From the NCBI GenBank assembly GCA_000806015.1, contig JWKY01000007.1, forward strand, positions 1-63,106: 63,106 bases of DNA. The letters run 5' to 3'. A model generated the notes under the pieces. The model saw only the letters and a list, made by a program, of their open reading frames with translations, was not told the origin of the DNA and ran no database searches. Numbering within the stretch: the stretch's first letter is position 1; every line of letters starts with the position of its first letter. This stretch comes from an archaeon GW2011_AR19 (GTDB lineage: Archaea > Nanobdellota > Nanobdellia > Pacearchaeales > GW2011-AR1). Made by a program: the position numbers and the translations under genes. This document shows, in pieces, positions 1 through 63,106 of the stretch.

Positions 1-777
1 AATAATTTTTTTCATAATAAAGAGCAGGATATTAATAATCTAAAAATTGAAATCGCCAGAGTCAATGCAGAAATTGAGAATCTTGAAACAGAATTTTTAG
101 AATTTAAAGACGCTGAAATAATAAATGTCAATAAAGAAACTCTTGTTGAGAGGCTCTCCAAAACACAGGAAATTATTTCAGGAATCGGCTCTGTAAATTT
201 AAGGTCTCTGGAAGTTTATGATTCAATAAAAAAAGAATATGATTTAATTAAAGAAAAAGCAGATGTTATAGAAAAAGAAAAAGAAGGTGTTTTAAAAATC
301 ATTCATGAAATTGATATTAAGAAAAAAAAGACTTTTTTAAAAACTCTCACAGAATTAAATGAAATTTTCTCTGAAAATTTTTCGCAGATTAGCCTTAAAG
401 GACAAGTTTATTTGGAATTAGAAAACAAGCAATCTCCATTTGAGGAGGGTTTTGGCGTCCAGATTGTTCTTAAAACAGGCCACGGAAAATATTTTGATGT
501 AAAATCGTTGTCAGGAGGAGAACAGACTCTTGTGGCGCTTTCTTTAATTTTTGCAATACAAGAATTAAATCCTTATTGTTTTTATATCCTTGATGAAATT
601 GACGCCGCCCTTGACAAAAGAAATTCAGAAAGATTGGCAGGTTTGCTGAAGAAATATATGCAAAAAGGCCAATATATTATTATAACGCACAACGACGAAG
701 TAATTTTAAGCGCGGATACTCTTTATGGAGTAAGTATGCATGATGGAATTAGTAAGATTATTTCAATGAAAGTATAA
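1..777 (+). CDS. smc: Chromosome segregation ATPase SMC, C-terminal part (5' end lies outside window)
   Basis: Frame 1 is open from base 1 with a K/E-rich coiled-coil-like stretch. It is followed by the ABC signature LSGGEQTLVALSLIFA, Walker B FYILDEIDAALD and ITHN. Confidence 0.85.
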   Translation, partial: NNFFHNKEQDINNLKIEIARVNAEIENLETEFLEFKDAEIINVNKETLVERLSKTQEIISGIGSVNLRSLEVYDSIKKEYDLIKEKADVIEKEKEGVLKIIHEIDIKKKKTFLKTLTELNEIFSENFSQISLKGQVYLELENKQSPFEEGFGVQIVLKTGHGKYFDVKSLSGGEQTLVALSLIFAIQELNPYCFYILDEIDAALDKRNSERLAGLLKKYMQKGQYIIITHNDEVILSADTLYGVSMHDGISKIISMKV

Positions 778-810
778 CATCATGCAACTCCGTCCAGGCG
801 TGGTCGTCGT

Positions 811-852
811 ATGCGCGACGGAGTAAGCAAGATAATTAGCATGAAGGTTTAG
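811..852 (+). pseudogene. Second, recoded copy of the smc C-terminal tail (MRDGVSKIISMKV*), in frame behind the smc stop
   Basis: Compare atg cgc gac gga gta agc aag ata att agc atg aag gtt tag with the smc end atg cat gat gga att agt aag att att tca atg aaa gta taa. Confidence 0.6.
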
Positions 853-886
853 AAAGATTTAAATAATATTTTTTATTATATAATAG

Positions 887-1090
887 ATGGATTTTAATTT
901 AATTATAGAAAAAGGAGAAGACGGCTATTTAATTGCAGAAGTAGTTGAGCTTCCAGGGTGTCATACTCAAGCTAAAAATATGGGCGAGTTGATAAATAGA
1001 ATAAAAGAAGCAATTTCTCTTTATTTAGAAGCTCAAGGAATTGTTAAAATAAAAAGCAATTTTATTGGAACTCAAAAAATAAAGGTTTAA
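887..1090 (+). CDS. hicB: HicB-family (UPF0150) antitoxin
   Basis: Contains GYLIAEVVELPGCHTQAKNMGELINRIKEAISLYLE, and its stop abuts the hicA start (taaATG). Confidence 0.7.
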   Translation: MDFNLIIEKGEDGYLIAEVVELPGCHTQAKNMGELINRIKEAISLYLEAQGIVKIKSNFIGTQKIKV

Positions 1091-1318
1091 ATGGCAAAAT
1101 TGCCTCAGATTACAGCAAATGAATTAATCCGTCTTCTTGAAAAAATTGGTTTTGAAATTATAAGACAATCTGGAAGCCATGTTTTTTTGAGGCGCAAAGA
1201 TGGAAGGACAACTGTTGTTCCAAACCATCCAGGTGAAAAACTTGATAGAGGATTGCTTAATAAAATTTTGAAGAAAGATGTTCAAATTTCAAGAGAAGAT
1301 TTTGAAAAATTAGCATGA
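1091..1318 (+). CDS. hicA: HicA-family mRNA interferase toxin
   Basis: Has the YcfA/HicA pattern ELIRLLEKIGFEIIRQSGSHVFL...VVPNHPGEKLDRGLLNKIL. Confidence 0.8.
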   Translation: MAKLPQITANELIRLLEKIGFEIIRQSGSHVFLRRKDGRTTVVPNHPGEKLDRGLLNKILKKDVQISREDFEKLA

Positions 1319-1322
1319 GTGT

Positions 1323-1736
1323 TTAATTTTCAATTTTAGCAGGATATAAATTAAAAGTTTTTGATTTATGCCCTTTATGCAAAATTTCCTGTTTTGTATT
1401 TTTATGCCCCTCCTTGGGGTATTCCTTAGGGTATTCCAAAGAGTTTTTTGTTGAATCCCGGATTATTTCAGATTTTTTTTTAGAAGTTTTTTCTGTCTTA
1501 TTGTCTTCACATCCAATATATTCTCCAATCAGTATTGCTATAAGATAATATTTTATAGGCGTTAAAGCCGTAAGAGCTAAAGGATAAGCTAAATATTTAA
1601 GACAACTTTTTAATTTTTTATCTTTATTATATCTGTTATATTCAATAAATTGTTTTGTTTTTTTTCTAACAAATTTCTTAGTTTTATCCCACCTATTTTC
1701 TTCAAACATTTTTTCTATATTTTTAAGATAAGCCAT
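1323..1736 (-). CDS. Hypothetical membrane protein
   Basis: ORF with a central hydrophobic segment (YPLALTALTPIKYYLIAILIG). No family was recognised. Confidence 0.35.
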   Translation of the reverse strand: MAYLKNIEKMFEENRWDKTKKFVRKKTKQFIEYNRYNKDKKLKSCLKYLAYPLALTALTPIKYYLIAILIGEYIGCEDNKTEKTSKKKSEIIRDSTKNSLEYPKEYPKEGHKNTKQEILHKGHKSKTFNLYPAKIEN

Positions 1737-1834
1737 TTTATTTTAATAAAAGGATTGTTTAAAAGATTAATTGAGGAGTTTATCAGCGCAATATCTAATT
1801 AATTTGCCAATACAAAAACCTACTCACTCTGTTC

Positions 1835-1900
1835 GCAGAATTGATTGACTTCGTGTTAGACATTAGTCATAACGCTGTGCTAAGAACAATTTATCGCCAC
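1835..1900. repeat. Direct repeat copy 1 (66 nt) of the pair flanking the RelE cassette
   Basis: The sequence gcagaattgattgacttcgtgttagacattagtcataacgctgtgctaagaacaatttatcgccac is near-identical to 2520..2587. Confidence 0.85.
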
Positions 1901-1996
1901 TAATTTTTATGAGTAAGTTTAATCAGTATAATTAATATTTAGAAAAACGGTTTAGGTAGAAAAATTAATAATTTTTATATTTCTCGTCGCGCATTT

Positions 1997-2245
1997 CTAT
2001 TGCTCATCTTTATGATAAAAATCTAAAAAGATCAATAAATCTTCTTTTTGATTATAGGAATAAGATAACCTAAAAGGATTCACATAAACTTCTCTTGTTT
2101 CTTTTCTGTTATGTCTCATTGGCTTGCCAATCTTCGGGTTTTGAATTATCTTTTCTATTTGTTTTTCAACTCTATCTAAATAGCTTTTGTCTAATTTTTT
2201 TAAACGATAAAGAAAATTTGGTGAACGAATTACCTCAAGAGCCAT
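1997..2245 (-). CDS. RelE/ParE-superfamily toxin
   Basis: 82 aa with the pattern ...KKLDKSYLDRVEKQIEKIIQNPKIGKPM...FRLSYSYNQKEDLLIFLDFYHKDE. It lies 1 nt downstream of a small partner ORF. Confidence 0.65.
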   Translation of the reverse strand: MALEVIRSPNFLYRLKKLDKSYLDRVEKQIEKIIQNPKIGKPMRHNRKETREVYVNPFRLSYSYNQKEDLLIFLDFYHKDEQ

Positions 2246-2246
2246 T

Positions 2247-2450
2247 TTATTTTAATGATCTTATTTCATTCATAAATTCATTTACTGACATTTTCTTTCC
2301 TTTTCCAGCATCAATCTCTTGCCACGCTAATTCTGTTCTTATAGCAAATTTTAAATCCTCTGCAATTGATTCTTCCATTTGTTCTATCTTCTTTTTCAAA
2401 GCAATTATTTCTTTGCTCATATTCTCAAGGCTTAATTGTTTTTGTTCCAT
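2247..2450 (-). CDS. Putative cognate antitoxin (small coiled-coil protein)
   Basis: 67 aa, immediately upstream of and co-directional with the RelE-like gene. Confidence 0.5.
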   Translation of the reverse strand: MEQKQLSLENMSKEIIALKKKIEQMEESIAEDLKFAIRTELAWQEIDAGKGKKMSVNEFMNEIRSLK

Positions 2451-2519
2451 ATTTATTTTAAATAAATGAAGTTTTTAACTTTTTTGGTTAGAAAGATTAA
2501 ATACCTGCTAATTTCATTG

Positions 2520-2587
2520 GCAGAATTGATTGACTTCGCGTTAGACATTTGTCATAACGCTACGCTAAGAAGAATTGTTATCCCCAC
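2520..2587. repeat. Direct repeat copy 2 (68 nt); it contains the stop codon and last codons of the 2565..3260 gene
   Basis: The sequence is gcagaattgattgacttcgcgttagacatttgtcataacgctacgctaagaagaattgttatccccac. Confidence 0.85.
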
Positions 2588-3260
2588 ATACTCCAAAAGC
2601 AAGACCCCGACTGTCGTCATCCCAGTCGTTGCCATCGACATACAATCTGTCGCCAAAGCCCCGGCTCCTGTACAGGGCAGACATTGGCACTTTTTCTTCA
2701 TCAACAGAATCAAAAGAAAAAATGTAAGGTTTATTTTTATATTTTGAAGCAACTTTTGCAATTTTTTCTGCCCCTTCTTTTCCATATCTTGCAATAATGT
2801 AAAGATTTTTTTCTAATTCTTGCCAAGTTTGTTCTCCTGTTTTAAATCCAAAGGGGACAAACTTTACATTAGAATCCTTTGACTGCAATCTTTTAATTAA
2901 AGAATTTTTATTCATAATCAATTTTCCATTTTTAATTTTTGGATTATGTTCAATAATAACTCCATTATTAATCTTTTCACCTGATTTTGGAAGATAAAGA
3001 TTTCCTATAAATTCCCAAAAATAATTATTGTTTATATTGTTTAGAATATCAATTATTTCTTTTGAATACTTATTATTTGGATTTTGAAAAGCATCATAAA
3101 CTAATGAAGCTGTTTCAGGAGAGTTTGGTCTTTTTAATCCTTCTTTATCAATTGCTTTTGCAACACTTCCATAAGTTCCTTCAAATGCAGGATACTGAAA
3201 GGTAAGCTCTCCCCCTGCGTGAGGAACTATTAAATATGATTTGCCGATTATTGTTTTCAT
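2565..3260 (-). CDS. Hypothetical protein (231 aa)
   Basis: Long ORF with protein-like composition and a locally GC-richer C-terminal part. No family was recognised. Confidence 0.5.
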   Translation of the reverse strand: MKTIIGKSYLIVPHAGGELTFQYPAFEGTYGSVAKAIDKEGLKRPNSPETASLVYDAFQNPNNKYSKEIIDILNNINNNYFWEFIGNLYLPKSGEKINNGVIIEHNPKIKNGKLIMNKNSLIKRLQSKDSNVKFVPFGFKTGEQTWQELEKNLYIIARYGKEGAEKIAKVASKYKNKPYIFSFDSVDEEKVPMSALYRSRGFGDRLYVDGNDWDDDSRGLAFGVCGDNNSS

Positions 3261-3328
3261 TTTTATTATCCATATAAATATTTACTATTAAGGTTTTTCT
3301 ACCATCGTAGTTTCTTTAATTTTATTTC

Positions 3329-3363
3329 CTGTGAAATTTGTTGAAAAACTTCCCGTTTTTTTC
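3329..3363. repeat. Copy of the dispersed 'gtttgttgaaaaacttcctgttttt' repeat family
   Basis: cctgtgaaatttgttgaaaaacttcccgtttttttc matches units at 39103, 39178, 39767 and 47890 (reverse). Confidence 0.6.
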
Positions 3364-3441
3364 AAAAAGAAACCCGTTTTTCTAAAAGAAGAAAAGGAAA
3401 AGCAAAATTGCAAACGAAAAAATAAAAAATAAAAAAAGCAA

Positions 3442-4659
3442 TTAGTAGTAGCTTTCCCCGAATTCTTCAGATTGTTCTGGTTTTTTCTTCATCAAAGCAA
3501 TTAAAGCGCCGAGCAATACTAGGAAAATAATCACTAGTATAATTGTTAAAGCAACAATTGAACCGCTGTTAGCTGATCTGCCTTCTGCTAAAACTCCAAG
3601 TTTAACGCTGTCAACAAGTTCCTCTCCAGCAAAGATACTTACATCAAATGTATAGTCTCCTTTTGAATGAGGTTTTGCTGTTACAGCAATTGTCTTAGTT
3701 TGTCCAGCAGGCACAGAAACTAATTGTGCGCTTGAGCCAGTTGTTAAATCGCCGTTAGATTCAGTTACGATTCTAAAAACTCTCAATTTGTCTGTTGGGT
3801 TAGCAATAACTAACTCAAATTCAGTTTCACTTCCAACTGAAGCAGATTTTTTAATGTCTGCTACAACAGCACTGCTTGAGAATTCATTCTTTACAGCAAT
3901 TTGTTTAGATTGGCTTACACTAAAGTCATTATTAGAAGCTTTTACTTCAAGAGTATATGCTCCTGCTTTAGCGTTCGATGGCAATTCAATTAAGAATCTT
4001 TTTGTTACAGTGTCATCATTGTTCTTGCTTTCAATCGCTACAAGATCTCCAAAATAAGAGGATCTTTCAAGACCTAATGCGCCAATTTTTACAGTTACAA
4101 AAACGTCATCAAGACGATTGTATCCTGTGTTTTTTAAAACAACGTCAACCGGTAAAACTTTTCCAGCTTCAACTGATTGCGCTGAATCTATTGACATTAT
4201 TGCTGCATTATATGAAGGTCTTTGTACATTCAAGCTTATTTTATTGTCTTCTGTTCTGAAGTCGCCGTTCCAGACTTTTATATCCAGAGTTAATTCATCA
4301 CTAACTTCGTCTTGAAGTTCGTAAGGAATTGTTAAAGTTAATGTTTTACTGTATTTCTTTTCTCTTTCAATAGTAAAAGGAGCAGTTACTGCTTCCTCAC
4401 TAACTTTTGCGCCTTCAAGCTCTAATTTAAGCTTGACATCTGAAGCGCTTTGTAAAGCTGTGAAAAATACTTTTACAGTAATTGTTTCACCAGCAACAAC
4501 AGCTACTTCATTTCCTGATGCAAAGACATCATCTATCTTAACATCATTAATTGTTACAAGTTCTGATGCACCAGCGCTAACAAAGTTGTTAGCAACTAAA
4601 AGAATGCTAGCCAATGCAAAGAAAAAAACCAATAGGTTTTTTGTATTCATTTTTATCAT
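3442..4659 (-). CDS. Secreted cell-surface (S-layer/CARDB-like) protein with C-terminal membrane anchor
   Basis: Has an N-terminal signal peptide (LLVFFFALASILLVANNFVSA), beta-rich repeated domains, and a C-terminal TM segment (IVALTIILVIIFLVLLGALIALM) followed by a charged tail. Confidence 0.6.
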   Translation of the reverse strand: MIKMNTKNLLVFFFALASILLVANNFVSAGASELVTINDVKIDDVFASGNEVAVVAGETITVKVFFTALQSASDVKLKLELEGAKVSEEAVTAPFTIEREKKYSKTLTLTIPYELQDEVSDELTLDIKVWNGDFRTEDNKISLNVQRPSYNAAIMSIDSAQSVEAGKVLPVDVVLKNTGYNRLDDVFVTVKIGALGLERSSYFGDLVAIESKNNDDTVTKRFLIELPSNAKAGAYTLEVKASNNDFSVSQSKQIAVKNEFSSSAVVADIKKSASVGSETEFELVIANPTDKLRVFRIVTESNGDLTTGSSAQLVSVPAGQTKTIAVTAKPHSKGDYTFDVSIFAGEELVDSVKLGVLAEGRSANSGSIVALTIILVIIFLVLLGALIALMKKKPEQSEEFGESYY

Positions 4660-4674
4660 TTTTTGTTTAGTTAT

Positions 4675-4693
4675 CTGAAAACATTGTTTTCAG
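4675..4693. promoter_or_regulatory. Perfect 8-bp-stem palindrome just upstream of the surface-protein start
   Basis: The sequence is ctgaaaac att gttttcag, about 16 nt upstream of the ATG at 4659 (minus strand). Confidence 0.4.
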
Positions 4694-4840
4694 AATAGAA
4701 TATATAGAAAAAAGTGATTTATAAACTTTGTGGTGACAACATAAAATATTAACTTTCAAGTTACTTGATGTTAAGGACACTTAGTGAGCATTTTTTTGAC
4801 TATAAATAAATACTGCTAAAAAATCAGGCGATTCTTAAAA

Positions 4841-6016
4841 TCAAAAGCTCAGAAGTTTAATTTTGTCGCTTGTAGCTGCAAAATTATTTGCTGCAATTAT
4901 CTGGCATCCTGCTTCTTCCGCATCTAAAAGAATATTTTTAGTGACAACTCCATCAACTATAATAATTTTTGGTTTTTCATTTATTTTTTTAAGAGTTGCT
5001 CCAAATCCTTTTATGGAAATTGATTTTATTTCATTTAATTCAGAATCTAAAAGGAGAGCCTTTCCAGTTCCATGATTTTCTTTTAAAAGTTCTTTGAGCT
5101 TTGATTTTTTTTCTTCATCTAACTTAACTTTTTCTCCCGGCTCTCCTAAAGATTCTTCAAGATTCTTGGGCGCAGATTCTTCCCTGTTTCGGGGGATATA
5201 ACCCATTCTTAGATATTCTTCAACTGAAATCCTTTTTCTTAAAAACATCAGAACTTCTTTCCCGGCAAGTTCTTCAACTTCTTTCCCATCCGGAGCTATT
5301 GCAATATATTTAACTTCTGCATTATCCAAAACATTTTGAATAATTAATTTTCCTCCGCGGTCTCCGTCAACAAATAAAGTTAATTGTTTTCTCTTTCCAA
5401 GTTCTTTTATTGAGTCCGGAAGTTTTGTGCCGTTCATACCAACAACATTATTAACACCGGCTTTTAGTAAATTTATAACATCTGCTCTTCCTTCAACTAC
5501 AATAATTTCTTCTCCGGTTAAATCTCCGCATGGAAGCACTTCTTCTCCATATGTTTGAATGTTTGCAATTTTTGTAGACTCTTTAACTTGTTTTGAAATT
5601 TCACGGGATTCTAAAGACCCGCCAATTGATTGCATAAGTTTTTTTGCTCTTTCTAAGATATAATCTCTTTTGCTTCCTCTTACATCTTCAATTCTTTCTA
5701 TTTCTATCTGGGAATCGCACGGACCCATACGTTCAATTGTTTCAATAGCAGCTGCAATTAAAGTTGTTTCAGACTGGTCTAAAGCGGTGGGAATTTGGAT
5801 TTTTCCAATTGTTCTTTTGCCTTGTTTTTCCAGGTCAACTTCAATTCTGCCGATTTTTCCTTCTTTTTGCAGTTCTCTCATTTCTAAATCCGCGCCAAGC
5901 AAACCTTCTGTCTGGCCAAATAAAGCTCCGATTACGTCGGGCTTTTCTAAAGCGCCCTCAGCTGTAAAACTCGCGTGTATCATATATTTTATTGATACTG
6001 GACTTATTTTTGCCAT
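4841..6016 (-). CDS. dnaG: Archaeal DnaG-type primase (TOPRIM)
   Basis: Starts with the archaeal DnaG N-terminus KYMIHASFTAEGALEKPDVIGALFGQTEGLLG. The TOPRIM region reads IIVVEGRADVINLL...LFVDGDRGG. Confidence 0.85.
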   Translation of the reverse strand: MAKISPVSIKYMIHASFTAEGALEKPDVIGALFGQTEGLLGADLEMRELQKEGKIGRIEVDLEKQGKRTIGKIQIPTALDQSETTLIAAAIETIERMGPCDSQIEIERIEDVRGSKRDYILERAKKLMQSIGGSLESREISKQVKESTKIANIQTYGEEVLPCGDLTGEEIIVVEGRADVINLLKAGVNNVVGMNGTKLPDSIKELGKRKQLTLFVDGDRGGKLIIQNVLDNAEVKYIAIAPDGKEVEELAGKEVLMFLRKRISVEEYLRMGYIPRNREESAPKNLEESLGEPGEKVKLDEEKKSKLKELLKENHGTGKALLLDSELNEIKSISIKGFGATLKKINEKPKIIIVDGVVTKNILLDAEEAGCQIIAANNFAATSDKIKLLSF

Positions 6017-6305
6017 TTTTATTTTATTTAATTTTGTTTAATTAATTTGAAATCTATGATTTCATTTAGAAAAATATTTTTAATTTTCTCAGCTGCTTCT
6101 TCTTTTAATAGCATTAATATGCTAAATTAAACAATGATTGTGATTGTGATATAATCTTACAATATCTTTCTAATGATTAAGAAAAAGAAAAGCAGTTTTT
6201 AAATGTTGCGGGGGATTTTTATTTTATAGAAGTTTATATATAATTTTCTATAACAGCATTTATAAATAAATAGTGGTTTTCAAATATAGTGTCAAGAGGT
6301 AAATA

Positions 6306-6536
6306 ATGAAATTAAGAAACATTGATTCAAAGAAGACAGTAAAAGCTTTTGAAAGAATGGGAATGAAAATTTTACATCAAGCAGGAACGCATGTAATTAT
6401 GAAAGGAATTTTAAATGGAAAACAAAAAACTCTGTCTATTCCAATACATCATAAAGAAATATCTGTCGGTACATTAACTGATTTATTAAATAATCAGGCA
6501 GAAATATCAAGAGAAGAATTTTTCAAATATTATTAA
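6306..6536 (+). CDS. hicA: HicA-family toxin
   Basis: Contains KAFERMGMKILHQAGTHVIMKG...IPIHHKEISVGTLTDLL. Confidence 0.7.
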   Translation: MKLRNIDSKKTVKAFERMGMKILHQAGTHVIMKGILNGKQKTLSIPIHHKEISVGTLTDLLNNQAEISREEFFKYY

Positions 6537-6775
6537 AGAAATAATCTGGTTGTGAAAAGTGGCTGCATTTTTTTTAAAGGTTCTGCTTTTGAAGAGTCAT
6601 ATTTTATCAATAAATTAAGAGAGGTTTTCAGATGTTTTAATGCTTCTTCTATGGTGTCCCCAAAATCACTTATCCCAAGTTCTTCGCATCTTGCTAAGTA
6701 AACTAATTTATCGTCTATCTTTTCAGTAATAATGCTGACATTACAAGATAATTGATTTTCCATTTCAATATTCAT
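6533..6775 (-). CDS. HicB-like (UPF0150) antitoxin, convergent with hicA
   Basis: Contains LVYLARCEELGISDFGDTIEEALKHLKTSLNLLIK. Its 3' end overlaps the hicA 3' end by 4 nt. Confidence 0.55.
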   Translation of the reverse strand: MNIEMENQLSCNVSIITEKIDDKLVYLARCEELGISDFGDTIEEALKHLKTSLNLLIKYDSSKAEPLKKMQPLFTTRLFL

Positions 6776-6878
6776 ATTATTTGTTATGCTTTATTATTTT
6801 TAAATGTTTTGTGGCGGGGTTCTGCGGAATTGGGCTCATCAAGTTAAAGAGAAAACTTTAAATAGTATTGGTTCATAA

Positions 6879-7448
6879 ATGATACATATGGTTCAAAATA
6901 AAAACAACTTGGAATTAAAAATAATCTTGGTTTTATTAAAAAACAAAACGCATTTAAGAGAGATAGCCAGAACTCTTAATGAATCCCACTCTACAATCTT
7001 AAGAAAAATTAATGAATTATTAAAAGAAAATGTTCTTGATTATAAGAAAGAAGGTAAAAATAAAATATTTTTTATTAAAAATAATCTAAAAGCCAAGAAC
7101 TATGTTTATTCTGCAGAAATTCATAAATTAAATATGCTTTTAAAAAAACATCTAGAATTATCCATAATATTTGAAGATATTAAGAAAAATTTTCCTAAAA
7201 AGATGATAATCCTGTTCGGGAGTTATGCAAAAGGAATCCCTAAACCCCGCAGCGATATTGATATTTATTTAGAAACAAATGATAATAAAATTAAAAACAA
7301 AATAAAAGAAATAAATTCTAGATTAAGCATAAAAATAGGAAAATTTGACGCCAAATCTTTATTAATAAAAGAAATTATAAAAAACCACATAATTATAAGG
7401 GGTTTGGAGAACTTTTATGAAAGAGTTGACTTTTTTAAAGAAACTTAA
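6879..7448 (+). CDS. wHTH-fused minimal nucleotidyltransferase (MNT-like)
   Basis: N-terminal HTH-like region (LREIARTLNESHSTILRKINELLKENVL) followed by the NTase motif LFGSYAKGIPKPRSDIDIYLE. Confidence 0.65.
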   Translation: MIHMVQNKNNLELKIILVLLKNKTHLREIARTLNESHSTILRKINELLKENVLDYKKEGKNKIFFIKNNLKAKNYVYSAEIHKLNMLLKKHLELSIIFEDIKKNFPKKMIILFGSYAKGIPKPRSDIDIYLETNDNKIKNKIKEINSRLSIKIGKFDAKSLLIKEIIKNHIIIRGLENFYERVDFFKET

Positions 7449-7598
7449 GAAAAGAGGATGAAAAAATTAATTCTGCGAGAACGGATTTTATTAGAATGTT
7501 AAGTTAAACTAAATAATTTAGTGTGGGGTTGGCAATATCTCTCTTTGTTTTAATTTTATTATATAAATCTTTAAAAGAAAGGCATCATTTCCGTAAAA

Positions 7599-8111
7599 AT
7601 GTTCTTTGAAATAGCAAACTTAATCCTCTCCGTTCTTACTTTTATTGTTCTAATAATCTATGCTTATTGTACATATCTTATAGCTAAAGATGTCTATGAA
7701 CCATTTGTATCTTTTTCTTTCAAACAAATTTCCATTTCTCCTACTTCTAAATCTCCCTCACATATAAGTTTTAATATGTTAAATAAAAGCAAGGTGGAAG
7801 TTGAAGTTTTTGGTAAATTATGGTCTAAGGTAGAGGACAAACTTTTTGAGGGTCAAGGAGGATTCTATGGTAATGGATATTCGTGGATTCTTCAGCCGTT
7901 CACCGAAGGTTTTGGACATTTTGAATTGAGAGGATTCAATAACAAAGAAGGAATTGAACTGGGCAAATTTGTTAAAACTAATAAAATTCCTTCAATAAAG
8001 TTTAATTTTCAAATAAAATATAGAAAGGTAGGAAGTAAAAAATGGAAAAAATCTTCTCCTCAAAAATATGCCTATAATTTTGATAAAGAACTTTTATGGT
8101 TGGATGTATAA
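7599..8111 (+). CDS. Hypothetical membrane-anchored protein
   Basis: ORF with an N-terminal TM segment (ANLILSVLTFIVLIIYAYCTYLIA). Confidence 0.4.
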   Translation: MFFEIANLILSVLTFIVLIIYAYCTYLIAKDVYEPFVSFSFKQISISPTSKSPSHISFNMLNKSKVEVEVFGKLWSKVEDKLFEGQGGFYGNGYSWILQPFTEGFGHFELRGFNNKEGIELGKFVKTNKIPSIKFNFQIKYRKVGSKKWKKSSPQKYAYNFDKELLWLDV

Positions 8112-8266
8112 AAAGGCTCTGTTGAAAAAATCCTCGGGTAAAGATTAATAATTCATTTTTCTTGAATGCTAATTTGTTCGCTCAAATATAGTTTAGTGTT
8201 ATAAACGACCTTTTTATCTATTAAGGGATTAATCTTCCTTTAAAATCCTTGAATGATTCCCGTTTC

Positions 8267-8671
8267 TTAATCTCTCTTCGGAATAATCTTTTGTATTTTT
8301 GTTATAATCTTTTTAGGATTATCTTTTAAATCATGCTCCCAAAATCTCAGAACTTTCCAACCCTGTTTTTTAAGATAGTTATTCACTTCTTTTGCTCTTT
8401 CAACATTGCGATTTATTTTTTGCGTCCAGTAAGAACTATTTGCAGAGGGTTTTCTAAAATGTTTTGGACATTTATGCCAAAAACAACTATCAATGAAAAT
8501 AGCTATTTTCAATTTCTTTGATGCAAAATCGGGTTTTCCAAACACTTTTGGTTGATATTCAAATTTTAATTTTTTTATCAGTTTTTTAAAATTAAGTTCA
8601 AGAGAAGTATTTTTGCTCTTTATCTTAGACATTATTTTGCTTCTCTCTTTTTTAGAAAAAGTGTCTGACAT
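8267..8671 (-). CDS. vsr: Very-short-patch repair endonuclease (Vsr)
   Basis: Contains RSKIMSKIKSKNTSLE...GKPDFASKKLKIAIFIDSCFWHKCPKH...SANSSYWTQKINRNVERAKEV...GWKVLRFWEHD. Confidence 0.85.
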   Translation of the reverse strand: MSDTFSKKERSKIMSKIKSKNTSLELNFKKLIKKLKFEYQPKVFGKPDFASKKLKIAIFIDSCFWHKCPKHFRKPSANSSYWTQKINRNVERAKEVNNYLKKQGWKVLRFWEHDLKDNPKKIITKIQKIIPKRD

Positions 8672-8672
8672 C

Positions 8673-9431
8673 TTAATTGTTTTTAAACAATAAGCAAGGA
8701 TTTATCTTAAACTGCAACATTTTTGCAGATTCCCTTCCCGCATCTCCGCCTTTTCTTTGCATCCCTATTTGTCCAATTTTTAAACTGCCTTCATTTGTAA
8801 CTCTTACATCCCCCTGTCCAAAAATATTCATAACCGTGTTAATGTCTTTTAAAACCCATTCATAGCTCTCTTCATTTTTCTTCAAAATAACAAGCATCCA
8901 ATCTGCCGAAAATTTACCTCTTCCTTTTAAAATATCCGATATAATTAAAATCTTATTTTTAGAAAAGAAATTAATAATTTTATCTCTTTCGCTTTCAGAA
9001 ATCTCTGTTAATAACATTCTTCTTGAATCTTTTAATTTTACTTTTTTTCTTGGTTGAATTTTTCCAGTGAATAATTTTAAGATTTCTTCAATCTCTTTTG
9101 AAATATTCCACATTTTAACATATTTGTCAATTTCTCTTTTATCAATTTGATTAAAACCTTGGGAATTGCTAACTAACTTTACTGACAAATTTTCGCAATC
9201 AATTGCGTCTTTTAATTTTATTGTAACTTGAACTTGAACATCTGTTTTATAGCCGCCAGATATTTTAATTGCTTTAACATATTCAATTTCTTCTAAAAAA
9301 TAACCCATAATTTTAAGCCACTCTTGAGCAACTTTATCCTTTTTCCAATTATTAAATCTCTTAATGACTTTTTCTTCATTTCTAAAACCGCCCTTTGCTG
9401 TTTCAGAACCTAATAATTTCTTTTCATTCAT
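8673..9431 (-). CDS. Putative type II restriction endonuclease
   Basis: Sits between the m5C methyltransferase and vsr with 1-nt spacers. The C-terminal ...SAKMLQFKINP recalls, from memory, the end of MspI-type enzymes. Specificity is not established. Confidence 0.5.
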   Translation of the reverse strand: MNEKKLLGSETAKGGFRNEEKVIKRFNNWKKDKVAQEWLKIMGYFLEEIEYVKAIKISGGYKTDVQVQVTIKLKDAIDCENLSVKLVSNSQGFNQIDKREIDKYVKMWNISKEIEEILKLFTGKIQPRKKVKLKDSRRMLLTEISESERDKIINFFSKNKILIISDILKGRGKFSADWMLVILKKNEESYEWVLKDINTVMNIFGQGDVRVTNEGSLKIGQIGMQRKGGDAGRESAKMLQFKINPCLLFKNN

Positions 9432-9432
9432 T

Positions 9433-10488
9433 TTAAGAATTTACTAACTCTGTTTTAATTGAATAACCATATTTCCTTTTAAAAACAGAAGAGACCATTA
9501 CTCTTTCTTTTATCTTTTCTTGATATAAATATTCTTTTATTTTCTTAAATATTGATTCCACAACGGGAACAGAAACACTATTGCCAAATTGTTTATATGC
9601 TTGATATTTATTTACTGGGATTTTAAAATCTTCAGGAAAACCTTGAACTCTTGCGCATTCTCTTGGAGTTAACCTTCTTATTTTTCCATTAATAAAATAT
9701 GCCCCTGTTTTTCCAGCAACCCCTCCCCCATAAGCAGACAAAGTAACTGCATGACCATTTATGCTATAAATTCTTTCTCCTTGCCCCCCATTATTAATTT
9801 GCCCTATTTGAATTAATTTTAATGAAGGAGTTTCATCTCTCTTCCAAAATTTTAAATCAGTTCTTTTTACAATGCAATCCTTAGCTTTTTCATCGTCTTC
9901 AAGAATATCTTTAACAAAAATTTTCTTATAGATTGGTTTTGGAAATTGAAAATCTGTTATTCCTAAATCATTCCTAAAACCCACAATATAAATTCTTTCT
10001 CTTTGTTGCGGAACTCCATAATGACTTGCCGTTAAAACTTGATAAAAAACATTATACTCTAAATCTTCTAAAGTTTTCAAAATAATTTTTAAGGTATTTC
10101 CATGAGAATGTTTTATTAAGTTTTTTACATTTTCTAAAAAAACTACTTTTGGTTTATGGTGTTTTACAATTCTTGCTATATCAAAAAATAATGTTCCTCT
10201 TGTATCTTTAAATCCTCTTTGTTTTCCAGAGATGCTGAATGCTTGACAAGGAAAACCTCCGCATAAAATATCATGTTCGGGGATTTCTCTTTCATTAATT
10301 TTAGTTATATCTCCCTTTGGAATCTCTCCAAAATTTTCTTTATAGGTTATTTGCGCATCTTTATCCCATTCAGAAGAGAATACGCATTCAGCATTTTCTC
10401 TTTCTAAAGCTATTCTAAAACCACCAATTCCCGCAAATAAATCAATAAACCTGATTTTGTTCACCATCTTATTTAGAATAACCAACAC
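9433..10488 (-). CDS. DNA (cytosine-5)-methyltransferase
   Basis: Carries m5C motifs FIDLFAGIGGF, GGFPCQAFS, ENVKNL, QRERIYIVG, TPRECARVQGFP and QFGNSVSVPVV. The likely true start is the internal MVNKIRF. Confidence 0.9.
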   Translation of the reverse strand: MLVILNKMVNKIRFIDLFAGIGGFRIALERENAECVFSSEWDKDAQITYKENFGEIPKGDITKINEREIPEHDILCGGFPCQAFSISGKQRGFKDTRGTLFFDIARIVKHHKPKVVFLENVKNLIKHSHGNTLKIILKTLEDLEYNVFYQVLTASHYGVPQQRERIYIVGFRNDLGITDFQFPKPIYKKIFVKDILEDDEKAKDCIVKRTDLKFWKRDETPSLKLIQIGQINNGGQGERIYSINGHAVTLSAYGGGVAGKTGAYFINGKIRRLTPRECARVQGFPEDFKIPVNKYQAYKQFGNSVSVPVVESIFKKIKEYLYQEKIKERVMVSSVFKRKYGYSIKTELVNS

Positions 10489-10525
10489 TAATTATTAAAC
10501 TTTGCGATTTTCATAATCCAGAAAA

Positions 10526-11161
10526 TCACTTATACAAAAATTCCAATCCTTCAATTTCTTCTTCTTTTTCAGGCTCTTTTTTTTGCGTGGTGAGTGTTCT
10601 GCCCTTGATTTTGTTATATTGAGGCATCATTCCGAGAGTTAAATATAATTTTAGCAGTTTTTCTTTTATTTCTGTTTTTTCCTGAATAGGAATTGAATTC
10701 ATTTCAAGCATTTTTTCATATACTTTTACGGTGCTGCTTCTTTTGTTTTCTTTAATGCCTCTTTCTGCTTCTTGTTTATAAAATTCTTTTAGAGATTTTA
10801 AAATTTCTGCTCTTTCTACAGAACTTGCTTCCTGCAAGCTTTTTTTAGCTGTCAAATCTGCTCTATCAAAATAGCCGGATTTTATATAATTATCAACTGA
10901 TTTAAGAAAATTTTTTGTTTTTTCCTGTCGTAAAACGCACAACTCTGCAACTTTTTCATAGCTTATTGCGGAATCAAAAAACATTCTCCTTTTTTCATAA
11001 ACTTCTCCAAGCTTTTGATTGATAAATCTTTTGACATCAATAGGAATGCCAGGATTTGTTTTTAAAAATCGCGTCAGATTATCAATCTGAACATACTCGC
11101 CCCATTGAGAAATCTCTTTTTCAATTTCAGATTTAGTCATCTCTTTTGTCAGTCTTTCCAT
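10526..11161 (-). CDS. Hypothetical helical protein
   Basis: 211-aa ORF. No family was recognised. Confidence 0.4.
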   Translation of the reverse strand: MERLTKEMTKSEIEKEISQWGEYVQIDNLTRFLKTNPGIPIDVKRFINQKLGEVYEKRRMFFDSAISYEKVAELCVLRQEKTKNFLKSVDNYIKSGYFDRADLTAKKSLQEASSVERAEILKSLKEFYKQEAERGIKENKRSSTVKVYEKMLEMNSIPIQEKTEIKEKLLKLYLTLGMMPQYNKIKGRTLTTQKKEPEKEEEIEGLEFLYK

Positions 11162-11395
11162 GGATTTTTAACTAAATTGATGTTTATAAGATTTATTGTT
11201 AAAAAGAAATAGTGTCCTAAAATTACTTTTGATGTTTTATAATTTTTCTATAATTTTCAATGCCTTTTTCTAAGGATAAAGCAGAGAGATATTCTGTTGT
11301 ATCTTTTAACCCGCATAAATTATACATTTTTATTTTATGATTTTTAAATATTTGTATTCTACTTATACGGATTTAATTTAGAGAAATATTCTAAT

Positions 11396-12679
11396 TTATT
11401 TCTTCTTAGTAATTTCCAAACAAACTCCAGCAGCAACTGTTGAACCAGCGTCGCGAACAGCAAATCTGCTCATATACGGATTTTCTTTTGAAGTTTCCAA
11501 AGCAAGTTTTCCCATTGGCTTTATTCTAACTTTCGCAACATCTCCGTTTTTTAAAAAATCGGGATGCTCTTTAAGAACTCCGCCGGTTTTTGGATCCATC
11601 TGCGCAATTAATTCAACGAACTGGCAAGGAACCTGAGCTGTGTGAATGTGGAATACCGGCGTGTATCCTTTAGCTAATACGGTCGGATGATTAATAACTG
11701 CAATCTGCGCAACAAATTCTTCTACAATTGAAATTGGCTTTGATGCGTCGCAAATAACATCTCCCCTTGCAATATCTTTTTTTCCAATTCCTCTAAGATT
11801 AATGCCGACATTATCTCCTGCAAGAGCTTCTGGATAAGTTTCATGGTGCATTTCAATAGTTTTAACTTCTCCTTGAATTCCTTCTCCTGTTCTGCCGGGA
11901 AGAACAATTATTTTTTGTCCGACTTTCATAATTCCTGTTTCAATTTTTCCAACAGGAACAGTTCCAACGCCGGTAATTTCATAAACATCCTGAACAGGCA
12001 TTCTCATTGGCAAATTAGTTGGTAATGCCGGAGCAGGGAAAATGTCAAACTGCTCTAAAATAGTCGGTCCTTTATACCATGACATTTTATCTGATTTCTT
12101 TGCAATATTATCTCCCTTTAAACCAGCGACGGCAAGAAAAGGAGTTGTGTCGGGATTGATGCCAACTTGTTTTAATAATTTAGAAACTTCTTCTTTAACT
12201 TTTTTAAAAGTGTCTTCTTTATACTCAACAGCGTCCATTTTATTTACAGCAATAGCAAGATTTTTCACGCCCATTGTTCTTAAAAGCCATAAGTGTTCTG
12301 TTGTCTGAGGCTGAACTCCGGCAGGAGCAGCGATAACTAAAAATGCAGCGTCTGCTTGTGAAGCGCCTGTAATCATATTTTTGACAAAATCTTTGTGCCC
12401 GGGAGCGTCAATAATTGTAATTTCAAATTTCTGAGTAACTATTTTTTTGTAAGCTAAATCAATTGTAACTCCTCTTTCCCTTTCCTCTTTAATTTTATCC
12501 ATGACATAAGCAAATTCAAAACCTGCTTTCCCGTATTTTGCAGCTTCTTCTTTTAACTTTTTCATTTCCTGTTCAGTAACAGCTCCAGTATCAAACATAA
12601 GTCTTCCTACACAAGTTGATTTTCCGGCATCAACGTGCCCTACAAAAACAACATTCATATTAGGTTTTGTTCGTGCCAT
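11396..12679 (-). CDS. tuf: Translation elongation factor EF-1alpha
   Basis: Contains GHVDAGKST, DAPGHKDF and NKMD, and has full aEF-1alpha length. Confidence 0.95.
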   Translation of the reverse strand: MARTKPNMNVVFVGHVDAGKSTCVGRLMFDTGAVTEQEMKKLKEEAAKYGKAGFEFAYVMDKIKEERERGVTIDLAYKKIVTQKFEITIIDAPGHKDFVKNMITGASQADAAFLVIAAPAGVQPQTTEHLWLLRTMGVKNLAIAVNKMDAVEYKEDTFKKVKEEVSKLLKQVGINPDTTPFLAVAGLKGDNIAKKSDKMSWYKGPTILEQFDIFPAPALPTNLPMRMPVQDVYEITGVGTVPVGKIETGIMKVGQKIIVLPGRTGEGIQGEVKTIEMHHETYPEALAGDNVGINLRGIGKKDIARGDVICDASKPISIVEEFVAQIAVINHPTVLAKGYTPVFHIHTAQVPCQFVELIAQMDPKTGGVLKEHPDFLKNGDVAKVRIKPMGKLALETSKENPYMSRFAVRDAGSTVAAGVCLEITKKK

Positions 12680-12824
12680 GAAGTAGTTTAAAAAAATTTA
12701 ATTTATAAACCTTTCTACATGATTTCTTAAAAAATAATTTAATCAAGACTGAAAAGAAAAATAGTAAATTTTTCATCTGTTTTCCGAATACGTCAAACTA
12801 AACAGAAAATTTTTGTCAGTTGAT

Positions 12825-13133
12825 TTAAGGAAACCAGGATATAATTTTAAGGTCTTTGCACTGGCTTAATTTTAATTTTATTTCACACCGGTCTTCCCTA
12901 ATTAATTTTATTTCTAAATCCTTTAATTTACTAATAGGATAATAATCAACAACTGTCCCGATGATTTTTTCATTTGAATTTTTATTATATGCTTTTGCAA
13001 TTACTCCTCTTTTATAAATTTTCGGTGTGTGGTGTATTCTTAATTTGTACCCTTTCAATAATTTGAATTCTACTAAATCATTTAATTCAAAATGATATTC
13101 CGGTCTTTTATATAAATCGTAAGTTGTGAGCAT
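12825..13133 (-). CDS. Hypothetical small protein
   Basis: 102-aa ORF. It is one of three co-directional unknown genes between EF-2 and EF-1alpha. Confidence 0.4.
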   Translation of the reverse strand: MLTTYDLYKRPEYHFELNDLVEFKLLKGYKLRIHHTPKIYKRGVIAKAYNKNSNEKIIGTVVDYYPISKLKDLEIKLIREDRCEIKLKLSQCKDLKIISWFP

Positions 13134-13150
13134 ATTTTTATCTTTTTGAT

Positions 13151-13474
13151 TTAATTAATTTTAATTTTCTTATAATTTCCAAAAGGTTTCCAAGCGTCTG
13201 TAAGATAAATGTTTTTGTCTTTGTCCTTCCAGATGCCTTCGTTCTTTTCAATTTCATGCAGTGGCTGAGGTAATTCAATTATCTTTTTTAATTTAAGTCC
13301 AGATTCTAAATCTTTTTTAGTAAAAGTTTTTCCCGCATCAAATTCCTTGTAGAATTCTGTTTTGTTTGTAATTTCTTTATCAAGAGTTGTAAAAAAAACT
13401 ATTCTCTTTAAAGGACTATTTTCTAAAACAGGTTCATTTACATAATGTGAAACATAAATTTTTTCTTTGTTCAT
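13151..13474 (-). CDS. Hypothetical small protein
   Basis: 107-aa ORF. Confidence 0.4.
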   Translation of the reverse strand: MNKEKIYVSHYVNEPVLENSPLKRIVFFTTLDKEITNKTEFYKEFDAGKTFTKKDLESGLKLKKIIELPQPLHEIEKNEGIWKDKDKNIYLTDAWKPFGNYKKIKIN

Positions 13475-13547
13475 GAAAAAATAATTAATAAGAAGTTTTT
13501 AAGAATTATTATTCTAAAAGATATTTATTGATTCTCACTTAAAACTT

Positions 13548-13913
13548 TTAATTAGTTGGTTTTGTCATGTCTTCTATACTCGTATTATTGAGGTGATAAA
13601 AAGTATATTCTCTTTTCCATAATTGTTCAGAAGGATCACTCATAAAATTTAATTTATCTTTTATATCTCTAAGTTCACTTTCATATTTTTCTTTCCACTT
13701 AGGAATTTCTTTGTCTAATGCTTTTTTTACATGAACTTTATTTAGATAGGTTGCACTTTCTTTATCTTTTTCAAATTCTTCAACTCTTTTTCTATAATGT
13801 TTCATTATCTCTCTTTCTTCATCAATATATCCAGAATGCATTGTTGAAGGATATTCAATTTCCCCTTCCAATCCAAAATAAATATCATTCCTATACCTTA
13901 TAATTGTAATCAT
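13548..13913 (-). CDS. Hypothetical small protein
   Basis: 121-aa ORF. Confidence 0.4.
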   Translation of the reverse strand: MITIIRYRNDIYFGLEGEIEYPSTMHSGYIDEEREIMKHYRKRVEEFEKDKESATYLNKVHVKKALDKEIPKWKEKYESELRDIKDKLNFMSDPSEQLWKREYTFYHLNNTSIEDMTKPTN

Positions 13914-13962
13914 AAATAAAAAATTAATTAATCCTTTTTAAGAATTATTATTATAGAGTATA

Positions 13963-14082
13963 TTTATTTTTTTCTCAGATTAATTTTAATAAATCATCCA
14001 GCTTCAAATCAGCTTGATTCATTATCGCTTTTAATGTTCCTTTAGCAAGTTCTTTACCCGACAATATTGGTAACTTTGCCAT
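13963..14082 (-). pseudogene. Internally deleted mini-HicA (39 codons)
   Basis: Hand translation gives MAKLPILSGKELAKGTLKAIMNQADLKLDDLLKLNLRKK*. The HicA N-terminus (MAKLP..) and C-terminus (GTLKAI..) are retained but the GSH core is missing. The ORF overlaps the hicB 3' end. Confidence 0.5.
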
Positions 14083-14329
14083 CTCTCTTTACCTCAATAA
14101 TAGAAAAAGTCGGCATTTCGCTTCTTGTAAATTCAAGCTCTTCATAAGCTTCAGGCATTTCTTCAAGATAAAGTTCAACAGCTTCTTTTATATTTTTAAT
14201 CGCTTCTTCAACACTTTCTCCCTGGCTGGCAACATCAAGACTTGGGCATAAAGCTACAAAAATATCTTTTCCATCACTTAATTTTTCTTTATTAATTACA
14301 ATATCTAAAAAATAATTTTTGTTTTCCAT
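14054..14329 (-). CDS. hicB: HicB-family antitoxin
   Basis: Contains FVALCPSLDVASQGESVEEAIKNIKEAVELYLEE. Confidence 0.65.
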   Translation of the reverse strand: MENKNYFLDIVINKEKLSDGKDIFVALCPSLDVASQGESVEEAIKNIKEAVELYLEEMPEAYEELEFTRSEMPTFSIIEVKRDGKVTNIVG

Positions 14330-14359
14330 TTATTAAATAATTAGATAGAATATTTAAAA

Positions 14360-16549
14360 CTATTGATTTTCAGCAAGTCCTTTCCTATTTCTTATTTTCT
14401 TAATAACATCTTCCTGCAGCGACGCAGGAATTTTTTCAAATAATTGGTCAACCAGCGACGAAACTCCTCTTCCTTCTGTCGCGCTTCTTAAATCTGAACT
14501 CCATCCAAGCATTTCTGCAACCGGAATTTTTGCTTTTATTTCCACGCTCCCTAATTCCTGGTTCATATCAAGCATCTGTCCTCTTTTGCTTCCAACTAAT
14601 TTTGTACCAGCCCCCATAAAACTTTCAGGAACTTCAATTAAATGAATTTGCAAAGGCTCCAATAATGTTGCGCCTGCGTTTTTCATTGCTTCTGTAATTG
14701 CTTCTCTTACAGCAGGATAAACTTGCGCCGGGCCTCTGTGAATGGCATCTTCATGAAGTTTAATATCTGTTAAACTTACTTTCATTTTCATGCACGGCTC
14801 TCTTGCCAAAGGTCCCCTGTCCATCACCATCTCAAAAGCATCCATTACCATTTCAATAACTTCTCCAATATAAACTTCCCCTCTCGTCTCATCCATTAAA
14901 ATATTTCCTTTGTAAACATCTCTTACATCTCTAATTTCATCGCTTCTCCATCCAAGACCTGTAAAGAATTTTGTAACTTCATCCGCTCTTTTTTTAACTC
15001 TAATTTCAGGAAGCTCTCCTTTCATAATGCCGTCGTAAATTTGATCGGTAATTGGTTCAACTTTAATAAAAAAACTATTGTGTTTATTTGGACTTCTTCC
15101 TTCAAATGGCTTGGAAGCTTTTGATACTGTCTCCCTATAAACGACAATCGGCGCAGAAGTTTTAACTTCTAGTTTTTTTTCTGTTTTAATTCTGTTTTCA
15201 ACAATTTCTAAATGAAGCTCCCCCATTCCCGAAATTAAACTTTCTCCTGTTTCTTCATTAATTTCAATTTTTATAGACGGATCTTCTTTTGAAATCTTTC
15301 TTAATATTTCAATTAATTTTGGAAGATCTGCAGTTCTTACTACCTCAATTGATTTAGTAATAACTGGCTGGAATAAATGTTTTATTTCTTCAAAAGGCAT
15401 TTGTTCTTTTACGGTTATTGTTTCACCAACATCAATATCCAAACCGCTTATAGCCAAGACATTTCCGGCGGGAACGCTTTCCATTTGTTCCGGTTTAATG
15501 CCGTTGTAAATTAAAACTTGCTGGATTCTTCCTTTTTTCTTTGCTTGATTTGCCCAAATTTCCATGCCGTTGGTAATTGTGCCGGAATACAATCTTCCTG
15601 CGCAAATTTCTTTTCCTGATCTCGGGTCAATTACAATTCTTGTAACAACAAATCCTACTTCTCCTTTTGGATCACAATTAAGAAGACTTTTTCCAAAATC
15701 AGATTCTAAATCTCCTTTCCATATTTTTGGAATTCTATATTTTTGCGCTTCTAAAGGATTTGGCAGGTGCTTTACTGCCATATCAAGAATAACTTCATTC
15801 AACGGCGCATTTTTCCAAACCCATTTATCTCTTTCTTCTTTTTCAAGTTCATAAATTTTATAAATATCTTTAAAACTTATATTTTTCTTTTTCATAAAGG
15901 GAATAGACAAAGCCCAGTTTTCTCTCGCTGAACCAAATGCAACACTGCCGTCCGCTACATTAACCTGCCATTTCTTTGCAAACTCTTTTTCAGCAATTTG
16001 ACTCAAGAGCAAATTAAACTCCTCAATAATTTTTGTAAACTTTTGCTGCATTTGTTCCGGAGTATATTTTAATTCAGTGATTAATCTGTCAACTTTATTT
16101 ATAAATAAAACAGGTTTTACTCTTTCTCTTAATGCTTGCTTTAAAACAGTTTCAGTCTGCGGCATTATCCCTTCGCTGGCGCATACAAGAACAAAAGTTC
16201 CATCAATAGCTCTCATGGCTCTTGTAACATTTCCGCCGAAGTCAACGTGCCCCGGAGTGTCAATTAAATTAATTAAATATTCCTGCCCCTGATATTCGTG
16301 AGCCATAGAAACATTTGCAGCGTCGACAGTCATTAATCTTTCCTGTTCATCTACATGCTGCCAGGTTGCCATTCCTGCCTCTAAATCTCCTGCGCTTTTC
16401 TCAGACATTGCTCCGGCAGCAGCAAGAAGATTATCGGTGAATGCTGTTTTGCCGTGGTGAATATGCGCGCTTGTAGCGACATTTCTAATATTTACCTGAC
16501 TAGATACAATTCTTTTTATCTTTTCAATATTTGATTCTTTTTGCGCCAT
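14360..16549 (-). CDS. fusA: Translation elongation factor EF-2
   Basis: Contains AHIHHGKT, DTPGHVDF, NKVDR and the diphthamide-region HEDAIHRGPAQV. Confidence 0.95.
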   Translation of the reverse strand: MAQKESNIEKIKRIVSSQVNIRNVATSAHIHHGKTAFTDNLLAAAGAMSEKSAGDLEAGMATWQHVDEQERLMTVDAANVSMAHEYQGQEYLINLIDTPGHVDFGGNVTRAMRAIDGTFVLVCASEGIMPQTETVLKQALRERVKPVLFINKVDRLITELKYTPEQMQQKFTKIIEEFNLLLSQIAEKEFAKKWQVNVADGSVAFGSARENWALSIPFMKKKNISFKDIYKIYELEKEERDKWVWKNAPLNEVILDMAVKHLPNPLEAQKYRIPKIWKGDLESDFGKSLLNCDPKGEVGFVVTRIVIDPRSGKEICAGRLYSGTITNGMEIWANQAKKKGRIQQVLIYNGIKPEQMESVPAGNVLAISGLDIDVGETITVKEQMPFEEIKHLFQPVITKSIEVVRTADLPKLIEILRKISKEDPSIKIEINEETGESLISGMGELHLEIVENRIKTEKKLEVKTSAPIVVYRETVSKASKPFEGRSPNKHNSFFIKVEPITDQIYDGIMKGELPEIRVKKRADEVTKFFTGLGWRSDEIRDVRDVYKGNILMDETRGEVYIGEVIEMVMDAFEMVMDRGPLAREPCMKMKVSLTDIKLHEDAIHRGPAQVYPAVREAITEAMKNAGATLLEPLQIHLIEVPESFMGAGTKLVGSKRGQMLDMNQELGSVEIKAKIPVAEMLGWSSDLRSATEGRGVSSLVDQLFEKIPASLQEDVIKKIRNRKGLAENQ

Positions 16550-16680
16550 TTTATTTTACAAAGCAAAATGAAAATTTCTTATTTTCTTTTGATGCCATTT
16601 TTTATAAGAATAAATTGAAGAATTAGTTTTTAAAGTTTTGTGATAAACTTTGTTGTATGATTTAATTTGTATTAAAAAAA

Positions 16681-16917
16681 TTAATCTTTGACTTTATGAA
16701 GAATATAAATTATTGTTCCAAGCACCCATAAGAATACAAAAAGTGATGCTAAGAAATTATCGGCATGAGTAATATTCTGAATTAATTGATATAATTTATA
16801 ACTATCTGGATATTGGACAATACTTTTTTGGATAGTATCATCTATTATCAAACCCACAATCCAAGAGAAAAGCAATAATAGTCCTTCAATAATAACAGGA
16901 TTTTTTATTTTTTCCAT
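16681..16917 (-). CDS. Hypothetical small membrane protein
   Basis: 78 aa with two hydrophobic segments. Confidence 0.35.
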   Translation of the reverse strand: MEKIKNPVIIEGLLLLFSWIVGLIIDDTIQKSIVQYPDSYKLYQLIQNITHADNFLASLFVFLWVLGTIIYILHKVKD

Positions 16918-16982
16918 ATTTAATTTAGAAGTTTAATATTTATGCTTCCTTTTAAATTTAACAGGAAAGATTATTATAAAAT

Positions 16983-17228
16983 ATGTATCATAAAATATTT
17001 AAATGTTTGTTTCCATCAATGAGAATGATAAAAATTAGTCGTTTTCTTATTCTTGGAGGCATTATGGTTGGAGTTGGTTACTTATTAATGACTATCTATC
17101 CAGACGAATCCATTTTTAGTAATTCTGGAATATATAGTTTAATATTATTATTTGGAGGATTAGGCGTTATTGGTGCAGGTATTCTCATAAAAATTCGTGA
17201 ATGGCTTATTGGTACTAATTATAATTAA
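16983..17228 (+). CDS. Hypothetical small membrane protein
   Basis: 81 aa with two hydrophobic segments. Confidence 0.35.
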   Translation: MYHKIFKCLFPSMRMIKISRFLILGGIMVGVGYLLMTIYPDESIFSNSGIYSLILLFGGLGVIGAGILIKIREWLIGTNYN

Positions 17229-17254
17229 GATTTTATCTCGCACTATCTTCTTAT

Positions 17255-17503
17255 TTAATATTCATGTCCAAAAACTATTTTCTCAGGATAAAGTTCTTTT
17301 AAATTTAAATCATAAGAAAAGATCACTCTTAGTTTTCCTATTCTTATCCTGCAACTTCCTTTTAAGTCATAATGAAGATGTTTGTATCTTTCAGGATTCT
17401 CAGAAACTTCTTCAATTTTCTTTTTAATTCTTTTTTGCTCAAAAGCATCTAATTTTTTAAAATCTTTCTCAAATTCTTTTGTAGGAAGAATCTTATAGCT
17501 CAT
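17255..17503 (-). CDS. RelE/ParE-superfamily toxin
   Basis: Contains KEFEKDFKKLDAFEQKRIKKKIEEVSENPERYKHL...CRIRIGKLRVIFSYD. Confidence 0.7.
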   Translation of the reverse strand: MSYKILPTKEFEKDFKKLDAFEQKRIKKKIEEVSENPERYKHLHYDLKGSCRIRIGKLRVIFSYDLNLKELYPEKIVFGHEY

Positions 17504-17669
17504 TCCAATCGGAAAACTCTCTATTTTTTATTTGCTTTTTAGATCTTATTAAAGATTCCATGAATTTTTTATCATTCATTAATTCAATTGATTCTACGAC
17601 AGAATCAAACTCTTCTTTTAATCTAACTAAATCCACTAAAGCGTTTTTATTAATAGATATTTTTTCCAT
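17493..17669 (-). CDS. Putative antitoxin (58 aa, below the ORF-track cutoff)
   Basis: Hand translation gives MEKISINKNALVDLVRLKEEFDSVVESIELMNDKKFMESLIRSKKQIKNREFSDWNEL*. It overlaps the RelE start by 11 nt. Confidence 0.5.
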   Translation of the reverse strand: MEKISINKNALVDLVRLKEEFDSVVESIELMNDKKFMESLIRSKKQIKNREFSDWNEL

Positions 17670-17703
17670 ATTTAGCTTAGAGGTTTAATATTTATATAAC
17701 TTT

Positions 17704-18255
17704 CTAACGAGCAGAATCAGCCTGAGACTCAGATTCCTTTTTTTTTCTGATAGCAAAACTTTCTCCATTATTTTCAAAAGCTAAAAGAATTTCTGCAGCC
17801 AAACTTTCAGCAAAAGTTTTCTTTTTATTAAATGATTTATCAGATGCTCCGTGCGTTAAATGTTTTAAAGCAAGATTAACTCTTCTGATTGGAGAAACAT
17901 CGACGGCCTGCGGATATCTTGCCCCGCCATATTCAATAGCGGTTACCTCGTCTCTCGGCGCTGAATTTTCAATGGCCTTTGCTAAAACTTCAACAGGATT
18001 TTTTCCTGTTTTTTTTTCAATCATTTCAAAAGCTTCTAAAATTATATTCATATTTCTGGTATATTTTCCGGTTGATTTTTTCTGAATTTTGTGCTTTTTT
18101 CCCCTATGTCCGGCAGTTGCAAGTTTGTTCATTAATCTTTCAACAACATTTACTTTTGTCTGCCCGAATTTTTGGACATTTCTTCCATAACTTTTTAAAA
18201 CTAATTTTGGCTCAAACAATAATTCCCTGCCATAATCTGTGCAAAGGCTGGTCAT
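17704..18255 (-). CDS. rps7: Ribosomal protein S7 (uS7)
   Basis: Contains VVERLMNKL...GKKHK...[38 protein letters not shown]. The listed start overlaps S12 by 44 nt, so a later TTG start is possible. Confidence 0.9.
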
Positions 18256-18622
18256 TTACTTTAATTACCTGATATCTAACTCCCGGAATGTCTCCTTTTG
18301 AACGTCCTTGTTTTCCGCCAATTCTTTCAATCATAACTTCATCATGCTCGTCAATAAATTTCTGGGCAAGATTCCCCGGAATAAATGCAGTAACGCTTCT
18401 TCCGTTTTTGGTCAATTGAACTTTGCAGCATTTTCTCATCGCTGAGTTTGGCTGTTTAGCTTCTTTCTGGACTTTTTGAAGAACAATTCCCTTTGCCTGA
18501 TTAGCTCCCTCAAGAGGATCGAATTTAGCATAAAGATTTAAAATTCTTACTTTATATTTGCGGTCTTTCCATCTGAATTTCTTTCTGTCTTTTATTTTTT
18601 TATTTGCGCTTTTTAATCCCAT
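18212..18622 (-). CDS. rps12: Ribosomal protein S12 (uS12)
   Basis: Contains [14 protein letters not shown]...[25 protein letters not shown]...[14 protein letters not shown]. Confidence 0.9.
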
Positions 18623-18661
18623 ATATTAACAATTGAGAAAATGGTTTATAAAGTTTTTTGA

Positions 18662-18919
18662 CTAATGTTTATTGAAGAAATATGCGAGTATCACAGAACT
18701 TACCCCAAGAAGAGCAACAACATTTGAGATTATTATTGGATAATTAGAAATAGAGAGACCATAAATTAACCAAATAATAACTCCAACTGCGAAAAAAAGA
18801 TAAGTCATTAGCGAAATATCTTTTGCGCTTTTTCTTTTGAAAATTTTATATGTCTGCGGAAGATACGCAAAACCCATTAATGTTCCAAAAATTGTTGTTA
18901 TTATAGGAAGTATATCCAT
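18662..18919 (-). CDS. SemiSWEET / PQ-loop family transporter (3 TM)
   Basis: 85 aa with three TM segments and the PQ motif FAYLPQTYKIFKRKSAKDIS. Confidence 0.6.
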   Translation of the reverse strand: MDILPIITTIFGTLMGFAYLPQTYKIFKRKSAKDISLMTYLFFAVGVIIWLIYGLSISNYPIIISNVVALLGVSSVILAYFFNKH

Positions 18920-18949
18920 AAATAGATTATGAAAATTGATTATTTAAAT

Positions 18950-19366
18950 TTAAACAATCCTAAAATCTCTCTTAAAAAAAGATTGAACAATTTTTTTCAT
19001 TTCATTTAAGCGCCTTTTTTCTCTTCCAATTAACATTGCTTTATTCATCTTTCCGGCGTTGACAATAATTTCCTCCGGAGTAATTTCAATTCCATTGAAT
19101 GTAATTGGACTTATAATCCTTCTAATAAATTCTCTGGCATCTTCTATGCCTTCCGGCTGAGCAACCACCCTTATTCTTTTTCCTATTATACTACTCATTT
19201 TTTTTAAATTCTCCGCATTTTGTCCAAGAGCTTTTTTAATTAACCTTCTTGGAACGCAAAAAACCAGCATATTGTTATATTCAAAAAAATATCTTGTATC
19301 TACTCTTGTTATTTGCGCAAACAAATTAAGATATCTTAAATCCTGCATATCGAGGATGTTTGTCAT
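18950..19366 (-). CDS. nusA: Archaeal NusA homolog (KH domains)
   Basis: Sits in the conserved position upstream of S12 with KH-like segments (..IGKRIRVV.., ..MLIGREKRRL..). The start is set at the first ATG (MTNILDMQ); the ORF track begins at an upstream TTG. Confidence 0.7.
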   Translation of the reverse strand: MTNILDMQDLRYLNLFAQITRVDTRYFFEYNNMLVFCVPRRLIKKALGQNAENLKKMSSIIGKRIRVVAQPEGIEDAREFIRRIISPITFNGIEITPEEIIVNAGKMNKAMLIGREKRRLNEMKKIVQSFFKRDFRIV

Positions 19367-19480
19367 TAAAAAGATTAACAAGAGTTGTTTATAAATCTTT
19401 TTGCCGTCGGATTATTTGTTAAAAAGGTTAAAACCAAAATAAGAATAAAATTTCTATCTTTTATTCAGAATTAAATTTAT

Positions 19481-19515
19481 TTATTAACACTTTCAACAAT
19501 TTCTTTTTTAGCTAA
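19481..19515. repeat. Third, decayed copy of the rpoA 3' tail (encodes AKKEIVESVNK* on the minus strand)
   Basis: tttattaacactttcaacaatttcttttttagc is compared with the copies at 20716..20763 and 20889..20936. Confidence 0.6.
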
Positions 19516-19617
19516 TTTTTTCTAAAAAAAGAAGATAACCAAAATCTTTTTAAAGTTCAAAGAGGTAATATAATCAATAACTGTCCCGCATGGTTCGCCA
19601 TATTGGGACTTCTTTTT

Positions 19618-19794
19618 TTACATTAAAGTTTTCTTTAAGTTTATTGAACCATTACAACAATTTCTTAAAAGATAAGAAGAACTTTTTGGGAAAAAAACAT
19701 TAATAACTTTTTTATTGTTCTTTTGAACAAGCTTTATTGCAGGAACAAAATCTCCATCTCCAGAAATAATTATTGCGACATCATATAAATTTTT
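19618..19794 (-). pseudogene. NYN/LabA-like domain gene fragment (C-terminal part only, no start codon)
   Basis: Hand translation gives ..YDVAIIISGDGDFVPAIKLVQKNNKKVINVFFPKSSSYLLRNCCNGSINLKKTLM*. This parallels ILISGDADFIPAMQIIKDAGYEVII in the intact NYN gene at 48721. Confidence 0.55.
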
Positions 19795-19854
19795 TTACTA
19801 TATCTATAACTTTTTTAAAATAGGTATATAAACTTTAATTTTTTATAGATTTTT

Positions 19855-20211
19855 ATGACAAACGAAAAAGAAGTTAAAACAATAACAGATAAACAAGAAA
19901 TAAGCAAAATAATTCAAGAAAAAATTAAAGGCAAAAAACTAATTTTTACAAACTATTATTATTTTGGCATTGATAAAAGAGGGATTGCTCATGAGAGAGT
20001 TACTGATATTTTTCCGCAATTTGAAAAAGTAATTGCTATAGAAATAGAAACTTTGAAATTTGGAGATTTAGGTTACGAATTCTTTTACGAAATGGGCAAG
20101 AATATTACTTTTTCTATTGCTACTTGTCTAAAAGACAATAAAATTTTAATAATTCATGCAGTAGAATATAAAAGAAATCTGGAAAAAAGAATCAAAAAAT
20201 TTAAGCGATAA
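19855..20211 (+). CDS. Hypothetical, DUF4258-like putative toxin
   Basis: 118 aa with weak resemblance to the 50394..50723 protein. It is convergent with a DUF2283-like gene. Confidence 0.35.
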   Translation: MTNEKEVKTITDKQEISKIIQEKIKGKKLIFTNYYYFGIDKRGIAHERVTDIFPQFEKVIAIEIETLKFGDLGYEFFYEMGKNITFSIATCLKDNKILIIHAVEYKRNLEKRIKKFKR

Positions 20212-20539
20212 TCAAGGATTGTTTCATTGGGACATTAAAAGGGATTCTTTCTATATTTCCATGTTTTGGTTTTAAGATAAAATAAAGAATATAGCCATCT
20301 TTATATTTTTTAAATATTAATTGAGCGTCTTCTAAATCAGTTAAAGCTATTGAATTTAATCCAAGAGAGGATAAATATTCGGAGATATTTCTAATCTCAA
20401 CATTTACAATTTTGCCATTATTCGCAAAATCAAGAGTTACATTTAAAACTCTCACGCTTCCAACTATTTTTTCATTAATTTTCTTGCATGAAATCATAAA
20501 CCTATCTGAAAATTCATCATAAAAATAATTCTTTTCCAT
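20201..20539 (-). CDS. DUF2283-like protein
   Basis: Has the pattern YFYDEFSDRFMISCK...GKIVNVEIRNISEYL, as in the proteins at 50026 and 56464. Confidence 0.4.
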   Translation of the reverse strand: MEKNYFYDEFSDRFMISCKKINEKIVGSVRVLNVTLDFANNGKIVNVEIRNISEYLSSLGLNSIALTDLEDAQLIFKKYKDGYILYFILKPKHGNIERIPFNVPMKQSLIIA

Positions 20540-20715
20540 TTTTTTGTCTTAATATGTTTAATTTTTAATCTTATTTAAACTTTTTGGAAGAACAATTTTT
20601 GAAAAGATACGCTTTTTCAAAAAGCACAAAAAGAATTTGACAATTATTTGCAGCAGATTAAAGAAATTAAAACCGCTCAAGGATTAGAAAATTTAAAATA
20701 AATTTTTCATTTTAT

Positions 20716-20763
20716 TTATTAACCATCTCAACAATTTCTTTTTTTGCAGTCTTTTTGTCTTTA
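20716..20763. repeat. Second copy of the rpoA 3' tail (encodes KDKKTAKKEIVEMVNK* on the minus strand)
   Basis: tttattaaccatctcaacaatttctttttttgcagtctttttgtcttt includes a 29-nt run identical to 20889..20936. Confidence 0.8.
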
Positions 20764-20781
20764 AACTCAAATTTCCTATTT

Positions 20782-20869
20782 GAGTTCCGCAGGATTTAAA
20801 CTCCCGACCCCGCACGGCTTATTTATTTTTCTTTTTAGTTACTGCCTACCACGAAGTCGCTCGCCGAGG
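20782..20869. repeat. GC-richer mosaic repeat (tRNA T-arm-like fragment plus the GACTTCGTGGTAG motif)
   Basis: ctcccgaccccgcacg and ctaccacgaagtcgctcgcc recur at 29105-29125 and 29215-29240. They also recur in reverse orientation at 39296 and 52085-52140. Confidence 0.65.
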
Positions 20870-20885
20870 ACATGAAAAAAGACTG

Positions 20886-23800
20886 CTACTTATTAACAGC
20901 TTCAACAATTTCTTTTTTTGCAGTCTTTTTGTCTTCTTCTCTTTTTACTAAAGGACCTATAACTTTAACAAGCAACCCTGGAAATCCTGTTCCAACAGGA
21001 ACCGGCTGATTTAAAATTATATTTTCAATAACGCTTTTTAATTTTTCTTTGCTTCCTTTAACTGTAGCATTTACAAATTGTTTTATTGGAGTTTCAAAAG
21101 TTGCCCTCGCAAGAATCGAAGACTTCTGCGCGATTATTCCCATTCTTGTAACTCCTTTAATCTGCCCGGTATTTGTTATAGCATCTGACGCCAGTTTAAG
21201 ATGATGGTCATCAATATCTAATCCCTGAGTATTAAGAACATATTTTATTTCATTAATAATTAATTGTCTTGCAGCTTCAATTCCAAAAACTTCCGCAATT
21301 TCATAAAAATCATTTGAAATAATTTTATCTTTATTTACTTCTTTCATTTTTATTATTTCTTCAATATTTGTTCCGAGAGTTATAATAACAAAATTATTCT
21401 CTTTTTTTAAAATTAAAATTTGTTTAATGCCCTTTACCCCTGAAATTATCGTATTCTTAAATTTCTCTTTTAACAGATAGATTTCTTTGAAAGAAAGAGC
21501 GTCAGAATTCAATACAATCATCTCGTCTTTTTCTTTTGCTTTAAAATTTAACTCATTTAATCTTTCAACTATCTTTTTTATAGTCACATGAGTTTTTTTT
21601 AAAGCTTCTTTGTCAATTTTTATTTCAATTATTTTTTTGCTGAAATTTATTGCAATTTCTGAAGAAACTTCTTTTAATGTCACTTCTTTTATTTTTTCAG
21701 CAAAGATTTCCGCATCTTTTTCATTATTGTATTCTTTATTTAAATAAATCTCCATTTTTGGAGAGGAAGGTTTTTTTCTCGCATCAAATATTTCTATCAG
21801 CCTTGGCAATCCCATAGTTACCTGCATCTCTGCAACACCTGCAAAATGGAATACATTTAATGCCATTTGTGTTGAAGGCTCTCCAAATGACTGGGCAGTT
21901 ACCAGTCCTAAAGCTTCACCCGGAACAATATTTCCGCCGGTATGCAATTCTGAAACATCTTTATTATCGTCGCCATATTTAAATTCTATTATTCTATTAT
22001 TGCTGTCTCTTACTGTTCCGTCATATTCTGCTCTTAAATCCTGGAAAGCGTTTGCAAGTCTTCTATATAAATAACCAGATTTTGGAGTTCTTAATGCAGT
22101 ATCCATTAAACTATCCCGTCCTGTAATAGAGCCAAAGAAAAATTCATCTGGCCTCAATCCTTTGATAAATGAATTTTTGATAAACCCTCTTGCTTTAGGA
22201 GATAAATCATTTTTCTTAAAAAAAGGAAGAGTTCTCTGAGTAAAACCAATATCAATTCTTTTACCCCACAATGCTTGTTGTCCGACACAGCAAGCCATTT
22301 GAGTAATATTTAAAATATTCCCGCCGCCTCCGGCTTTAATCATGCTATTTACCGGATTTTCTTTCGGGAATTTTTCTTTTACAATAGAACCAATTTTTGT
22401 TCTTACTTCATTTAAAACCTGAAGAATTTTTATTTCTCTGGATTCTTCTGAAGTCTTGCCGGGAATAATTTCAAGACTTTTATTTTCATAAGATTCAATA
22501 ATTTCTTTTGTTCTTTTTTCAGATTTTTTGATAATTTCTTCTGTTTCTTCAATAACACTTTCTTTTAAATCAAAATCTTCAACGCATGCAGTTATTCCAT
22601 GTTGAGTCAAATATGTTTTTCCAAGATTAAATGCTTTGGTAAGCGCATCAAAAGCTTCTTCTCTCCCAAAATCTTTGTCAATTTTTTTAATCAGCGCGCC
22701 ATCTTCAACGCCAAAAGTTGTTTTATCAATAACTCCTTTAATAATTTCTCCGTCTTTTATTTTAATTGAATCATTAGAAAAATCAATTTTTGGAAGAATC
22801 ATTGAAAATAGTTCAGTTCCTGAAATCTTTTTCTTTACAGGCTCAAAATCCAAGCCAGATTGATATAATAATTGGTTTGCATCTTCTTTTGAGAATTCAT
22901 TTAATCCTAAAAGATAATTTCCCGTTATAGAATCCTGCACACATCCGATTAAATTAGTATTATTTTTTGGAGACATCAAATTTTTTTTAACATCAAGCAA
23001 AATTTTTGCTTCTGCGCGCGCTTCTTCTGTTTGCGGACTGTGAATGTTCATTTCATCGCCGTCAAAATCAGCGTTATAAGGAGTGCAGACAGCAGGATGC
23101 ATTCTAAATGTTTTGCCCGGAAGAACTTTTACAAAATGGGCCATTAAACTTCCTCTATGCAGGCTCGGATGTCTGTTGAATAAAACAATATCTCCATCCT
23201 GTAAATGCCTTTCTACAATATATCCCTGAGAAATTTCAGCAATTATTTCTTCTTTTAATTCCTGAGAAATTTTTTTTCTTTTTCCATCCGGCCTCATAAT
23301 ATAATTAGCGCCGGGATAATCTTCTCCTTTTTCAATAAGTTTTATTAATTTTTTTATGTTAAGATCATTAACAGTCTCGGCAACAGTAATAATTTTTGCA
23401 ATTTCATAAGGAATGCCGACTTCATTAATTTTAAGAAAAGGATCAGGAGAAATAACTGTTCTGCCTGCATAATTTACTCTCTTACCGGCGATATTTTTTC
23501 TAATTCTTCCTTCCTTGCCTTTGATTCTTTCTGTAATCGTTTTTAATGGCTGACCGCTTCGGTGTCTTGCTGGAGGAATTTTTGAAACAGTATTATCAAA
23601 AAAAGTTGTGACATGAAACTGCAGCAAATCCCATAAATCTTCAATAATAACCTCGGGAGCGCCCGCATTTAAATTTTCCCACAACCTCTGATTAGCTCTT
23701 ATAATATCTGATAATTTATGCGTTAAATCATCTTCTGAACGTTCGCCGTTTTCTAAAATGATGCTTGGCCTTACAGTTACTGGCGGAACTAATAAAGAAG

Positions 23801-24371
23801 TTAGAATAGCCCATTCAGGTCTGAATGTCCCGCAATTAATTTCAATTTTTTCAAGTTCTTCATCCGGAACATTAACAAGAGTTTCTCTTATTTCTGTCGG
23901 GAAAAGTCTTTTTTTGCCTTTATAAAAAGTTGTTGGTTTGTCTAATTTAACTTTTTCCTGAAGACTCAAGCAGTAAGGGCATTTTTTCTTGTCCCTCGCT
24001 CTTTTTGCTCTTTTACTTGGAGAATATTTTTCCAATTCTTTTTCTTCAAGCATCAACTTGCCGCAACTTTGACAAAAAGCTCTTAAAACTAATTCAACTA
24101 AAGGAATATATTTCAAATGCATTATTGATCTGGCTAAATCAATACTTCCGGAATGTCCAAGACATTCTTTAAGTCTGTCTCCGCAGGTTCTGCATCTTAC
24201 TCCGGGATCAATTGCTCCAAGCCTTAAATCCATTAATCCGCCGTCAACAGGATATCCATCTATATCATAAAGTTCCGGCGTCACAATTTTTGCAACTGAA
24301 AGTTTTTTTATCTCTTCCGGACTAAGTAAAGAAAAACTTATTTCTCCTATTTTTTTTCTTATTGGTTTCAT
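20886..24371 (-). CDS. rpoA: RNA polymerase subunit A, unsplit (A' and A'' parts in one 1161-aa ORF)
   Basis: The N-terminal zinc region reads RCRTCGDRLKECLGHSG and the catalytic site reads NADFDGDEMN. It also has the bridge-helix region ITQMACCVGQQ and the A''-type trigger loop AQSFGEPSTQMALNVFHFAGVAE..GLPRLIEIFDARK. No stop codon occurs between these parts. Confidence 0.9.
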   Translation of the reverse strand: MKPIRKKIGEISFSLLSPEEIKKLSVAKIVTPELYDIDGYPVDGGLMDLRLGAIDPGVRCRTCGDRLKECLGHSGSIDLARSIMHLKYIPLVELVLRAFCQSCGKLMLEEKELEKYSPSKRAKRARDKKKCPYCLSLQEKVKLDKPTTFYKGKKRLFPTEIRETLVNVPDEELEKIEINCGTFRPEWAILTSLLVPPVTVRPSIILENGERSEDDLTHKLSDIIRANQRLWENLNAGAPEVIIEDLWDLLQFHVTTFFDNTVSKIPPARHRSGQPLKTITERIKGKEGRIRKNIAGKRVNYAGRTVISPDPFLKINEVGIPYEIAKIITVAETVNDLNIKKLIKLIEKGEDYPGANYIMRPDGKRKKISQELKEEIIAEISQGYIVERHLQDGDIVLFNRHPSLHRGSLMAHFVKVLPGKTFRMHPAVCTPYNADFDGDEMNIHSPQTEEARAEAKILLDVKKNLMSPKNNTNLIGCVQDSITGNYLLGLNEFSKEDANQLLYQSGLDFEPVKKKISGTELFSMILPKIDFSNDSIKIKDGEIIKGVIDKTTFGVEDGALIKKIDKDFGREEAFDALTKAFNLGKTYLTQHGITACVEDFDLKESVIEETEEIIKKSEKRTKEIIESYENKSLEIIPGKTSEESREIKILQVLNEVRTKIGSIVKEKFPKENPVNSMIKAGGGGNILNITQMACCVGQQALWGKRIDIGFTQRTLPFFKKNDLSPKARGFIKNSFIKGLRPDEFFFGSITGRDSLMDTALRTPKSGYLYRRLANAFQDLRAEYDGTVRDSNNRIIEFKYGDDNKDVSELHTGGNIVPGEALGLVTAQSFGEPSTQMALNVFHFAGVAEMQVTMGLPRLIEIFDARKKPSSPKMEIYLNKEYNNEKDAEIFAEKIKEVTLKEVSSEIAINFSKKIIEIKIDKEALKKTHVTIKKIVERLNELNFKAKEKDEMIVLNSDALSFKEIYLLKEKFKNTIISGVKGIKQILILKKENNFVIITLGTNIEEIIKMKEVNKDKIISNDFYEIAEVFGIEAARQLIINEIKYVLNTQGLDIDDHHLKLASDAITNTGQIKGVTRMGIIAQKSSILARATFETPIKQFVNATVKGSKEKLKSVIENIILNQPVPVGTGFPGLLVKVIGPLVKREEDKKTAKKEIVEAVNK

Positions 24372-24386
24372 GGGTATTTTTTAAAT

Positions 24387-24638
24387 TTATTTTATTGCCT
24401 CTTTCAATCTTTTTTCTAAAAAATTAATAGTTCCTTTATTATATCCGCCAATGTAAATACATCTACTTTTTGGACTTGATTTAATTATCGCTCCAGAAAA
24501 TTTATATTGAGAAAGACCACGAGAGGTAGTTTGATAAGTTGATGTTCCTGCGAATAACCATGCATCTGCTCTATTAAATAATTCTTCTGATTTTAATTTA
24601 ATTCTGTAATAAATTCTTTTTTCTATATTTTTTGTCAT
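24387..24638 (-). CDS. Small unknown protein (83 aa), second gene of a two-gene cassette between rpoB and rpoA
   Basis: ORF lying 2 nt after the upstream partner. Its C-terminal YIGGYNKGTINFLEKRLKEAIK is paralogous to the partner's KIEGYSKENMEFIQKTLESLV. Confidence 0.5.
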   Translation of the reverse strand: MTKNIEKRIYYRIKLKSEELFNRADAWLFAGTSTYQTTSRGLSQYKFSGAIIKSSPKSRCIYIGGYNKGTINFLEKRLKEAIK

Positions 24639-24640
24639 TT

Positions 24641-24922
24641 TTATTCTATGTCTCCTTCGCTTAAAATAATTGCACGTCTTTTTTCTGAATTTACAAGCGA
24701 TTCAAGAGTTTTTTGGATAAATTCCATATTCTCTTTGCTGTATCCTTCAATCTTAAATTTTTTTAAATCACTATAAGCAGTAATTTTTTCACTATATATC
24801 TTAAAAGTTAAATTTCCACCTACATTTTTTTCTTTTCCGTTTGTTTCTTTAACATAAGTTCCTAACCAATGAAGTCCATCATCATATTGCCTATCTGTTT
24901 TAGCTCTAATTGTTTCCATCAT
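24641..24922 (-). CDS. Small unknown protein (93 aa), first gene of the cassette between rpoB and rpoA
   Basis: ORF co-directional with the RNAP genes. Confidence 0.5.
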   Translation of the reverse strand: MMETIRAKTDRQYDDGLHWLGTYVKETNGKEKNVGGNLTFKIYSEKITAYSDLKKFKIEGYSKENMEFIQKTLESLVNSEKRRAIILSEGDIE

Positions 24923-24974
24923 TTTATTTTTTATCTTAGTTTTTTGTTCCTTTTTTTTCTAAAAAAGAAACCCA

Positions 24975-27900
24975 TTATTCATATTTATTTTTTAATTTAA
25001 AAGTTGTGTTTATGTGCATTCCCTTTAATTCTTCGACGAGAAGTTTAAAAGCATATGAAATTTCAATAATTTCAACATCTTCACTTTCACATTTTGGACA
25101 CATTATTTTTCCTCTTATCTTATCGTCTATTGCTGTTGAACCGCATCTAACGCAAATTGGAAGAATTATTTTATCTGAATCATATCTTTCTTTTAATAAT
25201 AATGAAGACCCATGAGCAATCAATGCCTGTTGTTCCATTTCACCAAGTCTTAATGCGCCGCCGCGAGACCTTCCTTCAATTGGCTGTCTTGTTAATAATG
25301 CAATTTTACCCAAAGCTCTTCCGTGCATTTTATTGCTAACCATATATTTTAATTTTAAATAATATAAATTTCCTAAAAATATTTTTGACACCATTTTTTT
25401 CCCGGTAATTCCATTGTACATTGTTTCTTTCCCATCAAATCTAAATCCTAATTCTTCTAATTGATCTTCTAATTCTTTTTTGTCTGACCCAAAAAAAGAA
25501 GTCCCGTCTATAATTTTTCCTTTTAATGAACCAACTTTGCCGGCCAATAATTCAAGTAAATATCCTACAGTCATACGGCTTGGTAATCCATGAGGGTTAA
25601 AAATTATATCCGGCTTATTTCCTTTTGAAGTAAAAGGCATATCTTCTTCAGGAACAATTAATCCAATAACTCCTTTTTGTCCATGCGATGTTGCAAATTT
25701 GTCGCCTAATTCAGGAATACGCTGGTCGCGGGTTTTAACCTGAATAACTTTATTTCCTTCATTATCTTTTGTTATAAAAACAGCGTCAACAATTCCTTTT
25801 TCTTCCTGCCTCATTGTTACGCTGGATTCTTTTTTTGTTCTTATTGAAATATCTCTTGCTTCTGATAAAAATTTAGGAGGAGAAACTTTTCCAATCAAAA
25901 TTTCTCCTTCATTTATTTCTGCTTCAGGATAAACAAGACCATCGCTTTCCAAATAACGATATAATTTTTCCATTCTATATCCTGAAGTATCTTTTTCAGG
26001 AATGGCAATTTCATCTTTTAGCCCGCCGGCATAATTCATTTCAATAGCAGAATATGGTCTGAAGTAAAAGCTTCGTCCAACTCCTCTGTCCACTCCGCCT
26101 TTATTCAGCACAAGAGCGTCTTCCATATTATACCCTTCATAAGTCATAATACCGACGATTAAATTTTGTCCTGCAGGATAAATGTCAAGAGCATCATAAA
26201 CAAAACTCCTGACAATTGGTTTTTGAGGATATTGTAAAATTGAAACATCTGTATCTAATCTGCATAAATAATTAGCAGAATACAAACCTAAAGCCTGTTT
26301 TTGCGTCTTGCTCCCGCGATTTAAACGAGAGCTTTGATTATGATTTCCGTATGGAACTAAACTTGTAATTGCGCCAAATAAAGAAATAGGGTCAATTTCA
26401 AGATGAGTATGTTCTGGAGTTAATTCTTCTTCAAATAATGAAACAAGCGCATTTTCTTCTTCAGACGCGTCAATATATTCAATTAATCCTTTTTCAATTA
26501 AATCTTCCCAATTCAAATTTCCTTGCTGTATTTGAATTAAGTGATTGTTGTTTATTCTTGGAATTCCATTATCAACGATAATTAAAGGTCTTAATACTCT
26601 TCCGGCTTCACTTGAAAATCTAATTGTTTCAAATCCATGATCATTTCTTATACTAATTTGCTCCGGCAATCCTCCTTCACGTCTTTTTTCTCTTAATCTT
26701 TTTGCAAATTCGTCGTTATCTTTTACAGTTCCAATAAACCTTCCATTTAAAACAACGTCTTTTCCTTCAATTGCTTCTTTATCTAATCCTTCTTCTTCTA
26801 AAACTTTAATTATTTCTTCTTCATTCATTTTTGTTCTTGTAGAAACTTTGCTTAATATTGCCAAATTTTTTCTTAAACCAATTTCAGTTCCTTCAGGAGT
26901 TTCAATTGGACAGAATCTTCCATAATGCGTCGGGTGAAGTGTTCTTGCTTTGAAATTTTCCTGATCAGACGGAAGCATACTTGAAATTCTCTGCAACTGA
27001 GAAATTGTTGCTAAATAATTTGTTTTATCCATGTTTTGTGTTATTCCGGATCTCTCGCCAGTCCATGCCCCCGTTGCAATAGCAGATTCAACTCTATGAG
27101 AAAACAGCGTCGATTTTGCTAAAACTTTTATTGAAAAATAATTTTTCCTTTTTACTGATTTTTGAAGAGAATATTTAATATCTCTTATTAAAATTCCTAA
27201 ATTTACTTTGAATAAAGTTGCTAAAAGATCTCCTGAAAGTCTGACTCGCTTGTTTGCATAATGGTCTTTGTCTGTTTTTAATTCCGGGTTGTCTTTTGCA
27301 ATTAAATAATGTTTTATTAATTTGCATAAAGTAATTGCTTTTTTTGTTCTATCTTCTTTTTTCTGCCCGATATGCGGAAAAAGATATGAATCAATTCTTG
27401 ATTTTACTCTTTCAACAATTTCTTTTTTTGTTCCCTGTAAATTTGTCTTTTCAGCAATATACATTATCGCATCTTCTTTTGTAACAATATTGACAAATTC
27501 ATAAAGATTGACAATAACGCTGTCATTTTCTTTTCCAATATATTTTGCAATATCTGATTCTTTTGTTAATCCAAGAGATTTTAATAAAACAATTGCAGGT
27601 AAATCTTTGAATCTGCTGAATGAAAGATTAAACAATCCATCTTTTCCCTCGTTGAGAGTTATTGGAATTCTGTAAGTTCCTCTCAAAGAAAACATTTTCA
27701 GGACTAATACCCCGTTTTTTCCGTACTCTATAAAAAATTGGTTTTCAGCCAAGTCTTCTGCCATAATCATGACTCTTTCATTTCCTTTAATTATAAAATA
27801 CCCGCCGGGATCTTTGGGATCATTATAATTTGCTATTAATTCTTCACGGGACATTCCATGAGTATTGCATGCTTTGCTTTTTACCATAATCGGAATTTTT

Positions 27901-28232
27901 CCAATTTCTACAATTTCAGAATCAGTTTGCCCATCTTTTTTAATAGTTAATTCAATATTAATTGGGGCAGCATAAGTCAAGTCTCTTAATCTTGCTTCAC
28001 TTGGAGTGATAAAAGAAGAACTTCCGTCTGCTTCAATAATTTTTGGTTTTCCAACTTCTATTTTTCCAAGAATTATTTCAAAATCTTCATTGTCCATTGA
28101 ATCATTTATTTCATTGACAATTTCCTGCATTCTATATTCAATAAAATCATTAAATGAAATAACATTTGATTCTACAAGAGAGTGAGTTTTTAGATAATTT
28201 TTAACAATGATGTGCTCGTTTTTTATTTCCAT
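24975..28232 (-). CDS. rpoB: RNA polymerase subunit B (unsplit)
   Basis: Full-length Rpo2 with ..HGQKGV.., GEMEQQALIAHG and a C-terminal zinc ribbon CVRCG...CPKC. The start is set at ATG 28232..28230 (MEIKNEHII), which is preceded by GGAGG; the ORF track extends 16 codons upstream into a duplicated leader. Confidence 0.93.
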   Translation of the reverse strand: MEIKNEHIIVKNYLKTHSLVESNVISFNDFIEYRMQEIVNEINDSMDNEDFEIILGKIEVGKPKIIEADGSSSFITPSEARLRDLTYAAPINIELTIKKDGQTDSEIVEIGKIPIMVKSKACNTHGMSREELIANYNDPKDPGGYFIIKGNERVMIMAEDLAENQFFIEYGKNGVLVLKMFSLRGTYRIPITLNEGKDGLFNLSFSRFKDLPAIVLLKSLGLTKESDIAKYIGKENDSVIVNLYEFVNIVTKEDAIMYIAEKTNLQGTKKEIVERVKSRIDSYLFPHIGQKKEDRTKKAITLCKLIKHYLIAKDNPELKTDKDHYANKRVRLSGDLLATLFKVNLGILIRDIKYSLQKSVKRKNYFSIKVLAKSTLFSHRVESAIATGAWTGERSGITQNMDKTNYLATISQLQRISSMLPSDQENFKARTLHPTHYGRFCPIETPEGTEIGLRKNLAILSKVSTRTKMNEEEIIKVLEEEGLDKEAIEGKDVVLNGRFIGTVKDNDEFAKRLREKRREGGLPEQISIRNDHGFETIRFSSEAGRVLRPLIIVDNGIPRINNNHLIQIQQGNLNWEDLIEKGLIEYIDASEEENALVSLFEEELTPEHTHLEIDPISLFGAITSLVPYGNHNQSSRLNRGSKTQKQALGLYSANYLCRLDTDVSILQYPQKPIVRSFVYDALDIYPAGQNLIVGIMTYEGYNMEDALVLNKGGVDRGVGRSFYFRPYSAIEMNYAGGLKDEIAIPEKDTSGYRMEKLYRYLESDGLVYPEAEINEGEILIGKVSPPKFLSEARDISIRTKKESSVTMRQEEKGIVDAVFITKDNEGNKVIQVKTRDQRIPELGDKFATSHGQKGVIGLIVPEEDMPFTSKGNKPDIIFNPHGLPSRMTVGYLLELLAGKVGSLKGKIIDGTSFFGSDKKELEDQLEELGFRFDGKETMYNGITGKKMVSKIFLGNLYYLKLKYMVSNKMHGRALGKIALLTRQPIEGRSRGGALRLGEMEQQALIAHGSSLLLKERYDSDKIILPICVRCGSTAIDDKIRGKIMCPKCESEDVEIIEISYAFKLLVEELKGMHINTTFKLKNKYE

Positions 28233-28303
28233 TATGCAAAACCTCCTGTTTTGTATTTGATATTTTTTATCATTATGCAAAACCTCCTGTTTTTTATTTC
28301 CAT
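28232..28303 (-). promoter_or_regulatory. Duplicated rpoB translation-initiation region forming a 23-codon uORF that ends in TAATG on the rpoB start
   Basis: The 23-nt cattatgcaaaacctcctgtttt occurs at 28230..28252 and 28271..28293. On the minus strand, ATGGAAATAAAAAAC occurs at both 28303 and 28232. The uORF encodes MEIKNRRFCIMIKNIKYKTGGFA*. Confidence 0.6.
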
Positions 28304-28304
28304 T

Positions 28305-28517
28305 TTATATTACAGCCCTAAAATAAATATTTACTTTATTATTTTCAGGTTCTTCTCTTTCTATCTTAATAATGTCCCCGATTTTACAACCGGAAGGTAA
28401 AGCAGGATCAGTTAAAAATATCTTTGGCAATTGAGCCTTTGAAACATTAAATTTAGTAAGAAGTTCATTTGCTTCTTTTTCATTCAGTTTTATGTGTTTT
28501 GGCTGTAGAATATACAT
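28305..28517 (-). CDS. rpoH: RNA polymerase subunit H (Rpb5-like)
   Basis: 70 aa with PKHIKLNEKEANELLTKFNVSKAQLPKI...DPA....KIGDIIKIER. It sits directly upstream of rpoB. Confidence 0.85.
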   Translation of the reverse strand: MYILQPKHIKLNEKEANELLTKFNVSKAQLPKIFLTDPALPSGCKIGDIIKIEREEPENNKVNIYFRAVI

Positions 28518-28813
28518 TTTTTTAGGGGTTTATGGAAGATAATTGCAAATGAGTTTAATGACTAATTAATAATAAAAAGAACTTAAAAATGGTTTTTAAA
28601 CCTTTCTGCTTATGAGTTTAAAAGGGAATTTGACGTTGTCAGAGTTCTTTTTAATAATTTTATCCAAATCTTCTCATTTTTATTAAATAAATATCAATTA
28701 AAATTTAGAGTATTCAGTAAGATACTTTTATAAATTAATTTCTTTTAAATTGTTTAATGGCTCCTCCGAAGCCATACTCTTGTGGTTCGGAGAGAAAAGA
28801 TAGTCAAGAGGAT

Positions 28814-28930
28814 GGCTCCGTAGCTCAGTTTGGTAGAGCACCGGACTTTTATGCGAAAACAAGTTTTCACGTGCTTCGTGAAAATCACAAAGCAATCCGG
28901 GTGTCGCGGGTTCAAATCCCGTCGGGGCCA
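28814..28930 (+). tRNA. tRNA-Lys (anticodon TTT) with a 43-nt intron at position 37/38 (about 28852..28894)
   Basis: The hand fold gives acceptor GGCTCCG/CGGGGCC, D arm GCTC-AGTTTGGTA-GAGC and anticodon stem CCGGA/TCCGG. The anticodon loop is CT-TTT-A[intron]A and the T arm is GCGGG-TTCAAAT-CCCGT. Confidence 0.85.
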
Positions 28931-28958
28931 TTTATCATATTGAAAATATGCTTGTCTC

Positions 28959-29011
28959 GGATTTGAAGAGCGACGTGTCGTGGGCGAGCGTTTTGACTTT
29001 GAGAAACTTTT
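28959..29011. repeat. Dispersed repeat with an inverted partner at 36794..36840
   Basis: A 30-nt stretch, gggcgagcgttttgactttgagaaactttt, is identical to the reverse complement of the partner. Confidence 0.8.
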
Positions 29012-29037
29012 GTTTTTATTTTTTTATTGATAACAAA

Positions 29038-29072
29038 GTCAGGACGGGAGTAAAATCCCGTCGGGGCCATTT
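29038..29072 (+). repeat. Duplicated tRNA-Lys 3' fragment (att-like direct repeat)
   Basis: aaatcccgtcggggccattt (29053..29072) is identical to 28914..28933 of the tRNA gene and its flank. Confidence 0.8.
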
Positions 29073-29074
29073 TA

Positions 29075-29250
29075 TATTTAATCGGGATTTGAACAATTCA
29101 AATCCTACTCCCGACCCCGCACGCGGGTTTTTTTAGAAAGGGATCACTACATTCACCCTCGTTCGTCTGTGAGCCAAACGAAAGAAACGCTACAAAATAA
29201 AAGAAAATTGCAATACCCGCTACCACGAAGTCGTTCGGTCGGGGCTATTT
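29075..29250. repeat. GC-richer mosaic repeat block
   Basis: It starts with the palindrome gggatttgaacaattcaaatcc, built from the tRNA T-loop sequence and its complement. It continues with ctcccgaccccgcacg and ends with ctaccacgaagtcgttcggtcgggg, as at 20782..20869. Confidence 0.65.
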
Positions 29251-30900
29251 TTATATTTTATTAGAATTTGAATTCTTGGATTTTTTCCGAATAAACTTAA
29301 ACCCCTCAAAAGCCACAAAAATTCCCAATACAAACATTCCAAGGGAGATTGTAGTTAAAGCAAAATTTCCTTGATTAAAATATCCGTTAGTTCTAAATGT
29401 TAAATAAATTAAAGCCGACAAAGTTGTTAATAAAACAAAAACTGCAGGAATTAAAATAAATTTAACATTTCTTTTTCTTGAGATAAAAAAACACGAAACT
29501 GCAATCAAAGAAATTGACGCAATCAGCTGATTTGAAGAGCCAAAAAGTTTCCATAAAGTTTCATAAGAATTTGTTACTGCCAAAAGCCAGGCAGGAATTA
29601 AAGTCAGTATTGTTGTCAAAAATCTGTTTTTAAATTTTGGAAAAAGATTTTCAGAAATCACCATCCTCCCCAATCTTGCAGAAGTGTCAACGGTTGTTAA
29701 AATAAATTGATTCACCATTATTGCTCCGAGAAGCACAGCAAAACTAATTGTTATTAAAGGAATACCAATACTCCCGACGATGTTTCCATAGCCGGAAGAA
29801 AATAAAGCAACCCATCCTTCTTTTAATGTTGCTTGAAAACCTCCGGAAATTTCACTTCCCCATTTTACTCCGGAGATAACTAAAACTGTGACTAAAATTG
29901 CAAGCGCCCCCTCTCCGAGCATTGAACCATAGCCGACCGCTTTTCCATGCGATTCTTTTGAAAGCTGTTTGCTTGTTAATCCCGACGAGACAAGTCCATG
30001 AAATCCAGAAACAGCGCCGCACGCAATAGTTATAAATAAAATTGGCCAGAGTGGAAAATTTCCTGAAATATAAATCGGCGCGCTGATTTTTGGATGCACC
30101 AAAATAATTCCTATAAATCCAAGAATCATAAGAATAAATAGCTGAATAGAACTCAAATAATCTCTTGGTCTTAAAAGAAGCCAGACAGGAGTTACCGACG
30201 CTATTCCGGCATAAAGAAGGATTATTGAAATCCAGATATTTCTCAGCAAAACAGGATTTTCAATTCCAAGATTAAGAGGATATTTATTTCCAATAAAAAT
30301 AAAAATAAAAACAAGAATAATTGCAATAATGCTTGAAATTTTATAATTCCATTTTAATTTTTCCACTCCAAATCCAAGAACCAGCGCAATTACTGAAATT
30401 GCAATCAGCGGAAGAACTAATTCTGATTTATAGATTATGCTTTCTGCCGTTGAAACAGAAAAAACAGTGATAATTAATACAAGCGCGACCCAAATCATTG
30501 CTCCAAAAACCCAGCCTGGTTTTGAACCTAAAAAATCTTTTGCAATATTTGAAACTCCTTTTGCTTTATTTCTTACTGAAGCCATTAAAGTTACATAATC
30601 ATGCATTGCGCCGATGAAAACTGCGCCGATTGAAATCCAAAGAACAACTGCAAGCCACCCAAAATAACTTACTGCTAAAATTGGTCCGATTATTGGTCCG
30701 GCTCCCGCAATTGATTCAAAATGATGCCCGATTAAAAATGGTTTTTTTGCAGGAGAAAAATCAATTTTATTTTTGCTGGTTAAAGCAGGAGTTTTATTTT
30801 TATCATTTGGCTTAATTTGTTTTTCAATAAATCTCCCGTAAATTTTATATCCAAGAAAAAACCACAACAAAATTATTATGATTAATAATGCAGAGTTCAT
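29251..30900 (-). CDS. cstA: Carbon starvation protein CstA-family transporter
   Basis: 549 aa and polytopic, with the CstA N-terminal signature GHHFESIAGAGPIIGPILAVSYFGW. Confidence 0.85.
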   Translation of the reverse strand: MNSALLIIIILLWFFLGYKIYGRFIEKQIKPNDKNKTPALTSKNKIDFSPAKKPFLIGHHFESIAGAGPIIGPILAVSYFGWLAVVLWISIGAVFIGAMHDYVTLMASVRNKAKGVSNIAKDFLGSKPGWVFGAMIWVALVLIITVFSVSTAESIIYKSELVLPLIAISVIALVLGFGVEKLKWNYKISSIIAIILVFIFIFIGNKYPLNLGIENPVLLRNIWISIILLYAGIASVTPVWLLLRPRDYLSSIQLFILMILGFIGIILVHPKISAPIYISGNFPLWPILFITIACGAVSGFHGLVSSGLTSKQLSKESHGKAVGYGSMLGEGALAILVTVLVISGVKWGSEISGGFQATLKEGWVALFSSGYGNIVGSIGIPLITISFAVLLGAIMVNQFILTTVDTSARLGRMVISENLFPKFKNRFLTTILTLIPAWLLAVTNSYETLWKLFGSSNQLIASISLIAVSCFFISRKRNVKFILIPAVFVLLTTLSALIYLTFRTNGYFNQGNFALTTISLGMFVLGIFVAFEGFKFIRKKSKNSNSNKI

Positions 30901-30977
30901 TTTTCACCTTTAAATATATAAGAAAAAACGATTTATAAATTTTGAGAAATTTAGAATGATTCCTTAAATTGTCCAAA

Positions 30978-31274
30978 TCAGTTAATCTGAAAAAATCCTT
31001 CTTTAAATTTTTCTTTAATTTCTTCTTTTGAAAAAGGATGTAAAACTTTTGCAAGATCTTTTTTCCATCTTCCAACTCTTGTTATGTTTTTCCCTTCAAT
31101 TAAATAAGCTGAATGGATTTCGTATTTTCTATCAAATCTGCTAAAATATGAAGTTGTAACATATTCAGCATCACCATTGGCAGGTTCTATTAAATAGATA
31201 GTTTCCACATATCCGAAATTATTTTTCGTTTTTTCACCTCGTCTTATTTTAGCCGGCCAAATCATTTCCGCCAT
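30978..31274 (-). CDS. Small unknown protein (98 aa), gene 9 of the small-gene operon
   Basis: ORF lying 1 nt after the upstream gene. Confidence 0.45.
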   Translation of the reverse strand: MAEMIWPAKIRRGEKTKNNFGYVETIYLIEPANGDAEYVTTSYFSRFDRKYEIHSAYLIEGKNITRVGRWKKDLAKVLHPFSKEEIKEKFKEGFFQIN

Positions 31275-31275
31275 T

Positions 31276-31524
31276 TTAATTATCCTTGCTCATTTCATTT
31301 AATCCTAAATGATGCCTTTTAGGAAAACGTATGTCTTCAAAACTTCTGTGTAAAAGCTTTAAATTTTTGTCGTTAAAATAAATATATGTTCTGTGTTCTG
31401 TCAGTTCATTTTGCATTTCTTTCTTTGCGTCAAAATAAGCAAATTCCGAAAAATTCCTCACATTATAAATAATTCCTTCAAATTCATTTCCCGTTTCTAT
31501 ATTGCCTAAATTTTCATTTGTCAT
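31276..31524 (-). CDS. Small unknown protein (82 aa), gene 8
   Basis: ORF that starts with aaaATGACAAA, as do several neighbours. Confidence 0.45.
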   Translation of the reverse strand: MTNENLGNIETGNEFEGIIYNVRNFSEFAYFDAKKEMQNELTEHRTYIYFNDKNLKLLHRSFEDIRFPKRHHLGLNEMSKDN

Positions 31525-31525
31525 T

Positions 31526-31750
31526 TTAATTTCCCCTTATTTTTTCAGCGTCAATAAAATCATAATCTGTCAATTCTTTGTTTATTACTTTATCTGTTTT
31601 ACGCTCGTATTTTATCAAATAATTTTCCTTATATGCAATCTTAACGCTATCTCCATCGTCAAACTTTTCCCATAATTTTTTATATTTATCTTCTTCTCCA
31701 ATAATAGGAAATTTGTTTCCGTGTTCGCATCTAAAAACAATTCCCCACAT
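31526..31750 (-). CDS. Small unknown protein (74 aa), gene 7; may be the C-terminal part of a frameshifted lipoprotein
   Basis: Protein-like ORF (MWGIVFRCEHGNKFPIIGEEDKYKKLWEKF..) that overlaps 31615..31884 by 136 nt in another frame. Confidence 0.45.
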   Translation of the reverse strand: MWGIVFRCEHGNKFPIIGEEDKYKKLWEKFDDGDSVKIAYKENYLIKYERKTDKVINKELTDYDFIDAEKIRGN

Positions 31751-31884
31751 TTCAGGGAAGGTTGTTGAATTAACTGAAATCGCAATATCTCCTCCTCATT
31801 TTTTGTATATTCTGAACATCCATTTAACATAATGCTTACTGCGGGAATCATTACAAGTTTTGTTAAATTTTTTAATGTTTTCAT
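31615..31884 (-). CDS. Putative lipoprotein precursor (lipobox LNGC); its 3' half is of doubtful coding quality
   Basis: The signal/lipobox reads MKTLKNLTKLVMIPAVSIMLNGCS. The start overlaps the upstream gene by ATGA. Confidence 0.4.
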   Translation of the reverse strand: MKTLKNLTKLVMIPAVSIMLNGCSEYTKNEEEILRFQLIQQPSLKCGELFLDANTETNFLLLEKKINIKNYGKSLTMEIALRLHIRKII

Positions 31885-32138
31885 TTTTTATTTTTATTAG
31901 TTTGATTATAAATTTCTTTTGCAGCCAAATATGCCCCAAAAGAAGAAACTTTAGATACAAATGGCAAGTTTTTGTAGATTTCCATTCTGTCTTTAGCGAT
32001 TTCATTTTTATATTCTTCTTTTAAATTTTTCAGAAAATTATTTTCTTGGCTATATGAAGAATAATTAAAAGCTCCAAAATATCCCCCGCATATTATAAGT
32101 CCCCCGATTATAACCTTTAAAAGATTTTTTTGATTCAT
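31881..32138 (-). CDS. Small membrane-anchored protein (85 aa), gene 5
   Basis: Has an N-terminal TM segment LLKVIIGGLIICGGYFGAF. Confidence 0.45.
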   Translation of the reverse strand: MNQKNLLKVIIGGLIICGGYFGAFNYSSYSQENNFLKNLKEEYKNEIAKDRMEIYKNLPFVSKVSSFGAYLAAKEIYNQTNKNKK

Positions 32139-32139
32139 C

Positions 32140-32394
32140 TTAATCCTCTGTCAAAATCTTTTCCAAGTTTTTTAAAGTTGAGCTTTTTCTTTCGCCAAGA
32201 GATTCTGAAACTGCTTTGTCAGTTAAGTAATTTTGGTAAGCTAAGGTAAGCTTATTATAAAGCTCCATTTTTTCTTGAATTTTTTTCTTTTTGTCATCGG
32301 TTAATTTATTAAATTCTTCCTGAGGCATTTTAGGGATTATTTCTCCAATATAAAGATCTTTTAGCTCTCCCTTGACTTTTTTGCTTCCGCCCAT
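32140..32394 (-). CDS. Small charged helical protein (84 aa), gene 4
   Basis: ORF. Confidence 0.45.
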   Translation of the reverse strand: MGGSKKVKGELKDLYIGEIIPKMPQEEFNKLTDDKKKKIQEKMELYNKLTLAYQNYLTDKAVSESLGERKSSTLKNLEKILTED

Positions 32395-32417
32395 TAATTC
32401 TGAGTATAAGTCGCTGA

Positions 32418-32666
32418 CTAATCTCTAAATAAATCATTTTCCTCGCCAGATTCTAAATCATAATTTTTCAAGCCCGAATTAAATGAAGGCAGATATTTAA
32501 ATTTCTCAACAGCAGAACCTCCTGCCTCGCCATAACCTCCGGACTCTTCAACTAAAAAAGCGCTTGCTAAATTCATTAAGTTCCCAGCTTTCAAATTCTT
32601 CAAAGCAATTTTTCTTATTCTTTCTTTTGCTTCTTCAATTTCTTGCGGTGTTGGTTGGTTTGTCAT
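32418..32666 (-). CDS. Small unknown protein (82 aa), gene 3
   Basis: ORF whose start overlaps the upstream gene by 4 nt. Confidence 0.45.
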   Translation of the reverse strand: MTNQPTPQEIEEAKERIRKIALKNLKAGNLMNLASAFLVEESGGYGEAGGSAVEKFKYLPSFNSGLKNYDLESGEENDLFRD

Positions 32667-33019
32667 TTTGTTTTTGAATTTATTTTATTTAAGTAATTAG
32701 TATATTTCTTTTGGTATCTCTTAATCTCTTTTTTATCTCCTTCAGATCTGGAATAAGCATGTGCTTCGTTTGCTTTACAAACCCCATTAATAGGACGGGA
32801 ATAAACATAAACACCATCTATAGAATCTTTATTATGATATGAACTATAAATAAAAACAGAATCGTTGGTTATTACTTTAAGCGGGTCTGCTAAAGAAAGA
32901 TTATATTTTACAATTTCTCCATCAAGATTATACTTTTTATAGCCATCAAACAAAATCACACTTCCAGCTAAAGATAAACCCAATCCAATTCCAAGTAGTT
33001 TACTAATTAAATTTGTCAT
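32663..33019 (-). CDS. Membrane-anchored unknown protein (118 aa), gene 2
   Basis: Has an N-terminal TM segment LLGIGLGLSLAGSVILF. Confidence 0.45.
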   Translation of the reverse strand: MTNLISKLLGIGLGLSLAGSVILFDGYKKYNLDGEIVKYNLSLADPLKVITNDSVFIYSSYHNKDSIDGVYVYSRPINGVCKANEAHAYSRSEGDKKEIKRYQKKYTNYLNKINSKTK

Positions 33020-33020
33020 T

Positions 33021-33524
33021 TTATTTCTGCTCTCCTTCTAATTTATCTTCCAAATTTCTTTTTTTAAAAGCGTTTTTAATTAATTTTGGAACATTCTTTA
33101 ATCCGTAAATCTGAATAAAAGGGAAATAATTATCCCCGAGTTCATTATATAATCCTGCCTGCAATACAAAAGCGTCTTTGTTTTCTTCTTTTATAATATT
33201 TGCAAGGGTCCCATATTGAAATAAAAAATCTTTAACACCTTTAGAATAATTAAAAACTCCTGCAATATTTGCTCCCTTTGAATCCCCGTCAATTTTATTT
33301 ACAAGTCCTGCAATATTTGTTCCCTTTGAATCTCCTTTAATTAAATTTACCCATGCAATATTTGCTCCCTTTGAATCCCCATCAATTTCATTTTCAAATA
33401 AGGTAATATTTGCTCCCTTTGAATCTCCTTCAACATTTTTATACAGCAAATTAAAATCAGCTCCGCTAAAAGTTTTATATTTTGACCAAATAAATGGAAT
33501 TTTTAGGTATTTTTGTTCTGTCAT
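33021..33524 (-). CDS. Repeat protein (167 aa) with four tandem 15-16-aa GDSKGANIA repeats, gene 1
   Basis: The repeats read EGDSKGANITLFENEID / GDSKGANIAWVNLIK / GDSKGTNIAGLVNKID / GDSKGANIAGVFNYSK. Confidence 0.5.
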   Translation of the reverse strand: MTEQKYLKIPFIWSKYKTFSGADFNLLYKNVEGDSKGANITLFENEIDGDSKGANIAWVNLIKGDSKGTNIAGLVNKIDGDSKGANIAGVFNYSKGVKDFLFQYGTLANIIKEENKDAFVLQAGLYNELGDNYFPFIQIYGLKNVPKLIKNAFKKRNLEDKLEGEQK

Positions 33525-33681
33525 TTTATTTTTATCTATTTAACTACTTAATAGTTAATATTTATAATTATTACAAGATATGGGGGTTTATAAATGTTTT
33601 GGTTATGTTGTAACTTGATAGAAATAACAATTTAAAAGAGAATAAATACAAAATCTTTAATAACTCTTTCCTTCTTTATAA

Positions 33682-34062
33682 TTGATGAAAAAAGATTACA
33701 ATGCAGAAATAAAAGAATTAACTGCGAAATTATCCAAGAATAGTTCAATTCTTGCGATTTATCTTTTTGGAAGTTATCCTGAAAATTTTCGCCCAATGTC
33801 GGATATAGATATTTGCGTTATTGGGCAATTAAATAAAATTCAAAAAAAGAAGATTTTAAGGGATTTTTCAGAGAAATTTGATATTTCGTTTTTTGATGAA
33901 CTGCCAATTACAATAAAAATCAAGGTTTTCAGCGAAGGAAAAGAACTTTTTTCCAAAGATAAAGAAAAATTGCATGAGCTTAAATGGAAAACTTTTTATC
34001 AATACAGAGAAATTGCTCCATTCATACAACAAAGAATAGATTCTATGCTTCAAAATGCTTAA
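33682..34062 (+). CDS. Minimal nucleotidyltransferase (MNT) antitoxin
   Basis: Contains LAIYLFGSYPENFRPMSDIDICVIG and overlaps the HEPN gene by 8 nt. Confidence 0.75.
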   Translation: MMKKDYNAEIKELTAKLSKNSSILAIYLFGSYPENFRPMSDIDICVIGQLNKIQKKKILRDFSEKFDISFFDELPITIKIKVFSEGKELFSKDKEKLHELKWKTFYQYREIAPFIQQRIDSMLQNA

Positions 34063-34468
34063 CAAAGAAAGATTAAATTTTATTGTTGAAGATGTAAACA
34101 TTTATTTTGAAAAGTTAAGAAAAATTTCTCCGACAAAAGAAAATTTGAATAATGATGAAAAATTTCTATCAACTTCTATGGCAATTTTTCAAATTCTAAA
34201 TAGAATGATTGATTTAGCAGACGAAATAGTTAAAATTGAGAAGATTGGCTATCCTCTTCAAATAAAAGATTTATTTACCTTTTTAAAAGAAAAAAACATT
34301 ATTGACAAAAAACTTGAAAGAAAGCTAAAAGATTTAGTAATTTCAAGAAATAAATTTTCTCACAGATACGGAAATATAAACAAAGAAGAAATTTTATTAA
34401 TATTAAAAGAATTAGATTCTGTAAAGAATTTTATTAAAGTTATTCTCGCGCATTTAAATAAAAAATAG
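34055..34468 (+). CDS. HEPN (DUF86-type) toxin
   Basis: Has the R-x4-H motif ISRNKFSHRYG. Confidence 0.7.
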   Translation: MLNKERLNFIVEDVNIYFEKLRKISPTKENLNNDEKFLSTSMAIFQILNRMIDLADEIVKIEKIGYPLQIKDLFTFLKEKNIIDKKLERKLKDLVISRNKFSHRYGNINKEEILLILKELDSVKNFIKVILAHLNKK

Positions 34469-34516
34469 TCTTAAGAAACTTCATAAATTTGTTAAATTTT
34501 TTCTCCGCAATCTGTT

Positions 34517-34765
34517 TTAATTATAAATATTCTTTCTATGTCCGATTCTAATTACAATAATTTTATTCATAGAAACAACGACATCTACAATAGCCCGATA
34601 GTCCATAATTCTTAATCTCCATAATTTCTCGCCTTGTAATCTTTTAAGATATCTGAATGGATTTTCTCTAACTGAATAAATTTTTTTTAAAATAATTTCA
34701 GCATCATCTTTTTGCAATTTTTTAAGAAAAGTTTTTGCTATTTCAGTAATCTCTATCTGAAACAT
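34517..34765 (-). CDS. RelE/ParE-superfamily toxin
   Basis: Contains ..RENPFRYLKRLQGEKLWRLRIMDYRAIVDV...IIVIRIGHRKNIY. Confidence 0.7.
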   Translation of the reverse strand: MFQIEITEIAKTFLKKLQKDDAEIILKKIYSVRENPFRYLKRLQGEKLWRLRIMDYRAIVDVVVSMNKIIVIRIGHRKNIYN

Positions 34766-34766
34766 T

Positions 34767-35003
34767 TTATTTTAAAGTTATCCCTAACTCTTTTGCAACT
34801 TGTTCAATAGGTTTTATTTTCCCCATTTTAACATCTTCTAAACCTTTTTTTATTTCTTCGATTTCATCATCGCTTAAATTCTCCTCTTCGCAATTATCTA
34901 TTATTGTATTCAGTACTTCATCATAAGATTGTCTTTCAAAATTTTTAAGAGCTTTTAGTCTATTTAATGTTTCAAGATTGATTTGTATTGTTGTTTTTTC
35001 CAT
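34767..35003 (-). CDS. Putative antitoxin
   Basis: 78 aa, lying 1 nt upstream of the RelE-like gene. Confidence 0.5.
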   Translation of the reverse strand: MEKTTIQINLETLNRLKALKNFERQSYDEVLNTIIDNCEEENLSDDEIEEIKKGLEDVKMGKIKPIEQVAKELGITLK

Positions 35004-35092
35004 GTTATATAGTAACTATAACAGGTATATAAACCTTTTTATTTTTAGATATGATGAGGGTGTTTAAGAAATCTATCCCAAAAATTCATAAG

Positions 35093-35216
35093 AATAAATT
35101 TTCATACTGAAAATTCATAATCACAAATCGTTGTTTGCTCAAATACCCTAAAACAAGGGCATAAATAAATTTTCATACAACTAATTCATAATCACAAATT
35201 GTTATTTGTTCAAATA
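35093..35216. repeat. Two diverged copies (about 35093..35145 and 35165..35216) of the 49-nt repeat, inverted relative to 37245..37342
   Basis: ttcatactgaaaattcataatcacaaatcgttgtttgctcaaata matches the reverse complement of tatttgaacaaacaacgatttgtgattatgaatttttagtat. Confidence 0.8.
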
Positions 35217-35221
35217 AATTT

Positions 35222-35752
35222 TTATGCTAAAAATTTATAATCAACTCTTGTCCTGCAAGGCAATTTTGGTTTAAGTTGTTTTATTATTTTTCTTGTAAAG
35301 ATTACTGCTTTTTCATTTGGAACAGCAATAAAAAAAATCCTGTCTCCGGGTTTAACAACCGCGGCTTTGCCAATAGACTTGCCAAAAGATAATTGCATTC
35401 CTGTCTGCATTCTATCTGCTCCAGCTCCTGTAATCATTTTATTTTCTCTCTGAATCTGGTGCGGATAAGGAATAATTTTAAAATAAAATTGACCGGGAAA
35501 TTTCTCCTCCAATTCTTTATGAAGATGCCGCCTGCAGGCTTCAATAGCATTATGTCTTATCTGAACTTTTTCGCAGGAAACCAGCGTTAAATGATGTTTT
35601 AATTTAGAAAGATTATTATTCCCCATCGTGAATTTTGTAATGCTCTGCGGCGGAATTGTTTTAATATATGCCTTATTTTTTATACTGCTATTTCTAGTGA
35701 AGGGAGTAACGTTCTTTTTTGAATACGAATTTGCTTTTCTTAAGGTCGCCAT
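35222..35752 (-). CDS. rpl10e: Ribosomal protein L10e (uL16)
   Basis: Contains ..IRHNAIEACRRHLHKELE......IPYPHQIQRENKMITGAGADRMQTGM...GK..G.AA.V.PG..I. Confidence 0.85.
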   Translation of the reverse strand: MATLRKANSYSKKNVTPFTRNSSIKNKAYIKTIPPQSITKFTMGNNNLSKLKHHLTLVSCEKVQIRHNAIEACRRHLHKELEEKFPGQFYFKIIPYPHQIQRENKMITGAGADRMQTGMQLSFGKSIGKAAVVKPGDRIFFIAVPNEKAVIFTRKIIKQLKPKLPCRTRVDYKFLA

Positions 35753-35815
35753 TTTTTCTCCTTGTTTGAATGGGGAACTTCAGACGAAATTTTAATTTCA
35801 GTCAAGGTCGCCATT

Positions 35816-36079
35816 TTATTCTGTTGCCATTTCCATTAATTTATTTTTTATTTCTTTGCTTATTGAGTTTGGAATAATCATTTTATCAATATAAACATTT
35901 TTTTGTGAAGAAGTAAAATATCCTCTTGCTGATTTAAGCGAAATTCCCGATGAATAATATTTTTTTACAACTCTTAAATTTCTTCCTTCTATTTGATGGG
36001 TGCCGTATAAACCAGATAAATAATTCTCAATGAAACTTAAATTTCCAGGTTCTACATTAATTAAAATTTTATTTTTCAT
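35816..36079 (-). CDS. Small unknown protein (87 aa), second gene of a two-gene cassette between L35Ae and L10e
   Basis: ORF lying 2 nt after its partner. Size, order and C-terminal helix pattern parallel 24387..24638. Confidence 0.5.
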   Translation of the reverse strand: MKNKILINVEPGNLSFIENYLSGLYGTHQIEGRNLRVVKKYYSSGISLKSARGYFTSSQKNVYIDKMIIPNSISKEIKNKLMEMATE

Positions 36080-36081
36080 TT

Positions 36082-36354
36082 TTAGTATATTTTTTTAGAA
36101 TTTTCTAAAAGACTTTGTTCTAGTTCTTTTAAAAAATTTTTATTTTTTTCTTTAACTTCAGACGAAGGGTATTTGAAAATTAACTTTCCAGATTCTAAAT
36201 CAACATAAACTTCCTTCTTGTCGCTGGAAGAGGCTTTATAGTTTTTTTCCCCGATACATTCTAACCCCGAATAATCATTCCCCATCAGCATTTTACTAAT
36301 TATTGCCAAATATCCGCTTCTCGGAGTAAAATTTAACAAAGCATGATTATTCAT
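36082..36354 (-). CDS. Small unknown protein (90 aa), first gene of the cassette
   Basis: ORF whose start overlaps the L35Ae stop by ATGA. Its C-terminal NKNFLKELEQSLLENS resembles NMEFIQKTLESLVNS of 24641..24922. Confidence 0.5.
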   Translation of the reverse strand: MNNHALLNFTPRSGYLAIISKMLMGNDYSGLECIGEKNYKASSSDKKEVYVDLESGKLIFKYPSSEVKEKNKNFLKELEQSLLENSKKIY

Positions 36355-36617
36355 TTTTCTTTCACCTCAACTTTTGTTGTAATTGCCTGTCCCGGCAAAC
36401 CTTTTTCAAATATCGCCCTTACAATTCCTTTATTTCCATGGGCGCCTGAAATTTTTCCAGTAATTTCTTTTCCAGCGGGAGATTTCCAGACAACTTTTTT
36501 CCCAACAAATTTTTCAGCCTGCTCCCGGTTTTCAGAATCCGGAATTTCAATTAAGAAATGCCTCTCGTGAATAACTCGCCTGCTCCGCCTAAATTGAATA
36601 ACTTTCCCAATTGTCAT
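36351..36617 (-). CDS. rpl35ae: Ribosomal protein L35Ae (eL33)
   Basis: Contains ..FRRSRR......LIEIPDSENREQAEKFVGKKVVWKSPAGKEITGKISGAHGNKGIVRAIFEKGLPGQA. Confidence 0.75.
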   Translation of the reverse strand: MTIGKVIQFRRSRRVIHERHFLIEIPDSENREQAEKFVGKKVVWKSPAGKEITGKISGAHGNKGIVRAIFEKGLPGQAITTKVEVKEK

Positions 36618-36793
36618 GGATATTATGAAGAAAATTGGTTTAAAAACTTTACTTGAAATTTTTTAGCTTCTATCTTTTAAATTTAAAATAGACAGATAGT
36701 CAAATCAAGATAAAATAGCTTCTTGCGAAAGAGGTAATTAGTGTTTAAATTCCCTACTCGCGCCCACAATTTGTATTAATTTATGTTAATATT

Positions 36794-36840
36794 AAAAGTT
36801 TCTCAAAGTCAAAACGCTCGCCCGCCAATGTTTCAAATCC
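36794..36840. repeat. Inverted copy of the repeat at 28959..29011
   Basis: The sequence is aaaagtttctcaaagtcaaaacgctcgcccgccaatgtttcaaatcc. Confidence 0.8.
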
Positions 36841-36926
36841 TTACGACAATCATTTTACCGAAGCTGAATAAAAAAAAGGCAATGAACTATGCAAACACTT
36901 TTATACCCTCAAACGTAGGATTATTT

Positions 36927-37043
36927 ATGGAAGAAGAAAATAAAACAGAAGAATCGACATCTGAAGAAACTTCAGATAGTCAAACAGAAGAAGAGCCTAA
37001 AGAAGAAAAAAAGGAAGAGCCTTCTTCTGAGCAACAAAACTAA
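36927..37043 (+). CDS. Possible tiny acidic protein (38 aa)
   Basis: This is the internal-ATG part of ORF 36783..37043 (MEEENKTEESTSEE...). The upstream part of that ORF runs through a repeat, so it is not trusted. Confidence 0.2.
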   Translation: MEEENKTEESTSEETSDSQTEEEPKEEKKEEPSSEQQN

Positions 37044-37244
37044 ACTGATATGTTTTGTTGAAATTTTTAATTTTTTATCAGGGTGAATGGAGGGTGGGCT
37101 TTTTTATTTTAAGAGTTGTTTTTTTAAGATAATTAAATCTTAATATTTTCTGTCAGGCGGAAAATCTTTCAGCAACAACATTTTAAAACAAGAAATAAAT
37201 AGTTTAATAATAAAAGAGATAAAAAGATTCGAAAAATAACTTGC

Positions 37245-37342
37245 ATTATGAATTTTTAGTATAAAAATTTATTTGAACAAACAACGATTTGTGATTATGA
37301 ATTTTTAGTATAAAAATTTATTTGAACAAACAACGATTTGTG
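37245..37342. repeat. Perfect tandem duplication (2 x 49 nt) upstream of recQ
   Basis: The unit attatgaatttttagtataaaaatttatttgaacaaacaacgatttgtg occurs twice and contains a TATA-like gtataaaaattt. Confidence 0.9.
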
Positions 37343-37386
37343 AGTGATTAAACAAAATATGCAAATATTAAGGAATTATAAAAAAG

Positions 37387-39126
37387 ATGGAAAATTTATT
37401 AAAACAATATTTTGGCTATGATGAATTCAGACCAATGCAGTCAGATATTATAAAAAATACTCTGGAAAAAAAAGATTCTCTTGTGATTATGCCGACTGGC
37501 GGGGGAAAATCTATCTGTTATCAGCTTCCCACATTAAAATTTGAAGGACTTACTTTAGTTATATCACCGCTTATATCTCTGATGAAAGATCAAGTAGATG
37601 GATTAAAAGCAAATGGCATTAATGCGGAGTATATCAATTCCTCACTTTCACAGGAAGAAATTATGGACATTCAAAAAAGAATTCAGGGAAAAAAAGTAAA
37701 ATTGCTTTACATTGCTCCGGAGAGATTAGCATCAGAGGATTTTATAATATTTTTAAGCATGTTAGAGATAAGCTTGATTGCGATTGACGAAGCGCATTGC
37801 ATTTCTGAGTGGGGGCATGATTTTCGGCCTGAATACAGAAATCTCAAATCACTAAGAATAATATTTCCGGAATCTCCGATTATAGCATTAACTGCAACAG
37901 CAACGGAAAAAGTAAGAACAGATATATTAAAACAATTATCATTAAGAGATCCTGAAATATTTATTTCAAGTTTTAACAGGAAAAATTTAAATTTAAGAGT
38001 TGTAGAAAAAAAGAAATCCATGGAGAGAATTGTAAAAATATTAAAAGAGTACAAAGACAAATCAGCAATTATTTATTGCTTCTCCCGTAAAGATTCAGAA
38101 AATATTGCGGAAAAATTAAGATACAACGGATTTAATGCTCTTCCTTATCATGCGGGACTTAATAATGAAATAAAAAAACACAATCAGGAATTATTTATTA
38201 AAGATAAAGTAAATATTATTGTAGCAACAATTGCTTTTGGAATGGGAATTAATAAACCAGATGTTAGATTAATTATTCATCACACTTTTCCAAAAACACT
38301 TGAAGGATATTATCAGGAAATAGGCAGAGCTGGCAGGGACGGGCTTCCAAGTGATTGCATTCTTTTTTATTCAAGAGGAGATAAAAGAAAGCACGAATTT
38401 TTTATTGACAAGATAGAAAGTCAGCCAACTCAAAATAATGCAAGAGCTAAATTGCTTCAAGTTATGAATTATTGTGAAAATAATTCCTGCAGAAGAAAGC
38501 AGACACTTAAATATTTTGGAGAGGATTTTTTGGAAGATAATTGCGGAGCCTGCGATTCTTGTTTGAAATTATTAGAACCCATAAGAATAAATCAAAAAAA
38601 ATTAATTCCAAAAGAATTAAAAAAACAAATGGAATATAATCCGGAACTATTTGAGGAATTAAGGATTCTAAGAAAGCAAATTGCTGTTCAAAAGAATGTC
38701 CCTCCATTTATAATCTTCGGAGATGTTTCTTTAAGGGAAATGGCTGGCTCTTTTCCAAAAGATAATGAAGAATTTTTAAATATTAAAGGAGTTGGACAGC
38801 AAAAGTTAGAAGATTTTGGAGAATTGTTTTTAAAAGTGATAAATAATTATGCTGACGAAAAGAGAAATAATAATACTAATCTTTTAAACTCTAATAAAGA
38901 AAATAACTTAAAAGAAAACTATCATAACCGATTAGAAGAAATTAAACAAAATTTTCCAAATGCTTATGAGTCTTGGAAAGAAGAAGACGATATAAAATTA
39001 AAAACATTAAATTCTGAAAATAAAACTATTTCTGAAATTGCGCAAATTTTAAAACGCCAGCCAGGAGCAATTAGATCAAGATTAATGAAGTTTAGATTGG
39101 TGTTTAACTCAACCACGCTTGGGTGA
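37387..39126 (+). CDS. recQ: RecQ-family DNA helicase with Zn-binding/RQC region, HRDC domain and C-terminal HTH-like tail
   Basis: Contains MPTGGGKSICYQLP, IDEAHCISEWGHDFRP, TATAT and YYQEIGRAGRDG. It also has the Zn cluster CRR..L.YFGE....CGACDSC and the HRDC-like segment LFEELRILRKQIAVQKNVPPFIIF. The last codons run into a repeat. Confidence 0.85.
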   Translation: MENLLKQYFGYDEFRPMQSDIIKNTLEKKDSLVIMPTGGGKSICYQLPTLKFEGLTLVISPLISLMKDQVDGLKANGINAEYINSSLSQEEIMDIQKRIQGKKVKLLYIAPERLASEDFIIFLSMLEISLIAIDEAHCISEWGHDFRPEYRNLKSLRIIFPESPIIALTATATEKVRTDILKQLSLRDPEIFISSFNRKNLNLRVVEKKKSMERIVKILKEYKDKSAIIYCFSRKDSENIAEKLRYNGFNALPYHAGLNNEIKKHNQELFIKDKVNIIVATIAFGMGINKPDVRLIIHHTFPKTLEGYYQEIGRAGRDGLPSDCILFYSRGDKRKHEFFIDKIESQPTQNNARAKLLQVMNYCENNSCRRKQTLKYFGEDFLEDNCGACDSCLKLLEPIRINQKKLIPKELKKQMEYNPELFEELRILRKQIAVQKNVPPFIIFGDVSLREMAGSFPKDNEEFLNIKGVGQQKLEDFGELFLKVINNYADEKRNNNTNLLNSNKENNLKENYHNRLEEIKQNFPNAYESWKEEDDIKLKTLNSENKTISEIAQILKRQPGAIRSRLMKFRLVFNSTTLG

Positions 39127-39330
39127 GTTTGTTGAAAAACTTCCTGTTTTTCATTCCCCATTTAAGTGTAAGCCTCCTTTAACTCGACAACGCTTTGGCG
39201 AGTTTGTCAAAAAATTTCCTATTTTTTGTTCGTTTTTAACTCAACCACGCTTGGGCGAGCGATTTCGCGAGACAAACTCCTCCCCATTATTCCGAGCGAG
39301 GTCGGGAGTAGAGTTTGTTCATACATCATT
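39103..39330. repeat. Tandem GC-richer repeat block (units at about 39103, 39178 and 39234) plus a tRNA T-arm-like fragment
   Basis: The three units read tttaactcaaccacgcttgggtgagtttgttgaaaaacttcctgtttttc, tttaactcgacaacgctttggcgagtttgtcaaaaaatttcctatttttt and tttaactcaaccacgcttgggcgagcgatttcgcgag. The block ends with gagcgaggtcgggagt. Confidence 0.8.
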
Positions 39331-39337
39331 AAAAGCA

Positions 39338-39736
39338 TTATAATGCAAACTCATTAATAAAAATCAGTAAATTAATTAAAGCAGAAATCAGGCAGTAAAA
39401 ACAATATTCCTTAATTATTTTTGCCTGAATAAATACAAGAAATAAAGAGAATAATAAAGATGCCCCGCTGATAATTTTAGTCAAAAACAGCAATTTTTCT
39501 GACACAAAAAATAAATACAAGGCCAAAAATAAAATCAAAATATAATAAAACAATCCGAGAATATCATTTTTTATAAAAAAGACTGCATTCCATTTACTTT
39601 TCAAAACTTCATCGCATCCGCCGTCAATCGGACAGACTACCGGTTTTTTCTTTAGCCTGTTTTTTATAAGAAAACCGGGAATAAAAATTCCAAGTAGTGC
39701 AAGAACAATTAATGAAACTATAAATTCTGATTGCAT
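39338..39736 (-). CDS. Vitamin K epoxide reductase (VKOR)-family membrane protein
   Basis: Four TM segments, a loop cysteine pair (CPIDGGC) and a CxxC in the last TM segment (EYCFYCLISA). Confidence 0.65.
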   Translation of the reverse strand: MQSEFIVSLIVLALLGIFIPGFLIKNRLKKKPVVCPIDGGCDEVLKSKWNAVFFIKNDILGLFYYILILFLALYLFFVSEKLLFLTKIISGASLLFSLFLVFIQAKIIKEYCFYCLISALINLLIFINEFAL

Positions 39737-39740
39737 TTTA

Positions 39741-40163
39741 TTATTTCTCCTCTTTAATTTGATTTCCTGTTAAATTTGTCAAAAATTTCCTGTTTTTGTT
39801 CCCCTTCTTTTTGTATGATAAAGCTATAAGAGCCAATGCCATGAACAAGATTGCAATATCTCTGAATAGGATTTCTAAATTCATAATATTTCCAAATAAA
39901 ATTAAAAACAAAGTTATAGAAGATAAAATTGAAAGCGTAAAAGTTTTATAATCAAATAATAATCCAATTCCCAAAAGAATTTCAAAAATAGAAAAAACCA
40001 TTAAAAATATTTCTTTTGATATTATAACTCCAAGAAAGTTAGGAACAAATCCAATCCAATTTGTCGGATTTAAGAAAGAAGAAATGCCGGCATAAAAAAA
40101 CGCAATTGCCAGACCTGACCTCAATAAAAAAGAAATTAAAATGTTTTTATTTTGTTCTTTCAT
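39741..40163 (-). CDS. DoxX-family membrane protein
   Basis: Four TM segments with the N-terminal LLRSGLAIAFFYAGISSFLNP. The last 13 or so codons (GNKNRKFLTNLTG) are encoded by a copy of the dispersed repeat at about 39767..39810. Confidence 0.55.
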   Translation of the reverse strand: MKEQNKNILISFLLRSGLAIAFFYAGISSFLNPTNWIGFVPNFLGVIISKEIFLMVFSIFEILLGIGLLFDYKTFTLSILSSITLFLILFGNIMNLEILFRDIAILFMALALIALSYKKKGNKNRKFLTNLTGNQIKEEK

Positions 40164-40239
40164 TTGTCTTATAGATTAATGAGACCAAGAAGAACGAAAA
40201 TTCTTGAGTCTTCCTCTTTTAAATTTTTTCATCTTAAAA

Positions 40240-40572
40240 TTATTTTACTTTCCAAATTTCTCCGTCGCAGTCATATTTTGAACAGCTTAAAAGCACAGGA
40301 GAATATTGCACAAAGGGTTCGCAGGAAATCTTATTTAACTCTCCTGTAAAACATTTTTCACTGACCTTTTGACAAAGTCTTTTTTCATCCATTAATTCAT
40401 ATCCTTCGGAACAAATTATTTTTTCTCTTTCAACACACTCGCAGTTGTTTTCAAGAGCTATTTCTTTTTTGCTTCCTTCTTTTACAACATTTCCTGTAAA
40501 ATTCTTAACTATAAAAAAACCAGAAACTAATAATGCCAATACTAAAATTGCGGCTAAAATTTTTCTTGACAT
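40240..40572 (-). CDS. Membrane-anchored cysteine-rich protein (110 aa)
   Basis: Uses the internal ATG at 40572 (MSRKILAAILVLALLVSGFF). It has 10 cysteines, including CEC, and is separated from the upstream remnant's shifted-frame stop by 1 nt. Confidence 0.5.
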   Translation of the reverse strand: MSRKILAAILVLALLVSGFFIVKNFTGNVVKEGSKKEIALENNCECVEREKIICSEGYELMDEKRLCQKVSEKCFTGELNKISCEPFVQYSPVLLSCSKYDCDGEIWKVK

Positions 40573-40573
40573 T

Positions 40574-40959
40574 TTAAGAAACAATAATTTTTCCGTCTTT
40601 ACTTGGCTGCAAATGATTATGATAAGCCCAACTGCCGACGTGTGTGTTGGATGAAAAGCACTGGCAGGCCAAACTTCAGTAATTAACTTATTTATCCAAG
40701 TTACTTTATCGCCTTTTTTTATTTCTAAATTTTTTGAGACAAATCCCTCATTCGTAATTTCTACAAAGTGTTCTGTTAGTTCAGGAGTTTCTGAAATTAT
40801 ATCTTCCTGAGGAGGTCCTAAATTTTCTTCAGAAGTTTCATCCTGAGTGTTTTTTTTAGAAAGCAAATTGATTCCCAAAATTATTAGAACAATTACTGCA
40901 ATAATTACTATGCTTATAACAACTCCACTGCCACTGGTTTTTTTAGCTTTTTTTGCCAT
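40574..40959 (-). pseudogene. Cupredoxin-like domain gene disrupted by an internal deletion and frameshift
   Basis: The TM anchor is followed by ..LEIKKGDKVTWINK...WPASAFHPTHT. The expected C-terminal module GSWAYHNHLQPSKDGKIIVS* is present only in the adjacent frame (stop at 40574..40576). Confidence 0.5.
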
Positions 40960-40998
40960 ATTTAATATAAAACTTTTAGATTTATAAATATTGGGTAT

Positions 40999-41955
40999 TT
41001 AACAAGGAATAATTTTATTCTTACTTATATATTCATAAGCGCTGTAAGCAGCAGTGCATCCGTCGGCAACTCCGGTAATTAACTGCTTAAATGGTTTGTC
41101 TGTAACGTCACCGGCTGCAAAAACTCCCTTAACATTTGTTTCAGAAGTTTTATGATTAAGAATTATTTCTCCTTTTTTATCTGTTTTTACTCCTATTTTT
41201 TTTGCAAGGTCTGAAAGAGCGATATGTCCAATTGCAACAAAAACAGCATCAACTTTTAATTTTCTATTTCCTTTGTATGAATTGTCTAAAATTATTTCCT
41301 GCACAAATTTATTTCCTTTTATTTCTGTGATATTTGTGTTATTTATTATTTCAATTTTTTTATTTTTTTTAATTCTTTCCATATTTACCGGCTCTGGATG
41401 AATTTGTTCTCCTCTATAAATTATAAAAACTTTTTTTGCAGATTCAGCTAATACAAGAGCATCTTTTGCTGCTGAATCACTTCCACCGACTAAAGAAACA
41501 ATTTTGTTTTTGAACAAAGGCCCGTCGCACAAAGCGCAGTAATTTACACCCTTATTTTCAAATTCTTTAGAACCGGGAACATCTAATTTTTTCCATTTAG
41601 TTCCTGTTGCAAAAATTATTGCCAGAGTTTTATATTCTGATTTATTTGTTTTAACTGCAAAACAATTTTTTTCTCTTTTTATATCGCTGACTTTTTCTTC
41701 TGTTATTGTTGTTAATTTGTAGCTTTTAGCATGCTCTTCTAATTTTTTTGCAATCTCCTGCCCAGTTAATCTGATAAAACCAGGATAATTTTCAACAATA
41801 GTTGTGGTGGTAATTACTCCACCTACTGGCAATTCAGAGCCGTGGCTTGCTCCAAGAACCAAAGTTTTTAATCCAAGTCTTGCAGAGTACATTGCAGCAG
41901 CCAAGCCAACTCCTCCTGCTCCGACGATAATTACATCAAAATTCTTTTTTACCAT
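40999..41955 (-). CDS. trxB: Thioredoxin reductase
   Basis: Contains DVIIVGAGGVGLAAAMY, the redox CxxC NYCALCDG, the second Rossmann segment VSLVGGSDSA and AAGDV. Confidence 0.85.
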   Translation of the reverse strand: MVKKNFDVIIVGAGGVGLAAAMYSARLGLKTLVLGASHGSELPVGGVITTTTIVENYPGFIRLTGQEIAKKLEEHAKSYKLTTITEEKVSDIKREKNCFAVKTNKSEYKTLAIIFATGTKWKKLDVPGSKEFENKGVNYCALCDGPLFKNKIVSLVGGSDSAAKDALVLAESAKKVFIIYRGEQIHPEPVNMERIKKNKKIEIINNTNITEIKGNKFVQEIILDNSYKGNRKLKVDAVFVAIGHIALSDLAKKIGVKTDKKGEIILNHKTSETNVKGVFAAGDVTDKPFKQLITGVADGCTAAYSAYEYISKNKIIPC

Positions 41956-41965
41956 TTTAATATTC

Positions 41966-43114
41966 TTAATTTATTTTTTTCCCATTTTCATAAATATACA
42001 TTTTTCTTTTTGCAAGTTCTTTAAAAAAATGCTTGCAGGGAACAACTGCTTCAGGAGCATAAACCCCTTTTTCTTTTATAAGATTATCTTTTAACATTTG
42101 TGAAATTACTGAAATTGTTCTACCAGTATCAACATTGCTTCCTGCATCTTCCCATCCCGGCAGACTTTTTACAATACAATTCATTTCTATTTTAATATCT
42201 TTGTTGTTTTTCTTTCCGCAAATTTCCACCCATAAGTTTTCCACTTCCATATAATTTTTAGGCCATTTAATTTTTTTTAGGACTTCAGTTGTAAAATTAA
42301 TTGGTTTTATTTCTTTTTCATTAATTTTAATTGGCTCTTCTGAATTAAATCCTAAATCAATTAATGTTTGAATTGCCTTCATTGAATGCTCGGGAAATCC
42401 TGCCATATAGTGAATATTTTTTAATCCCTTATTTTTAAAATATTTGGAAAAACTATATACTTCTGAATGAACAATACAATAAACTGTTTGCTTACCTACT
42501 TCTTTAAAATTCTTTGTTCCTTTGCAGGTCATTCTTTTTTCTTTTACAAATTTTCCGTCATGATAAGTTATTGGATTTTCTGTGAATTCATCAAAAATAC
42601 TTTGAATTGAATACGGGACAACAAATTTTTTTATATTTGAATCCCAGACAAACCCTAAATAAATTGTCTTCACAGAATCAAGTTTTTCAAGGACATGAGC
42701 AGTCATTACATTTACAATTCCGGGAGTTGAACCACAGCCGGTTATATTTATAATTCCTGTTTTTTTAAAAGAATCATGCAATTTGAATTGTTCTAAAGTT
42801 ATTTTCTGCAATCCTCCAAGATCAGTCAACGATTTTTTTGTTTTTAAGCAGGCTTTCATTATTGCAACATTAAAAATTAGCTCAGCGCAATTAACAACTA
42901 CTTCGGCATTTGAGCTTTTTATTGCTTTTGCAATTTCTTCTTCATTTCTTAAATCAACTTCTATAAATCCGGTTTTTTTATTTTTGAGCAAATTTTTTAT
43001 TCTTGTTTTGTCTCTTCCAACGAGAAGAACAGAATATCCGGATTCAATTAAATCACGCGCGCAAATGCCTCCTTGCTGTCCGGTTCCGCCAAAAATTATA
43101 AAATCGTATTTCAT
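41966..43114 (-). CDS. Saccharopine dehydrogenase-like NAD(P)-binding oxidoreductase
   Basis: Has an N-terminal Rossmann segment FIIFGGTGQQG and the length and pattern typical of the family. Confidence 0.5.
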   Translation of the reverse strand: MKYDFIIFGGTGQQGGICARDLIESGYSVLLVGRDKTRIKNLLKNKKTGFIEVDLRNEEEIAKAIKSSNAEVVVNCAELIFNVAIMKACLKTKKSLTDLGGLQKITLEQFKLHDSFKKTGIINITGCGSTPGIVNVMTAHVLEKLDSVKTIYLGFVWDSNIKKFVVPYSIQSIFDEFTENPITYHDGKFVKEKRMTCKGTKNFKEVGKQTVYCIVHSEVYSFSKYFKNKGLKNIHYMAGFPEHSMKAIQTLIDLGFNSEEPIKINEKEIKPINFTTEVLKKIKWPKNYMEVENLWVEICGKKNNKDIKIEMNCIVKSLPGWEDAGSNVDTGRTISVISQMLKDNLIKEKGVYAPEAVVPCKHFFKELAKRKMYIYENGKKIN

Positions 43115-43344
43115 TTCAACTTCAAAGCTTTTTTTAATTTTTCTTCATCAAAACCAACAATTAATTGCTTGTCAATTTCAATAACCGGAACTCCCATTTG
43201 CCCGGATTTTTCAATCATTTCTTTTGCTGCTTTTTTATCTGATGTAGCATTAATCTCTTTAAACTTAATTTTATTTTCTTTGAAGAATTCTTTTGTTTTT
43301 TTACACCAAGGGCATGTTGGAGTTGTATAAATTTTTATCACCAT
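43111..43344 (-). CDS. Glutaredoxin-like small redox protein
   Basis: 77 aa with CPWC, GVPVI and a thioredoxin-fold pattern. It overlaps the downstream gene by 4 nt. Confidence 0.75.
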   Translation of the reverse strand: MVIKIYTTPTCPWCKKTKEFFKENKIKFKEINATSDKKAAKEMIEKSGQMGVPVIEIDKQLIVGFDEEKLKKALKLK

Positions 43345-43402
43345 TTTTATTCCCCCTAATAATAAGAAAAATTAAGTATTTATTAATCTTACTGCAAAAG
43401 AT

Positions 43403-44356
43403 TTAATCTAATTTATTTTTAGAAATAACTCCGCCTGAAATATTGAAGAAATATTTCAGAGATTCATTGTCATCTTTATCCCACACATAAAAAGAATACT
43501 TCCCGTCTTTAAACTTTATGTGGGAATAACTAAAAATCCCCTGATTGTCAACTTTTTTTAAAGGAGTTTGCCTTCCTTCTTCATCAGCAACAAAAGCCTG
43601 CATGCCTTCGGGAGAATCATCTTTGAAAACCACATATTTCTCTCCCATTTTCTTAAGTCTTGGTCTCTTTGATTCAAAAAGAGTTTCAAGAAAACTTTTA
43701 TTGTTTTTTACTTTCAAAGAAAATTCTTCTTCAGTATTGCTTTTTACGTTATAGGAATTCATATTTTCCCTGACTGCTTCTTCCAAATTTCTTTCATCAG
43801 ATAATTTATCGTAAGATTCTTTTAATTTAGCATATTTTCCTTTCCATTCAGAATCTCCGCTTTTTAGACTAAGAGCATAATCTTTTTCCAATTCTGAGTA
43901 TTTTTTTTCTAAATTATTAGTTTCCAGAATTTTTTTCGCAATTTCTTTTTCTACAAAAGCATATACTTTAAAAAGTGAATCATATTTTTCCAGAAGCCAA
44001 ACTTTATCTGTGTTGTCCGCGATTTTGTATTTTTCTAATTCACCTGAAATTTTTTTCTTTGCTCCTTTAATACTGCCTAATTCTTGATTTAGTTTTTTAA
44101 TTTCTGAATTGGTTTTTGAATACAAATTTAAAACTCTTTCAAGGGAATCAGAATAAAAATTTGTTTTATTCTTTGAATCAATATAACTATTTTTAAGATT
44201 ATTATTATTAAAAGCTAAATTCAAGCTATCATCTCTTAAAGAATTAATTTCTGTTTTTTGTTTATCAAGAGTGTTGTTTTGTTTGTAGTTGCACCAGCCA
44301 AGAGATAATAATCCAATCAAACTAATTCCTAAAAGAGTATTTTCTAGTTTTCCCAT
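43403..44356 (-). CDS. Membrane-anchored coiled-coil protein
   Basis: N-terminal TM segment followed by long heptad-like K/E/L/N-rich sequence. Confidence 0.4.
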   Translation of the reverse strand: MGKLENTLLGISLIGLLSLGWCNYKQNNTLDKQKTEINSLRDDSLNLAFNNNNLKNSYIDSKNKTNFYSDSLERVLNLYSKTNSEIKKLNQELGSIKGAKKKISGELEKYKIADNTDKVWLLEKYDSLFKVYAFVEKEIAKKILETNNLEKKYSELEKDYALSLKSGDSEWKGKYAKLKESYDKLSDERNLEEAVRENMNSYNVKSNTEEEFSLKVKNNKSFLETLFESKRPRLKKMGEKYVVFKDDSPEGMQAFVADEEGRQTPLKKVDNQGIFSYSHIKFKDGKYSFYVWDKDDNESLKYFFNISGGVISKNKLD

Positions 44357-44434
44357 ATTTTTATAGAATTTTAAACTTTATAAATATTTCCTTATGTAAT
44401 AATTTTAAAATTACAACAATACCTAATTGACTTT

Positions 44435-46288
44435 TCACAAAACAATTTCAAATTCCCCTAATTCTTTTTTCAGCAGCTCAAAAACTTTTGGATTAACTTT
44501 GAATTCTCTTTTGCCTTTTTGTTTTTTAATTTCTTTTTCAACTTCATCCATCTCGCAATCTTCAATTTTATCTGTTATCTTTTTTGTTTTCATGTCCTTG
44601 AATAAAAAGCTTATTCCTTCAAAATTTAATAATTCAGAAGTTCTTTCAAGACCTTTTTCCTTGTATTTAATGAGCATTTTTCCTTTTTCTAAAGGAAGCA
44701 ATTCACATCTTTGAGAATATTCTATTAATATATTTATTAAAAAATTGGCATTTTTTCTGGCACTGTCAACTTTATGCGAATTCAGTTTTCCTTTTTTAAA
44801 ATCAGCTCTGGCTTTAACTATTTCATTTAATATTCTTAAATGCTGATTGGTAAACTTTCCCACTTTGACAAAATTTTTTTCAAAAGATTCAATAATTGCT
44901 GTTTGCGATTTTTGATTTGTTAATTGCCCCAATAATTCAAAAACATCTTTGTAAATTTGTTCAATGGTTTTCTCGCTTGTTCTTTTTTCAATTTGCTCTC
45001 TTAACTCTTTCATTCTTTTAATATAATCTTCCATATTTAATAGAAGCCTGTCAACTTCTTTTCCCGAAACTTTTTTAATTTTGCCGTGTTCATATCCTTT
45101 ATAATATTTTATAACAATTTCTTCAAGAATGTCTAAATATTTTTTTTCCAGCATTTTTTCCTTATCAACAAAAATATTTTTCATTTCAGAAACAACCTGT
45201 TTTGGCGTCGGTGGAGGTAATCCATAAAGCATAAGCAAAGCCTGGCTTGGAGTAATGACTCCCCAATAAATCTCTCCGATGACAATTTCTAATAATGTTC
45301 TTTCAGCTCTTTTGGTTGTATTATCTCCCATAGACATAAACATATCAATAGATTCCGGGGAGGGTTTAAGTCTGCCCATTTTTAATAAAGTTTTCCAGGG
45401 CATAAAAGTCCCTCGGTCATAAAGCGGAACTCCGTCGCGAATAAAAGTAAACATTACCGGATGAGCATCTTTTACACCTTCCCAAAAATCAGTTAAAAGA
45501 TAAATCTGCGGTTCAAGCTTGTTTTCAACGCCTGCAAGAGCAGAGGCTTCTGCAACATACTGATAAATAATTCCTCTTAACCTTTCTTTTAATTCCAGGC
45601 GGGGCATTCTTTTAACGTCGGTATCATTAATAATAACAAAAACATCAACATCTGAAGTTTTTATCGCTTCTCCCCTTACTAAACTCCCCGCAATAACATA
45701 TGACACAACATATTTCTCAAATTTTTGCAAAACTAATGACTTGTGAATTTCTGCAACTCTCAACGCTCCGAGAATCCCTTTATCATAAAGTGGAAAAGAC
45801 ATTGCTATTGCCCCATTTAATTCAAATTTTTGGTCAAGGCAGATTTCCCAAATATTAGACGGAGTCCTGATATGAAGCCAAATTTTTGGATGCTCCGCTT
45901 TTTCAAACTGTTTTAAAATTTCAGATTTTATTTTAGGAATTTCTTTTTCTTTTTCGTCCGGCACAATTAAATGCAGATGCGTGTGTTTTTCCGCGTCTTT
46001 AGGAACATCTTCCTCTTCAATAAAAAACCTGATTGCCTGCGGAGGCAAAATACTTATTGCTTTAATATATGGAAATTTTTTTATAATAAAATTTTTTAAT
46101 TTTTCAAGTTCTTTTTTGGTTTTTTCTATTTCTTTTTTAGCTTGTTCTGGATTAGGAAATTGTTGCGCAGATTCTTTAATAGATTCACCGACACGTTTTT
46201 TTTCTAAATTCATTTCCGGACTAGCTGATGTTTCAGCATACTTTTTGTTTAAATTCATCTCCGGAATTTCGTTTTTTTTATCGTCCAT
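44435..46288 (-). CDS. Large nucleotidyltransferase-domain protein (617 aa)
   Basis: Has the NTase motif VIAGSLVRGEAIKTSDVDVFVIIND and lies 18 nt downstream of the sigma-like gene. Confidence 0.55.
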   Translation of the reverse strand: MDDKKNEIPEMNLNKKYAETSASPEMNLEKKRVGESIKESAQQFPNPEQAKKEIEKTKKELEKLKNFIIKKFPYIKAISILPPQAIRFFIEEEDVPKDAEKHTHLHLIVPDEKEKEIPKIKSEILKQFEKAEHPKIWLHIRTPSNIWEICLDQKFELNGAIAMSFPLYDKGILGALRVAEIHKSLVLQKFEKYVVSYVIAGSLVRGEAIKTSDVDVFVIINDTDVKRMPRLELKERLRGIIYQYVAEASALAGVENKLEPQIYLLTDFWEGVKDAHPVMFTFIRDGVPLYDRGTFMPWKTLLKMGRLKPSPESIDMFMSMGDNTTKRAERTLLEIVIGEIYWGVITPSQALLMLYGLPPPTPKQVVSEMKNIFVDKEKMLEKKYLDILEEIVIKYYKGYEHGKIKKVSGKEVDRLLLNMEDYIKRMKELREQIEKRTSEKTIEQIYKDVFELLGQLTNQKSQTAIIESFEKNFVKVGKFTNQHLRILNEIVKARADFKKGKLNSHKVDSARKNANFLINILIEYSQRCELLPLEKGKMLIKYKEKGLERTSELLNFEGISFLFKDMKTKKITDKIEDCEMDEVEKEIKKQKGKREFKVNPKVFELLKKELGEFEIVL

Positions 46289-46306
46289 ATTTTAAATAAT
46301 TATTAT

Positions 46307-46861
46307 TTACTTATAAAGATTACTGATTGGAAAATCTCTGCTAAACTCTTCAGAGATCATCTTCCCCAAATTCTTTCTTCCTCTTAAATACGAGCTCCTA
46401 AGAGTAACCTCAGGTATATTTAATTCCCGACTTGCTTGTTTATAAGAAACTTTATTTTTTAAGAGACGTAATTTTATTATTTCTTTTTGAGATTGCGGGA
46501 GTTTTTCTATTGAATTATTTAAAAAATTTTGCACCAATTTTCTATCAAAATATTTGTCTTGGCTGATAAAGGTGTTTTGCTCCAGATAATTGAGAGAATC
46601 ATCACTTTCAGAAATTAATTTATTTTTCAAAGGATTTCTTTTTTCTTTTCGCGTATGGTCAATAGCTGTATTTTTAACTATTTCCTGAACCCATCCATAA
46701 AATGATTTTCCTTTTCTTTCATCATATTTTTCAAGATTACGAAAAACTTTAATTAGAGAGTCCTGAATCACATCTTCCCTATCTTCTTTGTTTGGAAGAT
46801 AATTATATATCTCGCTCAACAGAGAATTTCTCTTAATTGATTCAAATTTTTTTAATGCCAT
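46307..46861 (-). CDS. ECF-type sigma-70-family protein (regions 2 and 4)
   Basis: The region 2 pattern is EDVIQDSLIKVFRNLEKYDERKGKSFYGWVQEIVKNTAIDHTRKEKR. The region 4 HTH is LPQSQKEIIKLRLLKNKVSYKQASRELNIPEVTLRSSYLRGRKNL. Confidence 0.7.
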   Translation of the reverse strand: MALKKFESIKRNSLLSEIYNYLPNKEDREDVIQDSLIKVFRNLEKYDERKGKSFYGWVQEIVKNTAIDHTRKEKRNPLKNKLISESDDSLNYLEQNTFISQDKYFDRKLVQNFLNNSIEKLPQSQKEIIKLRLLKNKVSYKQASRELNIPEVTLRSSYLRGRKNLGKMISEEFSRDFPISNLYK

Positions 46862-46962
46862 GCTTTTAAGAATTTATTTACCTTTAAATATCTTTGTATT
46901 TTAATTACTTTAAAGTTATTACAAAAAGAAAGATTTAAATATATCCTATTATATCTTGTCTT

Positions 46963-47706
46963 ATGAGATACGAACAAAAACAAAAAAAAATTGAACAAAA
47001 AACTTATGATTTTATAGATGAAATAGCAAACGAATTTGATTTAAAGGTTCCATTTTATCCGGAGATTTATTGGGTTGGTCAGAAATTAAAATTCGAAAAA
47101 CTTGGAATTAAAAAACAATATAAAAAAGAATTTCAAGAGATAAAAGAAAAAAAAGGAGCAATTTATTTTTATGAACCTAAGATAATTTTAATTTCAGAAA
47201 ATGTTAATTCATCAATAGCAGAAGAAGCGGGTCATTTTGTTCATTATATTAATTCTAAAGTCAATCCAAATAAAATGACTATGAATAATTATGTTGATCA
47301 TGAATCCTGGAAAATTTTATCAGAAGCAATAGGTTATTTTTGTTCAAAATTAATCAATCCTGAAAGAAAGCCTCTTTATGGCGAATTTAAAAATTTTGAG
47401 AATTATGTAAAAGATTTTTGCAATAAAAAAGATGTAAAAATAGAAAATCTTGAAGAAATAGTTGAAGATAATCTTAAAGTTCTGCCAAGTTTTTTTGTTT
47501 ACAAACACGGCTATGATTTGGGAGAAGAATTGTACAATCATTACATTTCCGGAAACATAAATAAAAAACAAATTAAAAATTTAATAAAAAATCCATTTAA
47601 AGAAGAGTTTTCTGCAACAAAAAAATTTCTCTATTTGAGGGAAAAATACCTTAAAAATAATTCACGTTTCTTTAAAAAAAAGGCTAACCAAAACCTTAAA
47701 AATTAA
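46963..47706 (+). CDS. Hypothetical protein with a possible degenerate metallopeptidase-like motif
   Basis: 247-aa ORF with AEEAGHFVH, which is not a canonical HExxH. It is divergent from the sigma-like gene. Confidence 0.35.
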   Translation: MRYEQKQKKIEQKTYDFIDEIANEFDLKVPFYPEIYWVGQKLKFEKLGIKKQYKKEFQEIKEKKGAIYFYEPKIILISENVNSSIAEEAGHFVHYINSKVNPNKMTMNNYVDHESWKILSEAIGYFCSKLINPERKPLYGEFKNFENYVKDFCNKKDVKIENLEEIVEDNLKVLPSFFVYKHGYDLGEELYNHYISGNINKKQIKNLIKNPFKEEFSATKKFLYLREKYLKNNSRFFKKKANQNLKN

Positions 47707-47736
47707 TTTTATCTTATTATATTCTTATATTATTAA

Positions 47737-47807
47737 GGTCCGTTAGTCCAATGGCAGAACAGCTCGTTTACACCGAGCAAACACAAGTTCGATTCTTGTA
47801 CGGACCA
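47737..47807 (+). tRNA. tRNA-Val (anticodon TAC), no intron
   Basis: The hand fold gives acceptor GGTCCGT/ACGGACC, anticodon stem GCTCG/CGAGC with loop TT-TAC-AC, and T arm ACAAG-TTCGATT-CTTGT. The D stem is imperfect. Confidence 0.8.
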
Positions 47808-47863
47808 TTTTTTGAAATGTATTCTTAAATGAAAAGAAAAAGAATACATTTTCCATCAAGGAT

Positions 47864-48051
47864 GGCTAAATATTTTAAAGCGGAGCGAGAAACAAAAAAC
47901 AGGAAATTTTTTGATAAACCGCCCAAGCGTGGTCGGTTTAAAGGAAAGGTTTCGTGGGCAATTTCGCGAGCGAAATTAATTCACAACGGAAGTAGTCGTG
48001 AATTAAGGAAAACCTTGGTTTTCATTCGGTTCGATGAAGAAGGGACCATTT
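47864..48051. repeat. Mosaic repeat element ending in a decayed copy of the tRNA-Val 3' end
   Basis: Its ends (ggctaaatattttaaagcg ... aggaaaaccttggttttc..cggttcgatgaagaagggaccattt) match the element at 52176..52270. Its interior carries reverse copies of the 39103-family units. Confidence 0.7.
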
Positions 48052-48080
48052 ACCAAAAAGATTATATAGTTTATTTTTCT

Positions 48081-48290
48081 ATGAAGATTATGGAATCGGT
48101 AAATTTGACGGATATTTATAAGAAACTAAAAGAAATAGAAAGAAATATGGCAACAAAAAGAGAGTTAGCTCAAACTATGGAAACTTTTTGTATCCTATCT
48201 AATGAAGATACTTTGCATCAAATCGAATCCAGCGAAGAAGATATTAAAAGAGGAAAATTCAAACAAATAAGTTCTGTTGAAGATTTATAA
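48081..48290 (+). CDS. Putative antitoxin (69 aa)
   Basis: Uses the internal ATG of ORF 47829..48290 (MKIMESVNLTDIYKKLKEIERNM..). Its stop overlaps the RelE start (TAATG). Confidence 0.5.
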   Translation: MKIMESVNLTDIYKKLKEIERNMATKRELAQTMETFCILSNEDTLHQIESSEEDIKRGKFKQISSVEDL

Positions 48291-48571
48291 TGGAGTGGAA
48301 AGTTATATCAACTGAAACTTTTTCTAAACAATTCAAAAAACATAAAAAAGATGGAGAGTTTGTAAAAATCCTCAATAACAAAATCAAAAGATTAAAAGAA
48401 AATCCAGAAAATGTTGGAGGTTATTTATCTGGAAAATTGCATGGTTATAAATCCACCAGAATTTTAAGGAAATTAAGACTTGTTTTTAAAATATTAATGG
48501 AAAAACAAGAAGTTCATTTAATGGCTATTGACCATAGAAAGTTTGATTATGAGAGATTTGATTTTGATTAA
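48290..48571 (+). CDS. RelE/ParE-superfamily toxin
   Basis: Contains ..FSKQFKKHKKDGEFVKILNNKIKRLKENPENVGGYL...RKLRLVFKI..EKQEVHLMAIDHRK. Confidence 0.7.
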   Translation: MEWKVISTETFSKQFKKHKKDGEFVKILNNKIKRLKENPENVGGYLSGKLHGYKSTRILRKLRLVFKILMEKQEVHLMAIDHRKFDYERFDFD

Positions 48572-48592
48572 ATTCATACTAAAAAGATTAAA

Positions 48593-48658
48593 ATGTTCAT
48601 AGATATTCATTCTCACATTGAAATCTGCGAAGATATTGATGTCATTATTGAAAAATAG
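48593..48658 (+). pseudogene. Orphan duplicate of the tatD 5' end (MFIDIHSHIEICEDIDVIIEK*)
   Basis: The first 8 codons are identical to tatD at 49266 (atgttcatagatattcattctcac) and the sequence diverges after that. Confidence 0.8.
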
Positions 48659-48720
48659 AAAAGATTAAAAACTGCTGTAAATTATAATAATTATCAAATC
48701 CCCGGTATGGCCTTAGGGTA

Positions 48721-49275
48721 ATGCCGGGCTTATTTATTTTTATGGAAAAGAGAAGAGCCATTATTTTTATTGACGGAAGCAATTTTTATCATAATTCTAA
48801 ATCATTAATTAATAAACCTTCTAAGATAGATTTCAAGAGCCTATCAAAATTTATCTGTGATAACTTTAAATTAGAACTAAAAGAAATTAGATATTACAAT
48901 GCAGTCCCGGACATTTCTGACAATGAAACTATATATTATAAGCACATGGGATTTTTAGACAGATTAAAAAAACAAGGGATAATTGTTGAAGAAAGAAAAC
49001 TTAAGAAAATAAAAGAATTAAAAATAAAAATAGAAAAAGGAATTGATGTTATGATTGCTTCTGAAATGATTAGAAAAACATTAGTAGAAAAGAAATGTGA
49101 AGTTTGCATATTAATTTCAGGTGATGCTGATTTTATTCCAGCAATGCAGATAATCAAAGATGCAGGATATGAGGTTATTATTTGTTCTCCGCGATATGGA
49201 TTTTCTAATGAACTAAGACAGGGCAAATTTAGATATTTAGTTTTAAAGAAAGAGGATTTAGAGAAATGTTCATAG
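48721..49275 (+). CDS. NYN/LabA-like domain protein (predicted RNase)
   Basis: Contains AIIFIDGSNFYH and ILISGDADFIPAMQIIKDAGYEVII. An alternative start is MEKRR at 48742. The gene overlaps the tatD start by 10 nt. Confidence 0.7.
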   Translation: MPGLFIFMEKRRAIIFIDGSNFYHNSKSLINKPSKIDFKSLSKFICDNFKLELKEIRYYNAVPDISDNETIYYKHMGFLDRLKKQGIIVEERKLKKIKELKIKIEKGIDVMIASEMIRKTLVEKKCEVCILISGDADFIPAMQIIKDAGYEVIICSPRYGFSNELRQGKFRYLVLKKEDLEKCS

Positions 49276-50012
49276 ATATTCATTCTCACATAGATATTTG
49301 CAAAGATATTGACACCTTTATTAAGAACGCCAAAAAGAAAAATGTAAAAATCCTAACAGCCGGAACAAGTCCAAAATCAAACAGAGAAATTTTAAAACTA
49401 AAAATAAAATATCCTGAAATAAAGATTTGCTTGGGAATTTATCCAATAGACGCATTAAAAATCTCTGAAAAGGAAATTGATTCTGAAATTGAATTTATTA
49501 AAAAAAATAAAGAAAAAATTTCTGCAATAGGAGAAGTTGGAATTGACTTGAAACACGCAAAAGAAGATAGTTTAGAAACTCAAAAAGAAAATTTAAAAAA
49601 ATTTGGGAATTTAGCTAAAGAATTAGATATCCCTATTATAATACACTCAAGAAAAGCAGAAAAAGAGTGCATAGAGCTTTTGGAAAAATTAAATTATAAT
49701 AAAATAATTATGCACTGCTTTAGCGGGAATATGAAATTAGTAAGTAGAATTATTAATAATAACTGGAATCTTTCAATACCTGCAAATGTCAAACACTCAG
49801 AGCATTTTCAAAAAATAGTTGAGCAAACTCCAATTAAACAATTATTCTGTGAAACAGATTCTCCATTTCTGCATCCGGACAAACTTAGAGATAATGAACC
49901 TGCAAATGTAATTGAAAGTTATAAAAAAATATCGGAAATAAAAAAGATTTCTTTAACAGAAGTTGAAAAAAAGATAGAAGAGAATTATAAGAGATTATTT
50001 TCAAGAGATTAA
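49266..50012 (+). CDS. tatD: TatD-family metal-dependent hydrolase/DNase
   Basis: Contains FIDIHSH, GEVGID, IIHSR, IMHCFSG and ETDSPFL. Confidence 0.85.
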   Translation: MFIDIHSHIDICKDIDTFIKNAKKKNVKILTAGTSPKSNREILKLKIKYPEIKICLGIYPIDALKISEKEIDSEIEFIKKNKEKISAIGEVGIDLKHAKEDSLETQKENLKKFGNLAKELDIPIIIHSRKAEKECIELLEKLNYNKIIMHCFSGNMKLVSRIINNNWNLSIPANVKHSEHFQKIVEQTPIKQLFCETDSPFLHPDKLRDNEPANVIESYKKISEIKKISLTEVEKKIEENYKRLFSRD

Positions 50013-50025
50013 TGCAAATTTAAAA

Positions 50026-50415
50026 TTAAATCGTCTGCACAACTTGAGGCCTTAAACTCTCAGATTTGTTTTCCTGAATAATTATCGGATTCTTTTCAAA
50101 AATCATGTTTCTTATTTTTAACTGATAATCAAGTCGAATTTCTATAGTATTATTTTCCAGCTTCGCATTAAATCTCCAATTCGGAATTTCTCTTAGATTT
50201 ACTTTAGACATTCTTAAAAATTTAGAAGCATCAAAAATCTGTATTCCTACTATAAACTTTTCTTCATCAATATCTATAACCATATTCTGAAACTCTATTG
50301 AAAAGTCATATTCCCTGTCTTTTATTTTAAAAAATAGAATATCATTTACAAAATCGTAATTCATTTCTCCTTCTGCTTCCAAATGTCTTGATTTCATATC
50401 TTTGGGATCTGCCAT
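50026..50415 (-). CDS. DUF2283-like protein with C-terminal extension
   Basis: Contains MNYDFVNDILFFKIK...VIDIDEEKFIVGIQIFDASKFL. Confidence 0.5.
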   Translation of the reverse strand: MADPKDMKSRHLEAEGEMNYDFVNDILFFKIKDREYDFSIEFQNMVIDIDEEKFIVGIQIFDASKFLRMSKVNLREIPNWRFNAKLENNTIEIRLDYQLKIRNMIFEKNPIIIQENKSESLRPQVVQTI

Positions 50416-50723
50416 TCTTCTATAAAATAAAAAGTAACTATTTTAATCTTTCTATCATTAAAAGCAATTATCATTTTAAGGTTTTTGTTTTTATACTTGT
50501 AAAAAACAGCGCAATTTTTATTATACTGAAAACCAATCAAAAAAGGCGTTTCTTGAGTTAAAATCTTTCTCAATTCATCACAAGTGTATATTTTCCTTTG
50601 TTTTTCACTTAATCTAAAAAACGTGTGAGAGGCGCATTCTATTTGTTCAGGTTTATACTTTTTGATAAAACCGATAAATTCTGCAATTTCAACTTTCTTT
50701 TTAATTTTAGTTTCTTCAAACAT
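50394..50723 (-). CDS. DUF4258-like putative toxin
   Basis: Contains CASHTFFRLSEKQRKIYTCDELRKIL and overlaps the downstream DUF2283-like gene by 22 nt. Confidence 0.45.
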   Translation of the reverse strand: MFEETKIKKKVEIAEFIGFIKKYKPEQIECASHTFFRLSEKQRKIYTCDELRKILTQETPFLIGFQYNKNCAVFYKYKNKNLKMIIAFNDRKIKIVTFYFIEEWQIPKI

Positions 50724-50789
50724 GCTAATTTCAAGAGCAAAAGCATATAAAAATATTTTTATTTCCTTAATTTATGAAAATCTTAGAAA

Positions 50790-51770
50790 TTACATAAAAA
50801 AGATAAATAAAATAATATAAAATATTGGAACAATTCCAAACATAGTAAATTCAGTAAGCCTATGCAATTTTTGAACTAATTTGTCCTTTTTTCTTTCATA
50901 TAATTCCAGCAAAAACACATTAAATACAAAGCTAAGTAATATTATGAAATAAGTTAAAACCATAAATTTATCAATAAAGGTTAAATATCCGACGGGCGGA
51001 ATTTGGTTGCCTAAAGAAATATGGAACATTACTGATGCAACTAATGCAGAGCCCACCATTGCTAATCTTGTAGTTATTTTGTCCGGGTCAAGAATAAAAC
51101 TTGAGAGCATTACTAAAATAATAAAAATAATTGGAAGAAAAGTTTTGAAAATTGCATTAATTTTAATTCTTGAAATAGGGATTGTAAAAACATATTGCGA
51201 ATAATTTTCATCATATATTTCATATCTATGGATTTGCGTTTCTGCTTTCCAATCTTCAATATTCCAGCCAGTAAATGCTATTGAATCATCAATTCCGCTC
51301 GCTTCTAAATCCGGAAGATATTCTAATTCTTCAATTGTTTTTTTCTTGTCCTCAATTATAATTTGAATGTTTTGCCGGTCAAATGGAAATTTTTTCAAAT
51401 CAACTTGGCTGTTCAAATTTGCTTGTATTCTATAAAATTTTTCATAAGGCGCATCAATAATTTTATCAACTGAAGAAGCCCGACCATTCATAAATTCAAA
51501 ATCCTGCTTCGGACAAACACTCTCGCATTTTAATGATAAATAAAAATCTGCAGTGAATACGCCAGTTGAAATGTCAAATTTCCCAAGATTTAAAACATAA
51601 ACTCCAACTTTTATTTGGTTTTCTGAATTTAAATTTGTTGTTTGGTTTTCTGTTTCATTTGTTCCTGTTTCAGTTTTTGAAAGGATTATTATATTATTGG
51701 TTAAATTATCCGCTAATATTATAGGAGCAAGGATTAATATCATTAAAATAGTTAAAAATAATTTTTTCAT
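50790..51770 (-). CDS. Pentameric ligand-gated ion channel (Cys-loop receptor family) homolog
   Basis: A signal peptide is followed by a beta-rich extracellular domain with the family-typical FPFDRQ (KKFPFDRQNIQIII). Four TM segments follow, with an M2-like TRLAMVGSALVASVMFHISL and an M3-M4 loop. Confidence 0.6.
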   Translation of the reverse strand: MKKLFLTILMILILAPIILADNLTNNIIILSKTETGTNETENQTTNLNSENQIKVGVYVLNLGKFDISTGVFTADFYLSLKCESVCPKQDFEFMNGRASSVDKIIDAPYEKFYRIQANLNSQVDLKKFPFDRQNIQIIIEDKKKTIEELEYLPDLEASGIDDSIAFTGWNIEDWKAETQIHRYEIYDENYSQYVFTIPISRIKINAIFKTFLPIIFIILVMLSSFILDPDKITTRLAMVGSALVASVMFHISLGNQIPPVGYLTFIDKFMVLTYFIILLSFVFNVFLLELYERKKDKLVQKLHRLTEFTMFGIVPIFYIILFIFFM

Positions 51771-51881
51771 GCTTTTTTATCATACTCTTTATTTTTAAGT
51801 TTTATTATAATGTAAAATAATTGTTTTCCCATAAATAATAAATTTTTAAATAACATTTGTTTATTAATTAATAAATAATAT

Positions 51882-52009
51882 GCGTGAGTAGTTCAGCGGC
51901 AGAACGTCTCGTTGCCAATGTGGGAGAACCAATGTTCCTTGACAATCAACCTCCTTTAAGAGAGAAAAGCAAACACGAGATAACCCGAGTTCGAATCTCG
52001 GCTCGCGCA
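51882..52009 (+). tRNA. tRNA-Gly (anticodon GCC) with a 57-nt intron at 37/38 (about 51918..51974)
   Basis: The hand fold gives acceptor GCGTGAG/CTCGCGC, D arm GTTC-AGCGGCA-GAAC and anticodon stem TCTCG/CGAGA. The anticodon loop is TT-GCC-A[intron]A and the T arm is CCGAG-TTCGAAT-CTCGG. Confidence 0.8.
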
Positions 52010-52126
52010 TTCAAAAAATATATTTGTTAATTCAAAAACATAAATATATTTTGGAACGAGGTTTCTTATTAACTTCGAATCCGAGCGACTTCACGGAAGG
52101 TAAATTATTTTTATCAATCTCTGAGT

Positions 52127-52153
52127 GAGGTCGGGAGTTCGGCTCGCGCATTC
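52127..52153 (+). repeat. Decayed tRNA-Gly 3' fragment, copy 2
   Basis: In gaggtcgggagttcggctcgcgcattc, the segment ggctcgcgcattc is identical to the end of the tRNA gene plus its flank. Confidence 0.75.
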
Positions 52154-52175
52154 ATGGATTTGTAAAATCCATATT

Positions 52176-52270
52176 TAGTTGAGGTTGGCTAAATATTTTA
52201 AAGCGAAAAGGAAAGGTAGCGTTAGGAAAACCTTGGTTTTCCCACGGTTCGAAGAGAGGCTCGCGCATTT
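52176..52270 (+). repeat. Mosaic repeat element ending in tRNA-Gly 3' fragment copy 3
   Basis: The sequence is ggttggctaaatattttaaagcg...aggaaaaccttggttttcccacggttcgaagagaggctcgcgcattt. Confidence 0.75.
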
Positions 52271-52568
52271 TTTAAATTTTTATTCCTGTAGGGCTTTAGC
52301 CAAATCTATAAATTTTTTATTAAAAAATCCAATTAACTTCTTGTTAAGAATTGCAGTGCTATTAAAAAATAATTTGCTAAAAGTACAAAAATAAAAATTT
52401 AAATGGTTTGAGAAATTTTTTTAGCATTAAACTTAAAATAAGATAGATCTTTAAATCCCCGTTGGTAAAAATATTTAAACACTATTAAAAAATTACAGAA
52501 TAGTGTTTAAACTTGATAATAACAACATAAACAAAAGATTTATAAACCCCTTTTCCATAACATTTAAC

Positions 52569-54083
52569 ATGACAAAAAATAATCTTGTAAAAAAGATTTT
52601 GAATGCAGGAAAAAAAGTTGCGGGAAAAACTTTTTTATACGGAAGTTTAATCACAGCGCCTTTTTTATATTCTAGCAATGCTAATGCTCAAGTTTCTACA
52701 TTAAATGAAAAAGGAAGCGCATTAGGAACTAAAGTTTTGCAAAAAGATATGCTTAATGCTTATGACATTCCGGGATATGTTGTTATAGATAAATCTGATA
52801 AAGATAAAACTCCTATTGAAACAGTAAAAGTTTATCCAACTTTTTCAACTATGAGGGGAAATAATGAACTTATCCCTAGAGTAGTCTTTGGCACTGAGAA
52901 AGCTCAAATTGATGGAAAAGATGCTGATGTATTCAAATATACTTCAGATAATGATACTAAAAAAAATATTGAAGATCTTTTTGTAAAAAAAGGAGAAGGT
53001 GGAGGACTTATAACACTTAGTGCAACTGAAGCGCAAACAGCAGGATTCCATACAATTACAACAGACAATGGAACTTTTGTTTATTTCCCTCTTGATTCAA
53101 CTAATAATTTAGGTGATGAAATGAAAGAAAAAATCAAAAAAGGAAAAAATATTGGAGTTATTTTCCCTGCAGATAATATGGTTATTTATGAAGATATTAA
53201 TCCTAAAGATAGATCAATAGAATATTTAGTAGGAATGCCTAATAAATTATTTTTACTTAATTTAGATGAAAATGATATTGCTGATCAAGCTCTTCATCAA
53301 GAAGGAATAGATGCATTAGATTCTTTAGGAAGAAAATATTTATCTTCTGAAAAAGCCGAGTCTATTTATTTGGCTGGAAATTTAATTAATGGAAAAGCAA
53401 ATGATTTTAAGAATTTTGCCTTTTTAGATGGAGTCCAGCCTGATGAAGAAAAAACTCCTTCAAATTTAAATGGAAGAATAAAACTTGGAGTAGGATATAC
53501 CATTCCAGCAGGATTTGTCGGTGAAATTAATCCGCAGGTTCAACTTGGAAAAAAATCTTTTTTAGGTCCTTATGTTTCATTTTCAAATTCAACAAAATCT
53601 CTTGAAAATCTAACTCAAGAAGACGGATTCAGAGAAGTTGTTAGTGTTCCTGCAAAAATGTATTTTGTAAGCACAGGAACAGAAATAAAAGAAAATACTA
53701 AAACTACAAATAATCTTAGTTTAGGTTTAGCTCTTTCATATCTTGCTTCTCCAAATTTAGAAGCATTTGTTAAAGCAGGATTTATCGGACAAGAAACAAA
53801 AAAAACAATGACAAGTTCAGGCGAAGAATATATGGAAATTGACGGAGTTAAAGATCAATCATCTGTACAATCTTTTAATGAAACAAATAATTTCACAGAA
53901 AGAAAAATGTCTGGTTATGTTGGCGCTGGAGTAGAATATTCTCCTTTCGCTAAAAAAGATAATGCTTTAAAAAATATTTCGGGTTATGGTGAAGCAGGTT
54001 ATATAATTGGTTCAGGAGCAATGGGTTCATTAGGAGTAAAATATAATTTAAATAAATCAAATAAAGAAAAAAAATCAGAATAA
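52569..54083 (+). CDS. Secreted protein with a C-terminal region resembling a bacterial outer-membrane beta-barrel
   Basis: The start is set at MTKNNLVKK. The signal peptide is ..LITAPFLYSSNANA|QV. The last 200 or so aa show alternating-hydrophobic strands (GRIKLGVGYTIPAGF, LSLGLALSYLAS, YVGAGVEYSPF, GYGEAGYIIGSGAMGSLGVKYNL). Confidence 0.5.
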   Translation: MTKNNLVKKILNAGKKVAGKTFLYGSLITAPFLYSSNANAQVSTLNEKGSALGTKVLQKDMLNAYDIPGYVVIDKSDKDKTPIETVKVYPTFSTMRGNNELIPRVVFGTEKAQIDGKDADVFKYTSDNDTKKNIEDLFVKKGEGGGLITLSATEAQTAGFHTITTDNGTFVYFPLDSTNNLGDEMKEKIKKGKNIGVIFPADNMVIYEDINPKDRSIEYLVGMPNKLFLLNLDENDIADQALHQEGIDALDSLGRKYLSSEKAESIYLAGNLINGKANDFKNFAFLDGVQPDEEKTPSNLNGRIKLGVGYTIPAGFVGEINPQVQLGKKSFLGPYVSFSNSTKSLENLTQEDGFREVVSVPAKMYFVSTGTEIKENTKTTNNLSLGLALSYLASPNLEAFVKAGFIGQETKKTMTSSGEEYMEIDGVKDQSSVQSFNETNNFTERKMSGYVGAGVEYSPFAKKDNALKNISGYGEAGYIIGSGAMGSLGVKYNLNKSNKEKKSE

Positions 54084-54084
54084 A

Positions 54085-55461
54085 ATGAAAACAAAAAATA
54101 TTTTAAAATCAATTTTCGGAATAGTTTTCTTATTAGCTTTTGCTTCAATGGTTTCTGCAGGAATTTGGTTTGATTTTGAATCAGACCCAAGCGCAAGTTC
54201 AATGACAGTTTCTCAAGGAGCCCAGCTAAATTTAGTTTTAACAGCTTCTTCACATAATAATATAATTGTTTCTAATGAAAAACTTGAAGCAGTTGGAATA
54301 GGAACACTTAAATCATGGAATGAACCGGGTTCACAATTCGGCTCTACACATTTATGGACTAAAACACATACTTTAGATACTAATATTCTTGGCGCAGGAA
54401 CTTTCACACTTAGATTTTCAGCTCAGACAAGCGCAGGAACAGAATCTGCAGATTTAACTCTTGTAGTAAATCCCGTTGATACAACTGCTCCGGTAATTAC
54501 TATATTAGGAACCAATCCATTAACTATTGCTCTTGGAAGTGTTTATACTGACGCTGGCGCAACTGCCTTGGATAATCTTGACGGAGATTTAACTTCACAA
54601 ATTCAAATAACAAATAATGTTAACACAGCTGTTGCTGGAACTTATTCTGTTATTTATTCAGTTTCAGATTTAGCTGGAAATTTAGCAACTGCAACAAGAA
54701 CAGTAACTGTTTCTGCAAGTTTAGATATTAATGCTCCGGCAATTATAATCTCAAGCCCTGTAAATGCGCAAACTTACACAACTGCTGTAACTAATATTAC
54801 TTATATTCCAAATGATGCTGAAGGAAATTTAAACCAATGCTGGTACTCATTAAATGGCGGAGTTACAAATTCTACTGCAGTATCTTGCAGCAACGGAGTA
54901 TCAAATTTATTCTCAGGTTTAGTTCCGCAGCAAGGTTCAAACACCTGGACTGTTTGGGCAAATGATTTATCTGGAAATTTAGGAACTGCTTCAGTTACAT
55001 TTACTGTAAACGATTTAGTTGGTCCAGTGATTACTGCTGTCAGCCCAATAAATAATGAAACATTAGATGACACAGACGTTACATTAAAAGTTTCTGCAAA
55101 TGAAGACGCTGTTGTTAAATACAGCTTGAATGGTGCAGCAAATGTGACAATGACAAAAACATCAAACTTCGCATTTGAATCAGCTTTATTAGATCTTGAC
55201 GACGACGAGGAGTACACAGTTATTTACACTGCAACAGATTTAATGGGAAACTCAGCAAGCTTAACAATAAAATTTAATATTGATGAAGACGCTTCAAACA
55301 ATGCAGTCGACGATACTTTCTTCAGCGCAGAAGACGAAAATGACGGAATCACAATAGAGCCTGCAATTGATTTGACTGACGAAGAAGCTAAAAAGTTAAA
55401 CTGGTGGCAAAGATTCATCAACTGGTTAGCAAGATTATTTGGATTAGAAGAAGTTTACTAG
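54085..55461 (+). CDS. Secreted surface protein with Ig-like (DUF5011-type) domains
   Basis: A signal peptide is followed by DTTAPVITILGTNPLTIALGSVYTDAGATALDNLDGDLTSQI...AGTYSVIYSVSDLAGNLATATRTVTV and by further AP.I repeats. Confidence 0.65.
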   Translation: MKTKNILKSIFGIVFLLAFASMVSAGIWFDFESDPSASSMTVSQGAQLNLVLTASSHNNIIVSNEKLEAVGIGTLKSWNEPGSQFGSTHLWTKTHTLDTNILGAGTFTLRFSAQTSAGTESADLTLVVNPVDTTAPVITILGTNPLTIALGSVYTDAGATALDNLDGDLTSQIQITNNVNTAVAGTYSVIYSVSDLAGNLATATRTVTVSASLDINAPAIIISSPVNAQTYTTAVTNITYIPNDAEGNLNQCWYSLNGGVTNSTAVSCSNGVSNLFSGLVPQQGSNTWTVWANDLSGNLGTASVTFTVNDLVGPVITAVSPINNETLDDTDVTLKVSANEDAVVKYSLNGAANVTMTKTSNFAFESALLDLDDDEEYTVIYTATDLMGNSASLTIKFNIDEDASNNAVDDTFFSAEDENDGITIEPAIDLTDEEAKKLNWWQRFINWLARLFGLEEVY

Positions 55462-55473
55462 GGGTTTTCTAAA

Positions 55474-55881
55474 ATGAAAACTCTAATTTCAACTTTATTT
55501 CTTGGAGGGGCTTTGATTTTTAATTCTTATTCTCAAACAACTGAAAAAACAAAAGATGTCTTTAAGCAATACAATGAAAAAGGCCAATTAATAAGAGAGG
55601 TTTATGGAAATTTATTGATCGGCAGAGCGTTTAAAGATTTTAAATATGATGAAAAAGGAAATAAGATTGAAGAGAATTATAAAGAAGATAATAATGGGGA
55701 TGGAAAATTTGAATATCAGGTGATTTCTAAATATGATGAAAATGGAAATAAAATTGGAATGATTTCTAAATATGATAGTGATCTTGACGGGAAGTTTGAT
55801 CATTTAGTACGAGAGAAATATGATGAAAATGGAAATTTAATTGAAAGGATTCCTAAAAGAGGAAAGATTAAAGATGATTAA
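55474..55881 (+). CDS. Small secreted protein with YDENGN-type repeats
   Basis: A signal peptide is followed by the repeated motifs YDEKGNKIEE, KYDENGNKIG and KYDENGNLIE. Confidence 0.5.
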   Translation: MKTLISTLFLGGALIFNSYSQTTEKTKDVFKQYNEKGQLIREVYGNLLIGRAFKDFKYDEKGNKIEENYKEDNNGDGKFEYQVISKYDENGNKIGMISKYDSDLDGKFDHLVREKYDENGNLIERIPKRGKIKDD

Positions 55882-55949
55882 AATTGAAACAATTTTTAAA
55901 ATAGACAATGGATATGTGGTCTTTTGAATTAACAGGATGAATATTAAAA

Positions 55950-56417
55950 ATGAAAAACCTCATTTCAACTTTCTTTCTTGCTAGTGGTTTGGTTATTGGA
56001 GGATGCGGAGAAAATAAAGAAGCAAAAATAGAAGAAAAACCTAAATTAGAAAAATACAATGAAGTGAATAAACAACTTCACGAAGATTTCATAAATTTTT
56101 GCGGTGAACATCCGAATAAAAAAGAATATGCCGGTTCGGTATACAAAATTGATTTTCCCAATAAGAATTATTCTATAATTTTTGAAGAAAATAGATCTTT
56201 TTTAGAGATCAATGCAGACACAAATTTCAGGGATAGTAAAGGAGATGGATTAGATAATAAATCTTCAGATTTATATTCTTTTAGAAATAAAAATACCGGC
56301 GCGATAGAAGTCAGATATATTAAAAATATTCCCCCGGAAGAACAATTATCGGCTGGAAAACAATATACAGATAAATTAAAAGAAATAATGCACAACGAGA
56401 AATATAAGGAATATTAA
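55950..56417 (+). CDS. Putative lipoprotein
   Basis: The signal with lipobox-like sequence is LASGLVIGGCG. Confidence 0.5.
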   Translation: MKNLISTFFLASGLVIGGCGENKEAKIEEKPKLEKYNEVNKQLHEDFINFCGEHPNKKEYAGSVYKIDFPNKNYSIIFEENRSFLEINADTNFRDSKGDGLDNKSSDLYSFRNKNTGAIEVRYIKNIPPEEQLSAGKQYTDKLKEIMHNEKYKEY

Positions 56418-56463
56418 TTTAAAAAAGATAAGTTTATGAATATTCAATTATTCTTTTTGTAAA

Positions 56464-56661
56464 ATGAATAAAAAATATAATTATGATGCAGAATCTGACT
56501 CTCTTTTTATTTGCCTTAAAGAAGGAGAAGAAGAAAGTTTTGAGGAAGTAGCTCCTGGTATAAATATTGAGTTTGATAAAAATAAAGAAATTATTGGAGT
56601 AGAAGTTTTAAAAGCCTCTCGTTTTATTAAAACCATGGGAAAAGAAAAGTTGTCTGCTTAA
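56464..56661 (+). CDS. DUF2283 family protein (solo)
   Basis: Contains YNYDAESDSLFICLKEG...GINIEFDKNKEIIGVEVLKASRF. Confidence 0.65.
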   Translation: MNKKYNYDAESDSLFICLKEGEEESFEEVAPGINIEFDKNKEIIGVEVLKASRFIKTMGKEKLSA

Positions 56662-56882
56662 ACAGCATTGCATAACAATATGCAACGTTAAATATAAAAA
56701 TTATTAATTTTTCTTGAACATTAAAATTGCTCTACTCGCGCCTGCTCTCGTAATATTTCTTTTTATTAATTTTAATTTTCTAATTTTCTCTCGCGCAAAC
56801 GCTCACTTCTTAAATTTATTTGTTATATCATACAGCCGCTGCAAATAGAAATATTTAAATAGAAATTAATTCTTGGTTTTGG

Positions 56883-58262
56883 ATGAAAAAATATCTATTT
56901 TTTGGCGGATTCTTTTTGTTATTGTTCTTCTTGCCTTTAATTTTAGCAGTTAATTTGGAAGTTCAAAAAACCAGTTCAGATGAAGTTATGATTATTGATT
57001 TAAACGAGCCTGCTGTTTTTGAGCTGTCTATAAAAAATAACGGAGCAACGGATGAGTTTATGATTTACACTTTTTTTGGCTCTGGTTCTCTTCCGGAAGA
57101 AAAATCCACAATCAGCTCAGGGCAGACAAAGACAATTAAATTTATAGTTTCCCCGCCATACGATGTTACAAAAACAGGACCAGCAGTTTTTGATTATTTT
57201 ATCCGCGGTTCAGACAACTCAGAATATAAGGGCACATTAAATGCGAAAGTAATAAATTTAAATGAGGCATTTGAAATAGGCTCGGCGGACTTTGACCCAG
57301 AATCAAACTCTGTGGAAATTTATATTAAAAATAAAATAAACTTTAATTTTGAAAACTTGGATGCAGAATTCTCATCTAATTTTTTTACTCTTGATAAATC
57401 ATTTTCATTAGCTTCAAAAGAAACAAAAAACTTTGAAATAACTCTTGACAAAGAAAAATTTAAACAGCTCACAGCGGGATTTTACACTCTCACGGCAGAA
57501 ATAACAGCAGAAGATATAATTGCGGATATTGAAGGAGTTATGAAATTTGCAGAAAAAAAATCAATAATAACAGAAACTGAGAAACAGGGTTTTTTTGTAA
57601 GCACAACTACAATTACTAAATCTAATAATGGAAATCTTCCTGAAATTGTGCAGACAACTGTTCAGAAAAATATAATCTCCAGACTTTTTACTTCAGTAAA
57701 TCCATCGCCGGATAATGTTGAAAGAAACAACTCTAAAATATTTTATTCCTGGAACAGAGAATTAAAACCTGGAGAATCGCTGGCAGTTAAAATTAAGACA
57801 AACTGGTTTCTTCCTTTAATTTTTATTATTTTAATTATTGCAATTGTTATTTTTGTAAAAGAATATGCAAAGACCGACCTAAAAATAAAAAAAAGAGTAA
57901 CTTTCGTAAAATCAAAAGGCGGAGAATTTGCATTAAAAGTTTCTCTGCTTATTGATACAAGAAAACCGATAGAAAACTTGCTTATAGTTGAAAGAATTCC
58001 GCCGGTATTAAATTTATATAAAAAAGTTTTTGGAAGAGAAATTCCAACGAAAATTGACGAGAAAAGCAAAAAAATAGAATGGCAGTTTAAAAGATTAGAA
58101 GCTGGGGAAAAGAGGATGATTAATTATGTAATTTATTCAAAGTTAGGAATTTTAGGAAAATTTGCGCTGCCGAGAACTGCAGGATTTTATGAAAAAGACG
58201 GAAAACTTCATGAAGCTTCTTCAAACCAAGCTTTCTTTTTGACTGAGCAGAAGGGGAATTAA
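56883..58262 (+). CDS. Membrane protein with an extracellular beta-rich (CARDB/S-layer-like) domain, mid-protein TM segment and cytoplasmic domain
   Basis: Has a signal peptide and a TM segment WFLPLIFIILIIAIVIFV. The style is similar to 3442..4659. Confidence 0.45.
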   Translation: MKKYLFFGGFFLLLFFLPLILAVNLEVQKTSSDEVMIIDLNEPAVFELSIKNNGATDEFMIYTFFGSGSLPEEKSTISSGQTKTIKFIVSPPYDVTKTGPAVFDYFIRGSDNSEYKGTLNAKVINLNEAFEIGSADFDPESNSVEIYIKNKINFNFENLDAEFSSNFFTLDKSFSLASKETKNFEITLDKEKFKQLTAGFYTLTAEITAEDIIADIEGVMKFAEKKSIITETEKQGFFVSTTTITKSNNGNLPEIVQTTVQKNIISRLFTSVNPSPDNVERNNSKIFYSWNRELKPGESLAVKIKTNWFLPLIFIILIIAIVIFVKEYAKTDLKIKKRVTFVKSKGGEFALKVSLLIDTRKPIENLLIVERIPPVLNLYKKVFGREIPTKIDEKSKKIEWQFKRLEAGEKRMINYVIYSKLGILGKFALPRTAGFYEKDGKLHEASSNQAFFLTEQKGN

Positions 58263-58308
58263 TAATTTCTTAGAATATTTAGAATTTTGAGAATCATCCT
58301 GAAATATA

Positions 58309-58515
58309 TTATCTGCCTTTAGAAGTAATTTCATATTTTACATTTGGAGATTTTTCTTTTTGTAAGAGATATTCATTATTAATTAAAAATTCAATTTCTT
58401 TGCTAAAATTATCTTCAACGCAAAATGTCTTTGATTCTTCATTTTGATTTAACAGATTTTTTGCTCTTGTTTCTAAATCATCTACAATCAAAGGTCCCAT
58501 GGCTGCAAAAACCAT
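58309..58515 (-). CDS. Hypothetical small protein
   Basis: 68-aa ORF. Confidence 0.3.
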   Translation of the reverse strand: MVFAAMGPLIVDDLETRAKNLLNQNEESKTFCVEDNFSKEIEFLINNEYLLQKEKSPNVKYEITSKGR

Positions 58516-58779
58516 GTTAGATTAAAAGGAACTAATTATATAAATGTTTTTGTGATGATTTGGGAAATAAAAAAATCCCAAAAACGATTTTACTCTTAAA
58601 TATTTTGATAAATTTTAAATTAATGCAAGAGCAAAATCGTTTCCACCAAAATCAATCTTGGGATTTGAAATAAGAAATTTCAATAAATTCTCTTGAATTT
58701 AACCAAGATTCGATCTTGAGAATAAAAAAAATCCCCCCACCAAGAACAGAATAAAAGTGTTCAGGTTAAGAATTAATTT

Positions 58780-58962
58780 TTAAGATTTTCTAGAACTAAT
58801 CAAAATTAATCCACCAAGAATCATAAGTCCATGAATGGTTTGAGTATTAGTGTTTAAAGTATCCGCCATCATTCTTGAGAGAGTTCTACCCTTAGAAGTA
58901 TTTGGAAACATTTCTCTTGCTAAGTTTCTTGAAATATTAATGAAAACTTCCTCATTTTCCAT
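58780..58962 (-). CDS. Hypothetical small protein
   Basis: 60-aa ORF. Confidence 0.3.
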   Translation of the reverse strand: MENEEVFINISRNLAREMFPNTSKGRTLSRMMADTLNTNTQTIHGLMILGGLILISSRKS

Positions 58963-59128
58963 TATATAATCTAAATATCAAAGTTTATATAATTTTCTAT
59001 GTATATGGCTCTGTTGAAAATCTTAATTTGCCGTGAGGTTTAGATTGTGGCAAATCGCCTTTCCATAAATTTCTGCTTTGATTTTTATCCTCCACCAAGT
59101 TTTTACATTTGGTTATTTTTTAAAGGGA

Positions 59129-59386
59129 TTAAATAAAGTAACTCATTTTAATAAGTTCTTCAATTTTCTTTTCATAGTCATTTATTTCTTGTTTTCTATT
59201 CTTTATATTTTCAATTAAATCTTTTTCTATATCTATATATCCTTTTTTTACAGGTGGAAGATTTAATTGTTTAACTTCATCCAATTCTTCTTCAGAGTGT
59301 TTTAAAGTCATTTTATTTATTGCAATCATCTTTTGATAAAGTTCCATTAAAAAATGGAGATTTTGTTTATCATTCTCAATTTTCAT
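59129..59386 (-). CDS. Hypothetical coiled-coil protein
   Basis: 85-aa ORF. Confidence 0.35.
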   Translation of the reverse strand: MKIENDKQNLHFLMELYQKMIAINKMTLKHSEEELDEVKQLNLPPVKKGYIDIEKDLIENIKNRKQEINDYEKKIEELIKMSYFI

Positions 59387-59423
59387 AAATCATTTAAGAA
59401 ATCTTTCTTTTTTAAATTATTGG

Positions 59424-59699
59424 TTATTTAAATAATTGCTTTTTTATTAACTGCTTTATTTTCTTACCTTCTTTGGTTACCTTATAAAACCTATTTCTTT
59501 TTTCGTTCGGGCTTAAGCATTCTATCATTTTCCTTTCTTGCAATTCTATTAAAAGATTACTTACAAAACCGATATTAATTTTTAGTTCTTCTGATAAGTT
59601 TGTGGGAGTTTTAGGATTTTCTAAAGCCTCAAAAACAGCCCTTCTATTTTTATTTCTAACAATAAAGCTAATATTATCCCAGTCAGTCATCATAAACAA
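59424..59699 (-). CDS. Winged-HTH transcription regulator (ArsR/MarR-like)
   Basis: Contains RRAVFEALENPKTPTNLSEELKINIGFVSNLLIELQERKMIECL...RNRFYKVTKEG. Confidence 0.6.
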   Translation of the reverse strand: MFMMTDWDNISFIVRNKNRRAVFEALENPKTPTNLSEELKINIGFVSNLLIELQERKMIECLSPNEKRNRFYKVTKEGKKIKQLIKKQLFK

Positions 59700-59870
59700 A
59701 TGTTTATAAACTATTAAAAGTTTACACGAGTAGTATACGAGTAAAATGAATAGCGTATATAAAAATTGCTGAAGCTACTTGGCATAAGGCAATAAAATTA
59801 TTAAACTCAGATTGCCCAAATAAACCTTGTGAGTGGTGCGAGGGAAGATGAAAAATAAATTTAGATTAAA

Positions 59871-60119
59871 ATGAAATTAGACTGGTTTAATTTAATAATA
59901 GGAATTACTTGGATAGTTATGGGTATAATAGTTTACATCCGTCAGAAAGACATTATACTTTCTACTATCTTTTTTGTAATAGGAATAGTTTTTGCGGGTG
60001 TAAAAAGTTTAAAAAAAGTCGAGAAAAATAAAACACAAAAAATTATGGAAATAATTTCAACAATAATAATAGGTTTAGCTGTAATCTTTTTATTTCTTAG
60101 CGTATTCGGAGTAATTTAA
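59871..60119 (+). CDS. Small membrane protein
   Basis: 82 aa with three hydrophobic segments. Confidence 0.4.
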   Translation: MKLDWFNLIIGITWIVMGIIVYIRQKDIILSTIFFVIGIVFAGVKSLKKVEKNKTQKIMEIISTIIIGLAVIFLFLSVFGVI

Positions 60120-60120
60120 A

Positions 60121-60330
60121 ATGAAACCAACAAAATTACAAACAAAAAAACTTTATCTTATGATGCTAATTGTAGTAGTAATTGCCCCAACGTTCTACAT
60201 ATTAAATTCCTTAGGGCATACCTTCACAGGAAGTTATTTAATTCCACCTTTGGCTTGGGGTGTTTTTTTAATAATTGTAATTTATAAAGGTATTAAAACA
60301 GGGGAATTAAAAAAAGAATTTGAAAAATAA
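60121..60330 (+). CDS. Small membrane protein
   Basis: 69 aa with two hydrophobic segments, lying 1 nt after the previous gene. Confidence 0.4.
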   Translation: MKPTKLQTKKLYLMMLIVVVIAPTFYILNSLGHTFTGSYLIPPLAWGVFLIIVIYKGIKTGELKKEFEK

Positions 60331-60556
60331 AATGGACAAAGAGACTCAAAATTCAATAAGTGTTACTTTGATAATTATTGCAAATATTTTATTATGGGGG
60401 TCTTTATTCATAAAATGTTAAAACAAAGGATAATAAATTTGGTGCTTGTTGCTAGTATACTCCTTGCACTCAGTTATATTATTTGGAGATCATTAAGATG
60501 CTAAGTTTTAATATGAGAGAACAAAATCTTAAAAACTAAATAATTTTATTAATAAA

Positions 60557-60697
60557 ATGGCAGAGATATGTAATAAATGTGGGAAAACAATAAGATTGAA
60601 ATGTGAATTTGAAATGCCTTCTAATTTATTTGAAGGGGAATACTATTGTAATAAGTGTTATGACAAAGTTAGTCAAGAATTTTGTTTAAGTGATTAA
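60557..60697 (+). CDS. Zinc-ribbon mini-protein (46 aa, below the ORF-track cutoff)
   Basis: Hand translation gives MAEICNKCGKTIRLKCEFEMPSNLFEGEYYCNKCYDKVSQEFCLSD*, with two CxxC pairs. Confidence 0.4.
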   Translation: MAEICNKCGKTIRLKCEFEMPSNLFEGEYYCNKCYDKVSQEFCLSD

Positions 60698-60767
60698 TTT
60701 CTGTTAAAAGAATAATCACTTTTTAGAAGTTAGGAGATAATTTAAAGGAAAAGATTTATTAAAAAAT

Positions 60768-60935
60768 ATGAGAAGAAAAAATTTAAATTTATGTGATGAA
60801 TGTAAAGAAATAATTGGAGGGGTGTCCGCTAAAGCAATGAGAGACACTCCCAAAAGAATATTAAATTGTAAAGGTTCTTATTGCAGTAAATGTGAAAAGA
60901 AGAAAAAAGAAAATGACAAGGATAATAATTCCTGA
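60768..60935 (+). CDS. Zinc-ribbon mini-protein (55 aa)
   Basis: Hand translation gives MRRKNLNLCDECKEIIGG...LNCKGSYCSKCEKKKKENDKDNNS*. Confidence 0.4.
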   Translation: MRRKNLNLCDECKEIIGGVSAKAMRDTPKRILNCKGSYCSKCEKKKKENDKDNNS

Positions 60936-61065
60936 AAGCACGAAGATAGAGATGATAAATACCATAACAAATGTTTTGGTTGTGATATTTGTTTTAACTT
61001 CTTTATTTTTGTTATTCTTTCTGATTAAATATTATCTTGATAGAAGAAAAAGAAAATCTAAATAA
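60913..61065 (+). CDS. Tiny TM protein (50 aa)
   Basis: Hand translation gives MTRIIIPESTKIEMINTITNVLVVIFVLTSLFLLFFLIKYYLDRRKRKSK*. It overlaps the previous gene. Confidence 0.3.
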   Translation: MTRIIIPESTKIEMINTITNVLVVIFVLTSLFLLFFLIKYYLDRRKRKSK

Positions 61066-61249
61066 AAATCCTAAACTTAAAAATTTTTCTTTCAAGGTGG
61101 GGAGGAGGATGGTTACGATGACCATTTAATTAGAGAAATTGCCCACCCGCTTTTTGTTTCTTTTTTCTAAAAAGAAAATGGGGGAGTTCCTATTTTGCTT
61201 CTTTTTCTAAAAGAAGAATTTATTAAAACCCCAAAATATAGTTAATTGT

Positions 61250-61783
61250 ATGAAAACAGAATGGCAAAAATTTATTGACTTGCTGAATGAAATGTTTAAA
61301 GCTCCTGTTCAAAATTCTAGAGATATAATAATTTTATTAGGGCTTTATGGAGAATACATTGTTAACTATCTATTAGAAAAGAAATGTTCAACAGGATTAG
61401 AAAAAATTAATTCGCAAGATATTAAACTAAAAATTCTTTTTGAGCTAAAAGAAATTAGTGATTCAGAATACGATGTTTTATCAAAATTAAATATTATAAG
61501 AAATAAGTATGCCCATAAATTAGAATTATCTTCAAACGAAGTAAATTCTGTGATAAACACTATGAAAGATATAACAATTAATTGGGATGAAGCTAACGAA
61601 GAACCCAAAAGTTTAGAAAAGACAATGAGAGAAAAACCTTTTCTAAAATTTCAATTAGCTTGTGTAACTAAAATAGGATATTTTTTAACTAAAATTGGTA
61701 GAGAGAAAGGAGAAGAAATTAATCAAACAATTATTTTTGATATAAAAATTGATAATAAAATTGAGAAGTTTAAAATTATGTGA
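61250..61783 (+). CDS. Hypothetical protein with a HEPN-like R-x4-H motif
   Basis: All-helical, with LNIIRNKYAHKL. No partner gene is adjacent. Confidence 0.4.
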   Translation: MKTEWQKFIDLLNEMFKAPVQNSRDIIILLGLYGEYIVNYLLEKKCSTGLEKINSQDIKLKILFELKEISDSEYDVLSKLNIIRNKYAHKLELSSNEVNSVINTMKDITINWDEANEEPKSLEKTMREKPFLKFQLACVTKIGYFLTKIGREKGEEINQTIIFDIKIDNKIEKFKIM

Positions 61784-61935
61784 ATTAAATTTTAAAGGGC
61801 TGTTCAAAAAAGCTTTAATGCCTCGCACATTCCTTTCTATACGTTTTTTAGATTGTATATAAATTAAATAATTCTTAGACAATTATGGGAAAATTATTTA
61901 GTTAAATTTTTATAGTTGAAAATTCTTCTTTTTTA

Positions 61936-63030
61936 ATGAAAGACAGCAAAGTTGCATTGTTTATTTTTGTTGTAATTTTGTTAAGTAGTTTGGTTTCTGC
62001 AGTAGATGATTTTACAATTGGGGCTATAACTCCTTTGACTAAAGCGGAATATCAAGATGGAATAGCTAAGATGAAAGTGCTTATTACTTCAAATAATAAT
62101 ATTTGTGATCAAACTTGTGATTGGTCTACTAAAGACGATAATGGTCAATTTTCCTTACCTGATGAAAAAAATTATCAATTATCTTTTAATTCTCGTGCAA
62201 TTTTAAGTCAAGGAATAGTTACAGATACTTTAAGTATAACTTGTGATGAATCGGCACTTTTGTGTACGGGATCCCCAGAAACTAAAAGTCAAATTTTTTC
62301 TCATGACTATCCTTATCTTGGAGACAATCAATGTTTAACGAATAATAATAAAGAAGATTGCACAAAATCATTAAGTGATTGTCCTTGCACCTTGACGCCC
62401 GGTTCTAGTTGTATTAATGACAAAGGAGATCAAAATAGAATTTTAGATGTAAGAAAATGTGCGACGTGGTGTGGAAATGGAATAAAAGAGTTAACTTATG
62501 AAGCGTGCTCTAGCTGTCCCATTGATGTTGGTAAATGTGATTTAACGAGTTGTATTTTGGGAAGTGAATGTGAAGGGGGTTTTTGTGTACATGAAGTTTG
62601 TTGGAATAAACTTTATAGAGAGGGGGATAATTTTTGTGATATAAATCAAGAAAATTGTAAGAATTCTAATGATTGTGCCTGTAAAAATGATGAGTTATGT
62701 TCTAATACCGGCGTTTGTGAAAAACCAGAAACAAGCAAAGAAGAAATAACAGAAGCGGTTAAAAGTGGAGTTCAAGAAACATTAGAAGTTTCAAAAAGCA
62801 GACAAAAAAATGTCACAATTGGAGCCATTATATTAATTGTTTTGATTATTATTATTTACATGATCTATAAATTTATGAAAGGAAATAAAACTATATCAAA
62901 GAATGAAAATAAAAAAGAAAAATTTGATAAAAAAGCAAGAATTGCAGAATTAAAAAAAACAATAAAAGAACATAAAGCAAAAATTAAAGAACATAAAAAG
63001 AGATTAATTAAAGAAGGAAAAAAGAAATGA
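61936..63030 (+). CDS. Secreted cysteine-rich protein with C-terminal TM anchor and lysine-rich tail
   Basis: A signal peptide is followed by more than 30 cysteines in C-x-C, C-x3-C and similar patterns. It then has the TM segment IGAIILIVLIIIIYMIY and a K-rich tail. Confidence 0.55.
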   Translation: MKDSKVALFIFVVILLSSLVSAVDDFTIGAITPLTKAEYQDGIAKMKVLITSNNNICDQTCDWSTKDDNGQFSLPDEKNYQLSFNSRAILSQGIVTDTLSITCDESALLCTGSPETKSQIFSHDYPYLGDNQCLTNNNKEDCTKSLSDCPCTLTPGSSCINDKGDQNRILDVRKCATWCGNGIKELTYEACSSCPIDVGKCDLTSCILGSECEGGFCVHEVCWNKLYREGDNFCDINQENCKNSNDCACKNDELCSNTGVCEKPETSKEEITEAVKSGVQETLEVSKSRQKNVTIGAIILIVLIIIIYMIYKFMKGNKTISKNENKKEKFDKKARIAELKKTIKEHKAKIKEHKKRLIKEGKKK

Positions 63031-63106
63031 AATTCTCTGAGAAAGAGGTTGTTATTGGTATAATCTTTTTGGTAATTATTGGAGCTTTATTATTAAATTT
63101 ATTTTT
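63027..63106 (+). CDS. Start of a membrane protein gene (3' end lies outside window)
   Basis: The ATG overlaps the previous stop (ATGA), and translation gives MKFSEKEVVIGIIFLVIIGALLLNLF... Confidence 0.35.
   Translation, partial: MKFSEKEVVIGIIFLVIIGALLLNLF

Follow-up and report, generated by a model that had tools for sequence, protein, structure and literature searches.

The present analysis revealed an ECF-type sigma-70 homologue with regions 2 and 4 that is encoded on a genuine archaeal contig, immediately upstream of a large nucleotidyltransferase (NTase) gene. The window, i.e. the whole stretch of DNA that was analysed, comprises 63,106 nt from the archaeon GW2011_AR19. Sigma factors are a textbook hallmark of bacteria, and archaea use TBP/TFB/TFE. 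Our preferred reading, which we hold tentatively, is that of a domesticated sigma2/sigma4 DNA-binding regulator acting locally; we infer its DNA binding, its target site and its regulatory role. A sigma gene kept intact at one genomic position raises the question of what a sigma2/sigma4 protein does without a bacterial core and, as a case of transfer between domains, of how bacterial regulators get re-wired. The genes to which the text refers are the following:

20886-28280: archaeal Rpo1 and Rpo2 genes
43403-44356, minus strand: p317, a membrane-anchored coiled-coil protein with a hydrophobic segment at residues ~7-22, as read from the sequence
44435-46288, minus strand: NTase gene, 617 aa
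46307-46861, minus strand: sigma gene, 184 aa
46963-47706, plus strand: p247, 247 aa, divergent from the sigma gene, with no Pfam or NCBIfam match
47737-47807, plus strand: tRNA-Val(TAC), a conserved gene that bounds the variable, sigma-containing slot on its upstream side

An ECF-type sigma-70 homologue on an archaeal contig

The two open reading frames are as an earlier, sequence-only reading of this DNA had described them, 184 and 617 aa long and 18 nt apart. That reading had taken the shorter product for a genuine ECF sigma-70 with regions 2 and 4, and profile searches and fold comparisons agree on this. The protein matches Pfam Sigma70_r2 (PF04542; E 1.5e-15, 57.2 bits against a cut-off of 24, profile positions 8-70 of 71), Sigma70_r4_2 (PF08281; E 5e-7, 29.7 bits against 25.7) and the NCBIfam sigma70-ECF model TIGR02937 (9.5e-21, 74.1 bits against 42.9), and it is the only ORF of the window to match the ECF profile. 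None of the ECF subfamily or equivalog models of NCBIfam reaches its own cut-off on it. No r1 or r3 Pfam match was found in its 184 aa, and it fits the definition of ECF (group 4) proteins, which are short (~170-220 aa) and devoid of regions 1.1 and 3. Its top PDB sequence match is SigW of B. subtilis (3e-10). The AF2 model predicts with confidence a sigma2 domain (residues 1-75) and a helical sigma4 domain (107-176), joined by a disordered 30-residue linker (76-105). All 23 PDB fold matches of this model with E<=0.001 are ECF sigma factors (probability 1.00), and PDB 2MAP (region 2 of sigmaE with -10 DNA) overlays it with 1.1 A over 65 residues. Alignments with archaeal relatives (P0124-P0131, L012) show that the window protein has lost about 20 N-terminal residues that they keep; the first sigma2 helix, retained by these relatives, is absent from the window allele.

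The contig is archaeal and non-chimeric. The only polymerase genes in the window are those of archaeal RpoA'/A'' and RpoB, as had been claimed from the sequence: RpoA' scores 1056 bits against an NCBIfam cut-off of 819, A'' was found too, and RpoB reaches 1294 bits, slightly below the full-length cut-off of 1402, its B'' half scoring 495 against 355. The window also encodes aEF-2 (925 bits against 738) and aEF-1alpha (633 against 502; both NCBIfam). Two tRNAs of 117 and 128 nt were detected solely by Rfam, which marks them as intron-bearing. The sigma gene resembles host genes in composition (GC 0.288, GC3 0.238) and its tetranucleotide profile is inside the normal range of the window. Furthermore, the p247-sigma-NTase join recurs in one NCBI Pacearchaeota MAG and in several Logan/ENA assemblies. 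Chimerism and contamination, which the sequence-only reading had thought improbable, were rejected on this host-like composition and on the same join in independent assemblies.

These observations, together with the archaeal promoters that flank the sigma gene on both sides, also largely refute the idea that it is an artefact, a factor directed at the bacterial polymerase of a host or partner, or part of an integrated virus, three options that even jointly seem to us extremely improbable. The nearest non-archaeal relatives are bacterial (<=35% identity), as such an idea would have it. However, no obvious N-terminal signal sequence was seen by eye, and no integrase or virus genes were found near the sigma gene. 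A viral origin was rejected on the content of IMG/VR, which has just four relatives, at most 30% identical and none of them beside an NTase gene.

Neighbouring genes and the nucleotidyltransferase

A cognate anti-sigma factor is co-encoded in most ECF groups, although not universally. None was found among p247, the NTase and p317, all three of which occur elsewhere without sigma, and the earlier statement that no anti-sigma factor adjoins the sigma gene holds. The candidate p247 was rejected because it has no anti-sigma domain (Pfam, NCBIfam) and adjoins the NTase gene in sigma-less loci (L104, L147/148, L155/157), besides adjoining sigma in L001-5 and L172-176. The other candidate, p317, was rejected because it has no such Pfam match, because its hydrophobic segment leaves no room for a cytoplasmic N-terminal domain and because its homologues lie downstream of the NTase gene in sigma-less loci (L092, L095, L097-L099).

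The NTase consists of a Pol-beta-type domain at residues ~187-244 (Pfam NTP_transf_2 at 187-244, E 9.5e-7), followed by an extended helical part, whose fold weakly resembles HEPN, and by a C-terminal beta domain. Its Pol-beta motif G[SG]-x(9-13)-DxD, here GSLVRGEAIKTSDVDVFV, is nearly invariant in 32 aligned homologues; PF01909 matches 32/32 of them and a HEPN Pfam profile 0/32. A PDB sequence search found no relative, and the Foldseek matches to HEPN/MNT structures (7ae9, 2hsb and 2rff) are weak, all with E >0.1, for a model of moderate quality (pLDDT 70, pTM 0.34). Pfam recognises no anti-sigma domain in the NTase. Homologues, labelled 'predicted nucleotidyltransferase / UPF0332 family' by JGI, number >3000 in DPANN archaea, with 60-93% identity. 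Together with dN/dS values of 0.07-0.13, this indicates that the NTase is highly conserved in DPANN archaea, evolves under strong purifying selection and is not sigma-specific.

Promoters and the conserved intergenic block

Four non-coding features were recognised around the sigma gene:

46307-46324, minus strand: BRE/TATA promoter of the NTase gene, AGTAATCTTTATAAGTAA, the TATA at 46310-46317 lying 29 nt ahead of the ATG of the NTase gene (46288)
46881-46890, minus strand: TATTTAAAGG, putatively the TATA box of the sigma gene, starting 29 nt ahead of the ATG as in standard archaeal promoters
46899-46923, minus strand: conserved non-coding block TGTAATAACTTTAAAGTAATTAAAA, between the two divergent TATA boxes (alignment A4)
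46932-46942, plus strand: putative TATA box of p247, GATTTAAATAT, ~29 nt upstream of the ATG

The position of the sigma TATA box implies a leaderless or near-leaderless mRNA. A TTTAAA-type box is found at equal distance upstream of 11 of the 12 sigma genes displayed, none being seen in L145. Likewise, an archaeal BRE/TATA, AGTAAC-ATTTATAAG, whose first T lies 29-30 nt ahead of the ATG, precedes nearly all of the ~90 NTase homologues listed, whether sigma is present or not. In the window, the NTase promoter overlaps the last five codons and the stop of the sigma gene (S-N-L-Y-K-stop), and the sigma stop codon falls within the NTase BRE/TATA region both here and in L011. Since the two genes have their own promoters, that of the NTase overlapping the last sigma codons, there is no need for the co-transcription that the sequence-only reading had assumed, and the NTase does not take the place of an anti-sigma factor.

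The block at 46899-46923 contains an invariant core of ~15 nt, TG..rTAACT..A.AGT, in lineages whose sigmas share just 30-40% identity. We regard it as a candidate operator that the sigma-like protein itself may recognise. By eye, the TAACT..A.AGT core is missing between p247 and the NTase gene in L104 and L148, which have no sigma there. Nor was it seen ahead of the NTase-linked sigmas that are more distant (L109, L112, L137, L145, L167); it belongs to the core sub-clade only, where TAACT is invariant ~52 nt ahead of the sigma ATG. The pattern RTAACTNNANAGTR has a single match in the window, 0.13 being expected, and shuffled sequences matched at least once in 11 of 100 cases. The core includes an AAC triplet, as the -35 elements of ECF promoters typically do. 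Downstream of this AAC motif, conservation does not extend to an ECF-like -10 (CGT) element, whose place is occupied by the archaeal TATA box.

Distribution of the sigma gene and its adjacency to the NTase gene

The distribution in related archaea, a point raised by the sequence-only reading, combines constant position with patchy occurrence. The sigma gene lies directly upstream of, and is co-oriented with, a ~600-aa NTase gene in at least 12 diverged lineages. Adjacency to the NTase was found in 7/8 of the lineages ascertained through sigma. Among those ascertained through the NTase, sigma is adjacent in 5/49, in each case as the next gene upstream, in the same orientation and -13 to 107 nt away, and ~44/49 (~90%) are devoid of it. 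The view that adjacency is incidental, prompted by three long sigma-less contigs, was overturned by the same arrangement in P0124/L011 and L012. Adjacency in so many diverged lineages therefore indicates that some link, functional or positional, is real.

The upstream neighbour of sigma varies (p247, tRNA-Val, tRNA-Ala, tRNA-Lys and others), and lineages without sigma often show rearrangements in the region that precedes the NTase promoter. The slot between tRNA-Val and the NTase gene may be empty (L096, L098, L099), hold sigma alone (L012, L181) or hold p247 and sigma (window, L001, L172). Presence or absence of the single sigma gene is clean between the tRNA-Val promoter and the NTase promoter, and close relatives differ in this respect: sigma is present in L012 and absent from L095 and L099, whose NTases are 93% identical to that of L012.

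A functional link would exist if sigma and NTase formed a pair, the NTase modifying sigma by nucleotidylation or sequestering it, or sigma regulating the NTase gene in cis. We consider such a pair unlikely. In its favour, the junction is the sole conserved feature of these loci; sigma, when present, is always there, in a region otherwise prone to rearrangement; and the sigma stop lies inside the NTase promoter region in the window and L011. However, the NTase is equally conserved in the lineages without sigma, has its own promoter everywhere, lacks a recognisable anti-sigma domain and yields only a moderate structural model, and adjacency could also be explained by inheritance within a slot between two conserved anchors. 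The suggestion that the NTase is a sigma-specific partner standing in the place of an anti-sigma factor does not survive the count of sigma-less lineages and of NTase homologues.

Evolution and origin of the sigma gene

Sequence comparisons indicate that the evolution of sigma is fast and mosaic, under purifying but relaxed selection. Sigma identity is 14-42% between lineages where that of the NTases is 59-93%, and the window sigma is at most 40% identical to anything beyond its own narrow lineage. Sigma dN/dS is 0.29-0.44 overall, <1 in all comparisons and three to four times the NTase value. Between the window and L176, pairwise dN/dS is 0.09 in region 4 and 0.76 in region 2, and 7 mismatches in 1000 nt of p247 and intergenic DNA contrast with 53 in the first 350 nt of sigma. 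The region 2 value may reflect positive selection, exchange of alleles or an assembly artefact from mixed strains. Between the window and L002, dS is ~0.2 for p247 and sigma versus 0.7 for the NTase.

Such a pattern could be that of a dispensable leftover of horizontal transfer, or of a cassette kept by recombination between the tRNA-Val and NTase flanks, with little or no function; we judge this rather improbable. The patchiness among close relatives (L012 versus L095/L099), the clean single-gene presence or absence, the mosaic divergence seen against L176 and in dS against L002, and the N-terminal truncation of the window allele would all suit it. On the other hand, the sigma ORF is intact in 12/12 lineages, no frameshifted or truncated copy being seen, dN/dS stays below 1 everywhere and is 0.09 in region 4, an archaeal promoter is maintained upstream, and both Pfam sigma domains are recognised in most copies, the most diverged one (L167) still scoring 58 bits against the ECF profile.

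The nearest non-archaeal relatives, from Bacteroidota, Patescibacteria and Planctomycetota, were rejected as a basis for naming a donor, their identity of at most 35% giving no resolution. Monophyly of all NTase-linked sigmas was also set aside, a core-clade profile ranking those of L109, L112, L137, L145 and L167 no higher than bacterial ECFs. One ancient gain with fast divergence and several gains would both fit, and a tree from 180 residues at 14-30% identity would be weak. A diversity-generating retroelement behind the hyper-divergent patch of sigma was discarded, as the window has no template-like repeat of sigma DNA and a scan of its ~40 larger ORFs revealed no reverse transcriptase.

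A putative local regulator

Since the window encodes an archaeal polymerase only and no anti-sigma factor, the sigma-like protein is most likely not a polymerase subunit. Sigma domains in isolation are able to bind DNA in the absence of core polymerase, as in PDB 2MAP. An ancestor of the Pacearchaeota/Woesearchaeota-type lineage (GTDB Nanoarchaeota) would have taken up a bacterial ECF sigma gene long ago; the gene would then have been "archaealised", as its host-like composition, BRE/TATA promoter and leaderless start suggest, and it now occupies the variable slot between tRNA-Val and the promoter of the conserved DPANN NTase. Its product may act as a stand-alone two-domain DNA-binding regulator of nearby promoters, through sigma2 and the helix-turn-helix domain sigma4. 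Its targets would be its own divergent promoter shared with p247 (intergenic DNA 46862-46962), via the TAACT..A.AGT block with TGTAATAACTTnAnAGT as candidate site, and possibly the NTase promoter overlapped by the 3' end of sigma. Of the proposals made by the sequence-only reading, horizontal acquisition followed by repurposing as a regulator is still the one that we favour.

Composition, the TATA box 29 nt before the ATG, intact ORFs, dN/dS <1, the conserved motifs, adjacency to the NTase gene and the tie between the core block and sigma presence are consistent with this regulator. Other observations sit less easily with it: the candidate operator has a single occurrence in the window and is confined to the core sub-clade, the window allele is without its first helix, and high turnover also suits a dispensable gene. 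The best-conserved residues across the archaeal clade are D30 and Q33 (DxxQ of region 2.2) and W57 and N64 (W...N of region 2.3/2.4), DxxQ being retained in most lineages and W57 in 12/12. In bacterial ECF sigmas, these motifs fall in the core-binding and -10-recognition regions. Their conservation, concerning residues that bind core or melt the -10 in bacteria, fits polymerase binding at least as well as a simple repressor or activator.

The sigma-like protein might be an initiation or specificity factor that redirects the archaeal polymerase to special promoters. It would bind the Rpo1 clamp coiled-coil, which is homologous to the beta' coiled-coil contacted by sigma region 2. Such a role appears quite doubtful to us. 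Beyond the conserved residues, the predicted fold cannot be distinguished from that of polymerase-bound ECF sigmas. However, these residues may serve folding only, TBP/TFB-type BRE/TATA promoters drive the neighbours and sigma itself, the first sigma2 helix is missing in the window allele, there is no conserved ECF -10 and, to our knowledge, no archaeal polymerase uses a sigma factor. We give just as little credence to the broader proposal that the sigma-like protein is a working partner of archaeal transcription, be it as a specificity factor that uses its conserved region 2.2 surface to contact the clamp coiled-coil or under NTase control by nucleotidylation; if true, this would be the first demonstration of a working sigma factor beyond Bacteria. 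Whatever its role, the tRNA-Val/sigma/NTase locus is a small, defined system that can be synthesised and tested in vitro, with clean presence/absence variants and a candidate operator.

Comparison with known systems

MiST2 (2009) listed zero ECF sigmas for 67 complete archaeal genomes. Sigma-70 genes in DPANN archaea were thereafter reported as fam00359 (Castelle et al. 2021, Front Microbiol, PMC8204110). The sequence-only reading had treated a sigma gene in archaea as unusual: the homologue is real, but its kind was already published in that report. In their only passage on sigma factors, Castelle et al. cover presence and prevalence, mainly in Woesearchaeota, exclude mis-binning, find no anti-sigma and leave the mechanism unexplained (PMC8204110). 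The same passage is silent on NTase linkage, archaeal promoters, mosaic evolution and presence/absence polymorphism, and the text of the supplement gave no match for fam00359 or sigma. The closest named relative of the window sigma is a 'sigma-70 family RNA polymerase sigma factor [Candidatus Pacearchaeota archaeon]', and the other literature searched held no further report of archaeal sigma factors. NTase linkage, own archaeal promoters and fast mosaic sigma evolution thus appear to be undescribed in the papers found. Overall, this work adds to the 2021 report the anatomy of the locus and its evolutionary pattern, not the bare discovery of sigma-70 in DPANN archaea.

Compared at the level of the family description given in that report, the window sigma, like fam00359, belongs to the sigma-70 family and lies on a genuine DPANN contig. 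With the bacterial ECF (group 4) factors SigW, RpoE of E. coli and AlgU of P. aeruginosa, it shares the sigma2/sigma4 layout, the 2.2, 2.3/2.4 and 4.2 motifs and the predicted fold. Unlike them, it occurs in a host without bacterial core polymerase, has no co-encoded anti-sigma, is preceded by an archaeal TATA promoter and misses its first helix. The NTase shares with the MntA/HepT type VII toxin-antitoxin system (COG1708 with UPF0332) the Pol-beta motif (GS...DVDVFV) and weak HEPN/MNT fold matches. Unlike this small two-gene addiction module, it is a single multidomain protein of ~600 aa, found group-wide in DPANN archaea and evolving under purifying selection.

Identity of the sigma gene and of its host

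Two reverse-strand ORFs separated by 18 nt were found as described in the sequence-only reading: a 184-aa ORF (46307-46861, hereafter sigma) and a 617-aa ORF (44435-46288, hereafter NTase). Sequence and predicted fold place the former in the ECF sigma family. The two regions recognized initially both exceed their Pfam gathering scores (Sigma70_r2, 1.5e-15; Sigma70_r4_2, 5e-7) and the NCBIfam ECF superfamily model TIGR02937 scores 74.1 bits (cut-off 42.9), while none of the NCBIfam subfamily or equivalog models was reached. The best solved sequence relatives are SigW, AlgU and RpoE. An AlphaFold model built on archaeal relatives predicts confident sigma2 (residues 1-75) and sigma4 (107-176) domains with a disordered linker; all its PDB fold matches at E<=0.001 (23 of 23) are ECF sigma factors, and its region 2 superposes on that of E. 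coli sigmaE at 1.1 A. No other ORF of the window is ECF-like. The most conserved residues, D30, Q33, W57 and N64, fall in regions used by bacteria for core binding and -10 recognition.

The host is archaeal, as proposed: the window carries a RpoB - RpoA'/A'' - S12 - S7 - aEF-2 - aEF-1alpha cluster whose best matches are NCBIfam archaeal models, and tRNA genes of intron length.

20886-24371, reverse strand: RNA polymerase A' and A'' in one 1161-aa ORF (NCBIfam A' at residues 4-812, A'' at 804-1130)
28814-28930, forward strand: 117-nt tRNA gene (Rfam; missed by ARAGORN)
51882-52009, forward strand: 128-nt tRNA gene (Rfam; missed by ARAGORN)

In most archaea, A' and A'' are two separate genes. 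Both tRNA genes presumably carry introns. The composition of sigma is host-like (GC 0.288, GC3 0.238, tetranucleotide profile), and the order p247 (a divergent 247-aa protein), sigma, NTase recurs in the Candidatus Pacearchaeota MAG GCA_016180565.1 (NCBI) and, independently, in assemblies from Logan and ENA. Because of the archaeal cluster, the composition and this recurrence, the contamination or chimerism considered initially is excluded for practical purposes. That sigma is an artefact, a virus gene or a protein aimed at a bacterial partner is very improbable.

Sigma genes in DPANN are already known, and their finding is not new since Castelle et al. 2021 (PMC8204110) reported sigma-70 family genes in these genomes, most commonly in Woesearchaeota; these authors excluded mis-binning, detected no anti-sigma factors and did not settle on a mechanism. 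Earlier censuses counted ECF sigmas in 0 of 67 complete archaeal genomes. As far as the literature searched shows, the distribution, NTase linkage, promoter anatomy and evolutionary pattern are additions of the present work.

Distribution and linkage to the NTase gene

When 1.84 billion representative proteins were searched exhaustively without a profile, a single cluster showed >50% identity to sigma, its own, and the next-best match was at 40%. The nearest relatives (proteins P0124, P0126, P0127, P0131, P0242 and the sigma of L012, a Nanoarchaeota MAG) share an N-terminal M.L..L.D.EL helix and a linker motif, and some a C-terminal tail. The window sigma lacks ~20 N-terminal residues found in all of them, and no longer ORF is possible. 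Outside its own clade, the named proteins that match best come from bacteria (Bacteroidota, Patescibacteria, Planctomycetota; <=35% identity).

Seven of the eight sigma-ascertained lineages (window group, L011, L012, L172, L173, L174/175, L181) carry NTase directly downstream on the same strand; the exception, L182, is a 1.5-kb contig of uncertain clade membership. Upstream sequence of 700 nt or more was available for 55 distinct lineages, of which 49 were ascertained through NTase; five of these 49 (L109/110, L112, L137, L145, L167) carry an ECF sigma, always as the gene directly upstream (gap -13 to 67 nt). Three long contigs of 39-765 kb carry no sigma. Since the gene upstream of sigma differs by lineage (p247, tRNA-Val, tRNA-Ala, tRNA-Lys or others), it is the sigma-NTase junction that is conserved. 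Both p247 and p317, a membrane protein, occur beside NTase in loci devoid of sigma, so that neither is a sigma-specific partner, and the claim that no anti-sigma accompanies sigma holds.

NTase carries a Pol-beta-type nucleotidyltransferase domain (residues 187-244). Its >3000 homologues (60-93% identity), whose named members are solely Nanoarchaeota, Pacearchaeota or 'archaeon' records, show 111 invariant columns in an alignment of 32 diverse members and dN/dS of 0.07-0.13. Its predicted structure is of moderate quality (pLDDT 70, pTM 0.34) and gives only weak HEPN/MNT fold matches; no HEPN Pfam match and no PDB sequence relative were found. NTase is a conserved DPANN gene, mostly present without sigma, rather than a sigma accessory, and the idea that it stands in for an anti-sigma needs correcting. 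A functional sigma-NTase pair would be compatible with the conserved junction; given how the NTase is distributed, it is unlikely.

Near the NTase N-terminus (residues ~8-30; 46150-46270, reverse strand), ~20 extra residues look like a tandem duplication of 'PEMNL.KK' (IPEMNLNKKY...SPEMNLEKKR), present as a single copy in relatives. Another, small Pol-beta nucleotidyltransferase of 189 aa is encoded elsewhere in the window (6879-7448, forward strand). A HepT-like ribonuclease (8e-16) and the 126-aa ORF that precedes it probably form an MNT/HepT toxin-antitoxin pair (33682-34468, forward strand).

Neighbouring elements

A complete HinP1I-type restriction-modification set (8267-10488, reverse strand: C5 DNA methylase, 3.5e-108; R.HinP1I endonuclease, 1.6e-79; Vsr mismatch endonuclease) lies in the window; in the distant contigs L006/L007, this trio is the immediate upstream neighbour of NTase. 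Two large predicted surface proteins, one with a Bact_surface_Ig-like domain, form a pair in the window (52503-55461, forward strand), and such a pair is also present on contig L011 (2773-5746, reverse strand), there beside a diverged sigma-NTase pair. Past the tRNA-Val 3' end (47829-48571, forward strand), a 153-aa ORF and a 93-aa RelE/YafQ-like toxin (TIGR00053, 1.7e-6; RelE_StbE, 6e-6) look like an insertion, since in the related MAG contig L001 tRNA-Val is followed directly by NYN. In L093 (~720-800), the tRNA-Val beside NTase is split by a ~45-nt insert, which may be an intron, absent in L096, L098 and L099. Within the sigma-NTase spacer of L012 (1849-1955), a G+C-rich direct repeat of ~18 nt occurs twice (CCTTCTGTGAACTTGCTC / CCCTCCGTGAAGTCGCTC) against an AT-rich background; it is not seen at the other loci.

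Promoters and a candidate binding site

46307-46324, reverse strand: NTase BRE/TATA element, encoding S-N-L-Y-K-stop in the sigma frame
46881-46890, reverse strand: putative TTTAAA-type box of sigma, 29 nt upstream of the ATG
46899-46923: conserved block with invariant core TG..rTAACT..A.AGT, between the sigma and p247 TATA boxes

An (A/C)GTAAC-ATTTATAAG element precedes almost all NTase homologues, whether or not sigma is present, the first T of its TATA box lying 29-30 nt before the ATG. This is the archaeal BRE/TATA geometry that yields leaderless mRNA, and the element probably acts as such a promoter. The sigma frame ends within it in L011 as in the window; in L172-174 it stops ~20 nt earlier. 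The co-transcription initially claimed needs correcting: with its own putative BRE/TATA, NTase would not need the promoter of sigma. Read-through from sigma is still possible, as 18 nt is too short for a terminator. In many NTase genes, T-rich sequence with CACT as its last bases (TTTTTTCACT) directly precedes the ATG (46289-46300 in the window), perhaps as an initiator or a signal for the 5' end.

Sigma genes (11 of 12 compared) have a putative TTTAAA-type box at this 29-nt distance from the ATG, and p247 its own TATA box on the opposite strand. The block between them, found once in the window, is a candidate binding site: its core is kept among lineages with only 30-40% sigma protein identity, is absent by eye from sigma-less p247-NTase spacers and includes AAC, a triplet characteristic of ECF -35 elements.

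Evolution of the locus

Between lineages, identity is 14-42% for sigma compared to 59-93% for NTase (34% and 89% between the window and L012), and close pairs show dN/dS of 0.29-0.44 compared to ~0.1. Divergence along the locus is mosaic: between the window and L176, p247 and the spacer show 7 mismatches in 1000 nt and the first 350 nt of sigma 53 mismatches, with dN/dS of 0.76 in region 2 and 0.09 in region 4; against L002, dS is ~0.2 for p247 and sigma and 0.7 for NTase. It should be emphasized that strain mixing in metagenome assembly can produce look-alike mosaics. No DGR-like template repeat of sigma exists in the window. The NTases of L012 (with sigma) and L095/L099 (without) are 93% identical, tRNA-Val and its flank are identical in L012, L099 and L098, and a clean ~830-nt indel lies exactly between the tRNA-Val and NTase promoters. 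Most simply, the locus would be a variable slot between two conserved anchors, from which the cassette is lost, and within which it is probably exchanged, by recombination. That sigma is no more than a dispensable cassette kept up in this way would suit the clean indel and has a low probability beside the purifying selection.

Proposed function and comparison with bacterial ECF systems

From the initial interpretation, the sigma identity, the archaeal host and the lack of an anti-sigma stood, but neither co-transcription nor the anti-sigma role of NTase. In the leading, tentative reading, the sigma2/sigma4 protein has been domesticated and would regulate locally by binding DNA, while the TBP/TFB machinery works as normal. 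It would bind the control region that sigma shares with p247 and perhaps also the promoter of NTase, which its gene overlaps. This is suggested by (i) purifying selection, which acts most strongly on the helix-turn-helix domain, (ii) the archaeal promoter of sigma, (iii) the conserved block associated with it and (iv) the fact that sigma domains in isolation are known to bind DNA. However, the candidate site is confined to the core clade of close sigmas, and the conserved D30, Q33, W57 and N64 fall in bacterial core-binding and -10-recognition regions. These residues would suit a genuine initiation or specificity factor of the archaeal RNA polymerase, which is nonetheless quite unlikely beside such an archaeal promoter. 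Compared with a bacterial ECF system, whose contextual features are the core polymerase, the anti-sigma and the ECF promoter, this archaeal gene is an ECF sigma by sequence and predicted fold but lies in a window whose polymerase genes are archaeal, has no recognized anti-sigma beside it and shows a putative archaeal TATA box in the place of a conserved -10 element.
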